Source: Blastocladiella emersonii ATCC 22665 (Eukaryota; Fungi; Blastocladiomycota). Taken from it: a stretch of DNA of 64,000 bases. The translations under genes were made by a program, and so were the position numbers. The notes below the pieces were generated by a model. That model had not been told where the DNA came from and did not search any database. It saw nothing but the letters and a program-made list of their open reading frames with translations. The stretch lies in NCBI GenBank assembly GCA_025594325.1, contig JANHCV010000011.1, forward strand, positions 744,001-808,000, given 5' to 3'. Each line of letters opens with the position of its first letter. The first letter of the stretch is position 1. Of the stretch, positions 1 to 64,000 are shown piece by piece.

Positions 1-172
1 CCCTCCGTCGAGTACTGCAGCATGAGTGATGTGAAAGGCTCGTTCAACGGGCGCCTACCACGGCTCGAGCGGAAGCGCGCCTGCACGGCACAAGCGCCCA
101 ACGTGGCGCGGGCTTTAGCCCTCGATTGAAAACCAGACGCGAAGCGTCTAGGTGGATCAAGTATAATATAAT
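1..172 (+). repeat. Dispersed ~170-bp repeat, copy 1 (copy 2 at ~3795-3972); possibly the 3' end of a non-LTR retroelement
   Basis: Shares the near-identical core CAACGTGGCGCGGGCTTTAGCCCTCGATTGAAAACCAGACGCGAAGCGTCTAGGTG with ~3893-3949. Both copies end in an AT-rich TATA(A/T)TATA tail. Confidence 0.7.
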
Positions 173-514
173 TTTCACCTTTTGGGCTATTTAGTCGCCC
201 AGCAGCACGCATGGTGGCAGGGGTCGCGGGAGACGCGTCGCGATATCACGTGTGTCCCGGATCGGACGCGTCGCGCCACACTTACCCGCGAAAGCAGCCG
301 CACATTCCCTCACCCGCTTGCGCTCGATCTCCAGCAAAACCGCTGATTTCCTGAACCGTAAACGAGAAAAATGTGGTTGTTTCTCAATGCATCATTCCCG
401 CGAAGAAGAAATTTTGACCGTGTATATTCGATATGAGTACTACCCTGTCAAGTAGGGAAATGCAAGTCAGAACCATGCGGCGCTGCACTTTGCTGCGCCG
501 CTTCAACGCGTCGT

Positions 515-1495
515 CTACTGGATCATGGCCTTGTACTCGTTGAGCTTGGCCAAGTAGTGAGCCTGGGACTCACGTCCGTTCTGAGCCTTCTTGCTGAGGT
601 CCGCAATCTTCTTGTTGAGCGATTTGACGCTGTCGATACTTGACGCAACGGCAATAGACATGCCCGCTGCCGAGATGGTGCCAACAAACGGAATCCAACC
701 AGTCGACGCAATGGCGATGTTGAGGTCCTTGATGCGCTGCTCGTGCCAGCCGCGGTCAGACTCGGCGTCCGCGAGCTCTTTCCGAAGCTTGCTCACGGCG
801 TCACCCGCGTTGCTGTGGTTGTTGCTGGCAAGCGCAACCAGTTCCGAGTACGTCATGCTGGCCTTGACGGGCATGCGGGCCAGGAGCTGGGTACGGAGCT
901 CCGGGATCTTGACAGCACGCGAGTCCATATCAATGCACATGACATTGTGCTCCGCGTCAAAGAAATCGATGCCGTGGTTGGCCTTGAGCTCGTTCAGGAA
1001 CCGGCTCGGGTCGGCCTCAAACGAAGACACCTCGTTGTCGTGGTCCTGGGCAAAAGTAAGCAGCAGGAAGCAGTTGCTGGAGCTGATGTTGGTGCAAACC
1101 TTGAGCATCTGGAGCACCCGGACGAACGGCATGTCGGTGCGGTGGAAGCGATGGACAATGAGCAGCGTCGCCGGATCGTTCTTGAGCAGTTCCAGAATCG
1201 AGTCGGCGACCTGGACGCTGTCGTTGGCCGAGCTGCCAATGCCCTCCGAGTCAGAAACGATGAGGTCGGTGCCGTCGGGGAGAAGGGTCGGGTTGATGTT
1301 GAACTGGCGGGCCATGTTGGTCTTGATCCCCTTGGCCGCTGATCCCGCGGCAAAGACCTGCTTGATCACCTGCTTGCCGCCGCGGACTTCCTTATACCCG
1401 AGAAGCTGGTTGAGCGTGGTCGACTTGCCATAGCCGACCATGCCCATGGTGCGGACTTTGGAAGCGTGGGCGGAGGGGGAAGCCTCGTTCGTCAT
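515..1495 (-). CDS. P-loop GTPase (AIG1/GIMAP- or MMR_HSR1-like) with C-terminal coiled coils flanking a hydrophobic segment
   Basis: Intronless ORF with G1 GMVGYGKST, G3 DSEG and a G4-like LLLTFAQD. The C-terminus has heptads around IAIASTGWIPFVGTISAAGMSIAVASS. Start placed at MTNEAS (ATG 1495); the open frame extends to 1777. Confidence 0.65.
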   Translation of the reverse strand: MTNEASPSAHASKVRTMGMVGYGKSTTLNQLLGYKEVRGGKQVIKQVFAAGSAAKGIKTNMARQFNINPTLLPDGTDLIVSDSEGIGSSANDSVQVADSILELLKNDPATLLIVHRFHRTDMPFVRVLQMLKVCTNISSSNCFLLLTFAQDHDNEVSSFEADPSRFLNELKANHGIDFFDAEHNVMCIDMDSRAVKIPELRTQLLARMPVKASMTYSELVALASNNHSNAGDAVSKLRKELADAESDRGWHEQRIKDLNIAIASTGWIPFVGTISAAGMSIAVASSIDSVKSLNKKIADLSKKAQNGRESQAHYLAKLNEYKAMIQ

Positions 1496-2896
1496 GGCTG
1501 GCAGGAAGGAAATGTGGAGGTGAGGTGATAACTGCTGTTGTGCTGATGCTGGAGCAACGAGTTGGGGCCTGGCGAGGCAGACCTTTATATATTCGAGCCA
1601 GGTGATTTTACTGTTTTCGAGTGTCGACGCGCAGTGAAAGCCGCTTGCCACCGCCCAGTAATCTTGGGTACAGTAAACTCGGCACAGTGAACTGAGCGGG
1701 GCGGCAGATTCTTTACTGTTCGTACTACCTGCCCTCGAATGCGCAACTTCACTGTTTTGAGACGCATTCTTTTCCATTTGCGAGAGTGTACAGCGACTCT
1801 TGCATAGTTGGCGCCACTCCTCTGTGTTACGCGTCGTTCATGCGGTGGTGATCGGGGTGATCATCCACCTGATCTCGCGTGGTTCGCCCGCAACCGCCTC
1901 TTTCGCCCCGCCGCGACCCCGCGGCGGCGCTCCCGCTTTTGTCATCCTCTCTCCCTCACCCAGCCCTGGTTCGGGGCCGAGTAGTGTGCACGGAAAGTTC
2001 AAGTATACACGCACACGCGGGGACCGAGTGCGAGACGCGTCTCGGATCAGCCGCGCGTGATGCACGTGAGAATCGCGTCATCCCGACCACTTGTTCTGCT
2101 TTGATCGCCGCCCTGGGGGAGCGGCCGCCCGCCCGACCGTCGCACCGCTCATCTCGACCGGTCGTCCCCGCTTCCCCCTCCTCTTTTGTTCCTTTGATTG
2201 TTCAGTTGCTAGTCTAGCCGTCGTCGATACATTCTGTTCCTCTCTGTATCGTCACGCATCGGAAATCGCGGATCGCAAATTGTGCGGCCAGCTGCAAATT
2301 TGCGCTCAATTCTTGGGCCGGGTCGGGTGAGGGTCGAAATTGCAAATAAAGATTTCCGGTCAATGCAATACATGAGTGTGATGGGGGAGGTCAGGGGGAT
2401 TTTTCGCTGGTGGTCGCGGTGGTCGGAGTTGCCCTTGGAGAAAGTTGGACTTTTCACCACAACGGCTCAGTCGATTGCGCTGTTCTTGACGGTGATGAAC
2501 TGATCGTGGTGAGAGCTACAAAAGAGCTAATTAAGCGTTGGGGTGATTGGAAGCCGGGTGTCAAGAAAAAAATGGCGATCGAATTCTCAGTGCTAACGCG
2601 TGGCCGGGGTGAATTCAAGAAGCTAACCTCGAAAGTCGTTTCATCACAGCAGACTAGGGAGGATGTGAAACGCAAAAATATATTTGGCGCTTAGGGGAGC
2701 CTTGAATCGATAGAAACCGTTAGAATTTATGTGGTCACAAAGCGGCCCGCTTGAATAGAACACCCGACCCCGCGAATAAACAGGAGTTTGCCAAGCGACA
2801 ACCCCATTTTGCAACCCGGTAGACTTACATTACTTCGGGAGACACGTAGCATCCGACTCGCTCGTACGTGGTCCTGCTCCGCGGCTCGCACAGCTT

Positions 2897-3972
2897 GTGT
2901 GCGTCTTAGGCGAGGCCGCCGTGGCGGAGCCCGCTGGCTTCGTGCGGTCGGTTCACTCGCTCGACCTCGCCGAAGACACACACGGTATCGCCTTCGACAC
3001 CGTTTACATATACGGGTCGCTCCGAGGCGCGGATCTGCCAGACTCTGGCAGCGGGCATAGGCGTCTTCGTGAACGGATCGCTGGAACTCGCTGCCCGCGT
3101 CCCAACGGGAACCACTCGAGCTTTGAGCTATGGGGGCGCCCTCGCCGCCGCCGCGTCCGCTCGCCGCGGCGCCATGCTCACTTTCAAGCTCGACAACAAG
3201 GGCGTCGTCGATTCGGCCGTCAACATGCTCTCTCCTTCTCCAAGGGTGCGGGTCCGCGCAACATGCTCGCTCGAGTGGGCCGTGCTCCGCTGCATCATCG
3301 TGCGAGGCGCGCTCTCCGCCGCTCATGAGCTTCCGTCCCCGTGCTCGCCGACCAGCTACCGACCCGCGCCCATCTACACCAGTTCTGACCGTAGCTGCCA
3401 GACGAGATCTGGGGCGGCCTCCGCGCCGGCATCTCCAGCTCGCTCACAGTGCAGCTCAGCGGCTCAAAACGTATCAAACGCACTACGGCTGCCGTCGTGG
3501 ACGCGCCGCCTGCCGCATGGCCCAAGCGGATGTACAATCATCTTCTGAGGCTCCCGATACCGCGTCTTGCACTTCCTGATGCGACGGCAATCACCTCGAG
3601 CGCTGTGCGGGAGCGTGCTTGGCACCCGCGCTGCAACGCGAACGCTGATGCCGCGCCAGTGACTAATGACGGTGCCCTGTCGTCACTCCACGCGAGCGAC
3701 CAGCCACACCGCCCTCCGTTGAAGCGCGCGCATCGCGCAGCAGGGCGACGTGCTTTGCTGCGGCGCGCTGTGCTGCGGCGCGCTGTGCTGCGACCACTCC
3801 GTCAAGCACCGCAGTAGGAGTGATGCAAAGGACTCGTTCAACGAGCGCCTACTCACGGATCAAGCGGAAGGGCCCCCGCACGGCGCAAGCGCTCAACGTG
3901 GCGCGGGCTTTAGCCCTCGATTGAAAACCAGACGCGAAGCGTCTAGGTGCCTCAAGTATATTATAATATAAT
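2897..3972 (+). pseudogene. Degenerate non-LTR retrotransposon remnant (RNase H-like region plus 3' end)
   Basis: Frameshifted fragments DTVYIYGS and TTRALSYGGALAAA...FKLDNKGVV resemble RNase H motifs. The region ends in the ~170-bp repeat with an AT-rich tail. Confidence 0.3.
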
Positions 3973-4362
3973 TTAAAACGCGCGTTTCAAGGCTGGCGAA
4001 ACTGAGCGAGAGTCGTGGCACGGCGGGTTGCGAGACGGGGTGCGAGACGCGTCGCAAAAACACGTGTGCGGTCACGCGCACGTGACACAGCTTGGCTTGG
4101 ACTCTGGTGCGAGCGCGCGTCGGGGGAGCGAGTGCAGGGCTTTGCCCTGAAATGCAGGGCTTTACCCTGAAATATTGGGTGGCCCCTTCGAAAGTCTCGG
4201 TCTGTGTCACGTGCTTTTGGCGGATTTCACTTGGTTTCATCAAGTCATACATGTCACGTGACTGTGGCTGAACGCGTTTTGCGGCTTGCTCGCGACTTTG
4301 GCTCGGGCGACGTTGCGCACTCCACTTCTCCTCCACGAAACGAAAGCTTGAGCGGCTGTAAC

Positions 4363-4728
4363 ATGCCGCAACACGACAGTCGGCCAAGGTGGACCGCGGA
4401 GGAGTGTGACCGCCTCGTCGACTGGCTGTGCCTCGACTCGAGCAACTACGCCACCTTTGCGTCGCACGGCCACCGCGCTGCTGCTGCTCGACACGCTGCC
4501 GCCTGGCTCGCTCAGCATTCTGCACATACACGCTCCCCCGAGTCTGTCGGCAAGAAGCTCCATGAGCTGATCGACGCATACCATGGACTGCTCGCGTCGC
4601 TGTCGCTGTCCGCCGCAGATCTGCGCGACCCGTCCTCTCTCTCAGCTCTCCGCCTCGCCCTCATCAACAACGATCCAACGACCGCGCTGAACTTTCAACA
4701 CGCGTGCCACCGTTCAACGCGCATGTAA
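4363..4728 (+). CDS. Short Myb/SANT-like DNA-binding domain ORF, probably transposon-derived
   Basis: RPRWTAEECDRLVDWL...RSPESVGKKLHELIDAY matches the Myb/SANT-like helix pattern of Harbinger partner proteins. No transposase is adjacent. Confidence 0.45.
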   Translation: MPQHDSRPRWTAEECDRLVDWLCLDSSNYATFASHGHRAAAARHAAAWLAQHSAHTRSPESVGKKLHELIDAYHGLLASLSLSAADLRDPSSLSALRLALINNDPTTALNFQHACHRSTRM

Positions 4729-5398
4729 GCGCTGCACTTACTTCAAACACCTTGTCTTTAACAGTCGCACCCAGCTCGCTTTCGGCTGCTGGTTCTGCGC
4801 CTCAGCCTACCGCATCTGCAACCGCACCTCCACCTGCTCCGCCACCGGGTCTGGCGTTACTTGTCACATTTGGGCTTGCCTCATCAGGCTGATACATGTC
4901 ACGTGAGTGGCTGAACGCGTCCCCTCGCCCTTTCTCCCTCGCGCGCCCTCGCTTGACAAAAGTCAACCCGCGGCAAATATGTACTTTGTTGTTGCTACTT
5001 AAGGTTTCAATGACGTTTCTTGATTGCTGTGCGACTTTAGCCGCATCCGCGCCAAGTTGGCAACTGTACCTCATTTAGCTTCCTTACAAAGTTAATTATG
5101 CAGCTGAGCCAAGGCGGCGGTTCACCTTACGTGTTACCTTGTCGCTGTCGCTCTGCGCAGCATGTTATGCGGCAACAGCAGCAGCAGCGCGGCTGAGTTG
5201 AGTCACAGTCCCTGATCCTTGCCTTGATCGTGTCGCGATGGAGATGAGCAACCATAAGTTGGGGCAGAAACTCGACAGGAACGCAATAGTCTCGCGATGA
5301 CGACTTCAGCGTAGTCTGAGCTAACTCAACTCGTTTGCTTGTTGACTCTCAAGCGCAGCACTCAACCCTCGTCTTGGCTCCAATTAGTGCTGCGCGGC

Positions 5399-6090
5399 AA
5401 GGCGACGCTGATGATCAACGCAAGAGGCGACGCTGGTCATTGACGCAACGAGCCGACGCTGATCATCAATGGAACAAGGCGACGCTGATCACGACCCAAC
5501 GAGGCGACGCTGAACATTGACGTAACGAGGCGACGCTGAGTATTGACATAAGGAGGCGACGCTGACTATCAACGCAACGAGGCAACGCTGATCCGCAACT
5601 TAACGAGGCAACGCTGGTCATCAACGCAAGGAGGCGACGCTGAACATTGAAGTAACGAGGTGGCGCTGAACATTGACGTAACGAGGCGACGCTAGACATT
5701 CACGGAACGAGGCGACGCTGGACATCAACCCAGCAAGGCGACGCTGGTCGCCAGCACAACAAGGCAACGCTGATCACCAACTCGACAAGGCGACGCTGAC
5801 TGTCAACTCGACAAGGCGACGCTGGCATCAACCCAACAAGACGACGCTGGTCATGGATGCAACGAGGCGACGCTGGTCATCTACGCAACAAGGCGACGCT
5901 GGTTATCAACCCAACAAGGCAAACCTGATCATCGACGCAACGAGGCGACGCTGATCACCAACTCAACAAGGAGGCGCTGAACTTCAACTCAGCAAGGCGA
6001 CGATGATCATCAACGCGACAAGGCGACGCTGATCATCTATTCAACAAGGCGGCGCTGTTCCTCAATATAATGAGGCGACGCTGGCTGCCG
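5399..6090 (+). repeat. Minisatellite of about 26-27 units, period ~26 bp, conserved core AGGCGACGCTG
   Basis: Units such as AGGCGACGCTGAACATTGACGTAACG and AGGCGACGCTGGTCATTGACGCAACG recur every 25-26 bp. The period is not a multiple of 3. Confidence 0.9.
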
Positions 6091-8223
6091 ACAACAACGC
6101 GGACGTTGCGCGCGTTGCCGTTGGCGTCGCCCGTGCACTGTGCGCTCTGCGGGATCATGAAGATGAACGGCTGCGGCGTTGATTATCGACCTAACGAGGC
6201 GACGACGATGCTGTCTGCCTACAACGACGCTTCATCGACCTCGCGATCACGCGCAACCGGCACGTCAGCGTGCTTACGCCCGTGGGTGAGTTCAAGGTCG
6301 GCAAGCGCTCGCTGATGCGCCAGGAGGTGCACGCGCTGCGCAACGTGGTCAACTTGGACGCGGGTAACGCGTCTATCTCGCGAGCATTCTTCCCGAGGAT
6401 GCGAGCCGGAATCAGATCAGAAAAGTGTGCGCAACTGAAAAGGTGTTCATTGCCGACTTACACTCATGAACGCTGAAGAGGGGAAGCGAACGCGAGGCGA
6501 GGACGGCCAAAGGCAAGGGCGAAAGGGCAAAGCCCTGCGCCGGTGCCAGCCGAAGGCTGTGTGACGACAAATGACTCTTCGCCGCGCCGCGCGCGGTCCC
6601 CGCTCCCTCGCTCATCACCACTCGCTGCAATGTATCACCCGTCCGCCAAAGAAACACACTACGATCTCGGCGCACGGTAACCACGCGGCCACCGTCAACA
6701 GGTACGCGTCGCATCCCGCTGGCGTGCCCGCCGCCGCGCGCTTGGCTCCCATCGCGCCGACCGTCGTGTTGCGCTCCCGTGGCGGTGCGCCCGGCGTGAT
6801 GCCCTTCACACTCTGCTCTGGCGCGTCGACGACGCGCTGTGAGACCAGCGGTGTCGTCGCTGCCGCGCGTGCGCGCCGCTGTGCGCGCGCTCCGCCGCGC
6901 TCGTTCCTCAGGCGCAGCACGCCGCAGCGCAAGGGGACCCCACCGGGCTACCAGCCGCGTGCGCGCTCTTCAAAGGTGCTGACACCAGCGCGTTGCCCAT
7001 GTAGCCGCCGGCGCGCGTCCGCCATCAGGGACTCGACATTTGCCGACTCATGGACCTGAGACCATCGAGCCAGCCTCGCTCGCGACGGTACGCCGTCTCC
7101 GCCACACCACCTCCGCGTGTCTCATGCACTCACGCTGCACGCTCGCGCCAGTAGCGCCGACAGGCTCGCTCAAGTTATTCGACCGCGGCCACTGCGTGCG
7201 TCAAGTCCCAGTCGCAGGTACGCTCGACACTTCTTGTCGCTGCGCAAGAGTTGGCGCGCGACTGACATGTTCGCTCACATTGCTCCTCGTAGCTCCTCGT
7301 GAGCCACTGGTCTCTCGCTACACTATCAACCCGCCACCTCTCGACGGCCCATCTGACGAGGAAGATCCGCAAGCTGTAGGGTGCCGAACCCCTAGACAAC
7401 ACCGTACGCTCTTGTCACACGCCGCTCGAGGCGCAGCGCGACTCACATGAGCTCTCGGACCTTTCTTGCTTGTAGCAGCGATCTTTGACGACCATCTCGC
7501 CCGGCCGGTTTCTGTACTCGGCATCGTGGCGCGACCTGACCGCGGATCGCAGCAAGCGCGAGGCGCGCGCTGTCCGGGCCGGTCACGGGCGGCGGCTCCA
7601 AGGACGGCGACCTGGTGCCGGCGACGGCGTCCGCGGTCCGCTCGGGTACTTGCTTGTCGTGCACCGTCATCGTTGTGCGCGGGCTGGGATTCCGACTCAC
7701 ACGCCGTGCGACCCGCGGCGGTGGCGCCCTAACCTGTATCTGAGATCTCCCTTGTACGCAATACACTCGCAAATTTGCACCAAAACGCAGTCCCCATCTT
7801 GAGAATATGCCAACAATTCGTGCGCCAACCGGGTCGCTCGTCTCACAAATTGGCCATCAAATGTGCCATCAAGTCGCAGCAGATTGAACGGCAATTCGTT
7901 GCAAATTTTCTGTCCTAGCCGACCCGCGGGCCGCCGCTCAATTTGATACAAATTTGCTCGGGATTAAAATTTGCCTCCAAACTAGCGTGCACGGAACATA
8001 CCCTCGGCTAGCCGGGAACAGGAACGGAACGGGAACGACGCAACCACGTTCCCGGAACGTTCCTGGGAACGTTCCCAGCACGTGACCAGCACGTGACCCG
8101 TTGCCACGACGCAACGTGCTTGGGCAGCTCGCTGCGGAGGGACGCACTTGACAGCCGGCACGCATTTCGTACAGAACGGATAGATCAATGACAAATGAAT
8201 ACACAACGAGTTTCGGAGACCGA

Positions 8224-10842
8224 TCAGAAGCGCCCATGGAGCGACGAGGCCGTTGCAAGCATGGCATCGAGGTCGTCGTCGTCCATGACCACGACCGAGT
8301 CGTCCGACTCGTCCTCGGTCGGGTTGGTCGAGATGAACGCCGAGGCGTGCGGGATGAGCTTGTCAATGTCCTCGAGCGTGTAGTCCATGGGGATGTCTGC
8401 CAGCGTGATGAGGAAGTTGGCGTCGAGAGTCGCCGAGGACGAGCGACTGCGCGAGATCACGAAGTGCGGGACCGTCTCGGCCTCCTTGATGATCTCGGCC
8501 ACGACCTCGTCGCTCACCTCGGACGTCTCGTCGAGCGCATCGGGATCCTCGAGCAGACCGAGCTCGGTCATGGCCTTGGCGATGATTTCGAGCTGCTCCT
8601 GGTCAAGGCCCTCCTGGTGCTTGCGCAACGACGTCTTGTACTCGTACTCGTACAGGGAGCGCAGCGCGATGAGGTTAGTGAGGGTACCGATGGCCATGCG
8701 GTTACGCCGCGGTGTGTCCATCCAGCCCGCGCCGCTGAATGTACGCTCGATGCCGGCCGCGTGCGGGGTGATCGAGTGGAAGAGCTGCGCGAGCTGGAGG
8801 ATCGGGTACGCGGGATCCCGCTTGCCCACGACGCGCATGTGTTCCGCCACGATCTCCCGCAGCGGCTTGTCGCGAGCGGCGGTGATGAGCTCGGGGAACA
8901 GCTTGCCGCTGCGCCACGCGTCGAGCGAAGCGAAGAAGGTCGGGAGCTCGGCCGTCTTGATGAACTTGTTGAGCAGCGCACGTTTTGCCGCCTCTCGACG
9001 CACGCGCTCGTACAGCTCATCGCTCATGCCGTAGCCGCGCGAGTGGGGAACGAGGAGGTACGCGAGCGGGTAGATGAGCTCGTCCTTGATCTCCTTGTAG
9101 CTACACGGACAGTGCGTGAGGCCCAACGGGTCGGCGCGCGCGGCAAGAGTCCGGTCGACGTACCGCTCGTCAACGATGCGACAGAAGTCGCGGTAGAAGG
9201 CCGCGTGCTCAGCGGTCGCAGGGCGCGGATGGTCGGCGAGCGCCTTGGCGGTGAGCAGGAACCCGACATGGCAATCAGCGAGCGTCGTCTCGTCAGCCTC
9301 GAGTTTGCGCAGGAGCTGACGAAAGCCGGTCATCACGCTCGCGATGAAAGTCAGATGCTGCCAGAAGACGGGATTCTCGACGTGGTCGGCGAGATGCGCC
9401 TCGATCCCGAGGTTGGCGCGCAGGAAGACGCTCTCCACCGCCGTCTTGTTGACAATGAGCGAGGCCGCGGTATCCACAGCGCCGCCCCAGCTACACGGTT
9501 GCTCTGCGGGTGAGTATCCACGCCGACCGTAGGGAAGGGTGATGTGCAGACTTGCGAATGGGCTAAGGGCTCGACGGCAACACGCTATGGAGCATGGCCT
9601 GTGGGCGAGCAAAGAGATGCATGGAGTAGAGCAGCGGTGACGATGGAGGGGAGACAGGAAAGGATAGAGCGAAGGCGAGGAGAGAGGCGGCGTACCGTGT
9701 CTTCGAAAAAGCGACCAGCTGCGACTGGCGGCCCTCCGTGTTGCGGAATGCCGCGGCGACCTTGCCACGGCGGGTCTTGACCACGAGCGCCTTGCACACG
9801 TCGAAGACGGCCTTGGCGAGCGGGAGCTTGGCCGCGTCGCCGAGAATGAGATTCAGGAAGTGCGGGTAGCAGCGCAGCTCGACGACGTGGCGGAAGTCGT
9901 CCATGGCCACGAACGTCTCCCGCGCGACACGGCAGTTCGCGGCGTTGTCCGAGACGAGGCCCTTGAGCTGCTTGGCGTACGGCTTGAGCGCGGCGGCCAG
10001 CTTGCTCGCCAGACGCGCGCCCGTCACCGAATCGTCGCCCATCTCGAGCTCCTGCAGGACGAGGACGTGGCCGTCGAACGCGACGTTGAGCAGGTACATG
10101 TTGCGCCCGTTCGACGCAGTCCAGCCGTCGAACATGGCCGTGATGCACTTGGCGTTGGCGAGAATTTCGTCGCGTCGAAGGCGCATGCCCGAGACTTCTC
10201 TGGTTAGGTCCGTGGCCATCTTGGTCGGCGAGGGCGACTGGTGGTGCGGGTGGATGAGCTTGCCGTAGGACTGGAAGGCGGGATGGCCGAAGGCGCGAAA
10301 CGGGATGCCTTGGCAGATCGACCAGCGCAGCAGCTCGCGGTTGGCCGAATCGAGCGTGCTCGCGGGGATCTTGGTGAAGAAGTGGTTCTTGGGGAGCTGA
10401 TCTTTGTTGATCACGAACTGGATGCGCGGCTTCTGGTGCGGCGGGCTGCGAGCCGACGGCGACTTGGGCGAGGAGTCGCAGGACTGCGGCGACGACGGGT
10501 TCGACCGCTGCCGCTTGCCGCCCGTGCTCACGACGAGTTGGTTGTCGTCGACGAGCTTGAGTTTGGCTACACAAGTTTCTGAGTGAGCAGATGCAGAGAG
10601 AATAGCTGTCCAGCTGTCCAACACGGCGTACAGTGGTCGATGAGCGCCTGCCGCTGGATCTCGGTGGACTTGAGCTTCTCGCACTGGGTAAGGTGGAGAA
10701 GACACGTCTGTCGGTCGCCCTTCTTGACGACATGGTTGCAGTGCTTGCAGCGACGGATACAGTGCCGCTGCTTCGTCTTTCCGCTGACGCGGCCCTCGTT
10801 CACGAAGTTCTCGGTGACGAGCGGATGGAGTCTGTTCGACAT
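8224..10842 (-). CDS. hAT transposase (BED finger, RNase H-like DDE core, C-terminal dimerisation domain), spliced
   Basis: BED RRCKHC...LLHLTQC; MFDGWT; VSDNAAN; RCYPHFLNL (CxxH); TPHAAGIERTFS. Split over three ORF blocks, with apparent introns near 10590-10640 and 9510-9700. Confidence 0.85.
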
Positions 10843-11175
10843 GGTGTCGATCGCAAGTGTACTTGGGGAGCGGCAGCGAAGAAGCGCGAAGCCGTTGATG
10901 ACCGCTGCGAGCGCTGCCCAGACAATTCTCCCCCAAAATGTCTCACGGCATTTATCAGACGGGACAGGAGCCTGACTCGCACGAGAGACGCGTCGCGCTC
11001 GCTGCCCGTCTCGCATCACACGAGAGACGCGTCGCGTTGCAGCCCTCTCGCGCCGCGCCGCGCGTCGCGACTTGAAACGCGTCTGCGATGCTCACGTGGG
11101 TGCGACGCGTCGTTGGCTCGCACGAGAGCGATCGCTTCACGACGAAGACATTGGGACCAAGATCGTACGTTGAGT

Positions 11176-11676
11176 CTATTCAGGGTCGAGCGGCCGGATC
11201 CGGAAGGCAAACCCAGTTGGACGGGTGCGCCGTACGGGGCATCGCGTCCTGCTTATCGCGCTACCCGCCCTGCAGCCCGCCCTGCAGCCCGCCCTGCAGC
11301 CCGCCCTGCAGCCCGCCCTGCAGCCCGCCCTGCAGCCCGCCCTGCAGCCCGCCCTGCAGCCCGCCCTGCAGCCCGCCCTGCAGCCCGCCCTGCAGCCCGC
11401 CATGCAGAACTGCATGAGTTCTAGTTGTGAGTTATGCAGTCGAGCGGCGCGAAGAAAGGCATAGGGACCTGTTGCGCTGAGCGCTTGCTGTTGGACCTCG
11501 GTGCCAGCGAAGGACGGGCACGTTGTTAGGTGGAGGAGGCACGCTGCGCGGTCGCCTTTCGGGAACACACGATGGCACTGCTTGCAACGACGTCTTACAT
11601 GACGCCGCGTCGCAAGTTTGGGGCCAAGCTCCTCGAAGTGCTCGGCCACAAGTGGGTGAAGCCGTGGGGGGCTCAT
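11176..11676 (-). pseudogene. Second BED-finger ORF, paralogous to the transposase N-terminus, ending in a tandem repeat
   Basis: MSPPRLHPLVAEHF...RRRCKQC...KGDRAACLLHLTTC aligns by eye with MSNRLHPLVTENF...RRCKHC...KGDRQTCLLHLTQC. No DDE core follows. Confidence 0.6.
11264..11400 (+). repeat. Perfect 12-bp tandem repeat (CCCGCCCTGCAG), about 11 copies
   Basis: Directly visible; translates as ALQP x11 or AGCR repeats. Confidence 0.95.
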
Positions 11677-11980
11677 GGTCGCAAGCGATGCCAGAAGGTT
11701 GACGGCGGTAGCGGATCGGATGCTGATGGGCGCTGTGTCTCTGAATCGTGTCGTACGAGTGCTGGGATTCATGTCCGGGAAGGAGGAACGACGCGGAGTC
11801 CGACGCGTGGCCGCCACGCAAGCAGCCCGCGACGGTTCCGCACCCGAGTGACCTCATCGATGTCACGTGTGGCTCTGAAACCTCGGGAAACCTCTCTTTT
11901 GAACGAGCCGCCGTGGCTGAGCCGCCTCGCGAAAGAAGCCACCCGAAATTCGCATTATTGACTGAGTGAGGGGAACATAC

Positions 11981-13051
11981 TGTCGTATCCCTTAAGGGAT
12001 ACGACATGGGCTGACCCACTGCCACTCGGGCTGACCAATTGCTTACCCCGAGCAGTTGGCAGCAGTCACTCGGGGTAACCACGTGAGACCCCGTTGCTTA
12101 CCCCGGGTGGTTAATAATATGTCGGATTCAAATGTCGGATTCCCTTAGGGAACACGACACGCGGGCGGAGGCCGAAGGCCGAAGAAGGGCGGCGGCGGGC
12201 GGGGTCACGTGGGTCACGTGCAGATGAACAGCGCGTGGACACGGCTGCGAGTCGATCTGCGAGTCGATCTGCGAGACAAGTCCGAGAGCAGATCCCTGAG
12301 CCCGTCCCTGACCAACCGCTCGGGCTGACCATTGCTTACCCCGAGCGGTCGGCGGCGGCTGGCGAGCGCAGCGAGACGAAGAGCAGCGCAGCTGCGGCTA
12401 CCCACTGACAGAGTTCCCTGGTCTGGTCCCTGAGCACAGCTGCAAGTCGATCTGTTTGGTCGCGGCAATAGGCCCTTGAAGGCTCTTGGAATAATTCCAC
12501 GAGAGGTCGGCGGTCAGTCCAAGAACGCAAGCAGCGACCCGGGTCGGCGACCACGGAGTCACTCCACGAGCCGGCCCACGACTTGGTCGGCGACTTGGTC
12601 GCGGCAATAGGCCCTTGAAGGCTCTCGGAATAATTCCACGAGAGGTCGGCGGTCAGTCCAAGAACGCAAGCAGCGACCCAGGTTGGCGACCAGCCCCTGA
12701 CGGCTCTCGATGGCCGCCCCGAACTGGACCGGGTTGGAGCTCACTGGACCGGGTTCAAAGACAACCCGGTCCATGAAATTCGCTCGGGGTAAGCCATGGA
12801 CCAGGTTGACCGGGTTGACCGGGTTGTTTTAAAGTAACAGTGTAGTGAAAAGGGGGGAGGGACCGCTCCAGTGCCACTCTTCCCCCCCTTTCAAATCCCT
12901 AAAGGTCAATCGACCCCCTCAACCCGGTCCACCCGGTCCATGGCTTACCCCGAGCGAATTTCAATTGACTTGGTCCATTGAACCCGGTCCATGGCTTACG
13001 GCGAACGATTCAAAGGGCGGGAAACCTGGTCCAGGCTGCCGTGACCCGGTC
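11981..13051 (+). repeat. Left TIR of the PLV (1,071 bp)
   Basis: Reverse complement of 26179-27249. Only three mismatches seen by eye (12966, 13022, 13027). Confidence 0.95.
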
Positions 13052-13190
13052 CATGGCTTACGGCGAGCTGTTCAAAAAGTGGGCAGGGGCCCTGGTCGGG
13101 TCCACGATGCCGTAGTGTGTCCCGTTGCTACGTCATGCCAAGTGCGTTGAATGCGTTTGTCAATTTAAACTTTGTTGGACTACTGTAACT

Positions 13191-13343
13191 ATGCGAGGCT
13201 GTATCAAAGAGATCGCCCCCCTGCCCAAGCCGCCATGCGATCACTATGATGCTCCCAGCTGGGTCCATGACAATGAGCTGCTGTGGGTCCAAGTCGTGTA
13301 CCCGTGCTGCGGGCACAAGTACACATACCGCCGGGTAGTCTGA
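13191..13343 (+). CDS. PLV small Cys/His-containing protein (50 aa), unknown function
   Basis: MRGCIKEIAPLPKPPCDHYD...YPCCGHKY; immediately preceded by TTTGTTG-N8-TAACT. Confidence 0.4.
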   Translation: MRGCIKEIAPLPKPPCDHYDAPSWVHDNELLWVQVVYPCCGHKYTYRRVV

Positions 13344-13603
13344 GAGCGACCAGTAAAGGCTTCAAGGTAGCTAACCAAGTTAACTTGAAGGATCTATTCA
13401 AAGCAGACAGTGTACACAACCTTGGCACCTGGCAGGGCCACGTCGCGGATGGCCGTGTAGTTGGCTGTCGACTGGGGGCCCGGACGGCCAGTCCAAGGGA
13501 TGCTCGTGGAAGGTGCGCGGGGCGTTGATGCAGTAGAGCCAGTATTCATTGTCCTGTGTCTTACTATGCCTTCGCAGAAAGAATTTAAAGCACATGTCGT
13601 TGC

Positions 13604-13705
13604 TTACTCTACGGCGTGGAATACTTTGCTTGTGTACCTGACAATGGCCAGGTTGGCTACAAGGATCAGGGCGTTGGTGGCAACAAGGAGCGTCTCGAGG
13701 ATCAT
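13604..13705 (-). CDS. PLV 33-aa predicted single-pass membrane peptide (absent from the ORF track)
   Basis: Manual translation MILETLLVATNALILVANLAIVRYTSKVFHAVE*; preceded by TTGTTG-N8-TAAAC-ATG. Confidence 0.5.
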   Translation of the reverse strand: MILETLLVATNALILVANLAIVRYTSKVFHAVE

Positions 13706-13736
13706 GTTTACAGTACAACAACAATTAAAGTCAACG

Positions 13737-14480
13737 TCAGATGAACGCGAGCTCGACGTAGAAGGGTTGGCCAAGAAAGTCGACAGAGCGCAGGTTCTCG
13801 TCTACCATGTCAATGTCAATACAGTCAATCTGCTGGGCCTGTCCCTGCGCGTCAAAGCGAAAGTAGTCACCCATGTGTGGTCGATGCTCGAACCAGCTGC
13901 CAAAGGGTTGCGTGACGTGGATGCTACAAAGTACGCCGTTGTCTTGTGGGTACGCGCTGTACATGTTGTCCGCGAGCCGGGTGCCAAGGTTGCGCGAGTA
14001 GACGTGAAGCAGGTTGATGGGCGAGATGTTGACCAGCGCCGACGCGTACTGGACCTTGCTGTAGCCATACGCTCCAACAAAGCCCATGTGGACGTTCAGC
14101 GACGCTGTCCCTGTTCCAATTGTAAAGTCGACCGTGTCGTTGGCCAGGCGCATCTTCTGGGTAGTCGAGTCAACCTGGACGTCCCATGTGCCCTGCCAGA
14201 GGTACGCTGAGGGCGCGTTGTTGAGCAGGCTCTTGAGCGTGGCCGTGAACGTCTCGACCGTGTAGTTGCCATCAGGGACGGTGATGGTGCCCGGGAACGT
14301 CAGCGCGCCACGGCTCTGGGTCAGGTACACTTTGTTGGCCTTGGAGTTGACCGTGTGCCAGCTGTTGCAGAGGTACGCCGAGTTGACCTTGACGCCGCGC
14401 ACGGACAGGGGTCGTGGTAGGTACAGGATGCCGTTCTTGAGGTCGCGGCTGCAGATGGTCAGCGTCTTGTACTCGGACAT
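13737..14480 (-). CDS. PLV minor capsid protein (penton, single jelly-roll)
   Basis: 247 aa with the PLV mCP pattern: N-terminal ICSRD, TITVPDGNYT and C-terminal IDIDMVDENLRSVDFLGQPFYVELAF. Lies in the capsid gene block. Confidence 0.75.
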   Translation of the reverse strand: MSEYKTLTICSRDLKNGILYLPRPLSVRGVKVNSAYLCNSWHTVNSKANKVYLTQSRGALTFPGTITVPDGNYTVETFTATLKSLLNNAPSAYLWQGTWDVQVDSTTQKMRLANDTVDFTIGTGTASLNVHMGFVGAYGYSKVQYASALVNISPINLLHVYSRNLGTRLADNMYSAYPQDNGVLCSIHVTQPFGSWFEHRPHMGDYFRFDAQGQAQQIDCIDIDMVDENLRSVDFLGQPFYVELAFI

Positions 14481-14498
14481 TTAAACAAAGACAACAAT

Positions 14499-14765
14499 TT
14501 ATTGTACAGCTGTCCCCGTGTCGTCAGCGTCTGCCTCAAAGATCTCGCTCGTTGGTCGGTTGTACCAGGTGTGAATGTCTTGGGCAAGGTCGGCGCCCTT
14601 GGTCACCATCTGCGCAATGGAGCTCACAGCGGGGTTGTGCGACCGCTCAAAGAACTTGGACACAGCCTTGACGCCTTTGAGGACGGTCGGCATGTGTTTG
14701 TTGACAAAGGACCCGACCTGGCCGAGCACATTGCTAAAGTTGGTCCAGAGGTTACGGAAGATCAT
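14499..14765 (-). CDS. PLV 88-aa protein with N-terminal amphipathic helix (candidate membrane-penetration protein)
   Basis: MIFRNLWTNFSNVLGQVGSFVNKHMPTVLKGVKAVSKFF. Sits between MCP and penton and has its own TTCTTG-N8-TAAAC motif. Confidence 0.55.
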   Translation of the reverse strand: MIFRNLWTNFSNVLGQVGSFVNKHMPTVLKGVKAVSKFFERSHNPAVSSIAQMVTKGADLAQDIHTWYNRPTSEIFEADADDTGTAVQ

Positions 14766-14806
14766 GGCGGGTTTAACTCTATGCAAGAAAAGAAAGGACA
14801 GGGCCG

Positions 14807-16027
14807 TTACTTGTAGATGTTGATCTCGCCGGTTGGCAGGAACTCGTAGACCACGTCGATGCCAATGAAGGCGTCCACGCGCTGGTTTGGGGCCACGCTT
14901 GAAGTCAGGATCACCTGCATGTCCACGGCCTGGCTCTTGCAAGACTTGTCACCGCTGACCACGGTGCGACTCGACTCGAGGTCACGGCCGACAACAAAGG
15001 TACCCTCGGCCAGCGCGTTGAACTTGTCGACTGTGAGGCCAGCGCCAATGACGTGGCCATGGAAGGCATTGGTCAGCTCAACGAACGCCTCGGACGCGTA
15101 GTCGTCACAGCGGATGGGTCGCTGAGGGAAGAGTCGGCCGGCCACGCTGAACTGGTACGATGTAATGGTCTTGGCACGAAGGAACGAGTCCTTGGCATTG
15201 TCGTTGAGCACGGCATTGTCGCGGAACGACAGCAGGATGTCTTTCTGTGAGGCCAAGCGGTCCGAGATGTTGAGCGTCGAGTTGGGCACCGAGTAGTTCA
15301 GGAAGTGGTGGTTGTAGGTCGTGCCAAAGAGCTTGAGGCCCTGCTTCTTGAAGGCCGCGTCCATGACCGCGATCTGCTGGTCGTTGAGCTTGATCAGGTC
15401 CGAGACAATGCAGACGTCCTTGACTGTGTAGCCCGGGATTGCATTGTTCTTGACCACGCAGGCGTCGCTGCCAGGTGCAAGGGTGAACTCGACGCGGATG
15501 CCGCCCGTGTACTTCATTGGGAGGTGCTTCTGGTTTGCCAGCAGGGCGGATTTGATGGGCAGCATGTACCGGTGCAGCCCGGACGAGACGGCGAACTTGT
15601 CAGCGCCGGACGCAAAGTAGCCCTGTGCCACACCAAGACACGAGTCCTTGAGGTACTGGGGGACCGTCACGTCGGCCTCGATGCGCTGACGCAGGTTGTA
15701 GTACGGGAGCTCTTCGAGTAGGGCACCGGACGCGCTGTAGATGCGGACACGGTCAATGACGCTGAAGATACCATCGCAGAAAGCAACGTTGGCGTCCGTG
15801 GTCTTGGCCGAGAACTGCAGGAAAGTACAGTGCGTGTCCATCATGTCGTCGCGCGGCGGGAGCAGGACGCTGATGCTGTTGCCAGGAGCAAACTCGGGGC
15901 CGCCCTGAGCCGTGAACTGGACGGTCTGGCGCTTGGCATAGACGGACTCCTTGGGCAGGTTGAACGACATCTCGGGAGGGAGAGTCTTGGACAGGACCTG
16001 CAAGAACTGGGCGTTGGTACTGGACAT
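14807..16027 (-). CDS. PLV major capsid protein (double jelly-roll)
   Basis: 406 aa, beta-rich, with PLV MCP-type motifs HLPMKYTGGIRVEFTLA, SYQFSVAGRLFPQRPI and TFVVGRDLE. Adjacent to the packaging ATPase. Confidence 0.85.
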   Translation of the reverse strand: MSSTNAQFLQVLSKTLPPEMSFNLPKESVYAKRQTVQFTAQGGPEFAPGNSISVLLPPRDDMMDTHCTFLQFSAKTTDANVAFCDGIFSVIDRVRIYSASGALLEELPYYNLRQRIEADVTVPQYLKDSCLGVAQGYFASGADKFAVSSGLHRYMLPIKSALLANQKHLPMKYTGGIRVEFTLAPGSDACVVKNNAIPGYTVKDVCIVSDLIKLNDQQIAVMDAAFKKQGLKLFGTTYNHHFLNYSVPNSTLNISDRLASQKDILLSFRDNAVLNDNAKDSFLRAKTITSYQFSVAGRLFPQRPIRCDDYASEAFVELTNAFHGHVIGAGLTVDKFNALAEGTFVVGRDLESSRTVVSGDKSCKSQAVDMQVILTSSVAPNQRVDAFIGIDVVYEFLPTGEINIYK

Positions 16028-16067
16028 GGTTTAGTTTAGGACTCGGCAACAAAAAAAAGTCAAGAGT

Positions 16068-16865
16068 CTACTGCTTCACGATCCACTCGCTGAAGCTGTC
16101 TACGAGCCGGTACTTGGGCGGGTTCTGGTTGTTGACGCCCAGGAAGCGTCGCTTCGTGTTGCCAGTACGCGTGTCAAAGAGCTGTTCAATGATGGCCTCA
16201 AACTCCTTGAGGTCGAACTGCGACCCAATCTCCTTGTGCAGCGTCTGGACCTCGGTCTTGTCATAGATTGGGTAGACCACGCTGTAGCTGCAGTTGATAC
16301 GCAGGGTCTTGGGCAGGGCACACCACCGCTGGACGCCAATGATGCAGCTGATCTTCAAGTGCTGCGAGTTGCACAGAAAGTTGGTCAGCGTTTGGTGGCT
16401 CAGCAGCTTGAGCCCAAGCACGTCGTCGATGATCAGCAGCTGGTCCTGGAGCGCCTTCTTGCCAGACTCTTCGAATGTCTTGGTCAGGTCCTGGCGCATC
16501 TTGAGCAGGGTCGGGATGAACTGCTCGGGGTCCGTGACGATGCAGCTTGGCTTGATCTTGAGCCAGTCCGGGTCGCGCTCCTGGGGGTCCAGCACGTTGC
16601 GCTCCTTCTTGGGCGGTCGCAGGATCGGTTGACTGGCAATGTACTTGTACTTGTCGTCGGCGTGGAACGTCGGGTTAAAGACCCAGATGTTGTCGAACTG
16701 GCCCTTGTAAAAGTGCGGGAAGCAGACCATGTTTGCGATCAGCGTCGACTTGCCCTGACCCTTGGCGCCAATGACGTTCATGGTGAACGGGTGCTTGGGG
16801 ATCGGCAGCGGCTCGCCGTCGTCGTTGCGCGTAAAGCCGTTGTCAATGGCAACAATGTCGTACAT
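16068..16865 (-). CDS. A32-like (FtsK/HerA) genome-packaging ATPase
   Basis: Walker A GAKGQGKST, Walker B LLIIDD, SQHLKISCIIGVQ sensor strand and LPKTLRIN. Confidence 0.9.
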   Translation of the reverse strand: MYDIVAIDNGFTRNDDGEPLPIPKHPFTMNVIGAKGQGKSTLIANMVCFPHFYKGQFDNIWVFNPTFHADDKYKYIASQPILRPPKKERNVLDPQERDPDWLKIKPSCIVTDPEQFIPTLLKMRQDLTKTFEESGKKALQDQLLIIDDVLGLKLLSHQTLTNFLCNSQHLKISCIIGVQRWCALPKTLRINCSYSVVYPIYDKTEVQTLHKEIGSQFDLKEFEAIIEQLFDTRTGNTKRRFLGVNNQNPPKYRLVDSFSEWIVKQ

Positions 16866-16891
16866 TTAAAGACTGCCAACAAAAAAGGGCG

Positions 16892-18607
16892 TCAGTCCCA
16901 GCCGAGGTCAAGCACAATGCCGCTGCGCCTTGGGGTCTCACGGACCTGCTTGACGGGCCGCTCAGGGATCTTCTGGTGACGCTGGATCTTGGGCGCTGTC
17001 AGCCCGCTACCCGCTGCCCGCTTGTCTGTGAACAGCTTCGCGTCGGTCGGCTTCTTGTAGCCCAGTTGCTTGAGGATCTGTTCGAGGAGCATGTCGGTCT
17101 TCTTAGAACTACTGCCAGAATTGTTTTGCGCGGCCAGCTCCCTGATCATGGCCTCAAGGCCGCTTGTGTCGGCAGGCTGGACAATGACTTGGGGTGCAGG
17201 GATCGTGTCCAGCTTGGACCCAAGGTCTTGGAGCGTCTTGGTCATGGCCTCGTTGCTCTGGGTCTGCCCTTGGATCGCGCCCTGGACGCCGCTTGCGAGC
17301 TGGTTCATGAGCACCTGCTGGTTGCTGAGCGCAGAGGACATGCCCGTGGCAATCTCAGACACAAGCGCGCGGTTGCCAGCGTCAATCTGGCGGACAAAGT
17401 CGTTGCGTTCGGCTCGGAGCGTGTCCACGATCCCAGACGCGAGGTTGGCAAATGCGTCCATGGCCAGTCCCTGAGCGGCCGCCGACTGCTCGATGAGCGC
17501 CTGGTACGCCTGGTACTGCATGACCTGGGACCCGGCAAACTGCGAGGCAATGAGCTCGAGCGCGGCCATGACGTTCGGGTCATTGTTGTACTGGACCAGG
17601 ATCTGCTGCCGCATGTCCACGTTCTGCTCGTAGTAGTTGTTCTCGTACTGGGTGATGAACTGCCGCATGTCGACGTTCTGCGTGTTCTGCTGCGTGTAGC
17701 TGTTGTACACGAACTGGTTAAACTGTTGAAAGTTCTGGACAACGTCGACCTCCATGTCGTCTGTGGTTGTCAGCGCCTGCTCGGGGTTGTAGACCTGCAA
17801 GTCCTTGGAGCCCTCGATCATGCGTGCCTCGTCCATGGCCGGGTGGACGTGACCCTCGTTGTACACGCCTTGCCGCTGTGCCACGTCCGGGCCGTAGCTT
17901 GGTGGCATGACCACGAGGTCGCGGGTGCCGTCGTCAAGCCTTGGGGGCGGGTCGTTGCCGCCGTCATTGTCATTCTGGATCAGGTACTGGCCGGGGATCA
18001 TGGCGCCGTACTTGTCAATGTCTTGACCAACATAGTCGCCGGCCTTGACCGGGTACTGCTCGGGCATGACTGGCCGGACGGGCACGGGGAGCAAGTGGTC
18101 CGGTACAGCGTCCTCGTCAATGACGTCCAGGGCTCGCGAGATCTCTTCTGCCAGCTCGTCGCGCTCCTCTTCGCTGCTGCCCCTGTTGCTGTCCGTGGCC
18201 AACTCGGGGGCCTCTGGTCTGGGGCTTGCCGCTGGTGGAGCAACTGGGACTCGAGTGACCTTGCCCGTTGCCTGGTGCTCTTCCCACGCTTTAAGCGTGT
18301 CTTGGACGTGCTCCTGGAGGTCCTTGACCTCGTACCCAGTGACGCCGTCCTGGTGCTTGAGGTAGAACAGCGAGTCGCCTCGTTTGCGGCCAAAGTCGTT
18401 GGCATAGCTCTCGGGCGTCACCTTGTAGTCAAAGGCAAGGATGTAAGGCACCCAGACGTCGAGGAGCTCTTTGGCATTGGGGAACGTGTACTCGCGGCCA
18501 TCAATGGTCGCCTTGATCTTCTGCCCTGCAAGGCGCTCAGCCGTGATGCGGCCGTTGGTTGCCTTGGTCACTCTTGCAAGTAGTTCTGGTACTGTTCTTC
18601 GGCCCAT
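16892..18607 (-). CDS. PLV 571-aa protein of unknown function with a Q/N-rich segment and helical C-terminal half
   Basis: Long open frame with codon bias like its neighbours; internal repeat QNVDMRQ x2; basic C-terminus. Confidence 0.7.
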   Translation of the reverse strand: MGRRTVPELLARVTKATNGRITAERLAGQKIKATIDGREYTFPNAKELLDVWVPYILAFDYKVTPESYANDFGRKRGDSLFYLKHQDGVTGYEVKDLQEHVQDTLKAWEEHQATGKVTRVPVAPPAASPRPEAPELATDSNRGSSEEERDELAEEISRALDVIDEDAVPDHLLPVPVRPVMPEQYPVKAGDYVGQDIDKYGAMIPGQYLIQNDNDGGNDPPPRLDDGTRDLVVMPPSYGPDVAQRQGVYNEGHVHPAMDEARMIEGSKDLQVYNPEQALTTTDDMEVDVVQNFQQFNQFVYNSYTQQNTQNVDMRQFITQYENNYYEQNVDMRQQILVQYNNDPNVMAALELIASQFAGSQVMQYQAYQALIEQSAAAQGLAMDAFANLASGIVDTLRAERNDFVRQIDAGNRALVSEIATGMSSALSNQQVLMNQLASGVQGAIQGQTQSNEAMTKTLQDLGSKLDTIPAPQVIVQPADTSGLEAMIRELAAQNNSGSSSKKTDMLLEQILKQLGYKKPTDAKLFTDKRAAGSGLTAPKIQRHQKIPERPVKQVRETPRRSGIVLDLGWD

Positions 18608-18684
18608 GATGGTTACTGTATGGACCGAAAATAAAACGTCCCCCTGTCGGTACCTTTTTCCCCGTGGCAGGTGCCTTTTGTCCC

Positions 18685-18936
18685 TCAGACGGTGCTATTT
18701 GCCCCCTGGTCCTGGCGCTTGGCGTTGAGTGCCTTGTAGATCCGGATCTTGACCCGCTCTGCCCGCGCTGCCTCGTCGTCAACGTGCGTGTACCGGTTGG
18801 CCTTGCAGTCGCGCTTCCGTAGCCACTTGGCCTTGTCCTTGTCGCTCTTGCTGTACCAGCTGCTTGGCACGGGCATGGTCCCGGCGAGGTGCTCCCGCCA
18901 CTCGTCCAGGCTCAGGTCATGGTCGCTGGAAATCAT
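18685..18936 (-). CDS. PLV small basic protein (83 aa)
   Basis: K/R-rich ORF with TTCTTG-N8-TAACC upstream, divergent from the fibre gene. Confidence 0.5.
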   Translation of the reverse strand: MISSDHDLSLDEWREHLAGTMPVPSSWYSKSDKDKAKWLRKRDCKANRYTHVDDEAARAERVKIRIYKALNAKRQDQGANSTV

Positions 18937-18956
18937 TCTGTTGCTTAAGGTTAAAC

Positions 18957-20900
18957 ATGGTCAAGAATATCTTTAACGTCTCAAGTACTGCGTCTCCGAC
19001 CGTGTCTACCACAGGGGTCCCGGACGTGTCCAAGGCCTACGTTGATGCGGCCATCAGTGCCGTGTACGCCACGGTCGGCGCACCTGTTGCTGGCCCTGGC
19101 GTGGCAGTCTCAGGGACCACTGTCTCGGCCAAGGTTGACGACCAGACCCTTGGCGTGGGCGCAGCAGGGCTCTATGTCAAGTCAGTCGGCACAGCACAGC
19201 TGCTCCCGGCCAGCGTCACAGCCGACAAGGTCGCCACGATTACAGCAGGGCAGGTCACAGGCAAGCTCGTTGATGCTCAGCTGGACACTGTGTCTGCGTC
19301 CAAGGTTGTGGGCGTACTCAGTGCGTCCAACCTCCCAGCCGTTGGGACCTCGGTTCTGGCAGATGGCTCAGTGACTGATGCCAAGGTCGCGTCCGTGTCC
19401 GGGTCCAAGCTCGTGGCAGGCACAGTTGGGACCTCGGTCCTGGCAGACGGCTCAGTGACTGATGCCAAGGTCGCGTCCGTGTCTGGGTCCAAGCTCGTGG
19501 CAGGCACAGTTGGCACGGCGGCTCTCATCGACCTGGCAGTCACAGATGCCAAGGTCGCGTCCGTGTCTGGGTCCAAGCTCGTTGCAGGGACTATTGGGAC
19601 GGGAGCCCTGGCAGACGGTGCCGTATCCAACGCCAAGGTGGCAGCTGGCATCGACGGGTCCAAGCTGGCAGCGGGCACAGTCGGCTCCCTGGTCCTGGCA
19701 GACGCGGCCGTGACCAACGCCAAGCTGGCAACTGGCATTGATGGGGCCAAGCTCAACGTTGGGTCCATTGGAACAGCCCACCTGGCAACAGGCGCGGTCA
19801 CAGACGCCAAGGTTGCGGACGTGTCAGCGGTCAAGCTCACTGGGATCCTTGACCCTGCCCGCATCGCCGACGGGACCCTGACCAACGCCAAGCTGGCATC
19901 TGGCATTGACTCGGCCAAGCTTGCAGGGACCATTGACCTGGCACGACTCCCCGACGTCTCGGCCAAGGTCACGGCCGTGAGCGCAGCCTCGGTCATTGGC
20001 ACGCTCCCCCAGTCCACCCTTGGACTTGGCGCTGCCTTTGCCTTTGCAAATACGACGGACAGTTTGACATCAAGCACTGGAGCAGTCACCATTGCTGGTG
20101 GTCTTGGAGTTGGCAAGCAACTGACTGTGCCCAATGTCCTGGTCCGGAATGCCACAAGCGCGAACCTTGTCTTTGACTCGGCTGCCAATACATTGACGTA
20201 CGTCGACTTTAAGCAGGCAGGCGTACTGCGAAGCAACCTGGCATGCACAGCGGCGGGTAACATTGAGATTGCGTCTGCGACCACGGGCAGGGTCTCCCTT
20301 GTGGCAGGTGGCGGCAATGTGGTTGTGGGCTCGGCGACGCTTGGCACAGAAAGGTTCCGCGTCAATGGCACTGGTCGCTTCACAGGGCAGCTCACCCTTG
20401 ACCTCGCTCCAGTGGCAGGCACTGATGCGGCAAACAAGGCGTACGTTGACTCGTGGTCTGGCACAACCCGGTACGTCACTCAGGCCAAGCACCGCTCTAC
20501 AAACGGAGTGACCACGGGTGGCAAGATCATTGGCGGCACAGCATCGACGGGCCTGGCCACCTTTGCGTTCCAGTCCACGGCGGGCGCGTTCACGTCTGTG
20601 ATCAATGGATGCGTCAAACCCCCTGTCAGTGGCTACTACCTCGTCCATGCAAAGGGCTACTACGCAAACGGCGCGCTCCCTGGAGCCCACACTGTGAACT
20701 TTGCGCTGTACAATATGACGGACATGATTGCAGTGTTGCTTGTCACCGGGTGCCGCGCTGAAGGCAATGTCCAGTTCCTTCAGTTCTCGAGCATTGAGTA
20801 CCTTGACGCGGCCAAGAGCTACTCTTTCATCTGGATCCCGTTGGTCGCAGTTGCCAACGACTGCCAGGTCATCATTCAAAGCCACTGGACCCTGCTCTAA
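18957..20900 (+). CDS. PLV fibre/spike-like protein with repeat shaft and a probable C1q/TNF-like head
   Basis: Start MVKNIF (ATG 18957). About 28-aa repeats GTSVLADGSVTDAKVASVSGSKLVAGTV, then STGAVTIAGGLGVGK, DAANKAYVD and C-terminal KPPVSGYYLVHAKG. Confidence 0.7.
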   Translation: MVKNIFNVSSTASPTVSTTGVPDVSKAYVDAAISAVYATVGAPVAGPGVAVSGTTVSAKVDDQTLGVGAAGLYVKSVGTAQLLPASVTADKVATITAGQVTGKLVDAQLDTVSASKVVGVLSASNLPAVGTSVLADGSVTDAKVASVSGSKLVAGTVGTSVLADGSVTDAKVASVSGSKLVAGTVGTAALIDLAVTDAKVASVSGSKLVAGTIGTGALADGAVSNAKVAAGIDGSKLAAGTVGSLVLADAAVTNAKLATGIDGAKLNVGSIGTAHLATGAVTDAKVADVSAVKLTGILDPARIADGTLTNAKLASGIDSAKLAGTIDLARLPDVSAKVTAVSAASVIGTLPQSTLGLGAAFAFANTTDSLTSSTGAVTIAGGLGVGKQLTVPNVLVRNATSANLVFDSAANTLTYVDFKQAGVLRSNLACTAAGNIEIASATTGRVSLVAGGGNVVVGSATLGTERFRVNGTGRFTGQLTLDLAPVAGTDAANKAYVDSWSGTTRYVTQAKHRSTNGVTTGGKIIGGTASTGLATFAFQSTAGAFTSVINGCVKPPVSGYYLVHAKGYYANGALPGAHTVNFALYNMTDMIAVLLVTGCRAEGNVQFLQFSSIEYLDAAKSYSFIWIPLVAVANDCQVIIQSHWTLL

Positions 20901-20926
20901 AGCCCGCGGTCCCACTTTTCTTGGAC

Positions 20927-22009
20927 TCAGACTGGGACGCGCCTGACCCGGGTCGAGGGCTCCCTTGGCGTGACTGGGGTGCGCGCAACAGGGAGCCTTG
21001 GAAGACCTGGACCTACGCGCTGCCTTGTTGGCGGGTCCTGGGTCGCTGTGACTGGCTGGACGTCGCTTCGAGGGTAGAAGCCCTTGAGGCCTTGGACCTT
21101 GTAGCTCGGATTGCTTACGCCCGACCCCTTGCGCACGACCTGGACCTGGCTCACAGTTGTCAACCAGACCGGCTTCCCCTTGGCCTCCATGGCAGTCTTG
21201 TACGGCTCGCGGACTCGGACCTGGGTCCCTACCTTCAACAACGCGCTCAGAGGGTCGCCCTCGGGCTTGCCCTTGGCAGCTTGGATCTCCTTGAGCTCTT
21301 GCTTGGCCGTTTCGCAGGGCATGTCATGGAACGCGTTGGGTGCCTTGCTTGTGGCCCTCGACTTGCTGCTGTTGATCACAGATTCAATGGTCTTGAGGTG
21401 CTTGGGCCAGTCGTTGTTGCCCGGGATGGACAGCCACGGTGTGAGCATCCGGCGGATGGTCCCGTTCATGCGTTCAACAACACCTTGACCGTATGGCACT
21501 CCTGCCTTGCCCTTGATGTGCTTGGCCTCGGCCCCGGCCTCTATGCCAAAGAACTCAGTCCCATTGTCCGTCTGGATTGTGGCAGGTGTAAGGCTGTGCT
21601 TGGCAACCACGCTGGACCATGCTTCCTGCGTCTTGTCCTTGGTCTTGATGGGTTGGAGGTAGACGCGGCGGCTCGCCAGGTCGACACACGTGAGAATGTA
21701 ACGGAAGCCCTTGTACGTACCGTTTTCGCCCATGTCAATGAGGTCGAGCTGAAAGTTGCGGCCAGGACTTGTTGAGTTGATGCTTCGAATGTCTCGGCGC
21801 TTCTGAGGTGCGCGCTTGTACTGCTGCCACACGGACTGGTCGTTGAGCCACCGCTCGAGCTGGGCGCGGTAAATGTGCTTCCCTGTATGCTCGCGGTCAA
21901 CAATGTCAAAGAGACGGCGGATCCCGACCCCAACATGGCCGCGTTTGTAGTACAAGTCTTTCAGGTACTCGGTCTGTTCAGCAGTCAAAGGTTCTTTGTG
22001 GGCATACAT
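20927..22009 (-). CDS. Retroviral-type (rve) DDE integrase of Polinton type
   Basis: FQLDLIDM (D), IQTDNGTEF (D), QGVVERMNGTIRR (E), and a C-terminal LKVGTQVRV SH3-like segment. The catalytic triad is intact. Confidence 0.92.
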   Translation of the reverse strand: MYAHKEPLTAEQTEYLKDLYYKRGHVGVGIRRLFDIVDREHTGKHIYRAQLERWLNDQSVWQQYKRAPQKRRDIRSINSTSPGRNFQLDLIDMGENGTYKGFRYILTCVDLASRRVYLQPIKTKDKTQEAWSSVVAKHSLTPATIQTDNGTEFFGIEAGAEAKHIKGKAGVPYGQGVVERMNGTIRRMLTPWLSIPGNNDWPKHLKTIESVINSSKSRATSKAPNAFHDMPCETAKQELKEIQAAKGKPEGDPLSALLKVGTQVRVREPYKTAMEAKGKPVWLTTVSQVQVVRKGSGVSNPSYKVQGLKGFYPRSDVQPVTATQDPPTRQRVGPGLPRLPVARTPVTPREPSTRVRRVPV

Positions 22010-22037
22010 TGTATTAACAAAGGCGGAGACAAAAGGA

Positions 22038-23165
22038 TTACTGAGGCGTCATGTAGTAGGTCAGCGCAACGGGGACGCTGTGACCCATCTCGTGCGCGCG
22101 TTTGGCAATAGCTTGCTGCGCAGCAAAGTTCTCACTGGTGGAGATACGGCGGATCACTGCCACGCCGCCATCCTCAAAGCCGACCGTCTTTGCAGCCCGA
22201 CTAATCGACGTACACCAGGTGCTGCTAACCCTCTTGCGGAGCGTGGTGTCCTTGAGCTCCTCGAGGGTGTAGTTGTTGAAGACAAAGTCATGACCTTCGG
22301 CGAGACGCTGGGCGAGGATACGCTTGAGAGCGGCGGCGACCTTGGGCTCACTAACTGTGTGCGAGAAGTTGTAGCCACAGCCCTCTGTCTTGACAATGAC
22401 ATCGCCGGCCAGAATCTGGGTCTCTGGGTCGTAGTACGGGTACCCAGTGGTTGGCTTCGTGGTCAGGAACGCAGGGTCGGAGCGCACCGCACTCACAACT
22501 TGGAGGTACAGACGCAGGAGCCCCGTGCCTGAGCCCTTTGCATCAACAATAGCGGCGCAAATGGCGTCACGGCTCGGGAGCGCACCAGACTCAAGTTCCT
22601 TGCGCGCGTCGCGGAAGTCGGCAGCGTCCTGCTTCTTGGCCTCTGTGTACTTGGCCCCGAGTTCGGTCCACCCGTTCCAGGTGCAGTACTTGGCCAGGGC
22701 CTTGAGCGTCTCGACCTGCAGACCCTGGACGTTCTTGGACCCCTTGATCGCGTGGTACGTGGCCACGGCCTTGGACACGGCATCGACGTCGTGGATATCC
22801 ATGCCCGACTTGGCAAATGCAAGGAGCACGCGAGTTGTCTTGGTCTTGTCCGTGTCGCTCAGCGTGGCCTGCTCCCCGTTCTTGTCCACCACAGGCGCGT
22901 TGACACATGCCTCGATGGCATCCTCGGTCAGCTCGGCAAACTTGACCTTGGGGGTGTCGACTTCCACAGGAGTGACTTGCTGATCAGCGCCGTGATCTGG
23001 GTCATGTGACTCAATGGCCTTGAGTCGCGCGTCAAAGTCCTTGAAGCGCTTGTCAATAGACCCAAATACGGGCTGGAGCTTGTCCATGACTTGCTGCACC
23101 ACGTCTGCGGCAACATGCTGAGCGAGGGCAACGGCGACCTGGGAGGCAAGAGACTCAAGCGACAT
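22038..23165 (-). CDS. Divergent tyrosine recombinase (virophage/PLV type; candidate telomere resolvase)
   Basis: Order R (AVRSD) - K (IVKT) - R (VIRR) - H (MGHS) - Y (LTYY), with His-to-Tyr spacing of 8-9 residues. The His of the HxxR motif is absent. Confidence 0.7.
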   Translation of the reverse strand: MSLESLASQVAVALAQHVAADVVQQVMDKLQPVFGSIDKRFKDFDARLKAIESHDPDHGADQQVTPVEVDTPKVKFAELTEDAIEACVNAPVVDKNGEQATLSDTDKTKTTRVLLAFAKSGMDIHDVDAVSKAVATYHAIKGSKNVQGLQVETLKALAKYCTWNGWTELGAKYTEAKKQDAADFRDARKELESGALPSRDAICAAIVDAKGSGTGLLRLYLQVVSAVRSDPAFLTTKPTTGYPYYDPETQILAGDVIVKTEGCGYNFSHTVSEPKVAAALKRILAQRLAEGHDFVFNNYTLEELKDTTLRKRVSSTWCTSISRAAKTVGFEDGGVAVIRRISTSENFAAQQAIAKRAHEMGHSVPVALTYYMTPQ

Positions 23166-23247
23166 GGTTTACTGACTGTCAACAAAAAGGCTCCATGGGC
23201 TCAAGTGCGTTTGAACACAACGTTCTTTTTTCTGGGTAGCTGGGCCT

Positions 23248-23647
23248 GGGTCAGGGTCAGGGTCAGGGTCAGGGTCAGGGTGGTGGCAAGTCATGGGCCA
23301 TGCCAAACAAGGCACCCCCCCCCCTCCGACCCTGACCTCTGACCCTGACCTCCGACCCTGACCTCCGACCCTGACCTCCGACCCTGACCTCTGACCCTGA
23401 CCTTCGACCCTGACCTTCGACCCTGACCTTCAACCCTGACCTCCGACCCTGACCTCCGACCCTGACCTCCGACCTGGCGCCCTTGACCTGACCCCCCGAC
23501 CTGGCACCCTTGACCTGACCCCCGCCTGACCCCCGCCTGACCGCCCACCTGACCCCTGCCTGACCGCCCACCTGACCCCCGCCTGACCCCCGCCTGACCG
23601 CCCACCTGACCCCCGCCTGACCCCCGCCTGACCCCCGCCTGACCCCC
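23248..23647. repeat. Intergenic array: (GGGTCA)5, then a C-run, 13-bp (CCGACCCTGACCT) units and 11-bp (CCTGACCCCCG) units
   Basis: Directly visible between the divergent recombinase and TVpol-helicase genes. Confidence 0.9.
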
Positions 23648-23775
23648 ATACCTTTTTGCAGTGACTAACTGCACACGTACCCAGACACAGCCAGCAGCAA
23701 TAGCGATAATCGCAGCGCTTCAAAAGCACGGCCCCGCCCCCGCTCCCAGACTGCGTTTTTCCGCATCAAAGTAAA

Positions 23776-26118
23776 ATGCTTTATTCTGTGCTTAACAGTA
23801 ACTACTCGGCCATGCCCCAGCTGACCAAGATCGCCAAGACCCTCGACTACACCAAGTCCATGTTCACGGACTCGCGCCAGGTCGGGCTGCGCGAGTACTA
23901 CAACAAGGACGTGCTTGACGGGCTCTGCGCGCGGTACTCGGGCATCGACGCCGAGGTCAAGAAGAAGCTCAAGGCCTACGCGGCGCTGGCCAAGGCGAGC
24001 TACGGCGACGGCAAGGAGACCGTGTACTCGTTCACCACGCGGTCGACCTCGGTCGAGAAGAAGTTTGGCCGACTCTACGCCACGTCGCCGTCGCTCCAGA
24101 GCTTCAGCAAGGACCTCATCCGCAGCCCGCTGGCCAAGGGCGTGCTCCAGGACCTTGACATGAAGGGCGCGGCGCCGTCGATCCTCCGCGGCGTCTGCCA
24201 GCACTACAACCTTGGCCACGGCGTCTTTGACCAGTACCTCGCCAACCGCACGGCCGCGCTGGCCAAGTGGGGGCTCAGGGATAAGCAGGAGTTCCTCTCG
24301 ATGCTGTTCAATGAGTTCGTCGACCGCGACGCGGTGCACCCCGAGCTCGCGGCCTTCCACCACATGCTGTACGGCTCGCTGTACAAGCTGATCGAGAAGG
24401 ACTTTCCGCACGTCGTCAAGGCGTCCAAGCCTCGCACGGACAAGACCATGAACAAGGGCTCGGTGCTCTCCAACCTGTTCCAGGCCGTCGAGTCGATCCT
24501 CCTGATGCGCGCCATTGACTTTGCCCGCGCCAACGACCTTGTGCCAAGCGTGCTTGTGTTTGACGGGTTCATGGTCAAGAAGGACGACCGCATCAACGCC
24601 GAGCTGCTCGCCAAGATGTCCGCCGACACGCTCAAGTACACGGGCTTCGAGGTGGAGTGGGACGAGAAGGAGATCACGGTGCCTGAGTCCAAGGACAAGG
24701 GCAAGCTCCCCGACTTTTGCGAGGACCCGGCCGCGTTTGTTGCCGTGCAGCTCGAGCGTGACCCGCACTACGATGACGACTGGATCGGCAAGGTCATCTC
24801 CCACTACCTCAGCCGCGAGGTGGACGAGGACAAGCAGTCGTGGAAGGAGGCCGTGATCAAGTACGTGGGCGAGTTTGTCCGCAAGGACCTGGTCGGCGAG
24901 ATGTACTTTCGCCGCACCGTGACCAACGCGTGGGACACCAATGGCGAGGACAACGTGAAGAAGGCGTGCAGCATGGGGGCCATCAAGTACGCTCCACAGG
25001 TCAAGGCGCTCATCTTTGACATGCACAAGCCGCGGTGGGGGCCGTCGCACCAGAACGGCCTTGTGGTTGACTACTTTAACGCGTTCTATGGGTTTGCGGC
25101 CACGGACCTTGGCCGCGACATTGAGCCCGAGTCGATTGCCATGTACCTCAAGTACATTCGCAACGTGGTCTGCAGCGGCAACGAGGAAGAGTACGCGTAT
25201 GTCCTCAAGTGGATCCAGTGTCTGCTCACCACGGGCAAGGCCAATGGCGTGATGCTGCTGCTGACGGGTCTCGAGGGCGTGGGCAAGGGCAAGTTCTACC
25301 ACCTTCTGGCCCAGTACATTATCGGCCGCAAGAACACGGTGTCCATCAGCAACGGGCCGACGTGGCTCAAGGGCGAGTTCAACTCGGAGATCGCCCACAA
25401 GATGCTCGTGCTGTTCGACGAGATGCCCTCCAGCAAGCCAGCCGAGCTCAAGAACGCGTTTGACAAGCTCAAGAGCATGGTCACCGAGGACAAGCTCATT
25501 GTCAACGAAAAGTACATGAAACGCAAGGAGGTCGAGAACGTCAACAACTTTATGATCGCGACCAACAACTGCGACGTGCTGCCACTCACCAAGACTGGTC
25601 GCCGCGAGTTCGTCCTCAAGATGTCCAACATCAAGTGCCAGGACGAGAACTACTTTGGCGAGCTCGACGCGTTTGTCAAGGAGCACGCCGACGAGATCTT
25701 TACCTACATCCTCCGCCTCGACCTCTCGCACCTGACGCTGTCCAAGTTCCCGCGCAACCAGGCCCGCAACAACGCCATCATGGCGGCACTGGAGCCGGTT
25801 CCCGCGCTGGCCATGGACATCATGGAGTACGGCGGCTTCCCGCTCAACCTCCTGGACCACACGCGCCAGGTCGAAGTCGTGCAGGAGCTCGAGGCAGACG
25901 CGTTCTACGAGTTTTACCGCAAGTACGCCGAGAAGCGCTTCCCTGGCCGCTCGTCCATGTCGCAGACCAAGTTCGGCGAGTACATCAAGCGCGAAGTCAA
26001 CCCGGCCAACAAGCAGGAGCTCTTCGAGGTGACGCGTCGCACCGTGAATCGCCGCAAGCTTCACATCTACAAGTACCGCGGGCCGTACACAGTTGAGCTG
26101 TCCGACGACGAGATGTAA
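23776..26118 (+). CDS. TVpol (family A polymerase-like primase) fused to a D5-like superfamily 3 helicase
   Basis: N-terminal FGRLY...LQDLDMKGAAPSIL and LVFDGFMV. C-terminal Walker A GLEGVGKG, Walker B VLFDE and motif C IATNN. A second possible start, MPQL, lies at 23812. Confidence 0.85.
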   Translation: MLYSVLNSNYSAMPQLTKIAKTLDYTKSMFTDSRQVGLREYYNKDVLDGLCARYSGIDAEVKKKLKAYAALAKASYGDGKETVYSFTTRSTSVEKKFGRLYATSPSLQSFSKDLIRSPLAKGVLQDLDMKGAAPSILRGVCQHYNLGHGVFDQYLANRTAALAKWGLRDKQEFLSMLFNEFVDRDAVHPELAAFHHMLYGSLYKLIEKDFPHVVKASKPRTDKTMNKGSVLSNLFQAVESILLMRAIDFARANDLVPSVLVFDGFMVKKDDRINAELLAKMSADTLKYTGFEVEWDEKEITVPESKDKGKLPDFCEDPAAFVAVQLERDPHYDDDWIGKVISHYLSREVDEDKQSWKEAVIKYVGEFVRKDLVGEMYFRRTVTNAWDTNGEDNVKKACSMGAIKYAPQVKALIFDMHKPRWGPSHQNGLVVDYFNAFYGFAATDLGRDIEPESIAMYLKYIRNVVCSGNEEEYAYVLKWIQCLLTTGKANGVMLLLTGLEGVGKGKFYHLLAQYIIGRKNTVSISNGPTWLKGEFNSEIAHKMLVLFDEMPSSKPAELKNAFDKLKSMVTEDKLIVNEKYMKRKEVENVNNFMIATNNCDVLPLTKTGRREFVLKMSNIKCQDENYFGELDAFVKEHADEIFTYILRLDLSHLTLSKFPRNQARNNAIMAALEPVPALAMDIMEYGGFPLNLLDHTRQVEVVQELEADAFYEFYRKYAEKRFPGRSSMSQTKFGEYIKREVNPANKQELFEVTRRTVNRRKLHIYKYRGPYTVELSDDEM

Positions 26119-26178
26119 CAAGTCCAGAGACTCCTTTGTGAATACAACTTTGTACCTTTTGTTTACTGTACTCGCAGC

Positions 26179-27249
26179 GACCGGGTCACGGCAGCCTGGA
26201 CCGGGTTGCCCGCCCTTTGAATCGTTCGCCGTAAGCCATGGACCGGGTTCAATGGACCAAGTCGATTGAAATTCGCTCGGGGTAAGCCATGGACCGGGTG
26301 GACCGGGTTGAGGGGGTCGATTGACCTTTAGGGATTTGAAAGGGGGGGAAGAGTGGCACTGGAGCGGTCCCTCCCCCCTTTTCACTACACTGTTACTTTA
26401 AAACAACCCGGTCAACCCGGTCAACCTGGTCCATGGCTTACCCCGAGCGAATTTCATGGACCGGGTTGTCTTTGAACCCGGTCCAGTGAGCTCCAACCCG
26501 GTCCAGTTCGGGGCGGCCATCGAGAGCCGTCAGGGGCTGGTCGCCAACCTGGGTCGCTGCTTGCGTTCTTGGACTGACCGCCGACCTCTCGTGGAATTAT
26601 TCCGAGAGCCTTCAAGGGCCTATTGCCGCGACCAAGTCGCCGACCAAGTCGTGGGCCGGCTCGTGGAGTGACTCCGTGGTCGCCGACCCGGGTCGCTGCT
26701 TGCGTTCTTGGACTGACCGCCGACCTCTCGTGGAATTATTCCAAGAGCCTTCAAGGGCCTATTGCCGCGACCAAACAGATCGACTTGCAGCTGTGCTCAG
26801 GGACCAGACCAGGGAACTCTGTCAGTGGGTAGCCGCAGCTGCGCTGCTCTTCGTCTCGCTGCGCTCGCCAGCCGCCGCCGACCGCTCGGGGTAAGCAATG
26901 GTCAGCCCGAGCGGTTGGTCAGGGACGGGCTCAGGGATCTGCTCTCGGACTTGTCTCGCAGATCGACTCGCAGATCGACTCGCAGCCGTGTCCACGCGCT
27001 GTTCATCTGCACGTGACCCACGTGACCCCGCCCGCCGCCGCCCTTCTTCGGCCTTCGGCCTCCGCCCGCGTGTCGTGTTCCCTAAGGGAATCCGACATTT
27101 GAATCCGACATATTATTAACCACCCGGGGTAAGCAACGGGGTCTCACGTGGTTACCCCGAGTGACTGCTGCCAACTGCTCGGGGTAAGCAATTGGTCAGC
27201 CCGAGTGGCAGTGGGTCAGCCCATGTCGTATCCCTTAAGGGATACGACA
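26179..27249 (-). repeat. Right TIR of the PLV (1,071 bp)
   Basis: Reverse complement of 11981-13051; the ORF track gives mirror-image translations in both copies. Confidence 0.95.
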
Positions 27250-28312
27250 CATACCCGAGGGAACACCCCTCGTCAAGTTCCCAGGAACGGAACGTTCCCT
27301 TGTTCCGGAACGTTCCTGTAACGTTCCAATGTTCCGTTCCGTGCACCCTCCGGGAGGCCACAAACCGTGACGCGCCTGTCACTTCAAGCACGCCCACTGC
27401 ATGTGCTTTTCGGGACTTTGCGTCGGCGCGAGTGCGCGCCCTCGCTGCCGCTGCGAGACGGGCCGCTCCTCTCTGTGACGGTCCCCTCAAGCTGACCTCG
27501 CCCTGCGCTACGCGCCGCCTCCGCTCCGTCACGTTCCAGCCGTGCGCCCGGCGCTCCTCTCAGCTGCTCACCGTCGCGGTTGCGAGCGAGCGCGGGTCGC
27601 GAACAGCCGCGCCCCAACTGCGCGCCGTCTCGGCCCGCGATGCGCCGCTCCTTGATCGGGCAAGCCGTCGGCTCGCATGCTGAGCGCGGGGAGCCCGGGG
27701 CCGCGAGCGTCGATCGTGAGCGATCGGACGCCGTTCGGGGCGAGGTCGGCGGCGCCCGCCAGGGCCACGGCAACGTTGCATGCGGTGCCGCCGCGAACAG
27801 CGTGCTCAAGGCCGTGCCGCACGCCGCACGGCGCGCCCGCGTTGGCCAGGGCGTTGGTCTCGCGCGGGGCTGCGCGCGGGGCTGCCCGGCTGAGCGGGTC
27901 GCGAAGGACTGCTCGCGCGCGGGCGGGACGCGGGGCGGGACCAGTGTTGGCTGTCTCGCGCGCCTGGCTCGACGCCGCCGCCGTCCTGCTCAGTGCGACA
28001 CGATGAGGCGAGGCGTGACGGGTCGGAGCCTCTTGGGAGCGCGCTCAGTCAAAGCTTCGAGTTGTTGCAGTGGTTACATGACGATATATTCGCGTTAGAG
28101 CGCTGTGTGTGATGCGGAGGGATCGGGGAACAGGGGTTCGAGGGGCAGGGTGGTGGGGAGGTGGCCTGCAGCCGGCGGTCCTTGGCTGCGAAGCGGCGGG
28201 GAAGCTCTCAAAGGAGCGCGGCGGCCTGCAAAGCGGCGGGGGTGCCTGCAAAGCTGTGGGGAGCTGCCTGCAAAACGGGGTGGGCGCCTGCGAGCCTGAA
28301 ACGAATTTCGTG

Positions 28313-29044
28313 ATGGACCCCAAGTCCCCGCAGGGCCTGTTGGTGTCCATGTCGGTGAAAGGTCTCCATCGCCGCGCTGGTCCGAGATCGTCCAAGAAGG
28401 ACGTCTTCGACATCACACGCGTTGACCAGTTCCTCATGCGCGGGGCAGATGCCGGCCGGCCCTACAAGGTCGGGCCGCGGCTGGTGTACCTCATCATGCG
28501 CTTCGGGCTGCGCCGCTTCGGCTGCATGGAGAAGACCCTGCTGTCGCGGTCCAGCGTCGACGCGAGCCGGGTCCGGATGGTCGTGGCCGGTCCGAAGGAC
28601 AGGCCCACGGACACGGTCACCGTGGACATTGCTCGTTGTGCGGAGCACGCGACCTTGGACGTTGGGCTCGCTTGGAACAAGTACATTGCCTCGTCTGCCA
28701 GGCGCCGGACCACCGAGCTTGCTGACAAACTCTTCGTGTCAGTGAGCGGCCAGGTCAAGGCAATTGGGGCGGAGCGGATCGGCCACTGGGCCAAGGATCT
28801 GCTAACCGCCGCTGGTATTCCAACTGGCGAGGGCGGGTACCGCGCCTACGACATCAAGTCAGCGGCGGCCTCCCACATCGTCGCCTCGGGGGTCCCCGAG
28901 GAGACGGTGGCCAAGGGCACGTGGTCTGACGCGCGGACGCTCAAACGTTACTACCTGCGGGCGATTGTCGACGCAACAACGGCCGGGAGCGACGATGAGG
29001 AGGACAACGACGCTGGGGCGCGTACTGGGCTCCCGAGCCAGTAG
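28313..29044 (+). CDS. DIRS-type tyrosine recombinase from a truncated YR retroelement, possibly inactive
   Basis: GLRR, GPKD, LFVS, RAYDIKSAAAS (canonical HSxRxAAAS), GTWSDARTLKRYYLR. No RT or RNase H was recognised upstream. Confidence 0.7.
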   Translation: MDPKSPQGLLVSMSVKGLHRRAGPRSSKKDVFDITRVDQFLMRGADAGRPYKVGPRLVYLIMRFGLRRFGCMEKTLLSRSSVDASRVRMVVAGPKDRPTDTVTVDIARCAEHATLDVGLAWNKYIASSARRRTTELADKLFVSVSGQVKAIGAERIGHWAKDLLTAAGIPTGEGGYRAYDIKSAAASHIVASGVPEETVAKGTWSDARTLKRYYLRAIVDATTAGSDDEEDNDAGARTGLPSQ

Positions 29045-29158
29045 AGCCGCTCACGGCGTCTCTCTCCCCCTCCGTGCCACTGTCTGTTTTTTCATTTGTT
29101 TTGTTTGTTGTGCTCTCCCTCTCGAACGTAGGCACACAAGCAACGTTGTGCTCGTGAA

Positions 29159-29502
29159 GTGCGAGCACGAGCGTACGCCCAACGTTGTGAAGTGTGCCTA
29201 TCCCTCCCGACCCAACCCGGCACACTGGTCTGGTCTACCTGATCACGAAGAGGATGAACGAGAATCTCTGGCCCCGCGAACTTAGCGGGACGGAGACGGA
29301 AGAGCACGTGAGTGGCGTTGCAGCCACCGGGGTTTTTTCATCGCGGAGCCGCCGGATCCACGATTTTTCCCCAGGCCGAGGTTTTTCACCATTCCTATGG
29401 TTTTTTAAGCGGCCAAATTTTCCTTAGCAAGTTCGGTTTTATTATAGCATAATATAGAGATAGGCACACTTCACAACGTTGGGCGTACGCTCGTGCTCGC
29501 AC
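29159..29502. repeat. 43-bp perfect inverted repeat (29159-29201 and 29460-29502) downstream of the DIRS recombinase
   Basis: GTGCGAGCACGAGCGTACGCCCAACGTTGTGAAGTGTGCCTAT and its exact reverse complement. Confidence 0.85.
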
Positions 29503-31589
29503 AACGCTTGTCTCACTTCGCAGCCAACGGGCCGCCTACGGCGGCCGGCTGCTCGTGCGACGACGTTAGGGCTCCGTCCCGCGTGCAGCGCTCGTCTTGT
29601 GGTCCGAGCACCGCGCGGACAGCAGCACCGCGGAATTTTGCTTGTCTTACACTTCGCGTCGCGAACGGTGGGCTGTTTGCGCGGACGTACGACAATGATC
29701 ATCATCGCGCGGGCCTGAGAATCGCGGCCATCCGCTTAGCTGGCTTTACCAGAGATCGTTGAGATCCTAGGTGCGCCGCTCACCACTTCCGCCAGGCTGC
29801 GCATGTACGCTCACATGCTTACATTAATGATGTGTGGGCCGCGCCGTCGAGAGCTCGTGGCCGCAGGTGCGACCCGGACCATGTAGTCAACTTCAATAGT
29901 TCGTCGTCGCAGTACTTCCGCTCGCTATCCTACTGCCCGTCGCGAGCTCAGCGTCCGCGGCCCGCGCTTTGCAGCTTGCGCCGACGCGGCTGCGAGTTCC
30001 GAGCCCGCTTACTCGTACTCCGTGAAACGACTCTCGCTCGATCCCGTCAATGAGACCCGCGGATTCGCAGACGAAACCGCTTGCTTGAACCTCCCGCGCT
30101 CCACGGCACATACCGACAGCAACCGCAGTTGGCGCGGGCTTCCTCGTGGGCGATTCGCTCGAGCGCACGGTCCGTGTGTAGTACGAGGACCACTCAAGCT
30201 TACTTTCCAAGCTGTGGGCATCCCACGCCGCCACTCCTCCCTCAGGTCGCAGCGGCACACTTGCCTTCACGCTGGGCAGCAGGGGCGCCGCTCACTTGGC
30301 CCTTGACTTGAACTGAGTGCACCTACTCTCACGCCGCTAGCTGAAGCAAAGTATTCGTTCGATGAGGCCGTTCATCGTGCGCGCGAGGTGAGAGACGCGT
30401 CGCGCCGCGCCCACGTGGGCGGCGCCGCGCACGTGCGGGAGCTCTGGAACGTGCCCGCGTGAGCGTCAAGCCACTGTCAAGCCACTGTTCCAGAAGAGGG
30501 GGCCGTAGGATGCACCAACACAGGTTTGTCCACCCCACTTAGAACCCCTGTCTCTACTTTGCACCGACGCTCACTGCATGTCAAAACGAATGTAAAACTT
30601 GGCGCAACGGTCTCATCTTCAACTCGCACATCGACCGCAGCACCCGCGACTACGGCGAGCTCACCTACAACGACCTCATCATCGTTCTCTTCATCCAGGC
30701 CGCTTCATTGCGCACGGGTGGATCCAGAGGCTAGCCCGCCCGTCATCGGCCTCGGCTGTAACGCCGTCGTCCCGCTCGAGGCGCCTGCACGCTGTGACGC
30801 CCGACACCTTCCTCGAGGTTGGCGGTGGCGCCAAGTTCAACAACAACCTCAGGTACCAGCCCGCGCACTTCTACGGCGCGCCCCCGCTCGGCGTGTACAT
30901 GGCGCATGCCGGCGGCGCGTTCCGCTTCGTTGACTTCTCGCGCGGCCTGCTCATCGACGCCATCGACAAGTCCAAGCCCGTCGCCACCGTCGAAGTTGGT
31001 CGCCATCCTGTAGCGCATCCCCGACGGCGCACACATCCCCGTCACCTTCCACTCGATTGCCGACGCGCGCGCGCGCAGCGGCCCTACCTCCCCACCACGG
31101 CCACGAACCTCCCATGGTCGTCTCGCTGTCAGGTGGGCCGTGCACACGGGGGCCATCAACTTTGAGGGCTGAGGGCAACGCGCTGAACTCGCCCGTCGTC
31201 GCGAGAATGTACATGTCCGGGTTCGTTGGTTACTCGTCGCGTGCGATGCGAACGTTTATTGAGGCTATGTGCAAGTGAAGAGGATAAGTACTCGTCGCGA
31301 GAAACTGCGAGGCTGACCCAGCCATGGCCACCATTGCGACGTTGCGTTGATCATGCAGGACGGTGGGCAGCTACCATTCGCACACGACACTGATGCTGGA
31401 TTGTGCGATCGATCTGCAACCTGTGGCGGCCACGACGCGAGGTAGGAAGAAGCCATGGTAACAGCTCTTTCTCGTGCAACACATATAGTTCGGGGTACTC
31501 GTTTGCGTGCGATGCGAGAGTGTATTGAAGGAGAAGCTATGTGCAAGTGAAGGGGAGATCTCCTCGCTGTCCGCGAACGGCCGCGAGCG

Positions 31590-33064
31590 CTAGGACATGG
31601 CCATGGCCGCGGCAGCGACGGCGTCCTGCTCGAGGCGCCAGTCGCGGAGGACGATGAGCAGGTTCCAGTGGCAGACAGCACCAGATATCACCAGCTGATG
31701 CCACCACTGGTGCGAGGAACCCACGATATCGAACTTGCCGGGGGCGAGGCACTCGGGGAACCGGGTCGCGTAGATGACGGCGCCGCCGCCGTAGCTGGCG
31801 AAGACGCCGAGCGCCCATCCGGCCCACGCCCAGGTCCACGCGGCGCGGACCTCGTGCCAGATGGCGAACGCGGCCCAGGCGACGCTGGCGGTGATGGCGG
31901 TGCAGAGGGTGAAGATGATGACGGTGCGCAGGGTGCGGTACCGGTACGAGCGGAAGAAGGGGAACCAGGGCAGGACGGCGCCCGAGAGCGAGGCGAGGGC
32001 CGTGATGGACAGCGGGATGGGGAGGAGCGCCGGGTGCGGCCGGAACGCGAAAAACTCGAGGGCGATGAAGCTGCCGAAGAGCATGGTGGCGATGCCCGTG
32101 TAGTCGGTGATGGCCATGGTGTCAAAGACGCGGCGCTCGGCGTGGCAGTGGTACGTGTGGAAGACGCCGCTGCACAGCAGGCACACGAAGGCGCACGCGA
32201 GGTACAGGGCCATGGCGGCGCGGTCGCCCGAGGTGGCGAGCGGGTGGACCACGTCGTTGAGGGCGTGCGCGACAAAGGCAATGAAGGCGATGGCGCCAAG
32301 CAGGTGGGTCCAGATGTTGACCGTCTCGTTGTGGACGTGGAACATGGAGCGCGTGCACTCGGCGTACGAGTAGAAGGCGCGGTGCGAGCCGAGGATGAAC
32401 TCGTTGTCCTGCAGGTGCGCCGGAATCTCTGTGGATCGCGAGGCCGGATGTCCGTCAGTCAGGGACACGGATCTCGGATGCGTGCAGATCCGAGATAGCA
32501 GCGTACCGTGCAGCCGGTACAGCGACAAGGGTTTCCGGAACCAGGCGATCCACTGGCGGACGGCGGTGGGCACGACGGCGGCGGCGAAGGCCGACCTGCT
32601 GCTGGTACCCTTGGCGGCGCTCGAGGACGCACGCCGTGCCGCGCGCCGCAGCTTGGCCAGCAAGTCGGGCGACGGCGGTGCGGGTCCGCGTTTCCGAGGC
32701 AGCGGAGCGACTAGACAGCGGCGCGTCAGCTCACGGCACTGGCCCGCGCGCGCGCTTGCGCGAGTGTCCCCGACCAGGAAGCAGCGAGCGACCACAGGGC
32801 GTGATCGAGCGCCTGATCGCCTAGTCGGGGAGCTCACCGACGCGTACCAGCAGAGGACACGGCCGACGGGCGGGCGAGCGCGGCGGCAGCGGCGGCGGCG
32901 CCACGGGGCGGCGACATGGCGCAGGGCGAGGCCGCGCGCCGGGCCGTCTGGTCTGTTACGCTGGGTGGCCTTGCCTTGGACGAGGCCGACGGCGAGGACG
33001 TGTAGAAGCCCGCGTTGCGTGGCACGCTGGCGGCTGCTGCTGTTGCTGGTGAAGACGCGGCCAT
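31590..33064 (-). CDS. PAQR / haemolysin-III family membrane receptor (IZH/AdipoR-like), spliced
   Basis: DNEFILGSHR, HNETVNIWTH, CSGVFHTYHCH, DYTGI, RFPECLAPGKFDIVGSSHQWWH. Start and 5' exons are approximate. Confidence 0.9.
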
Positions 33065-33540
33065 GGGAGGAGGAGGGCGCGCGCGAGAGGGACGGGTGGG
33101 TGGGTCCGCGCACGAATCTCGCGGTCTAGGGGCGTCGGTGGCGGCAGCAGGGTCCTCGGTGTCGTTGTGACCGAGCGCGAGGGCCGATGAGCGCGTCGTC
33201 GGCAGGTTTGATTCGTTGCGGAGTGCCAAGAGAGGGGGAGGAGAGCGAGGTGGGAACGGCGGGCACCGCGACGTCGCCAACGTTTTTTTCAAGTCGCTCG
33301 CTCGCTGTCTCCCGCGGCGCAGGTGACGCCATGATTTCCCTAACGCGCCCATCCGCTTTGCACAGATGCGCATATGCAGCCAGTCCGGACGCGCACGTGG
33401 GAGGCGCGTCCGTGGCGCCGCTGATCCCCTTTCGTCCCTCCTCATCACTGTATGCTCTCCCCTCAAGTCAATGTATCACGACGCTCTGCTGCAGCGCTAC
33501 TACTCCATGCATCAAACGAAGCGCCAGCGGCCGTAACCCC

Positions 33541-36500
33541 ATGTCGCTCCACCACCACCCACCACCACCATCGTCCGCGGCGGCCGACCACCGCGCGCCG
33601 CCGCACATCCAGCAGCTGCTCGCCGCCATGCGCCACCGCCGCGACGCCGCCCTGGTGCGCCGCCACGACGAGATCGCCACCTACTGGGCCGAGCAGTGCG
33701 TCGCCGTGGCCCCCAACGACGTGCCGGACGCCCACGCCCTCGCGACGTGCCTCGTCAACGCCGGCCACACGCTGCGCGCCATCTCCGCCGTGCTCCCACA
33801 CGCCACGCAGTCCACGGCGTGCCGCGTCCTGCTCGCGCGCGCCCTGCTGCGCCTCGACCGCCTCGACGAGGCCCTCGAGGTCACCGACGACGCGCGCTTC
33901 GGGTCCGGCATCCCGCTCGTCGACCCGGTCCCCGTCCTGCCCGGCGAAATCAGCCGCCGTGCCGCGCTGTGGACCGTGCGCGGGTCCGTCCACCTCTGGC
34001 GCCACGAGTCGGCCCTCGCCCGCGACTGCTTTGTCCGCGCCGTCCGCACCGACCCCGCCGCCGTCGATGCGCTCCGCGCGCTCGCCGACTTTCGGCTTCT
34101 ATCGCCTGCCGAGGAGGCGCGACTGCTCGAGTCGCTCCACGTCGCCGACGTGTTGCCGGGCGCGGGGGAGCATGGCGGGGAGGTCGCTGAGCTCCTGTTC
34201 CGGCTCATCCTGCCCCACTCGGCCGCTGCTGCTGCTGCCGGTGAACCACCTTCCCCAAAACAACCTGCCGCCGACAGTGAAGAAGACGACCCGATCCTCG
34301 CGACATGCAGCAAGCTCGAGTACCCGTACCGCCTCGCCGACAGCCCCGCCGTCGTCCTGGCCCGCGCCGCGCACGCAACGCGCCACGGCGCGCACCCGCT
34401 CGCCCTGCACACGCTGTCCCCACTCCTCGCCGTGGACCCGTACTCGCCCGCCGCCCTCGTCGCCTACATCGACGCGGCGCGCGCGTCGCGCGACGTGCAC
34501 TCGCTCTTCACCCTCGCCACCACCCTCGCCGAGGCCGCGCCCGACCGCCTCGTCATGCAGGCCATCGAGGGCGTCGACCGCGCCGGCGGTGGCGGCCCGC
34601 TGCCCGACGTCGCCGACGCCCTGCGCACCGTGTCCACGGCCGAGCTCCCCATGGGCGTCCCCGGCGTGCACACGACCTCGCGCACCGTGCTCGCCGCCTA
34701 CGCGCTCGCGAGCTACCACGTCGCCGCGGGCCGTGACGACCTGGCGCGCCGCGCGCTCGAGGTTGCGACCACCGTCGACCGCATGTTCTACCCGGCCTGG
34801 CTCGTCTACGCCAACTCGCTCATCACGCCCGGCGGCGCCGTGGTCGATCCCGCGGCCCCGCCCGACAACAATATGCGCGCGTACGAGCTCCGCATGGGGT
34901 CGCTCGGGTACGCCGCGCACCTCGCGCCCAATGCGCCCGAACCCGTCCTCGCGCAGGCGCAGACGGCCGCGCGGTACGGGCACAAGGCCCTCGCGATCGC
35001 GCTGTACCGCCGTGCGCTCGAGCTCGGGTCCACGAATGTTGTGGCGCTCGGCGAGCTCGGCGCGGCGCTCGTCGAAGACCACCAGGTCGATGAAGGGCTG
35101 CAGCTGCTCCGCCGCGCGGCCAAAGTGTGTGAGCGGCTCGTGCACGTTCTGCCCGCGACCAAGGCCCAGATTCTCACGGGGCTAGCGAGGGGGCACTTCG
35201 CCATCAAGTACGTTCCTCCGTGATATTCGCTTGATACATTGCTAACGCTTCATTCCTAGCGACCGCCAACGCGCACTCGGCTACATCCAGCAAGCCCTGC
35301 CCGTCACCCTGCCGCCGCACCGCGGCCCGCTGTACCGCCTGCTCGGCGAGCTGCACTCTGCCGCGGGCCACTGGGACGCGGCCGTCGACGCGTTCCACCG
35401 CGCGCTCGCCATCACGCCCGCGCACCCGGAGCTGCTTGAGCTGCTGCACCACGCCATCACGACCAAGGCGAGCCCCGCCGGTCCCGCTGACGCGCCGTCG
35501 CAGCCTGGCACCGCTCGGCCACATGCTGCACCGATTCCGCCAACCGTCGAGCCCGCGTTCGACGGTTCCCCCGCGACCTCGCCGCCCGGCTACGTTGACC
35601 CCTCCGACGCCAACGACGACGACGCATGCATCCGCATTTCTTCGCTCCTGCCCAGCGAAGACGAGTGCGTGTCGTTCTCCACGGTCCTGCCCGGCCTGCT
35701 GTCCAACTGGCCCGCGCGCCCCGCGACCGCGCTCGGCGACGACTTCGCGCCCGTCGACCCGGCCATCCTCGCGCGCGACCGCGCCGAGTTCGAGGACATG
35801 GTGCAGTCGACTGCGCACGTCGTCATGGCCGACCACGCGGCTGTCGTTGACGACACGGCGGCAGCTGCGGCGGTTGCGGGGGATGGGGACGCACGGCACT
35901 CGCCCGCCGCCGACGTGACGGGCCGGCTCGACCCGTTCGCCGCATCAACAACGGCCGCCGAAACGCGAGACGAGCCCACGATCACCACGCACTTCACGGC
36001 GCGGCTGCTGGGTCTCGCCGCTGCGGGCGCCGCCGTCGATCATACGGCATCGCTCCCGCCACCGCGCCAACACCCGCGGACCACGCCGTCGTCGCCGACC
36101 GAAACCATCAACCTCCCGCGCCGCGGCGGTGCCGCCGGCGCTGGCGGCCGCGGGTTCCACCCGTACGCAGCGGGCCCGCCGCCGCGCCGCACGCGGCGCC
36201 AGCAACTCGCGCCGGACGCCGCGGGTCTGTCGCCGTCCGCGTCCCCGCCGCCACACGTCCCGCGGCCCGCCCCGCCGACCGCCGTGTTTGGCGCCGCGAC
36301 CGACGAGCATTCGAACCCGTTCACTGACGCCGCGGCGGGGGCGGTTGCGGCGAGCCCGACGCTCAACTTTGGCGTCAACGGGTTCTCGGGCGCCGCAGCG
36401 GCGGTTGACGAGGATAACACGACGGCGTGGCTATCGCGGCGGATGCCGCAGCCCGCGCAGCGGCGTGGGACGGACCCGACGATGACGCTGATGCGGTTCG

Positions 36501-36847
36501 ACCAGCCTGCGGCGATGGGGGCGGTGGATGCGACGGGCGGGTCGCTCGGCGGCGCGGCGAGTCTCGACAACACGGCGTCCACGGCGAGCACGATCACCAT
36601 GACGCCGGCGCTCCGTGGGCGGCGAGGGCGGCGCGCTGGGTTACCGGTGCCCGAGTGGCCGCGGGCGAGCGGGACGGTGGAGGCGGACGAGGATGGGATG
36701 GAGGTCGAGGAGGAGGAGGAGGATAACTCGATGGAGCACCGGCTGCATGCGCGGCAGGGGTGGGCGCGCGCGCGGTTTACGGCGGACGCGGACGAGGATC
36801 AAGACGAGGTGATGGTGCATGCGGAGATGGAGGAAGGCGACGAGTAG
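33541..36847 (+). CDS. TPR protein, most like APC/C subunit Cdc16/Cut9 (APC6), spliced
   Basis: TPR array with ATYWAEQ, LAVDPYSPAAL, LFTLATTLAEAAP and ARRALEVATTVDRMFYPAWLVYANS, followed by a low-complexity tail. Introns near 35210-35260 and 35465-35600 are approximate. Confidence 0.65.
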
Positions 36848-36890
36848 CGGTGTATATACAAGGATATCGTTCACTCGTCAACACAACAGC

Positions 36891-37927
36891 TTACTTGGCG
36901 GGCGACGCGGGCGCCGTGGTCCCGCCGCACCGCTTGTACTGGGTGAGGGCGCAGGCGTGGACCTCCTCGGCGGTCGGGCGCTTGGCGGGGTCGATCTGGA
37001 TCATGTCGGCGACGAGGTTGCGGAACTCCTTGGAGTAGTCGCCCTTGATCTTCGGGTAGTCGCACGCCTCGATCTTCTTGCACAGCGAGTACAGGTTCAT
37101 CTTGTCGCCGTAGAAGGGGCTGTGCAGCGCGGCAAACTCGTACAGGACACACCCGAGCGACCAAACGTCGCTCTGGAAGTCGTAACCCGTCTCGTGGATC
37201 CGCTCCGGGCTCATGTAGTACGGGGTGCCCACCAGGCTGTGCGCGGCGGCCGTCTTGGGCGAGAAGAAGCGGCCCAGACCCAGGTCGCCCAGCTTCACCA
37301 CGCCCGTCGACGTCAGGAAGATGTTGGCGGGCTTGAGGTCTACACGTTTGGGGTGATTAGCCGTCCGTGGTCGACGGCACCCGAAAGAGAGACGTACCGC
37401 GGTGCATGATGCGCTTCGAGTGCATGTGGGCGATGCCGGCGGCGATCTGGACAAAGTACTTCCACACGGTCTTCTCGGGGATGAACTGGTTGAGCGACTT
37501 GAAGTGCTTGAACATCTTGCCGAGGTCGCCGGCGTCGGCCATCTCGAGCACGATGATCAGCTCGTCGTTGTGCAGGAAGCAGTCGATGGCCTGGATGATG
37601 TTGGCGTGGTTGAGCGACTTGAGCAGGTCCATTTCCTTGATGCAGTCGTAGCGCGACTTGGCGTCCATCTCGGCGAGCTGTGGACACGCGATGATCAGTT
37701 GTGATGGCGACACGGTGACGAGAAGTAGGGCAACGAACCTGCATCGTCTTCATGGCCACGGCGGCGCCCGTCTCCATGTTCTTGGCGCGGAACACGGTCG
37801 AGAACTGGCCCTTGCCGATCTTCTTCTCGACATGGTACTTGGCCAGCTCCTTGACCTCCTCGGGAAGCGCGAGCGACTCGGTCGCGTCCTGCGCCGCGGG
37901 CTTCTGCTGGGTCTGGACGTCGGGCAT
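36891..37927 (-). CDS. NIMA-related kinase of NEK6/NEK7 type, two introns
   Basis: IGKGQFSTVFRA, DCIKEMDLLKSLNH, LEMADAGDL, IMHRDLKPANIF, GDLGLGRFFS, SLVGTPYYMSPERIHE and FYGDKMNLYSLCKKI. Kinase-only protein. Confidence 0.9.
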
Positions 37928-38500
37928 GGTGATGGCGTGGCTTCGTTTGATCGGATGGTGATGCGAGAGGGCAAGCTCGTGGGGACTGCTGCTGCTGGGC
38001 TTTTGATCGCCATGCCCGCGATGATGGTGATCTACGAGGCCCCATAAGGCTGTGTCGATGCCGCGAACGAAACGAGGGCAAAGAGCGCGCGGGTAGGAGT
38101 CGCCCTTTGACGCGTCTGTGGAGCCTCCTCGCCTCACCCACTCTCGAAAGAGCGCCTCAAAACAGCCCAAAGACCCTGTAGAACCTCACAGCAGCGAAAC
38201 TCCGAGGATCGACACGCCCGGCCAAACGCGTCTCGCACGAAACGTCTCGCGTCTGTCAGGTGACGGCGGCCGAGCACGTGCAGGCTGCCGCTCGCTCGGC
38301 CGTCCCACGTCGCCGTTTCGGCCCGCCGACTTCTCGCTGCACCACCCCCAGCCCCCCATCGAATCGCACACCGCCCGCGCCGAGCGGCCCGCCCGACCTG
38401 CTGTAACGAATCAACCTCCTGCATCGTCGCTCGATTGCACCGGAAACCCCGCCCTGCGCACACGCATTCACGATCCGATCGCACTGCCCGCCCGCCCGCC

Positions 38501-41500
38501 ATGCCGCCAAAGCCCACCTCGGCCAAGACGAGCGGCGGCGGAAGCAGGAACAGCGGCGGCGGCGCTAGCGGGACCTCCTCGAAGCCCGCTGCTGCCGCTG
38601 TGAAGCCCGAGCCCGCCGCGGACGGCAGCACCGGCGCGGACCCGGCGACCCGCCCCGTGCGCGTCGTGCTGCGCGTCCGCCCGCGCAAGCAGACCGAGAA
38701 CGAGGAGTGTCTTGCCCTCGACGAGGCCCGCGAGGGCGTCGTGCGCCTGCCGCTGCTCAACGACGTGGCCAAGTGCGCCGAGTATCAGTACGGCCGGCAG
38801 TCCATCGCGAGCGCGCACGCGCTTTCAGGGGTAATGAATAACCGGCGACCACTCCGCCGTGTAGGCTCGATCGCTGCTACCCGCCCGCCGCGACGCAGGA
38901 CGACCTGTTCCACCTCGACGTGCAGCCCGTGCTCGACCGCGCGCTCCAGGGAGTCAATGCCACCGTCTTCGCCTACGGTGCGTCGAGCTCCCCCGCTCCC
39001 CCGCTGATCCCGATCCCCGCTAACCCTTCCTTGTCGTGCACGCAGGCATGACGGGTGCCGGCAAGACCTTCACCATCGAGGGCACCGCGGACCACCCGGG
39101 CATGGTGTACAAGGCGATGCAGTACCTCTTCGACCGCACCGCGTCGCTCAGCGAGGTCGCCATGACCATGTCCTTCTTCGAGATCTACTGCGAGGAGGTG
39201 ATTGACCTGCTCGCCGCCCACCAGTCCGCCGGCACCGCGACGTTCGGAGTCAACGGCAACACGCGCACGCTCTCCGGCCACATTGGCACCAAGCCGCTCG
39301 CGATCCGCGAGGCCTCTGACGGCCGCATCTCGATCGCCGGCCTCACCACGGTCCCCGTCTCCGAGTACCAGCACTTTGTCGCCGCCTTCAAAAAGGCCTC
39401 GGCCACCCGCAGCGTCGCCCGCACCGACCTCAACGCGACCTCGTCGCGCAGCCACCTCGTCATCCAGGTCACGCTCGAGGGCAACCTCGATGCTGCTGCC
39501 GCGTCGTCGGCGAGCACGGGCGGCGGCAGCGGCGGCGCGTCGCGGTTCTCGAAAGTCAACATCGTCGACCTCGCCGGGTCCGAGAACAACAAGCGCACGG
39601 GCAACAAGGACCAGCGCATGAAGGAGAGCGGGTCCATCAACAAGTCGCTGTTCAACCTCGGCCAGGTCGTCGACGCCCTCAACTCGAAGCGCGCCCGCGT
39701 CCCCTACCGCGAGTCCAAACTCACCCGCATCCTGCAGGACTCGCTCGGCGGGTCCGCCCACGCCCTCATCATCGCCAACGTCGCGCCCTCGACCCAGTTT
39801 TTGGGCGAAACCACCTCCACCCTCCAGTTCGCCGACAAGTCGCGCAAGATCGTCAACCGCCCCGTCGCCAACGTCGTCCCCGAAAAGACCGTCGTCCGTA
39901 TCGGCAGCTCCCTCGACGCGGATGCGGGCGCGAACGACGTCCCGCCGCCGCCCGCCAACGACCGCAAGCGGTTCCCCGATGAGCCCGTCGCCGCGGCCCG
40001 CGTCGCCAAGAAGCCGCGCACGGAACCACCGGCGGCCGTCGCGCGCGCGCCTGCGTCCGAGAACATGCCGCCGCCAATGTCAAGGCGAGCCGCTGCACCT
40101 GCCCGCGCACCAGCTCCCGCACCAGCCCCTCCCGCACCAGCACCAGTACCGGTGCTGCAGCCGCCGCCAACGCCTGGGACCACCAAGGCGCTAAACGCGC
40201 TGACGGGCGAGATGCACGAGTTGAAGGTCATGCTCGTCGAGATGAAGCAGAGGCAAGAGCAGCAGGTGAATCCGGCAGCGGCTGGCCCCGCGACCACAAC
40301 CACCACCGCCGCCGTTGAGGAGCCACCACAACCCGCTGCCGCTGCCGCCGTCGCCGCGCCCGCAGCCACAGCCGAGTCGCAGGTCCCGCCGCAGACGCCG
40401 AGCGCCGCCGCGCCCATCGCTCCGTCGCTCACGCGCGTCCAGCACGCGGCCGCCGCCGCGAGCCTTCTGCTCACGCCCAACACGCGGCTGACGCTGGCGC
40501 AGGAGCACATCCAGCGCGCCATGGAGCACCGGCGGAAAAAGGAGTACGCGCGCGCCATCTACTACTTCCAGCTCGCCCTCGAGCAGGAGCTCGCGCCGCA
40601 CCAGGCCGAGCAGGTCCGCAACAAGATCACCGACTGCCAGCGCAAGATGCAGAAGCACGACTCGAAGCGCAAGCGTGACACCGGCGCCGACGAGGCGGGC
40701 GAGCCGTCCGCGGCGGCTTCGTCGTCGGCGGTCGTTGCTGACCCCGACGGCAAGATCACCATCGCGCTCGCGATCGGGACCTCCCCGCAGCGCGACGAGC
40801 CCAAACCCGACCTCGTCGAGCTCGACCTCCTCACGCCCATGCGGCCCGCGGTCCGCCGCCGCCGCCGCGCCATGATGGGCCACCGCGACGAGCCCGCGCC
40901 CGTGGCACCTGCCGCCGACCAGGAGAACGCGGCGCCCGCATCGCACCGGTCCGCCGAGGACGCGGTCGCGGCCACGGCGGCGGGGAGCAAGTCGCCCCTC
41001 CGCCTCAAGTCGGGCGGCAAGCGCAAGACCAGCAGCAGCGTCCTGGCGACGTCGTCGGACCCCGCGTCGCTCTCGGACGAGGACCCGCTGTCGTCGTCGT
41101 TCCTGTTCATCGCCGAGCCCACGACCAAGGCCCGGCAACGCGTCCTCAAGCGCACGCGCGACCTGCTCTCGGCGCCTATCACGGGCGCGACGTTTGATCC
41201 GTCGCAGCCGCCCGCTGCTGCTGCTGCTGCGCCACCACCCGCGCCCGCACCACCAGCAAGTAGCGGTGGGAGCCGGTGGTCGTCGGGTTCCGCAGACCGG
41301 CGGTCGGCCACAACCTCGCGGCGGGGTGGCAGCAAGACGTCTTTGGGCTCGCAACGCGACGAGGAAGACGACGCCGAAGCGCGCAAGCAGCTGGCCGAGC
41401 AGCTCGGGCTCACGCCGCGCGCGGACCGGTGGCTCGTGGCGACGGTCAACTCGGGCGACGAGGACCGGATCACCAGCCTCAAGGGGATCGGGTCGTCGCG

Positions 41501-41639
41501 CGCGCAGCAGCTCGTCGCGCACACGGCGCTCCGCGGCCAGCTGGTCTCGGCCACCGAGCTGTGCGACGTGCCCGGGTTCGGGCCCAAGATCGTGCGCCGC
41601 ATCGTCGATAGTTTGCCGGCCGCGGCGCATGTCGAATAG
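38501..41639 (+). CDS. Kinesin with C-terminal helix-hairpin-helix (Kid/KIF22, kinesin-10-like), spliced
   Basis: GMTGAGKT, SSRSH, DLAGSE and PYRESKLTRILQDSLGG; C-terminal LKGIGSSRA...VPGFGPK. Confidence 0.88.
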
Positions 41640-41749
41640 AGCTGTCGTGCCGTGTTTTGTCGTGAGCACCTCCCACTCGCATAATGTAATCCGTCTTTCT
41701 AAAGAGTCTATCTATTACGAATGGTATACGAGGAGGGGAGGAGTAGTGA

Positions 41750-43008
41750 TCACCGGCACGCGACGTAGTGCTCGTGCGCCGCGGAACACACGGGCGAGTT
41801 GGCGAGCGCCGGGTCGCGCATCATCTCGGCGACGAGGTCGGCGGGCGCCGCGGTCTCGAGGCCGTCGCGGTCCGCGGCCGGCAGCGCGCCCCACGTCTGC
41901 ACGCGGCCCGTGGCCGGGTCCGCGCGGTCGTGCGCCACGACGCCGTCGCTGTTGAACATCACGAAGTGGCCGTTGTTGCACTGTTTCAAGCACGACGAGC
42001 ACGGCGTCGTGACGTGGTACCCGACCGCATTGCCGCTACGCACAGACGGACCGACGGGCGGAGGTGAGTTGATGGCGTCGTCGCGACGATGGCCATGGAG
42101 ATGACGTACCACCCGAGACACGCGACGTCGCGGATCCGGCACTGGCAGTTGGTCGTGACGTACTCGTCGTAGATCATCTGGGTCGCGTGCGCGACGGGCG
42201 AGTCCGTCGAGTACAGCTCGACGCGCGTGTCGGCCAGCAGGATCGCCTTCATGCCGCGCGTGCACACGACGCGCGCGCAGTGCCGGCACGAGAGACGCGC
42301 CACGGGCTTGGACCGGAACTGCGGGTGCAGCTGCGACGGCGCCGATGCGGGCGGGGTTGGCCGCGCCGAGGCGGCCGTGGCGGCGTTCGGGACCACGAGG
42401 AACGAGCCGACCGACGTCCGCTCAAAGTGCGGCTCGGCCGCGGCCGCCGAGGTGTTGGGCCCCGGCAGCACGGTCCCCGTCGCCGTCGCCGACATCAGGT
42501 TGGGCCACGCGACGACCTGGTTCGGCGGCGTGTGCGCGGCGGCCATGGCCGCGGCGCGCTGCTGCGCCTGGTGCTCGCGGATCGCCGTCATGTGGATCCG
42601 CATCCGCTGGCGCGCGTCGTCCTCGAACCGCTGCTGCAGGGGCGTCGCCGCCGCGGTCGCGCTCGACCGGTGGCCCGCAGGCGGGAGCACGCGCGTGATG
42701 ATGGCTGAGGTATCGGTCACGACCACGGTGACGGCCGAGACGGGCGGGCCCGAAGTGGTGGTGGGCGACACGGACACGGCGTGCTCGCCGCTGATGGTCG
42801 GCTGGGTCGGCTGCGCGCGGCTCGGCGTTGGCGGCAGCGCGAGCGACCACCGGCTCGCGCTCAAGGCCGACGTCGGCCGGATGATCGCGCTCACGGGGTT
42901 CTCCTGCGAGAGGACCAGGTTGGCGAGCGAGTCGCGGCGCGGAGGGATGGTCGGGGTGGACAACGCGGTGGCCGTGGTGGTGGATCCGGGGAGACGGGTC
43001 GGCGACAT
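41750..43008 (-). CDS. FAM72-family protein with a long N-terminal extension, one intron
   Basis: LSCRHCARVVCTRGMKAILLADTRVELYSTD, CQCRIRDVACLG, CGNAVGYHV...CNNGH. Confidence 0.85.
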
Positions 43009-43581
43009 GGTTGAACGAGTGAAAAATTCGGTCTCTAAACGCATCGGACAGCGTCAGCGAGCCCGATCCATGGTCGCTCGCGGGCGGAGCAGGCATACAG
43101 TAGTCGGTCGAGTCTGTGCAAGTCGGGGGCAGTCGTGGCCGTCTATCAGTCGAGTAGTAGTCACAGCTGCTGGTGTGCAGAGGAAGTGGTTGATTCGTAG
43201 TATATCTATGGGGAGTGTATGAGGAGAGAGCGGGCTCCACGCGCGCTACTGTTCGCGGTGCCGCTTGCTGCATCGCGGCAACGTCACCCGCGTCGTTGGC
43301 GCCGCCGTGGTGGTCGCGAATGTCTCCTCCGGTCGCGACCGGTTGCGTGGATGGAGACGCGTGCGGTGTGCGCGCGAGGCAGAGAGAGAAAAATGTCTCC
43401 ACGACGCGTCTCACACATGCGTCACGGGGACACGCGTCGCGCCGCGCCGACGCGTCATGCTGGCTCACTCTTCGTCTCACGGGTGCGCGGGACAGAGACA
43501 AGGTGTGACGCATCACGCGGTGAGCCAAAATCAAGTTTCCCATTCCGGCAGCACACCTTCTTTGGAGAGAAACTAGCGCGT

Positions 43582-44974
43582 CTATCGACTCGAACTCGCA
43601 ATACTGGCGCTGCCCGAGGCCACCTTGTCCTGGTCCAGGGTCTGCTTTTCCCGCTTCTTGTCAATGTCGTGGTGGCTGAGCTGGCCGACGGCGTGCGACC
43701 CGAACCGCTGGAAGGCCGTCTTCATGAGCTTGTCGACGTCGATCATGCGCTTGGGCGCGTTCTGGATGAACTGCACCACCTCCATCTCGTCCTTGAGCTT
43801 GAGCACCTCGTCCTCGATGAGTTTGAGTACCGCGATAGCGATGCGGTACAGGATCTTGCTGCCCTCGCTACACTCGGCGCAGGGGATGTGAGTGAGTGCA
43901 AATCGTGGGGCACGGGACCATGAAAAGCGTACTAGAAGAAGCAGTCCCACGCGCGCAGGGCGCACTCGACGGGGAGAATGTTGATGTAGATGGTGAGGAA
44001 CCAGGGCGAGATGAGCATGTCGAGCTCGACGATACCGCCCTTGCTGACTTTGTTGAGCAGCGGCTTGCACTTGTCCTTGACAATGTCCTTGAACACCTTC
44101 ATCTCGGTCACGGTGCCGCTCAGCGACTTGCTGTACATGCCGGCGGGGAGCAGGTCCTCGGTGATCACAACCAGCGTCCAGAACGCCTCCTCCTCGGACA
44201 TGAACAGGAGAAGCAGCCCAACAATGTAGTTGAGCGACTGGCAGTACCCGATCTCCGTGTTGAAGAAGGAGAAGGCGACCAGCACGCGCCGCAGCGACGT
44301 CACGAGCGACTCGTTCGACCCCGACACGAACGGTGGCGGCGGCGCGTTCGGGATTGGCGTCCGCTTGTAGTGCAGGTTGTCGGGGAACGTGCGGTGCAGG
44401 TCTGGGAGTGTGTGTGCGTGAGCTCCCATCGAGCGGTTTCACGGTAGGGGGAGAGCGCACGCACCTCGCTCGATAATGTCGATAAACTCGTTGGCGGGCG
44501 AGATGCCCTTGCTCAGGTTGTGCTGCTCGCGGCCGAGCATCGACAGGTAGGTGCCGGGGTTGGCGACGAGGCGGTCGCCCGCGCCGCTGTACTTGAGCCA
44601 GGCGTGGCGGCGGTACTTTGGCGGGATGCCCTTGCGGATCATCTTCTTCACTATCCCGCGCCCGCTGGGTGCGCGTCAGCACCAAACCGGAGACTTTCAA
44701 CGATTGGCGACGACGTACGCTTGTCGGACCGCTCGGGAAGCGTGCCCTTGTTGGAGCGCAGCAGGTCTTCCCACTTGCTGAGCTGCTTGCACTCGTCCTT
44801 GACGACCTCGGCGTGCACCTTGTCCCACTGCGCGCGGGTCACAAACTGCGACTCGATTTTGAAGCCGTACTGGTCGCTAACGAGGCGCACGGCCCTCTGA
44901 GCGTCAGCACAGGCGGCTTCAAGCGGCCGAGCGGGGCGGACGCACTAGTCCTCAAAGTTGACGGCAGCGGCCAT
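43582..44974 (-). CDS. TBC-domain Rab GTPase-activating protein, multi-exon; 5' end uncertain
   Basis: IRKGIPPKYRRHAW, IIERDLHRTFP, GYCQSLNYIVGLLL, EEEAFW, RAWDCFF and EGSKILYRIA. Confidence 0.85.
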
Positions 44975-45329
44975 GGCGGGGGGATATCAGCAAGTTGGCG
45001 GTTCGTTACAGTAATGCATCAGCTAGCAGAATCGTTGCGTCGGGGGAGGCCGGGCAGCGTTGAGCCCAAGCGCAAAATGAGCCAACCGAACGAGCGGCGC
45101 CACGCCGACGTGATCGCACAGCGCCACATTTGCAAAGGGAAACGCCCCCCTGGCTGCACGTCACGCGCGCCCGCCTGACCTCGACAACTCCGCCACGCCC
45201 ACCGCGGCCGTCGCGGGGGACCCTCGCGCGTCGCTGGCCACCGTGCACCGTGGCGCACACACACCATCGAGGTGGCTGCCAGCGCGACAGCCGGTGCAAA
45301 CGAACGAAGCAAACCGCGCCACGGCCACC

Positions 45330-48060
45330 ATGAAATCCGATTTCCGGTTCTCGAATCTCTGCGGAACCGTCTACAAGCAGGGGAACCTCGTGTTCTCGCC
45401 CGACGGCAACTGCCTCTACTCGCCCGTCGGCAACCGCGTGACGTGCTTTGATCTCGTCAAGTACGCGCTTTTTGGGGAACCTACGCCACCAGCGAACACA
45501 TCGGCTGATCGATCGACGTGCGCGCGCCGGCTGCATGTGTAGCTCAAAGTCGTTTACCTTCAACCAGGAGAACCGCAAGAATGTCGCCGTCATGGCCCTG
45601 TCGCCCAACGGCATCCTGCTCCTGACCATCGACGAGGGTATGCGCTGCGCTGCCCACACCGACACCCAAATCCGCGCGCCCTGACCCATGCACCCGCTGC
45701 GTGTAGACGGCCACGCGCTCCTCGTCAACACGAACCGCCGGATCGTGATCGCGTCGCACAACTTCAAGCACAAGGTGCGCGACGCGGCCTTCTCGCCCGA
45801 CGGCAAGTGGATCCTGGTCACGGCGGGCCAGCACGCCGACGTGTGGAAGACGCCCGGGTTCCACCGCGAGTTTGCGCCCTTCATCCACTACCGCACCTAC
45901 ACGGGCCACCACGACGACGTGGTCAAGGTGAGCTGGCGCGCCGACTCGAAAATGTTCATGACGTGCGCCCGCGACATGACCGCGCGCCTCTACACGCTGC
46001 ACACGGTCGCCGGCTACGAGCCCATCACGTTCGGCGGCCACAAGGACACCATCGTGAACGCGTGGTTCGCCACCGGCGACGACGCCGAGGAGTTTGGCCG
46101 CGTCTACACGGTCGGCCGCGACGGGTCGCTGTTCATGTGGGACTGCCTCGAGAACATCGAGGGCACGACTGTCCCCAGCAAGTTCGGCGCCGCCGGCAAG
46201 CACTACTTCAACGTGCCGCACGCCAAGGTCATCTCGGCGTGCTTCCACCGGCCCTCGAGCATGGTCGTGATCGGGTTCAACACGGGCATCTTCGGCCTGT
46301 GGGAGCTGCCGTCCTTCTCCTCGGTGCACTCGCTGTCGATCGGCCAGTTCTCCATCACGTCGACCGCCATCAACGCGACGGGCGAGTGGCTCGCGTTCGG
46401 CGCCGCGTCGGCCGGCCAGCTCGTCGTGTGGGAGTGGCAGTCCGAGAGCTACGTGATCAAGCAGCAGGGCCACGCCTACGACCTGACGTCGCTCGCGTAC
46501 GCGCCGCAGGGCGCCCTGGCCACGGGCGGCGACGACGCCAAGGTCAAGCTGTGGAACGACGCGGGTCTGTGCTACGTGACGCTCGACTCGCACACGGGCC
46601 CCGTCTCGGGCCTGCAGTTTGCCAAGAACGGCCGCGTCCTGTTCTCGGGCTCGCTCGACGGCACGGTGCGCGCCTGGGACATGACGCGGTACCGCAACTT
46701 CAAGACGTACACGACGCCCAACCCGCTGCAGTTCGGGTGCATCGCCGTCGACGAGTCGGGCGACCTGGTCACGGCCGGGTCCGTCGACAGCTTCGAGGTG
46801 TTCGTGTGGGCGGTGCAGACGGGCAAGCTGCTCGAGGTGCTCCCCGGCCACACGGGCCCCGTCAGCTGCATGGAGTTCGCCGGCAACCAGCTCGTCACGG
46901 GCTCGTGGGACCGCACGCTGCGCGTCTGGAACGTGTTCGACCGGTCGCTCGCCATTGAGGCGCTGCAGCTCACGGGCGAGGTGCTCGCGCTCGCTGTCCG
47001 CGGCGACAACCAGCACGTGGCCGCTGCCACGCTCGACGGCATGATCTCCATCTGGCACCTCGCCGACGGCAAGCAGGTCGGCCTCATTGACGGGCGCCGC
47101 GACCTCAAGGGTGGGCGCAAGTCGTCGGACCTCGTGTCGGCCGAGAACGCCGGCGGCGGCAAGTGCTTCACGTCCGTGACGTACTCGGCCGACGGCGAGT
47201 ACCTGCTGGCCGGTGGGCGGTCCAAGTACGTGTGCATCTACCACGTGGCGTCGGGCACGCTGGTGCGCCGGTTCCAGGTGTCGCACAACCTCGCGCTCGA
47301 GGGCATCAAGGAGGAGCTCAACTCGCGGCGCATGACCGAGGCCGGGTCGCTCGACATGCTCGAGCGCAACCTCGACGACGAGGAGGCCGACAAGATTGGT
47401 CTGCGCGGGACCAAGAAGCTCAACCTGCCCGGCGCGGCGCGCGGCGACCTCAGCGAGCGCACCACGCACCCGGAGATCAAGACGTCGTGCGTGCGGTTCG
47501 CGCCGACGGGCCGCGCGTGGGCGGCGGCGTCGACCGAAGGCCTGCTCATCTACTCGCTCGACGACAAGATCCTGTTCGACCCGTTCGACCTGGACCTCGA
47601 CATCACGCCCGCGACGATCCTCGACACGCTGCGCGACCGCGAGTACGCGACGGCGCTGCTCATGGCGCTGCGGCTCAACGAGGCGTCGCTGATCCAGCAG
47701 ACGCTCGAAGCCGTGCCGCCGGGCGCCGTCGACTACCTGTGCAAGGAGTTCCCGCGGAAATACCTCGACCCGCTGCTCCGGTTCCTCGCCAACCACCTCC
47801 AGCACTCGACGCACCTCGAGTTCCTCGTCGGGTGGTGCGCCGCCCTCCTCAAGTACCACGCCCGGTTCATCCGCGACGAGTCCCGCGAGGCCGCCGTCAT
47901 CCGCCTCCTCAAGAAGACGCTCGGCCAGTGGCAGGCGGATCTCGGCAAGGTGTGCGACGAGAACGTCTGGACCCTCAAGTTCCTCCTGTCCGCCAAGCGG
48001 AACACGGACATTGATGCTGAAGAGGACGCTATGGACCTCGACGGCGACGACCAGGCATAG
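45330..48060 (+). CDS. PWP2: Periodic tryptophan protein 2 (WD40, 90S pre-ribosome), two introns
   Basis: MKSDFRFSNLCGTVYKQGNLVFSPDG; YVIKQQGH; RYRNFKT; AWAAASTEGLLIYSLD...FDPFDLDLDITP. Confidence 0.95.
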
Positions 48061-48146
48061 ACAGGTGGTCGTGACGCGACGAGCCTTTTATAAAATCTTA
48101 GCTTTCTTTATATACACGGCAAAAAGACATGAACCAAAACCGCCGC

Positions 48147-49727
48147 CTACTCGTCATCCTCTTCGTGCGCGAGCGCCGCCAGCGTCTCAGCCACCGCCCG
48201 GACCTGCGCGCGGTACACGCTCGCGGCCGTGAACTCGGCGATCCCGACGTGCACCTCGACCGTCTCCCCGCCGCTGGTCACTTCGAGGGTGACGTTCTGG
48301 TCGTCGCGCGCGACCTCGCGCAGCGCGATCGAGTCGATCTCGGCGAGCACGCGGCCCGCGACGACGCCCAGCAGCTCGAGCGCGCGGTCCACGACGGCGT
48401 GTCCCGCGGTGCGCGCGTGCTCGAGCAGCGCCGTGGCCGCCGACTCGGGCGTGAGCTCGGCCGACGCGTGGTACCCGGGCTTCTCGTCGGCGTTGGCCGG
48501 GGACGCCGCGGGCGGCGCGTGCAGGAGCGTCGGGAGAAAGTCGGCGGCGTCGTCGAGGGCGATGGCGAGGACGAGCGCGAGCGGCGCGGGCGCCAGGAGT
48601 TTCGGGAGGAGGTCGAGGCGGTCGGCATCCCCAAAGGATGCGACGATGGCGGGCGTGTCGGCGGCGAGATGCAGCACGGGCTGGACGTGCAGGTGCGACG
48701 CGACCCATTGCACGCGGTGTGCGAGCGCTGGGTTGTCGTGGACGAGCTCGTCGATCTCCTCGTCGAAGAAGACGGACACGCGGCCGCGCGTGTTGCCCGG
48801 GATGCAGAAGCCGTGCGCGAACAGGAGCTCCTCGTTGGACTTGTCCGGGTCGTAGCACAGGAACAGCTCCATGCCCGGGACCACTGCGTCCGCGTCCACG
48901 GCGTACATGCCGATATCGCCCGTGCGCGCGTCGCGCTCCCAGCGCAGCGTCGGCTCGTAGGAGTGGTTCGCGAAGTCGAGGACCGGGATCATGCACAGCT
49001 CGGTGGCGTTCCCGTCGAGTCGCGCGGCCGCCTCGGGGCGGAAGCACGGCACGTCGAGGACGCGCGACCAGTACACGGCGTCGGCCCACATAAAGTCCGC
49101 AAAATCAATGAGCTCCGTCATATCGAGCCCGCCAGCCTCGCGCTCGGCGCGCGGCGCGTCCTCGCGCGCATCAACCAGCGCGCCGAGGACCGCCTGGTAC
49201 TCGGCGTGCAGGTTGGCCAGCTTGGCGCGCGCGAGCCGCGGCACCGCGCACCCGTACAGCAGCACGTTCTCCTCCTCGGAGAAGAAGGCGGCCGACGTCA
49301 GCGAGCCCGGCTGCGGCAGCGCGTCGAGGTACGGCGTCCATGGGTTCGCGTCGTACAGCGCGCCGCCCGCGCGGCTCGCGGCCGCGTGCCGCAGCAGGAA
49401 CGCGACAAACACGGTGCGCTGCGCGGCCGGCGACCACGACGGCGGGCCGACGAGTAGATCGAGTGCCGCGTGCAGCTCGCGGTCGTGCGTCGCGGCGTGC
49501 TCGAAGATGGCGCGCGCCGTCACCAGCTTGCTGCGCGGGACCGAGGCGAGCGGGAGCGCCGGGTCAAAGTCGGCGCCAGAAGCGCCCTCGTGTCGAACGG
49601 CAAAGAGGCCGTGGCCGCCGAGCGGCGAGAGCGCTGGCTGGACCGTGAGCGCCTGGGACTCGGGGACGACGAGGCCGGCCCAGTCCATGAGGCGCTGGAG
49701 CTTGGCGGGGTTTGCATGCGGATCCAT
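48147..49727 (-). CDS. SET-domain protein-lysine methyltransferase (Rubisco-LSMT/SETD3-6-like)
   Basis: GGHGLFA, WTPYLDALP, MIPVLDFANHS and ELFLCYDPDKSNEELLFAHGF. Confidence 0.85.
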   Translation of the reverse strand: MDPHANPAKLQRLMDWAGLVVPESQALTVQPALSPLGGHGLFAVRHEGASGADFDPALPLASVPRSKLVTARAIFEHAATHDRELHAALDLLVGPPSWSPAAQRTVFVAFLLRHAAASRAGGALYDANPWTPYLDALPQPGSLTSAAFFSEEENVLLYGCAVPRLARAKLANLHAEYQAVLGALVDAREDAPRAEREAGGLDMTELIDFADFMWADAVYWSRVLDVPCFRPEAAARLDGNATELCMIPVLDFANHSYEPTLRWERDARTGDIGMYAVDADAVVPGMELFLCYDPDKSNEELLFAHGFCIPGNTRGRVSVFFDEEIDELVHDNPALAHRVQWVASHLHVQPVLHLAADTPAIVASFGDADRLDLLPKLLAPAPLALVLAIALDDAADFLPTLLHAPPAASPANADEKPGYHASAELTPESAATALLEHARTAGHAVVDRALELLGVVAGRVLAEIDSIALREVARDDQNVTLEVTSGGETVEVHVGIAEFTAASVYRAQVRAVAETLAALAHEEDDE

Positions 49728-50421
49728 GGTGCGAGCAGTGTGGGCGGGGAGTGAGAGGAAGCAGGGATGGAGGAGGCGGCCTAAAGGCTGGCCGAAAGGT
49801 GGCGATCGCGAAGCTCGAAAAGTAGAATCTGCCAAACCTTTCGCTGATCACCTTGGGTGACCAACGCGTCGAATCTGACCGCAGACAGGACTGATGGGAA
49901 GTCAATGATTTAAGATCAAAACGATCACAATACTTGAACAATAACCGCCTCAGAGATGATTACGTGGGAAATGGAAAGCTGCAGACGCTAACAAGATCCG
50001 CGCGTCACGGCTTGGGATTCGAGATGTCGTCACGCCGCATGACCTGAATGCGCGGCGCGTGTCTTGAAGCGTGTTTTGCTCGCTGACTATTGTTTGATTG
50101 CTTGGGCTTACTGGGCGCACGGCTACTCATGTAAAAAAAATCAGGCGATGATTCGGCCATCCACATTCATCATAACCTCCTCGAGGATAGAGCGGGATTC
50201 GGTGAGATTCTTCAAGTATGACTTGCTTGGTGCGCCTGAAGTGCTGGGTGGGGGGAAATCAACGCGCTGGTCGGACTTGGTGCAATTAACCACATCTGTG
50301 ACCCACATCCTGATGCGAGTGGACACGATGTGCCGCAGAAACTGACCGGAATATCGTCTTCAAAAAGGAATCGATGGGATATATTTGCTCCAACGAGCTT
50401 ACATTTCAGGAGCAACCAGCG

Positions 50422-50820
50422 TCAGAGCTCGGCGAGGGTGAAGGTGACGGTGCCGATCGCGCCGTCGCGAGAATTGTTGGCGCCGTCAGCACGATAAGCA
50501 AAGTCGTGGTCGAAGAGATCACACCAGAAGCGGTTCTGCCCGTTCCACGGGCAGTCCCACGAAAGGTCACCAATTCGACGACCATCAACATACAAGTGGA
50601 CCCAACCTTCGGTGCCAGCGGAAGCGCTCTCGTGCCCGCACGATGCGGCCACGGGCATCTCCTTGCCCGGAGGCACATGGACGTCAGGCTCCTTCCAGTC
50701 GTGCTTGTTGTGTCCACAGGGGTTAAACCATTTGCCCCAGTGAAGGCCGCCCGCCTTGACGTGGACCGTCTTCGAGGTGCGGTTTCTGAGCTTGATAGCG
50801 ATCCACTGCGCGTGAGCCAT
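50422..50820 (-). CDS. Aegerolysin-family lipid-binding protein (132 aa, intronless)
   Basis: MAHAQWIAI, LHWGKW, SCGHESASAGTEG, WDCPW and GAIGTV follow the ostreolysin/pleurotolysin A pattern. Confidence 0.88.
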   Translation of the reverse strand: MAHAQWIAIKLRNRTSKTVHVKAGGLHWGKWFNPCGHNKHDWKEPDVHVPPGKEMPVAASCGHESASAGTEGWVHLYVDGRRIGDLSWDCPWNGQNRFWCDLFDHDFAYRADGANNSRDGAIGTVTFTLAEL

Positions 50821-52038
50821 GACACCGTGTTTATGCTGGATAGTTAACTGTTCAGAAGAACATGCGATTGCTCGTTATAGGGTGCTCGAGGGCGTTAGAG
50901 GCGAGATTCATCCGTACTCGAGGGGAAAAAGTTGAACCGAGATGCTGGAACTTCATTGTGGAGGGGCCACCCAACCTATTGTATATGTGAGCTTTGCGGT
51001 GTGCAGTAAAGGACGACGCTGCGGCGAACGGTAACTGCTGCACCGAACAGTAAACCTTGCGGTAAACAGTACATGCTGCGCAACAGCTGCTGGTCAGGGA
51101 TCAACCGTGACGGCCACCATGCGGACAGATTGCCCGGTCCTCAGGCGACAACGGAGACAGTGGCTCGTCAACTGGTGCTCGAACGACTATAACAATCCCT
51201 TCCATAACACTGTGGGCGATAAGCTGGACAGTAGCGCATGTGATGGCCACAGTGATCCCGGCCACACGCGTGTCTGCGATCGCTTTTGCAGGCACAGAAG
51301 CTGGACGCGCTCATGCTCCGTTCTCTATCTCCGCCTCGTGTTCTGAATAAAGCAAGAAGTTTCAGCAAAATGCCCAGGATACTTCATGCACTTCATAAAA
51401 CACTGATGACGGACAACGTGATGCCCCACTGAGCAAGTGCAAGCATGAACTCGAGGTGCGGATGAGCTCCACTCCACAGTTGGCCGGTTCACTCACCGCT
51501 CACACCTTGATCGCCTCGTTTGTGCGCCTTGGCTCTATGTAGGTCGAGCGTCTCCGAGCCCACTTCCGCGCTTCCAGTCTGGCGCTTGACGGCGAGCTGA
51601 AGGCGGCCCGAGCGGACGCTCGTGAGTGGGAAGACCTGGTCAGCCGCCTCGCGTTCGCCAAGCTTCGGCGCTACCATATTCTTCTCGCGCTTGCGTACGC
51701 GGATAACTTGCCTCCGGACGACGTCGACGGGACAACGCAAGATGTACGCGGCGTCCCGTTTTCATTTAGGGCCCGTTTGGTTCCGGGGTGAATCAGGTGG
51801 ATCAATCGATTTTACACGGTCCGGTGTTCACCCAGCTGAAACGTGGCATTTTCACCCCGTCGTGTTCATCGCGGCGTTTGGTTCAACCCCCGGGTGAGCT
51901 GAATGGAACCCTCGTCGCTGAATCGCCCGTCTGCTCGCCCCCGAAACCTTCAGGCTGTGCTCCCCGGCCTATGTAAACGCCGTTTTCCTCCAAAGTAACT
52001 CGCTCTCTCTCCCCCGTCCTCCCTCAAAGCCGAAAAGA

Positions 52039-53167
52039 ATGGCTCCCCCGTCAAGCAAAAAGCGCGCTGGCCGTACGGCCATGTCCATCGAGGAGATCGT
52101 CAAGAACGTGCCCGAAATCCCGCCGCCGCCCGCCGATAGCGACGAGGATGCAGATGACGACGCTGCTGGGAGCGACGGCAACGCTGCTGTCACGCCGACC
52201 AACCCGCTGCCGCCCGTGACCATCGCCAAGCCAAGCAAGCGCAAGGCCAGTGGCAGCAAGGCCAGCAGTGGCAAGGCCAGCGGCGGCAAGGCCACCTTCT
52301 GCTCCGCGTCGACCAACTTCCTCCTCGACCACTTCTGCAACCTCGCTGACGACGGCGTGCTCGGCGACAGCAACACGCTCAAGGCCCAGCACCGTGTGTC
52401 GATTGCCCAGGCCCTGTCGGACGAGTTCAACATGCAGTTTACGGCGGAACAGGTCAAGAACCGCGTGACATACGTACGCTTTGTCTTGCGGACACGCGTC
52501 AACCGTAGCGCTAACAACGTCAGCGTTCGGCTCCAGCTTCGCACTTGTTTTCGCGCCGTAAAACGGCTTCTGTCGTACTCGGGCAACGGCTGCACCTGGA
52601 ATGAGGGTGAGTGCACGGTCGACGTGCCAGAGGAGTTCTGGAACGATCTCTCGGTACGTTTGTTCAATATCGTTACGCGTCAACTCGCGGCGAGCTAACA
52701 GCGCCTGGCCTGCTTCAATTGTAGGCAGAGCTCAAGGAGGAGCTGACTGCGGGCTGCAAGCCCTTCCCGTACTACAAGAAGGCCAACATGCTGTGGGGCA
52801 GCTCGACCGCCACCGGCAAGTACTCGCACCTCGAGCAGGACGCAAGGAGTCTGGTGACGTGGAAGGTGTTGATGGTCAAGACGACGCGGCCCCCGCCAGC
52901 AAGCGCAGCCGCACTTCGGACAGCAGCTCGCGTCGCCTCTCGGACTCGGAATTCCTCATGGGCATCAAGGAGGTGTTCCAGAGCGTCTCAACCGCCGACT
53001 CCAAGCCCGTTCTGACCGCTGCACTTGAATGGGTCCAGGACGCGTACAATGACAATGAAGAGTACCAGATCGACGTCGCCACCCGCCTGACCGAGGATCA
53101 AACGCTTCGCGTCATGGCCGTGTCCGAATCGAAGCGCAAGCGCGTCCTCGAGTTTTTCATTCAGTAG
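52039..53167 (+). CDS. Harbinger Myb/SANT-like DNA-binding partner protein, spliced
   Basis: FTAEQVKNRV, SGNGCTWNE...VPEEFW, KPFPYYKKANMLWG. Apparent introns near 52472-52535 and 52655-52730. Confidence 0.75.
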
Positions 53168-53480
53168 CTCTCTCGCACATGTCCCCCTCCCCTCGCGTTG
53201 CTTCCTGGCCTTGTTCTCGCCCATTTGTGTCCAATACATCTGGCTTTGTGTCCATCGTATCTTCAATCGTTACCCTTCGCTCGAAAATGACGCGACTCGT
53301 TGAGAAACGCGTGGTTCTCAAAGTGTCTCGCACGTCACGTGATTGATCGACGCGTCTCCACCGATGCGTTCTGACCTCAGCGACGCGTCAAATCATCTGG
53401 AATCGCTTATCTAACGTTATAGTACTTGACAAATCAGTATATTACAGCATGCATGCGGGTACAACAATTATTTCGCGCCT

Positions 53481-54798
53481 TCAAAGACGGGTCCCACGAG
53501 CGGCCATGACGCGCCTGTACTCGGTCCAAAGAACATTTGCGACGCGGTTCCGAAGCGAGATACCGCGCTGACGAGCTCCGTCCAGCGAGGCCTCGAGGAC
53601 AGCGGCCTCGTCGTCCTCCTCGTTCTCGTCGTCCAGGGGCTCGCGCCCACGTACTGGCGCCTCACGCGCCGCGTCCCGCGCGCGCCGGAGCTCCGTCTCG
53701 GCGTCGCGAAAGAAGGCGTCGCCGCCTTGGTTCCACTTGTTGATCATGTTGTGCAGCGTGCAGAGCGCGTACACAAGCTTGACTTGAGTCTTGATTGGGT
53801 AGGCCGCGCCAATCGAGAGGACGCGGAACCGCTTCTTGAGCACGCCAAAGATATGCTCAATGGAGTTGCGGAGCGACGCGTGACGCAGATTGAAAAGCTC
53901 TTCGCGGTTCTTAACTCTACGTACGTTGGTGAAGCAGATGAGATGGCGCCAACGTGATGGTCATGGCAGTGAGAACGTACCCATCCTTGCCGCGGGCAAA
54001 CTCGCGAAGATGATAGCGGGTACCGCTGAAGGGCACGATGATGGACGTGCGGTTTGCGTAGCCGCCGTCGGCGAGGTAGAAGCGGCCGGCGGGGATCTTG
54101 AACCCACGGGCGAAGGCGTCCGAGAGCACGCGCGAGTCGTGCGCCTTGCCCTCCCACCCTGCGAGAACGTAGGTGAAGTTCAAGTCAAAGTCGCAGGCAG
54201 CGAGGACATTTGAGGAGATGGTCCCCTTGCGGTTTCGGAACGAGTCGTGAAGCTTGGCGGGCACAACAAACGGGATGTGCGTTCCGTCAAGCGCGCCGAC
54301 CGCGTTCTGGAACGGAGCGTATTTCGGGTCGTGGGCGATGCGCTCATGCACGGGCGTAGAATCGGACGGCTGGACAATGAACTCGGGCATCAGGCGGTAC
54401 AGAGCGTCGAGCACCTGCTTCAGAACCCTGGACGCGGTCTCGCCAGAGATTTGGAACCGCTCCCTGAGGTTGCGGTTGGTGCTGCCCTCGCCGGCCATGA
54501 CAAGAAAAACCATGAAGCGCGCCTCGACGGACAGCTCGCGGCCGTCGGTGAGAAGGCCACGGTCGCGGAACAGGCGGCAGATGGCCTTGAAGGTCTCGCG
54601 GGGCATACGGGCGATTTCCGAAAAACGCGTTTTGCTGTTGCACGTCAGCAGCTCTTGAACCCACGACTCGCCAGAAAGCGTGGACGTGCGGATAGGCTCC
54701 CACGAGCGGCGCTCGTTGCGCGCAGCGAGACGTCGCAGGAGAGCGAGGGCGGCCGTGAGCATGAGGCCGCGCAGCTTGCGGTTGTATCCCTTGCCCAT
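53481..54798 (-). CDS. PIF/Harbinger DDE transposase (DDE_Tnp_4 type), one intron
   Basis: GALDGTH, SSNVLAACD, GKAHDSRV, FYLADGGY and FNLRHASLRNSIEHIFGVLKKRF. Confidence 0.92.
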
Positions 54799-55551
54799 GT
54801 TGTTTGAGGGCTCGAGAACACGATGCGTGAGGTTAGGTGTTGATTCGTTGCAATAAGTGCGGCTGCAAAGAGGTGGGAAAGATTTTATTGCGGGGGGGGG
54901 GGGGGGGGAGGGGCGTTCATCCAGCGGGGCGTTTGGTTCGCACGGCCGCTGAGATGAACGGGGGTGAGGTGAAACGTGGCAACTTTTTCAGCTGATCCAC
55001 CTGATCTGAACCAAACGGACCCTTATTTGATGGACAACGATTCTCAGTCGTCTTACGTTACAGGTTGAACATGTCGACAACAGGACTCGTTCACAGGATC
55101 TGTTCATCCACAAACTCGTCCAAGCCAATGGCAAGCTGCGCGAGGAAAAGCGCACTTCGCTCTCGCGTAGCGAGCAGGCGGTCAAGGAGGTGGACGAGCT
55201 TATGGCTCTTTGCCCGTCCGTTGTCGACTTCAGCCTGGAGGAGCAGCAGTACAGAATCCGCGAGTTTAGGGCTCGCCGGGAGAGCTCCGTGAATGATACG
55301 GACATCGCCGAAGCAGCCCTCGCGATAGAGGAGACGGCGTCAGTTCCCCAATCTCATCTCAGCGGCGTTCCCTCCTAACCGTTTTAGGCGCTTTTGTCTG
55401 GGTTAGTCAGCGCTGGACCAAGAAGAACTCATTGTTTGATCGTGCTTATCATTTGTCTGTCTAGTCAAAGGCATATGTGTGTTACTTTAACGACTGTTCC
55501 CTGCCTGAGAATCAAGTCATAGCACTTCAAGCTGGACACGTCCACCGAAGA

Positions 55552-56535
55552 CTAGGAACAATCAAAGGGAAGCGCGGACTCACGCCACCAGTTGAGAACG
55601 TTGACGTGCCCCCGCGCCCTTGCGCGATTAACAACGACCGACGGCGTGTACTTGAGCTCGAGACCCGACTGCTTCCACCACTCGAGCACGGCCGCGTGAC
55701 CATTTTCGCTCGCCTTGTTCATGGCGGCCCGCGTGTAGGAAAACAGAACCCCGGACTTGTGCCACCACTCGAGCACCTTAACGTGTCCTTGTTCGCTGGC
55801 CTCGTCCATGACAAGCCAAGGCGAGTACTTGCGCTCCAAACCAGCTTGTTTCCAAAAATCAAGAACAGCGACGTGACCACGCGCGCTCGCCTCGTCCATG
55901 GCCGTTTCCGTATACTTGAGCGTGCGACCGGAGCTGTGCCAGATCTCCAGAACGCGAACGTGGCCGTTGGAACTGGCGAGGTCCAGGGCCTTGGTCGAGT
56001 ATCGCACATTGAGGCCGCTCGAGGCCCACCACCGCAAGAGCGCGAGGTCGGACGATGCACTTGCTTTGTCAAGATCGATCATTGAAACGATAAACTCGGC
56101 GTACCCGCCATGCGAGAGCCACCACGAGAGCACCTTGAACTGTCGCTTGCGGTAAGCCCACACGATGGCATTGTGCGGCGTGGGAAGCTCGAGGCCCGAC
56201 TTGACAAACCAATCGAGAACGTGAACATGGCCGAGTTCGCACGCGTACTCGACAGCAGACGCCGAGTAGACGAACGGAAGCCCGGAGTCGCGATAGAGCT
56301 GAAGCACGTCGGTCCGTCCAGAGCGTGCGGCCCAGTCAGGCTGGCAGCTGGGGAGCCGGCGAAGGACTTGACGAACGAGCGGGCTGAGCGTCTTCCGCCG
56401 GCTGCTCGGAAGGACGCGCAGGAGGGCCTTGAGGTCCTGCGGCTGCTGGCCGCGGAGTCGCGCAGTTTCCGTGAGAATGATCTCGATGACCTCGAGCGGA
56501 AGCCGAGGGAGACGAGAGTTTGTGGAGCGATCCAT
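55552..56535 (-). CDS. F-box-like plus degenerate ankyrin-repeat protein, paralogue 1
   Basis: LPRLPLEVIEIIL, followed by ~35-aa repeats of the form AMDxASxxGHVxVLxWWxxSGLxLKY. Intronless. Confidence 0.75.
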   Translation of the reverse strand: MDRSTNSRLPRLPLEVIEIILTETARLRGQQPQDLKALLRVLPSSRRKTLSPLVRQVLRRLPSCQPDWAARSGRTDVLQLYRDSGLPFVYSASAVEYACELGHVHVLDWFVKSGLELPTPHNAIVWAYRKRQFKVLSWWLSHGGYAEFIVSMIDLDKASASSDLALLRWWASSGLNVRYSTKALDLASSNGHVRVLEIWHSSGRTLKYTETAMDEASARGHVAVLDFWKQAGLERKYSPWLVMDEASEQGHVKVLEWWHKSGVLFSYTRAAMNKASENGHAAVLEWWKQSGLELKYTPSVVVNRARARGHVNVLNWWRESALPFDCS

Positions 56536-56881
56536 GGTTGTAAATGCTTGATTTGGCGCGAGGCAGGCCAAAACTAACGCGGGGTGAAGCCCTAATTTAA
56601 ACGACGGGGCCATGTTTACTAGTCCAACTTTTACTGTTCACGGCGCATGTGCGATGAACGGCAGTCTTTCTCCCAACGTGGCTAACACTTTCAGCGGCGT
56701 TACTTTGAATGCCGTGGTGCATCATGTTCCGGGATGCGTGGCAGGTCGAGTCGCAACACGTGACGCTGGCCATCGAGACGTTTGACGCGTCGACGCGTTT
56801 TTATAATGAGCAGTTTGGGAATAGCCGTTGAAATTTTCCCAACGAAAAGGAACCAGTTTATTAAAATTCTCGCTCAGAGCA

Positions 56882-58021
56882 TTATGTACAGAGACATTGC
56901 TTTCCAGCGTCAAGGCCCTTGAGCCACGTCTGAACGGAGCGGTTAGTTGAGCGCCGAACTTTGTCAGAGATAAGAAGTTGGAGCTGCGAGCTTGACCACC
57001 AATCAAACACGGCCACATGGCTGTTGCGCACAGCGCCATCGATAGCTGCCTTGGTGTACTTGAGCGGGAACCCGGATTGAAGCCACCAGTCCAGGACCTG
57101 AACGGGTCCTGAGGCACTAGCGCGGTCCACGGCTGCCTCCGTGTACTTGAGCTCGTAGGCGGAACGGTGTTGGTGCCACCACTCCAATGCTGCAATCTGC
57201 CCGAACTCGCTTGCGCGATCCACTGCGGCAGCCGAGTACAGAAATTCCAGGCCCGACGCGGCCCACCATTCGAGGGTTGGGAGGTGCCCGCGCGAGCTAG
57301 CTCGATCTAGTGCGCTGGCCGTGAACTTGATCTCGAGTCCCGACTTGACCCACCAGTCCAATACATCGACACGGTTCTCGGTGCTCGCCATGACCATGGC
57401 CGCGGCCGTGTACCGGACCTCGCGGCCAGAGTTACGCCAAAAATCAAGTACGTGAAGGTGACCACGCATGCTTGATCGGTCCATGGCATTGCTTGTGTAG
57501 GCCAGCCCAATGTCGCGTGCTACCCACCATTGCAGGAGTTTAAGGTCCCCTGACTCGCTCGCGGAATCAAGCAAGTGATCGAAAAAGGCGGTGTACTCGC
57601 CTCGTGCGTGCCACCATTCGAGGACGTGGTACTGTTGATTTCTGTATGCCGACTCGACTGCAAACTGCGAATGTTTGAGCTCTAGGCCGGAGGCAGCGAA
57701 CCACTGGAGCACGTGGAGGTGCCCAGCATGGCTGGCGCCATCCATGGCCCCACTTGAGTAGTAGAAGGGGATCCCCGACACGAGGTAAGCGTCAAGGATC
57801 TCGACATATCCTTTGCGCGCGACGTGGGTGACCTGGCATTCGGGCTTAAGGACGACGATGCGAGCGAGCGTTCTGGAGGAGCTTGCGCCACGAGGAAGTA
57901 CTTGAAGAAGGGCCCGCAGCTTGTGCAGGTCTTGTCCGGGAAAGCGAGCTGTTTCAATCAGAATCAGCTCGATGACCTCGTAAGGCAATTGCGGCAAGTT
58001 GTTGGTTTCATGAAGCTTCAT
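56882..58021 (-). CDS. F-box-like plus degenerate ankyrin-repeat protein, paralogue 2
   Basis: LPQLPYEVIELIL, followed by the same WW-type repeats. Tandem with paralogue 1 and intronless. Confidence 0.75.
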   Translation of the reverse strand: MKLHETNNLPQLPYEVIELILIETARFPGQDLHKLRALLQVLPRGASSSRTLARIVVLKPECQVTHVARKGYVEILDAYLVSGIPFYYSSGAMDGASHAGHLHVLQWFAASGLELKHSQFAVESAYRNQQYHVLEWWHARGEYTAFFDHLLDSASESGDLKLLQWWVARDIGLAYTSNAMDRSSMRGHLHVLDFWRNSGREVRYTAAAMVMASTENRVDVLDWWVKSGLEIKFTASALDRASSRGHLPTLEWWAASGLEFLYSAAAVDRASEFGQIAALEWWHQHRSAYELKYTEAAVDRASASGPVQVLDWWLQSGFPLKYTKAAIDGAVRNSHVAVFDWWSSSQLQLLISDKVRRSTNRSVQTWLKGLDAGKQCLCT

Positions 58022-58599
58022 TGCAGGTAGTACGGTACGCTCGAGAGAAGCCAGCACACAGGTCTTTCGCTTGGCGACTCGTCAAGGCGAACCTGGTGAG
58101 TGCGACGCCACACTGCCCACCCCATCACATGATGCTTGACGCGAGGAGCTCGGGCTGCGCCGCAACGGTCGAGTTGCCGTGCTCAGGAACAATCCACAAG
58201 ATATGTTGCAGCCTAATAGGACCCCGCTCCTTACAAAAATCCGGGAGCAACTCGCTTGCATCTGCGCGTGGCGTACACCATTCCCAGCTCTGGTCCTGCG
58301 GGTCTCCCGTGGCAAGAATACTTGATAACCGCTTCGTTTTGAGTCTTGCATGGAAGGCTCCAACTATTTCTTTATGCTGTCAACTAGGAAGTTGGGGACA
58401 GCGGGCTGAGCGTGGTGATCGAAGGAGTGATCGGGCGAGCTGCCACCCCTGTCGGCGGCACGCGCCGCCACGATCCGCTTTCAATTTACCATCGGCCGTG
58501 GTGCTGTGCCGCGGCGGCGGCGGCGGCCGCGCGATCGTAAACGCCGACGCGCTGCCCCACCCTCGCAGCGCAAGGGTCCCACTCCCCGCAACGTATCCC

Positions 58600-59127
58600 A
58601 TGTCTTCTCTGCTCCGCGCCTCGGGCGCCGCCCGCCGCACCGCCGCCGCCGCTTCTGCCGTCGCGCGCCGCGCGGCGTCGACGGCGATTCCCAAGATCGA
58701 CACGGCGACGATCCCCAAGTCGCGGTTCGACAACGACCCGTCGGACCCGCAGTACTACGGCGTGATGAAGGAGTCGGGCTTCGACCCGCTGGTCGGCGAC
58801 TACCCGCTGCTCAAGTGGGAGGGCGCGCAGCAGCGGTCGGCGTACGACCCGTACTGGGACCCGATTGACCGCCGCCAGTTCGGCGAGACGCTGCACCACG
58901 AGGACGAGCTGCTGTCGGCCATGGCGCCCGACGTGCACACGTACCCGACGGGCAAGGCCGCGCTCCAGCTCGCCTCCTTCTTCGTCGCCGCCTTCGGCCT
59001 GTTCCAGCTCGCCAACTGGTACACGCCCAAGTACCACCCGAACCTCGCCGCCTCGCGCGACTACTCGTTCCCCGACTTTGAGGGCAACCGCGAGCTCGAG
59101 GCCGAGGCCGCCGCCGAGTCCGAGTAA
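58600..59127 (+). CDS. NDUFB8: Complex I accessory subunit NDUFB8 (ASHI)-like
   Basis: R/A/S-rich presequence; GDYP...RSAYDPYWDPIDRRQFGETLHHEDELL...PD; then one transmembrane helix. Confidence 0.75.
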   Translation: MSSLLRASGAARRTAAAASAVARRAASTAIPKIDTATIPKSRFDNDPSDPQYYGVMKESGFDPLVGDYPLLKWEGAQQRSAYDPYWDPIDRRQFGETLHHEDELLSAMAPDVHTYPTGKAALQLASFFVAAFGLFQLANWYTPKYHPNLAASRDYSFPDFEGNRELEAEAAAESE

Positions 59128-59242
59128 TGCGTCTCCGCTCCGCTCTGCCCCGTCGTTTGTTCATTGTCATCCCCATCTACCCTACCCTTGTCTCTCCCTC
59201 GCCCTCCCTTGAATATGGAATCGATTTACGCAACGGGCCATG

Positions 59243-62200
59243 TCATTCATCCTCATCCCCTTCCGCCTCATCCTCTTCCTCCATCTCGCGCACCACCTCG
59301 CTCAGGTCGCGGAACGGCGAGAAGATCTTGTCGACGGCGACCCCGACCTTGCGCGCGCTGAGCCGCACGCTCGCTGACCCGGGCGTCGGCGGCACGCTGA
59401 ACACGGTCCGGTGGAGCGGCGTGAGCGGAGCTCCTGCTCCCGCCGCTGCTGCCGCTGTGACCACGGTCAGGCCGCGCTGCGGGGTTCCTGGTGGCGCAGC
59501 TGCGGGTGCTGGCGGCTGCATCTGTTGAGACTGCTGCGACTGCGACTGCGACCCGCGGTACCGCTCGAACAGCTTTCTGAACCCGGGCCGCCCGCGCGCG
59601 TTGAGCGCCACCTTTTCGCCCGCGGGTTTCTGGGACTGGGACTGCGACTGCGCTTGCTGCGGCGGCGGGGGTGGCGCGATCACGGACGGCGGCGACTGGA
59701 CCCTTGGCATCGCCCCCGCTCCCGCCGCCGACGACGACGCGCTCGAGAGCGACGGGACTGACGCGACACGCCCGAAAAGCCGCAAAGCGGGCGGCGCGGC
59801 CGCGGGCGCGCGGTCCGTATCGACGAACGGCGACCCGTCGACCTGCATCGCGCACTGCGCCTCGGGCGGCGTCCCGAGGGCGGCGCCGCGCAAGCGGTTG
59901 CCGAACTGGAGCCCCGTCGCGACGACCTTCTTGCGGCGCAGCTTGGCCGTCGGCGACAGGAGCGGCGGCGCGTGCGGCGCGGTGCCGCCGGGGAACGAGA
60001 ACCGAGAACTCGTCGGCGAGTCCACATCCATTCGGTCCTCGTCGTCGTGGGCCGCGGCGGCGCCAGAGACGGAGCCCTGGCTACTCGACATGGCCATCCA
60101 GTGCGCGCGCTTGGTCGGCGTGACCGCGTCCGACGCGCGGCGTGTCGGGGTCCGGCCGTGGCGGCCAAGCGGCGGGGCGCCGAGGACCACCGTCGTTTCG
60201 CGCGCTGCCGCCGAGGGTGCCGCCGCCGAGGCGGTGGGCACGACGGGCGCGGTGTTGGATCGCGCGAGCGAGCGCGTGGACCGGCCGAAAGCGGACCCCG
60301 TGCGCACGAGCGGGACACCGCCTGCCGCGGCGCCGTCCTGCGAGTGCCGCCCGGCGCGCGCGCCGCTACCGTCGGCGAGTTTAGGGCGGTAGTGCGTGGA
60401 CAGGTTGGGCAGGGAGATCTCGCGCTGCTGGAGGAGCTGGAGGCGCTTGCGGTTGGCGGTGATGACGGGGGCCGCGGGCGCGGCGGGGGCGGGGACGGCA
60501 GGTTTGGCGAGGCGCGGCGAGAACGGGTTTGCCGTGTGCTGCAGGTACGCGCCCAGCTCGCCGCCGTGCTCGCGGTACAGCGACTCGACGAACCGGGTGA
60601 AGTAGTCGTGGTAGCTACACGTTTGAGAAGTCAGCGACCATCGCATCGGCTCGGGGCCAGCGCAGCACACGTACTGGAACAAAAGCGCCTGCTCGATCCA
60701 CAGCTTGAACCGGACCCCCGTATCCATCTTGGCCGCGGCCGCGCCATTGGGCTGCGTGCGCAGCGGGAACACCATATCGGCGTCGACGCACAGGAGCGGG
60801 ATCGCGCGGACGTGACTGCCGACGGCCGCGAGCTCGGGCACGCGCGCGTCCTCGCCGTCGGGGTCCTCGCCTACAGCCCCGGTCAGCACGCGGTCGAGCG
60901 CCACCTCGAGGTGCAGGACGACCTGGACCAGCCGCTCGCGCACGTGGCACTCCTTGAGCCACCGCGCGGGGTGCACCGCGTTGACGTGCGACCGGATCAC
61001 GGCGGCCTCGTCGTCCGAGATGCGGGGCGTCGGGTCGGCGGCGGGTGCGGGAGCGGCGGATGAGAGCTTGGACCCGCCCTTGAGCTTGCTGGAAAACGAC
61101 GAGGAGCGCGACAACGACGCGAGCCGGCGGCTCGGCATCGCGAGCTTGGTGAGGGCCGCCGTCTGGGTCGCGGACATGCCATCACCCGCCTCCCCCGCTC
61201 CCGCCGCTGGCGGCGCAGTCGGCACGAGCCCGAGATGCTCATTGACGACAGCCGGGACCGCCTTGCGGTACCGCGCCTTGACCTTATCGGACTTGAGTAG
61301 CATCGGCGCGAGCGCGGCCGCGAGGGTGCGACTCCCCGGGATCTCGGCGGCGTGCTCGCGCAGGGCGAGCAAGCGGTCGAACAGGCTGGTGAAGGGCGAC
61401 CACGCGGGCGAGTAGACCAGGTCCCAGTACAGCCGCTGCAGGTGCCGGCAGAAATCGTCCCACGTCGCGGCACCGAGCGCGGCCGCCGTGTGCGGCGACG
61501 TGCCCGTGCCGAGCGCAGTCGCGGCGGCGCGCCGGCGCGGGGTATCGGGGACAGCCGAGGTCGGGGTGGAAGACGGTCGTGCAGGCGCGAGAGACTCCTC
61601 GGCGTCCTCGAAAAAGTCAAAGTCGAGCGTCGCGAGCGCGTCGGACGTCGGGAACGCAGGTGGCGCGTCGTCGTACGCCTCGAGCGCGTGCGGGTTGGGC
61701 AGCGGGTGCGCGGCGACGCGGTCGGTGCACATCTCATCGGTGAGACACTCGGCGAGCGGGATCCACGGGGCGGCGCCGATTTCGGAGAGTCCCGCCGACA
61801 GGACGCTGAATGCCGCGAGCCCGTCAGTGAGCAGCACGAGGAGGGCGCGGGAGCCGTCTCCTTCCATGGCGAGCGCAATGGCCCATCCGCGGTCGAGCAC
61901 GGCGACGAGGCCGGCGGGGAGCGCGGATACGCTGACGAGCAGCTGGCACGCGACAGACCACCCGTCGTCGTCGGCGAGGAGCGAGGTCGACGGGGCCGCG
62001 GCGAGCGGGCGCCACGGACCGCGCGGGAACGAGATGGCGTGGACGGGCGTGCACGGCACAGCGACGACGGTTTCGCTGGCCGAGGACGAGTGGAGGTGGA
62101 TCACGACAGCCGCCGGCGCGGCCTGCCGCCCGACCGCGTCGAGCTCGGCGCGCAGGGTCGGCGCGTGGACCGCGGCCGGGAACATACCGCCGAGGGAGAT

Positions 62201-63023
62201 CTCAAGCGGGACCTGCAGGTCGGCCTCGTCGGTCGCGACCAGGGCGCCGCCCATGCACCGGAACAGGCGGTGCAGGGCATCGCGGTCCGCGTCGGCGGGC
62301 AGCCGTCCCGGGTGGATCCAAGAGAGCCCCGTGTTGTTCCCGAGCAGCGACGACCAGACGAGTCCGTCAGCAAGCGACTGCGCGACGTCGCCAAGCCCGC
62401 CCCCACCGGCTTCCGCCGAGCCCAGAAACTCGCGGGCCGCGGCCTCCGACGTCGGAAACTTGCCGACGACGAGCACGTACTGGCGCAGGCGGACGGTCCC
62501 GCGCAGCTTATCCTGCGGCGCGCGCGCGGGCGACACGGTGCCCGGGTGCGCGTTGCCGAGGGTCACGGTCTGGCCGAGCACGGCACCGAGCCACCGCAGC
62601 GTGTCGGCGAGGTCGGCGAAGGACGAGCGGGGCGCGCCCCACGCGGGGACGGCGCGGCGTGGCAAGGCCTGGTCGATGGCGTCGATGCAGTCGAGGACGA
62701 ACGCCGACGAGACGGGTTGCAGCGTCGGCACGATCCGCGATGACGAGTTGAGGACATGCAGGCCGCTACACGGGAGGTGGGACGGGCGTGAATTCGGACG
62801 CGGTGCCGCGGATCGGCGACGCGTACCACTGCGCCTTGGGCGTCAGGCGGGCGTGCACAAATGCGAGGATGTGCTCGAGGACGTGGCGCAGCGAGTCGAG
62901 GGCCGCGGCGAGGTCCGGGTGGTCCGCGAACGCCGACGGGTCGACCACGACGAGCACGCTGGCGGCGGCGCGCGCGGCCGGCAACGTCACCGCTGCTGGC
63001 GGTGGTGGTGGGGGTGCATTCAT
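59243..63023 (-). CDS. Large protein with an Sld3/Treslin-like core and S/T-P-rich tail, spliced
   Basis: WLKECHVRERLVQVVLHLEVAL resembles the Sld3 Cdc45-binding signature, followed by YFTRFVESLY and many TP/SP sites. Exon structure is approximate. Confidence 0.5.
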
Positions 63024-63216
63024 GAGCTTTTCGTTGCGGTTTGCTGGTGCGTCGTGGGAGGGAGGCGGGGCGGACGCCGCGACGAGCGACGCGACGACCG
63101 GGCCCGTCTGAGGATCATCACGTGGGCCGACCTCGCGCTTGCCCTGTGAGTCAGGGCGGGTCGCTCGTCCTCCCCTCCCATCGTTTGAGGGCCGCATTGG
63201 AGGTCGACTACACACC

Positions 63217-63890
63217 ATGCAACGGAGATCGCACCGCTCGAGGCACCCGTCGCGGTCGGCCTCGCCGCTCGACCCGCCAACGCTCGTCGCTGACGCTGCT
63301 GCGACCGTTACTGAGCCACCGGCGCCTGCCGCTGCTGCGCCACCAGCACCCGTGGTTGCTGCTGAGCCACCCTTAGTGCCCGGAACGGCAACCGGGGTTG
63401 GACACGGCGTGGAAGGGCCGGCCGGCGACGAGTTGTCCGAGCTGGACCTGTACGAGGGACTCGAGGCTTTGGCGCTCAGTGACCCGTTTGCCGAGAGCAA
63501 CCGGGTGTATCAGGATCGTATACGTGAGCTTGCAGAGGTGGGTACTGAGGCGAGTCTGAGAGCGAGCGGGTCGCGACGCTGACGTTTGGGTTGTAGGAGA
63601 ACAGGCGGCTCGGCGAGGAGAACCGACGACTGCGCAAGGCGTTCCAAGTCGCCAAAGCACAGGTACGACTGCTACTAGTCCGCATTGAACGAGATATCTC
63701 ACACAGCCGACCGGTAGACGGAAGACCTGCGCCGCGAGAACAAGGTGCTTGCGACCAACCTGTGCTCGCTGTACCAGACGGCCAAGCACGAGATTGCCCG
63801 GAGGTCTGCTTCTTGATTCCAATACATTCGCTTCACTCGCACCCCAGAGCAGCGAGGATCAATGCCTGCGAGAGGAGACATAACGCAAAA
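63217..63890 (+). CDS. Small coiled-coil protein, spliced; 3' end unresolved
   Basis: Exons read ...DRIRELAE / ENRRLGEENRRLRKAFQVAKAQ / VEDLRRENKVLATNLCSLYQTAKHEIARR, with GT-AG introns. Confidence 0.5.
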
Positions 63891-64000
63891 CGCGTCGAAA
63901 CGCGTCCGTGTCTCCCCACTCCTGATCTCACGTGCCTGGCGCGACGCGTCTGTCTCGCATCCCGCGGACGCGACTCGCGCCTGCTCCGGTCCCCGGTCCC

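What the first reader, a model, noticed from the sequence alone, without database searches (positions are those of the whole stretch)
11981..12006. Each viral end is a perfect 26-bp palindrome, consistent with a hairpin-ended genome opened by the integrase
Seen: TGTCGTATCCCTT|AAGGGATACGACA is a perfect palindrome at 11981-12006 and 27224-27249, and it stops exactly at the TSD. Established: rve integrases join a CA-3'OH to target DNA, and opening a hairpin off-centre leaves a palindromic extension. Inference: a linear genome with a hairpin tip at the TT|AA axis, nicked after the CA 13 nt from the tip, would give exactly this integrated end. Cutting a head-to-head replication junction would give the same product. 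The element has no protein-primed polymerase, so it needs another solution to end replication, and hairpin ends would supply one.
Basis: partly seen in the sequence, partly recalled or inferred. Interest (0 to 1): 0.88.

Follow-up and report, generated by a model that had tools for sequence, protein, structure and literature searches.

The report
Mirror-sequence ends of fungal provirus
A 15-kb virus-like element inserted in what is likely an aquatic fungus ends on both sides in a perfect 26-letter mirror sequence, likely the unfolded form of hairpin-closed genome ends (an end type that a 2026 preprint already proposed for related viruses of a protist), and it carries a recombinase that could be the enzyme that makes those hairpins.

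Summary
Observation confirmed. A 15,269-bp element (11981-27249; 1,071-bp terminal inverted repeats, 5-bp target duplication CATAC) begins and ends with a perfect 26-bp palindrome. At least 10 contigs with different flanks join at the same base, so this is the family's end and not an accident. It reads as a Polinton-like virus, likely of Blastocladiella emersonii (37 sequences related to the putative capsid gene): A32 ATPase, rve integrase, SF3 helicase, no pPolB. Best reading (0.5): the palindrome is an unfolded hairpin end. The recombinase could cut it out and re-close it like a telomere resolvase (about 0.25). That the integrase itself opens the hairpin is one of three routes to the same product, all untested. 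No fold-back or free genome was seen; only contigs were available. Not new as a trait: palindromes next to TSDs in non-pPolB virophages/PLVs, with a hairpin model, are in bioRxiv 10.64898/2026.07.28.741278, and this scan noted one in another chytrid (e1-7219827).

The parts
11976..11980 (.). left target-site duplication CATAC
11981..12006 (.). left terminal perfect 26-bp palindrome (TG...CA), axis 11993|11994; folds as an 11-bp stem with a 4-nt loop, -10.8 kcal/mol
12005..12008 (.). CATG dyad at the inner edge of the palindrome: a CA ends at the same bond on both strands
   Evidence: sequence
11981..13051 (+). left TIR, 1,071 bp, with short repeated motifs (CCGGTCCA 7 times here against 2 outside both TIRs)
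12133..12159 (.). internal degenerate copy of the palindrome (27 nt; 11 of 13 arm pairs here, 13 of 13 with the two letters read in other copies); mirrored at 27071-27097
13737..14480 (-). 247-aa ORF, putative minor capsid protein (inferred from position and size; no family hit)
14807..16027 (-). 406-aa ORF, putative major capsid protein (inferred, not confirmed by HMM or fold); 37 related sequences at 84-97% identity, cluster representatives named Blastocladiella emersonii
16068..16865 (-). A32-type packaging ATPase (Pfam Pox_A32, E 1.4e-11)
16892..18607 (-). 571-aa ORF with no significant family hit
18957..20900 (+). 647-aa fibre-like protein
20927..22009 (-). rve integrase, D89/D148/E179 (Pfam rve E 1.3e-6, below the curated cut-off)
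22038..23165 (-). tyrosine-recombinase / topoisomerase-IB fold protein, likely OLV11-like Yrec; putative R228, K259, R339/R340, H362, Y371
23776..26118 (+). 780-aa primase-helicase: C-terminal SF3/D5-like helicase shown; N-terminal PolA/TVpol-like domain inferred from recalled motifs only
26179..27249 (-). right TIR
27224..27249 (.). right terminal perfect 26-bp palindrome
27250..27254 (.). right target-site duplication CATAC

Best explanation
The 26-bp palindrome is the fixed end of a multi-copy, integrase-bearing virus-like element that lacks a protein-primed polymerase, and it is likely the unfolded form of a hairpin that would close each end of the free linear genome. Proposed cycle. (1, inferred) The integrated palindrome looks like a replicated telomere junction, so the element's tyrosine recombinase could cut it near the axis and re-close it, freeing a hairpin-ended genome. 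(2, inferred) The primase-helicase with host polymerase copies around the hairpins, giving head-to-head junctions that the same enzyme resolves. (3, partly shown) The rve integrase joins the terminal CA-3'OH to host DNA with a 5-bp stagger; TG...CA ends and the 5-bp duplication are seen. (4, inferred) Host repair copies out the folded arm, restoring the full palindrome at both ends. Odds: hairpin or fold-back end about 0.55; recombinase as hairpin former about 0.25; integrase as direct opener about 0.2.
For: The palindrome is exact and abuts the TSD at both ends. Many junctions share its first base: X1 has 11 contigs with loose flanks at 11980/11981, X2 has 10 at 11979-11981, X3 has 5 at 11981 (one sample, and one contig per run may be this element's own right end). 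Diverged copies keep the boundary: X3 record 18 (8 other letters and 1 gap in 126) starts at 11981; X4 record 9 matches 11980-12003 and then runs 132 unlike letters. In other copies the internal repeat is fully paired (13 of 13) and differs from the terminal one on both arms in matching fashion. No pPolB. The 375-aa ORF has a YR/TopIB fold (Foldseek PDB ranks 1-5 are XerH, TelA, XerA, TelA, XerH, all E 0.01-0.02; viral best E 6.7e-5; VIA Z up to 9.7). The MGH-x8-Y motif is present in 17 of 18 homologues and the first Arg motif in 14 of 18. It sits in the TIR + primase-helicase + YR 'end module' of PMC11296320. Palindromes go with non-pPolB replication genes in Halocafeteria. A eukaryotic precedent exists for resolvase-made hairpin ends at a palindrome, with fold-back reads (phaeovirus, PMC13236599).
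Against: No free genome, fold-back read or strand-changing joint was seen (contigs cannot show ends). The recombinase is not specifically protelomerase-like: VIA gives TelK Z 5.4 and TelA 4.9 against TopIB 9.7 and XerA 9.4, and there is no telomere-resolvase Pfam hit in 9 aligned members; the model is moderate (pLDDT 74, pTM 0.52, C-terminal 24 residues below 50). In Halocafeteria PLV subtype 4 has palindromes although PLVs there are said not to carry both rve and Yrec, so the pair is not required. Papers assign Yrec to integration into host or giant-virus DNA. One X4 contig (depth 8) appears to have an extra central T and a changed third base, which a strict self-complementary resolvase core would tolerate badly. 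Symmetric covariation fits a dimer-binding site as well as hairpin copying. The absence of listed variants inside the palindrome is weak, because contigs end there.
Confidence: 0.5

Rival explanations
1. The palindrome is a symmetric binding or recombination site (loxP/dif-like) for the tyrosine recombinase on an open-ended linear or circular genome. Because a palindrome is also a direct repeat, recombination between the two ends would excise a circle carrying one copy, and the integrase later cuts and inserts it. No covalent hairpin exists.
For: YR fold closest to Xer/Int/Cre/TopIB. Arm length about 13 bp suits a YR dimer (recalled). Yrec-bearing PLVs are predicted to circularize (PMC4642659). 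HIV-1 integrase cleaves a palindromic LTR-LTR junction (PMC1905944 abstract). A second, internal copy of the site exists in each TIR.
Against: Classical YR sites have an asymmetric spacer (recalled), whereas this core is perfectly symmetric like telomere-resolvase sites. No solo palindrome between two host flanks appeared among the loose-end rows shown (24 of 71, 10 of 14). Palindromes occur in a PLV subtype said to lack the rve+Yrec pair.
Confidence: 0.27
2. One reading: hairpin-ended genome, and the rve integrase alone nicks after the CA 13 nt from the tip and joins it to the target; the recombinase has another job.
For: The product is exactly as seen. DDE triad present. In Halocafeteria the palindromes go with 'particular RVE integrases'.
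Against: The enzyme would have to treat the 13-bp stem as the viral end with the whole genome left attached beyond the CA, the reverse of the usual geometry (inference from recalled intasome structure). The usual geometry would use the inner CA at 12006|12007 and lose the palindrome. No biochemical precedent for an rve integrase opening a hairpin was found in searches.
Confidence: 0.2
3. Self-priming ends (Halocafeteria model, parvovirus-like): the genome is open-ended, the palindrome folds back transiently to prime synthesis, a nick at the inner CA lets the arm be copied out, and the integrase uses ordinary blunt CA ends.
For: The CATG dyad puts a CA at the inner edge on the opposite strand (about 1 in 16 by chance). 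The hairpin is stable (-10.8 kcal/mol). The model is proposed.
Against: The element encodes a primase-helicase-type protein, so self-priming is not needed. No HUH/Rep nickase was found among 10 ORFs.
Confidence: 0.2
4. An accident of repair or assembly (strand switch at one insertion).
For: Raised as an alternative in the Halocafeteria preprint.
Against: The same boundary is seen in 10 or more contigs with different flanks and in diverged copies; independent contigs cross the left junction unchanged.
Confidence: 0.03

Closest known systems
Terminal palindromes of Halocafeteria seosinensis virophages (subtypes 1, 2, 5, 6) and PLV subtype 4 (bioRxiv 10.64898/2026.07.28.741278; sections 6, 7, 9, 10 and passages read, figures and supplements not seen)
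   Same: Palindrome at the TIR extremity next to the TSD; non-pPolB replication gene; rve integrase; hairpin model proposed.
   Different: Fungal rather than stramenopile host; 26 bp versus 52 nt in subtype 5; here a PLV-type element carries both rve and YR, which that paper reports only for virophages; the sections read propose hairpin priming, not resolvase-made closed ends or opening by the integrase.
Mid-GC EMALE virophages of Cafeteria burkhardae (PMC8547959, passages)
   Same: rve plus YR plus a primase/helicase with possible polymerase domain; TSDs mostly 3-5 bp.
   Different: Virophages with a protease; the words hairpin and palindrome do not occur in the main text; YR assigned to integration into giant-virus DNA.
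PgVV/Gezel-14T and the PLV 'end module' (10.1101/2022.07.28.501842, PMC4642659, PMC11296320; passages)
   Same: Linear TIR genome, OLV11-like Yrec beside TVpol-SF3 helicase next to a TIR. PMC11296320 mentions YR dimer resolution at hairpin ends, for a poxvirus.
   Different: The gene list read for PgVV names no rve; terminal hairpins are not reported in the passages read.
Telomere resolvases (N15 TelN, TelK, Agrobacterium TelA) and the phaeovirus telRL-like site (PMC3558466, PMC13236599; passages)
   Same: YR-type chemistry on a perfect palindrome giving hairpin ends; this is what the best reading says the system works like.
   Different: The protein here is not closer to TelA/TelK than to Xer/TopIB; the site lies at the proviral ends and is regenerated by rve integration, whereas in phaeoviruses it is internal and a separate YR integrates.

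Membership tests
Polinton-like virus (PLV) | 15-30 kb element with terminal inverted repeats | tested here: met
   15,269 bp, 1,071-bp TIRs
Polinton-like virus (PLV) | A32-type packaging ATPase | tested here: met
   Pox_A32 E 1.4e-11
Polinton-like virus (PLV) | double jelly-roll major capsid and minor capsid proteins | tested here: inconclusive
   406-aa and 247-aa ORFs beside the ATPase; no hit in Pfam, PHROGs or PDB sequences; not folded; identity inferred from position, size and recalled motifs
Polinton-like virus (PLV) | no maturation protease | tested here: inconclusive
   no protease family among 10 ORFs, but the 571-aa ORF and small ORFs are unassigned
Polinton/Maverick (strict) | protein-primed PolB | tested here: not met
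   no Pfam hit, 0 motif hits in six frames
Polinton/Maverick (strict) | rve integrase and 5-6-bp TSD | tested here: met
Tyrosine recombinase superfamily | YR/TopIB catalytic fold with R-K-(H)xxR-H-Y residues | tested here: met
   fold; motifs R228, K259, R339/340, H362, Y371, assigned from sequence; first His of HxxR not present; Phage_integrase best E 0.0049 in 2 of 9 members
Telomere resolvase (protelomerase) | homology to TelN/TelK/TelA closer than to other YRs | tested here: inconclusive
   TelA ranks 2 and 4 in Foldseek but E 0.02; VIA Z 5.4 and 4.9, below Xer and TopIB; no Pfam telomere-resolvase hit
Telomere resolvase (protelomerase) | converts a palindrome to two hairpins by 6-bp staggered cuts | not testable with these tools
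   needs purified protein
Hairpin-ended linear genomes | covalently closed ends or fold-back reads at the axis | not testable with these tools
   only contigs were served for the 4 runs; no strand-changing joint listed
Halocafeteria-type palindrome-ended elements | palindrome within the TIR next to the TSD, non-pPolB replication gene, rve integrase | tested here: met
TVpol (PolA-like)-SF3 helicase fusion | N-terminal family-A polymerase domain | tested here: inconclusive
   no HMM or tblastn hit; single-sequence model unusable, pLDDT 35; PolA-like motifs at 98, 126, 260 recognised from recall

The most novel reading that the evidence does not exclude
The tyrosine recombinase carried by many polymerase-B-less Polinton-like viruses and virophages is not a second integrase but a telomere resolvase. 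It excises the provirus directly as a hairpin-capped linear genome by cutting the terminal palindromes and resolves replication dimers, while the retroviral-type integrase re-opens the hairpins and so rebuilds the resolvase site at every insertion. This would be a two-enzyme excision/integration cycle not described for any virus in the papers searched.
Probability: 0.2. Interest if true: 0.8.

Novelty: new member of a known kind. Interest (0 to 1): 0.45.

Why it matters
How Polinton-like viruses and virophages without a protein-primed polymerase copy their ends and leave the host chromosome is open. The trait is already reported once in a preprint. This case extends it to a fungus, in a family of about 37 copies in a culture-collection strain (ATCC name given by the source), and gives a minimal 26-bp substrate plus two candidate enzymes with their catalytic motifs present, so the question can be tested directly in vitro. 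If the recombinase makes hairpins, it would explain why these viruses keep two integration enzymes and would link them mechanistically to phage N15, Borrelia and phaeoviruses.

Tried and rejected
No whole genome is held, so the other copies could not be read in full. Exact palindrome: 0 matches in viral contigs and metagenome contigs; degenerate pattern 0 in viral contigs. Related-locus scans confirmed no relative: putative capsid, helicase (48), integrase alignment (59, 76), recombinase alignment (77). So there is no comparison outside this host. The protein atlas gave no answer. The single-sequence fold of the helicase N-terminus was unusable. PDB sequence searches gave nothing for the recombinase or putative capsid. 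The X4 joint 12003>12166 first suggested a shorter-ended family; one search showed 132 unlike letters between, that is a diverged copy, so that idea was dropped. A 6-bp TSD was rejected because it breaks TIR symmetry by one base. Assembly artefact rejected. Summed contig depth (about 16 times the flank at 12129-12136 in X2) is not used as a copy number. Literature: 'polinton'+'Blastocladiella' 0 papers; 'protelomerase'+'polinton' 0 papers; PMC11426020 not held; subscription journals are not searched.

Full report
Observation. The 26-mer is a perfect palindrome at 11981-12006 and 27224-27249. These are the outer ends of a 1,071-bp inverted repeat with 3 mismatches that bounds a 15,269-bp element. 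CATAC lies directly outside both ends; among duplication lengths 3 to 9 only 5 fits, though a 6-bp reading fits if the last A is given to the target. The chance of 13 paired positions at a named place is 3.7e-8, and the next-longest perfect palindrome in the window is 16 bp.

What the element is. Its ORFs include an A32 packaging ATPase (E 1.4e-11), a fibre-like protein, an rve integrase (E 1.3e-6, below Pfam's cut-off; D89, D148, E179) and a 780-aa protein with a C-terminal SF3/D5 helicase. No protein-primed polymerase was found (0 hits for 4 recalled motif patterns). [quoted passage not shown] A PolA/TVpol domain at the helicase N-terminus rests on recalled motifs only. The 406-aa protein has 7 clusters of relatives with 37 member sequences at 84-97% identity, all 7 representatives named Blastocladiella emersonii. 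The 375-aa protein's 6 other hits carry the same name. The host is therefore likely this fungus, and the element belongs to a multi-copy family. Flanking genes are eukaryotic. PLVs in chytrid genomes are already noted in print (10.64898/2026.06.19.733378, passages); no paper held both 'polinton' and 'Blastocladiella'.

The palindrome is the family's end. Contigs of four runs from one sample were laid on the left end. Loose, unlike flanks end at the palindrome's first base in 11 contigs of X1 (11980/11981), 10 of X2 (11979-11981), 5 of X3 and 2 of X4. The loose-end tables were cut (24 of 71 and 10 of 14 rows shown), and one contig per run may be this element's own right junction. Diverged copies keep the boundary: X3 record 18 (8 other letters and a gap in 126) begins at 11981, and X4 record 9 matches 11980-12003 before 132 unlike letters. 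One X4 contig of depth 8 seems to have an extra central T and a changed third base; it may be an error or a decayed copy. No variant inside the palindrome was listed, but contigs end there, so that is weak. No strand-changing joint was listed; contigs cannot show ends.

First, the 375-aa ORF between integrase and helicase has a tyrosine-recombinase/topoisomerase-IB fold. The model (pLDDT 74, pTM 0.52) gives XerH, TelA and XerA at the top of Foldseek-PDB with E 0.01-0.02, an Aureococcus anophagefferens virus protein at E 6.7e-5 and other viral recombinases, and VIA Z 9.7 for TopIB and 9.4 for XerA against 5.4 for TelK and 4.9 for TelA. PMC4642659 says that this virus encodes an OLV11-like recombinase, so the ORF is likely of that kind. 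MGH-x8-Y is present in 17 of 18 homologues, the Lys motif in 17 of 18 and the first Arg motif in 14 of 18 (two misses are fragments; P0022 has Cys there). It is a YR; it is not shown to be a protelomerase. Second, the palindrome's inner edge reads CATG (12005-12008), so a CA ends at the same bond on both strands. In addition each TIR holds an internal look-alike at 12133-12159 that pairs 11 of 13 here and 13 of 13 with the two letters seen in other copies, and it differs from the terminal palindrome on both arms in matching fashion. Symmetry is thus maintained, by hairpin copying or by a dimeric binder.

How it likely works. Shown: TG...CA ends, a 5-bp duplication and an rve gene, so integration by the integrase is well supported. 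Inferred: the palindrome is an unfolded hairpin. A perfect palindrome is the substrate that telomere resolvases turn into two hairpins (PMC3558466, passages), and a eukaryotic giant virus shows fold-back reads at such a site (PMC13236599, passages). The integrated element thus carries a ready-made resolvase site at each end, which would let the YR excise a hairpin-capped genome and later resolve replication dimers, while integration rebuilds the site. The order TIR, primase-helicase, YR is the 'end module' of PMC11296320, which also mentions YR dimer resolution at poxvirus hairpin ends (passages). I give hairpin or fold-back ends about 0.55 and the YR as hairpin former about 0.25. The main rival is a symmetric recombination site on an open or circular genome, in line with the usual reading of Yrec as an integrase. 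Against the YR model, a Halocafeteria PLV subtype has palindromes although PLVs there are said not to carry both enzymes.

Comparison and novelty. [quoted passage not shown] This scan also noted a 44-bp case in another chytrid (e1-7219827; its DNA not checked). The trait is therefore known. New here are the likely blastocladialean host, a PLV-type element with both rve and YR, the double-CA edge, the covarying internal copy, and the resolvase hypothesis (0 papers hold both 'protelomerase' and 'polinton'; only open-licence literature was searched). Other papers were seen as passages only: PMC10945749, PMC10120064, PMC11788076, PMC13533422, PMC11161782, 10.1101/2025.10.09.676808 and 10.1101/2022.07.28.501842; none reports terminal hairpins of PLVs in the passages shown. 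No relative outside this host could be fetched as DNA.

Verdict. A real, conserved feature; a new member of a recently described kind; mechanism plausible but untested. Interest 0.45.

Noticed in passing
window about 7985-27351: The virus appears to have inserted about 95 bp inside one end of a hAT-like DNA transposon (DUF659 hit E 2e-4 in 9563-10942 minus; matching short terminal repeats near 7985 and 27351; no 8-bp duplication seen).
   Followed up: partly
junction contigs at 11979-11981 (runs X1-X4): Flank ends often read G/C-T/A-N-A/T-G/C (one X4 flank ends in the same five letters as this element's right TSD), hinting at a weak symmetric target preference; based on merged loose-end lines only.
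   Followed up: no
window 12007-12120 and 12720-13060: Further stem-loops and iteron-like repeats in the TIR (first 220 nt fold at z -4.5; CCGGTCCA 7 times in the left TIR, 2 times outside both TIRs): a candidate origin for the primase-helicase.
   Followed up: partly
window 23280-23660: Arrays of 11-13-bp tandem repeats between the divergent recombinase and helicase genes.
   Followed up: no
window 29159-29502: A 344-bp MITE-like element with 47-bp inverted arms.
   Followed up: no
window 5399-6204: Array of 26-bp degenerate tandem repeats.
   Followed up: no
proteins P0010, P0013-P0015, P0012: A second, distant recombinase family (about 39% identity) in the same fungus and a 25%-identity relative from an unnamed 7-kb contig suggest further virus families whose ends could be compared.
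   Followed up: partly

Follow-up and report, generated by a model that had tools for sequence, protein, structure and literature searches.

Polinton-like viruses (PLVs) of the PgVV/Gezel-14T kind have a well-described gene kit (PMC4642659; bioRxiv 10.1101/2022.07.28.501842). It includes a major capsid protein (MCP) with an NCLDV-like double jelly-roll (DJR) fold and a minor one, as well as an A32 ATPase, a tail-fibre-like protein and a large replication protein whose last part is an SF3 helicase; long terminal inverted repeats (TIRs) complete the kit. It has neither protease nor protein-primed family B polymerase (pPolB), and a recombinase gene adjoins the replication gene. An rve integrase was found in a single PLV by Yutin et al. 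2015, and a homologous protein that fuses a polymerase to an SF3 helicase is present in virophages (PMC4642659). In zoosporic fungi, Bellas & Sommaruga 2021 reported that Allomyces macrogynus carries genes for an MCP, an ATPase and a helicase, and that a PLV is integrated mid-contig in the chytrid Spizellomyces punctatus (SP group), whose group members often carry chitinase (PMC7805220).

We analysed a 64,000-nucleotide stretch (the window) of Blastocladiella emersonii ATCC 22665. Positions 11981-27249 (15,269 bp; JANHCV010000011.1:755,981-771,249) are, on sequence evidence, very probably an integrated PLV genome, PgVV-like and with an NCLDV-type capsid, of a lineage dwelling in Blastocladiomycota. 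The gene kit and long TIRs listed above for PgVV/Gezel-14T recur here, with the recombinase label of the gene beside the replication gene (p375) unconfirmed, and the element differs by adding an rve integrase. PgVV (Phaeocystis globosa virus virophage) belongs to a haptophyte, whereas this element is fungal, multi-copy and chromosomally integrated. The preliminary description had proposed a complete, intact, integrated PLV in a probable zoosporic fungus. The MCP, the ATPase, the integrase with its target duplication, the SF3 helicase and the placement in HiFi sequence bear this out, and the host is B. emersonii. Its emphasis on the novelty of a capsid-encoding dsDNA virus of fungi was overstated: because PLV genes in Allomyces and Spizellomyces were published in 2021, the element is a good new example and not a new kind. 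We found no PLV paper mentioning B. emersonii.

Table 1. Features of the element and its borders (positions in the window).
Feature	Position	Strand	Basis or remark
Left target-site copy, CATAC, 5 bp	11976-11980	+	direct repeat flanking the element
Left TIR	11981-13051		1,071 nt, TG start
orf50, 50 aa, Cys-rich	13191-13343	+	T-run/GTAA motif upstream; intact in three siblings
orf65, 65 aa	13398-13595	-	GTAAGC motif before ATG; intact in three siblings
Candidate penton (minor capsid), 247 aa	13737-14480	-	position and conservation only
Small conserved protein, 88 aa, between MCP and candidate penton	14499-14765	-	synteny, conservation
MCP, 406 aa, double jelly-roll	14807-16027	-	AF2 model and Foldseek
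A32-like genome-packaging ATPase, 265 aa	16068-16865	-	Pfam Pox_A32, 1.4e-11, above cut-off
p571, 571 aa	16892-18607	-	positional counterparts in relatives
p83, 83 aa	18685-18936	-	gene call in NCBI annotation
Fibre-like protein, 647 aa	18957-20900	+	Pfam Phage_Tail_Tip, 7.5e-10; PHROG tail-fibre families
rve (retroviral-type, DDE) integrase, 360 aa	20927-22009	-	Pfam rve, relatives, alignment
p375, 375 aa	22038-23165	-	earlier tyrosine recombinase label unconfirmed
C-rich short tandem repeat array, units 6, 11 and 13 nt	23248-23648		between divergent p375 and replication genes
Replication protein, 780 aa	23776-26118	+	SF3 (D5/DUF5906) helicase at residues ~454-750
Right TIR	26179-27249		1,071 nt, CA end
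Right target-site copy, CATAC, 5 bp	27250-27254	+	direct repeat flanking the element

The borders of the element were well defined. Its TG...CA ends and 5-bp target-site duplication (TSD) were found as first described, and so was the length of both TIR arms; a direct count gave 3 mismatches between the arms (99.7% identity, not 100%). The terminal 26 nt form a perfect hairpin palindrome (11-bp stem, -10.8 kcal/mol, z = -7). Five copies of the 14-nt motif GGCTTACSSCGAGC lie inside the left TIR and a sixth at 13055-13068, just interior to the arm. Sibling copies have in common with this TIR no more than its outermost stretch of about 475 nt. The GC content of the element is about 0.55-0.64, versus 0.65-0.74 across much of the host flank. 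The duplication is not a matter of chance, because one of 5 bp, CTAAC, was found at a sibling copy (L012) as well.

Could the junctions be an assembly artefact, or contaminant viral DNA fused to fungal sequence? At a mean length of 10.5 kb the HiFi reads fall short of the element, and in another sibling (L011) the flanks are perfectly inverted over at least 301 nt in place of a direct TSD, which fold-back artefacts can yield. We nevertheless regard this explanation as hardly credible. The element lies mid-contig (PacBio HiFi, 1.5 Mb) with a precise duplication at its junctions, independent copies occur elsewhere between other flanks and with a TSD of another sequence, and reads need to span only the 1.07-kb TIR at each junction.

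All 12 open reading frames of the element are uninterrupted. Every frame of the preliminary list was present and intact, with the bounds of the small gene and the fibre gene corrected to those in Table 1. For the MCP, the structural check that had been proposed was run, and the AF2 model (pLDDT 94.1, pTM 0.91) consists of two beta-sandwich halves, in agreement with the major capsid label. The best Foldseek match was PBCV-1 Vp54 (E 4e-18, TM 0.62-0.70), and the Sputnik MCP (3j26_A, E 3.7e-12) scored more weakly than NCLDV-type MCPs. The top structural matches were the PBCV-1, SGIV, faustovirus and Sputnik MCPs together with many NCLDV/virophage entries, and the top match in BFVD reached E 8.7e-23. 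This model places the MCP in the NCLDV/PLV type and not with that of Sputnik. Sequence searches gave 530 MCP relatives at E<=1e-3; against named PLVs sequence similarity was undetectable, and the fold alone matched. Sputnik-type virophages (Lavidaviridae) are likewise small DJR-capsid viruses with an A32 ATPase, but the window element has no cysteine protease and its MCP is nearer the NCLDV type.

The A32-like label of the ATPase was supported by its Pfam match, and this protein also matches the PHROG terminase large subunit. Pfam and PHROG agreed as well on the fibre label; the fibre-like gene has 84-nt (28-aa) tandem repeats at 19341-19639. The candidate penton was recognised by no family or structure search. 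In all relatives examined it is the second gene downstream of the MCP, and it is 32-38% identical to metagenomic relatives and 65% to its counterpart in the Allomyces javanicus element. At its N-terminus, the 88-aa protein shares 65% identity with the product of the syntenic gene on one metagenome contig (L001). The MCP and the ATPase form the minimal virion module, joined by the candidate penton, the small conserved protein and the fibre.

Integration and replication genes were also found, although the NCBI annotation of the locus has no calls for the integrase and the replication gene. The window integrase reaches 29.0 bits against Pfam rve, just under the cut-off of 32.6, whereas the orthologue from A. 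javanicus clears it with 39.2 bits and other relatives carry precomputed PF00665. D89, D148 and E179 are invariant in five aligned relatives, which upholds the rve label. The adjacent p375 had been called a tyrosine recombinase from residue patterns. R228, K259, R339, H362 and Y371 are invariant in its paralogues and the A. javanicus positional homologue, but family and structure searches matched it neither to a tyrosine recombinase nor to anything else, and the label is unconfirmed. The replication protein matches Pfam DUF5906 (2e-18), PHROG DNA primase (4.7e-26) and PDB NrS-1 primase (5.5e-10), confirming the SF3 helicase half of the earlier TVpol-helicase label. Its N-terminal domain of about 450 aa is conserved, with A. 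macrogynus and A. javanicus homologues at 44-50% identity, and gave no match in PDB and Pfam searches; it may be a TVpol, as residue patterns had suggested.

As previously described, no element ORF gave a family match to pPolB or a maturation protease. Like Polintons/Mavericks, it is a large integrated element bounded by TIRs, and it shares with them the rve integrase, the short TSD, the DJR MCP, the penton (here a candidate) and the A32 ATPase. It differs from them in having no detected pPolB or adenain-type protease, and in its 5-bp TSD, that of Polintons being usually 6 bp.

A copy count had been called for, and clustering of the ATPase at 90% gave 15 distinct sequences at 17 loci, including the window's own, on 10 contigs. 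The family thus has at least 17 loci in B. emersonii, with members about 2% different, and "recent" is only a relative term for the insertion of the window copy. Three siblings are 97.6-97.9% identical to it across about 10.1 kb, all nine shared genes are intact in them, and dN/dS is mostly 0.13-0.45 (pooled about 0.24 against L010). Since the copies diverged under purifying selection, the lineage was recently functional. The sibling alignment excludes the replication gene and the inner TIR: similarity stops at the edge of the C-rich repeat array, and where the window copy has its replication gene, each sibling has an ORF of about 1,006 aa that is unrelated to it. The replication module has therefore been exchanged.

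Many copies with TIRs and TSDs per genome, as in cut-and-paste or self-synthesising transposons, together with the lack of any known free form, would also suit a large DNA transposon that spreads within the genome through its rve integrase, its capsid genes being relics that form no infectious particles. We consider this improbable. The MCP, candidate penton, ATPase and fibre genes are intact in all four compared copies, and relic genes would not stay so at the dN/dS observed. In addition, the MCP models at very high confidence, and close relatives lie on metagenome contigs without detectable fungal flank genes. For the preferred reading, an integrated PLV, the linear genome with its long TIRs and hairpin-capable ends would be inserted by the rve integrase, whose cuts staggered by 5 bp would create the target duplication. 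Replication may begin at the TIRs with their iterated 14-nt motifs, driven by the element's own helicase-polymerase protein. The ATPase would then package the DNA into an icosahedral shell, and the fibre could attach it to zoospores, the stage that lacks a cell wall.

Outside B. emersonii, four metagenome contigs and A. javanicus have the gene block [~90 aa]-[530-690 aa]-ATPase-MCP-[85-128 aa]-[232-289 aa]. The A. javanicus locus is syntenic with the window element in the same gene order (penton 65%, MCP 57-68%, ATPase 55% and integrase 48% identity). The insertions in Allomyces come from the same phylum, but the window copy is intact throughout and its ends are defined, whereas the examined A. 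javanicus copy is degraded: one frameshift splits its MCP, and its p571-like gene is in several pieces. The A. macrogynus locus is far more distant (MCP 21%). The S. punctatus PLV is similar in its mid-contig integration in a zoosporic fungus; the chitinase of many SP-group members was not found in the window element.

A T-run/GTAA motif stands ahead of nearly all element genes, and the host flanks lack it. The T-run lies about 20-30 nt upstream of the ATG in most of the 10 larger genes. [GT]TAA occurred within 18 nt of the start in nine of them as first scored (0.92 expected), and by eye in all 10 after one gene start was corrected. A regular expression for the bipartite motif matched seven times in the 64 kb, always within the element and six times at gene starts. 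The A. javanicus element shows the same architecture, as do metagenomic relatives of only 30-38% MCP identity. Intergenic spacers are compact (18-85 nt), except for the 610-nt repeat-filled spacer from p375 to the replication gene.

Such gene starts and spacing would suit a virophage-like PLV whose genes are transcribed not by the host nucleus but by a giant virus, of the Mycodnaviridae kind, infecting the same cell; the integrated copies would wait for the giant virus and could blunt its infection, by analogy with the endogenous mavirus-type elements of Cafeteria. The sister genus Allomyces is host to giant viruses (PMC13533422), and PgVV, the closest characterised gene set, bears the promoter motif of its helper (bioRxiv 10.1101/2022.07.28.501842). 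We hold this dependence on a helper to be possible but rather unlikely. The motif was observed in the element and its relatives, and the literature reports no giant virus of B. emersonii. The motif could equally be a compact host RNA polymerase II promoter/initiator or a translation context, and with its own integrase, replication protein and at least 17 copies the element would need no helper.

Three further ORFs, p83, orf50 and orf65, were added to the earlier list. Relatives have genes of 87-96 aa at the p83 position, and genes of 531-691 aa at the p571 position, upstream of the ATPase; p571 itself is about 35% identical to its counterpart in the A. javanicus element.

The integrated element is bounded by long terminal repeats. 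An inverted-repeat search recovered two TIR arms, which by direct count differ at 3 of 1,071 positions (99.7% identical), and the similarity collapses past 1,071 nt. The termini are TG...CA, and CATAC lies immediately outside both of them. The TIRs, TG...CA ends and 5-bp TSD claimed in the preliminary description were thus all recovered. The terminal 26 nt are perfectly palindromic and fold into an 11-bp hairpin of -10.8 kcal/mol (z = -7). Coordinates of all features are collected in the table.

Positions of the features discussed, in window coordinates except where another sequence is named
Feature	Position	Strand	Remark
Element	11981-27249; JANHCV010000011.1:755,981-771,249		15,269 bp
TIR arms	11981-13051 and 26179-27249		1,071 nt each
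CATAC	11976-11980 and 27250-27254		outside both termini
NCBI gene models (GCA_025594325.1, L002/L009)	13737-26118		the window's own locus as annotated
Small gene	14499-14765		corrected start
Fibre gene	18957-20900		corrected start
p83, orf50, orf65			three short ORFs, added
C-rich tandem-repeat array	23248-23648		one exchange boundary
Stretch failing to align with siblings	~23,263-26,774		with corresponding inner left TIR
~1,006-aa ORF of siblings	L010:814-3834	-	intact in L010; split once in L011, once in L012
Sibling copy L011	JANHCV010000011.1, ~983-1,005 kb		same contig as the window
Inverted flanks of L011	L011:1-301 and 16474-16774		
HNH_3 homing-endonuclease gene	L001:8188-8733; L004:4976-5482; L007:8792-9286		
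Direct repeat	3-172 and 3797-3967		~170 nt, 88% identity
Degenerate tandem-repeat block	5390-6100		left host flank
Inverted repeat	29161-29205 and 29456-29500		45 nt, 98% complementary
DDE_Tnp_4 transposase ORF	53917-54798	-	PIF/Harbinger-type
Ankyrin-repeat ORF	55552-56613	-	

The window MCP maps by exact match to JANHCV010000011.1 (1.50 Mb), on which the window spans 744,001-808,000 and which is part of a PacBio HiFi assembly of 21 contigs and 34.27 Mb whose genome paper makes no mention of viruses or transposons (PMC9730499). The host flanks carry ordinary eukaryotic genes (HlyIII, an APC3/TPR protein and a WD40/Utp12 protein), and the close relatives of the MCP are B. emersonii ATCC 22665 proteins only. 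Because of this contig placement, these MCP relatives and these flanking genes, a contaminant origin of the element is unlikely, and the earlier guess of a zoosporic-fungus host was right. The 64-kb window yielded no second copy or fragment of the element and no tRNA gene.

Every long ORF of the preliminary description was found again, uninterrupted. Among the names it had proposed, MCP, A32 ATPase, rve integrase, SF3 helicase and fibre were upheld, while tyrosine recombinase and TVpol gained no family or PDB match. The ATPase (265 aa) matched Pfam Pox_A32 at 1.4e-11 and 44.8 bits, above the cut-off of 22.8. The rve integrase (360 aa) scored 29.0 bits, below the Pfam cut-off of 32.6; its A. 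javanicus orthologue passes this cut-off with 39.2 bits, the metagenomic orthologues carry PF00665, and the DDE triad (D89, D148, E179) is invariant in the alignment. The fibre protein contains 28-aa repeats and matches phage tail-tip and tail-fibre families. No family match to a maturation protease or a protein-primed PolB was obtained for the 9 larger ORFs in scans of Pfam and PHROGs.

The NCBI gene models of this locus miss the integrase and the replication gene, give the fibre as a spliced 400-aa product in place of the 647-aa ORF, and merge the small gene with the penton candidate as a single product of 303 aa. Intronless viral genes are mis-modelled here by eukaryotic gene finders.

Sequence searches with the MCP against Pfam, PHROGs and PDB, using the single sequence or a profile, gave no match. 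An exhaustive profile search collected 530 MCP relatives, mostly of 400-430 aa. When seven near-identical B. emersonii sequences were used as the alignment, the AlphaFold model reached a pLDDT of only 34.8; 142 diverse relatives were needed for a model of pLDDT 94.1 and pTM 0.91, which has two beta-sandwich halves. Foldseek matched this model to PBCV-1 Vp54 (E 4e-18 to 1e-15, TM 0.62-0.70), and also to the MCPs of SGIV, faustovirus and melbournevirus, to vaccinia D13 and to Sputnik (3.7e-12). The BFVD matches were nearly all capsid proteins (top E 8.7e-23, TMq 0.77). Since both the model and its Foldseek and BFVD matches agree with a capsid protein, the double jelly-roll fold, which the preliminary description had named as a point on which its reading could fail, was confirmed. 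The penton candidate (247 aa) lies two genes downstream of the MCP, a position held in all relatives by a protein of 232-289 aa. It shares 32-38% identity with the metagenomic relatives and 65% with A. javanicus, and its profile had no match in PDB.

PLVs are defined by a double jelly-roll MCP, a single jelly-roll penton near the MCP, an A32/FtsK-type ATPase, the lack of a protease or protein-primed PolB, and genomes of roughly 15-30 kb in which TIRs are frequent (Yutin et al. 2015, PMC4642659). The element shares with them the MCP fold, the A32-type ATPase and the lack, by sequence search, of protease and pPolB, and at 15,269 bp with 1,071-nt TIRs it falls inside the size range. Judged from its genes, its kit appears to match that of PLVs, PgVV in particular, with an rve integrase in addition. 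This integrase is shared with Polintons/Mavericks, but the protein assigned to replication is a fusion with an SF3 helicase, PolB had no match anywhere, and a Polinton identity was rejected because sequence searches found neither pPolB nor a protease. Compared with virophages (Lavidaviridae/Maveriviricetes), the MCP is closest to the NCLDV type, with Sputnik a weaker match, and no cysteine protease was found; a Sputnik-type virophage was rejected because the MCP is of the wrong type and no protease was detected. A giant-virus fragment was also rejected, since the element forms a 15-kb unit that has TIRs and a TSD of its own.

Until recently, hardly any DNA viruses of fungi with capsid genes were known. 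Their novelty was overstated in the preliminary description, as PLV genes in fungi were published in 2021: an integrated PLV in Spizellomyces punctatus and MCP, ATPase and helicase genes in Allomyces macrogynus (Bellas and Sommaruga 2021, PMC7805220). A32 ATPases have also been reported in many chytrid genomes (2026 preprint), and we found no literature linking Blastocladiella to such an element. In view of these earlier reports, the element is a new, unusually well-preserved example of an already known kind; what it adds is a family of copies, a signal of selection, an exchanged module and a motif common to its genes, all described below.

The nearest MCPs lie on four metagenome contigs at 30-38% identity. 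All four show the gene order [~90 aa]-[530-690 aa]-ATPase-MCP-[85-128 aa]-[232-289 aa]; three of them carry an rve integrase, and two show detectable similarity to the replication protein of the window. A scan of IMG/VR with the ATPase alignment added only two distant loci (21-24% identity). The same order is found in an A. javanicus locus (JADHYU010000147.1), with 65% identity for the penton, 71% for the small protein, 57-68% for the MCP, 55% for the ATPase, 48% for the integrase and 46% for the replication protein. The A. javanicus element is degraded: one frameshift splits its MCP, and its p571-like gene is in several pieces. Its GC content is 46%, against 61% in the fungal flank, and its intact genes retain the T-run/GTAA arrangement before their start codons. 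The A. macrogynus locus is more distant from the window than that of A. javanicus. The synteny in A. javanicus shows that this lineage is common to at least two genera of Blastocladiomycota. The metagenome contigs and the Allomyces loci, all of them truncated, yielded no TIRs. An HNH_3 (AP2-associated) homing-endonuclease gene occurs in the relatives L001 (a metagenome contig) and L004 and in the A. macrogynus locus L007, and is absent from the window element; L004 also carries a D12-class DNA methyltransferase.

Many copies of the element exist in B. emersonii. The ATPase cluster at 90% identity contains 15 distinct sequences from 17 loci, including that of the window, on 10 contigs, and the MCP cluster has 26 members, with more divergent clusters at 84-86% identity. 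Three full copies (L010, L011 and L012) were used for the comparison of siblings. Between p375 and a point past the penton candidate, some 10.1 kb, they are 97.6-97.9% identical to the window element, and all 9 shared genes are intact in each. Pairwise dN/dS was mostly 0.13-0.45 (MCP 0.13-0.42, fibre 0.13-0.21, ATPase 0.18-0.38). The divergence among copies has therefore built up while the proteins were in use, a sequence pattern more in line with a functioning virus or element that integrated repeatedly than with decay following a single insertion. L012 (16,730 bp) has 936-nt TIRs and its own 5-bp TSD, CTAAC. L011 has perfect 832-nt TIRs and no direct TSD, and its flanks form a perfect inverted repeat of at least 301 nt; a longer TIR, insertion into a palindrome, conversion past the TIR and a fold-back assembly artefact are all possible origins.

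The replication protein (780 aa) consists of two parts. Its C-terminal half is a DUF5906/D5-type SF3 helicase (Pfam DUF5906 2e-18), and the protein also matched a PHROG DNA primase at 4.7e-26 and the NrS-1 primase (PDB 6k9c) at 5.5e-10. The N-terminal 450 aa are 44-50% identical in Allomyces and are conserved in two metagenome contigs too, with R99, Y101, D128, R158, K170, E239 and D263-G264 invariant. This domain had no match in Pfam, PHROGs or PDB, either as a single sequence or as a profile; the analogy with PgVV and Sputnik (PMC4642659) makes TVpol a plausible label for it.

Alignment of the siblings with the window element fails over the replication gene region and the corresponding inner left TIR. 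Where the window element has its 780-aa helicase fusion, the siblings have an ORF of about 1,006 aa, which has no family or PDB match and no detectable similarity to the replication protein of the window; the sole hint is a faint precomputed Herpes_ori_bp match in the annotated product of L012. One boundary of the exchange is the C-rich tandem-repeat array and the other lies within the TIR. All copies share no more than about the outer 475 nt of the TIR, so the inner TIR moves with the replication gene. These results indicate that the replication module has been exchanged between siblings that are 98% identical, and the replication protein of the window is of the Allomyces type. As a natural case, the exchange cleanly illustrates the modular evolution that has been suggested for this virus supergroup.

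The protein p375 (375 aa), called a tyrosine recombinase in the preliminary description, has homologues in B. emersonii alone. With its paralogues it gave no match in Pfam even at E<=10, and p375 gave none in PDB (profiles), phages (tblastn) or IMG/VR. The A. javanicus element has a 287-aa ORF at the same position, whose alignment to p375 is weak (hhalign E 0.0048, probability 7%). R228, K259, R339, H362 and Y371 are invariant in all six B. emersonii sequences compared, namely the window protein and five paralogues, and in this positional homologue, which has 31% identity and weak homology. This R..K..R..H..Y series is in keeping with the catalytic pattern of tyrosine recombinases; as a residue pattern it is suggestive only, and p375 is kept here as a candidate.

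Nearly all genes of the element are preceded by a common motif. Intergenic spacers are 18-85 nt long, except for a repeat-filled spacer of 610 nt from p375 to the replication gene. A T-run (often TTTTTGTTG) lies about 20-30 nt before the ATG in most of the 10 larger genes. [GT]TAA(A/C) within 18 nt of the ATG was scored for nine of the ten (one start was mis-set), and for all ten by eye with the corrected starts. Random ATGs in the element had the [GT]TAA feature at a mean of 0.92, and none of 2,000 samples reached 9. An ATG-anchored bipartite regular expression matched the 64-kb window at 7 places; every one lay within the element, 6 of them at gene starts. The motif also precedes orf50 and orf65, and the same arrangement is found before genes of the A. 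javanicus element and the metagenomic relatives. An iterated 14-nt TIR motif, GGCTTACSSCGAGC, has a similar GTAAGCC core in reverse orientation; 11 occurrences were counted in the element, while the expectation for the whole window is 0.19. We read the upstream T-run/GTAA as the element's own putative promoter or initiator signal.

A rival, virophage-like reading treats this motif differently. Here the endogenous PLV family would form a fungal virophage system, its T-run/GTAA promoters would be read by Mycodnaviridae-type giant viruses, the integrated copies would serve as an inducible heritable antiviral defence, and elements residing together would exchange their replication modules. The conserved promoter-like motif, the precedent of helper-promoter use by PgVV (bioRxiv 10.1101/2022.07.28.501842) and the giant viruses in Allomyces (PMC13533422) speak for it, but the literature reports no giant virus for Blastocladiella, and we consider this system improbable as a whole. 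If true, this would give the fungal kingdom its first virus-virophage-host triad. Since giant viruses have recently been described in the sister genus Allomyces and syntenic elements are present there, the question of a fungal virophage partner is concrete and can be tested with existing data.

For the element as an integrated PLV, the following steps may be proposed. The rve integrase would insert the linear genome by making staggered cuts 5 bp apart. Initiation of replication by the putative helicase-polymerase protein could make use of the TIR iterons and the terminal hairpin, and the fibre would mediate attachment, most plausibly to wall-less zoospores. If p375 is truly recombinase-like, it might offer another way for integration or resolution to occur. 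B. emersonii has long served as a laboratory model and has a near-complete HiFi genome, and an intact multi-copy PLV family with defined ends and signs of selection on capsid genes makes it a well-defined system for the study of integration, transcription and module exchange in fungi.

The host sequence of the window contains several other repeats. A direct repeat and a degenerate tandem-repeat block, the latter with self-similarity of 71-79% at many offsets, were observed left of the element. About 2 kb to its right, an inverted repeat with arms 250 nt apart (29161-29500) could be a small MITE-like insertion. The DDE_Tnp_4 and ankyrin-repeat ORFs sit in a lower-GC stretch at about 50-58 kb, which is probably another mobile element, not related to the PLV.
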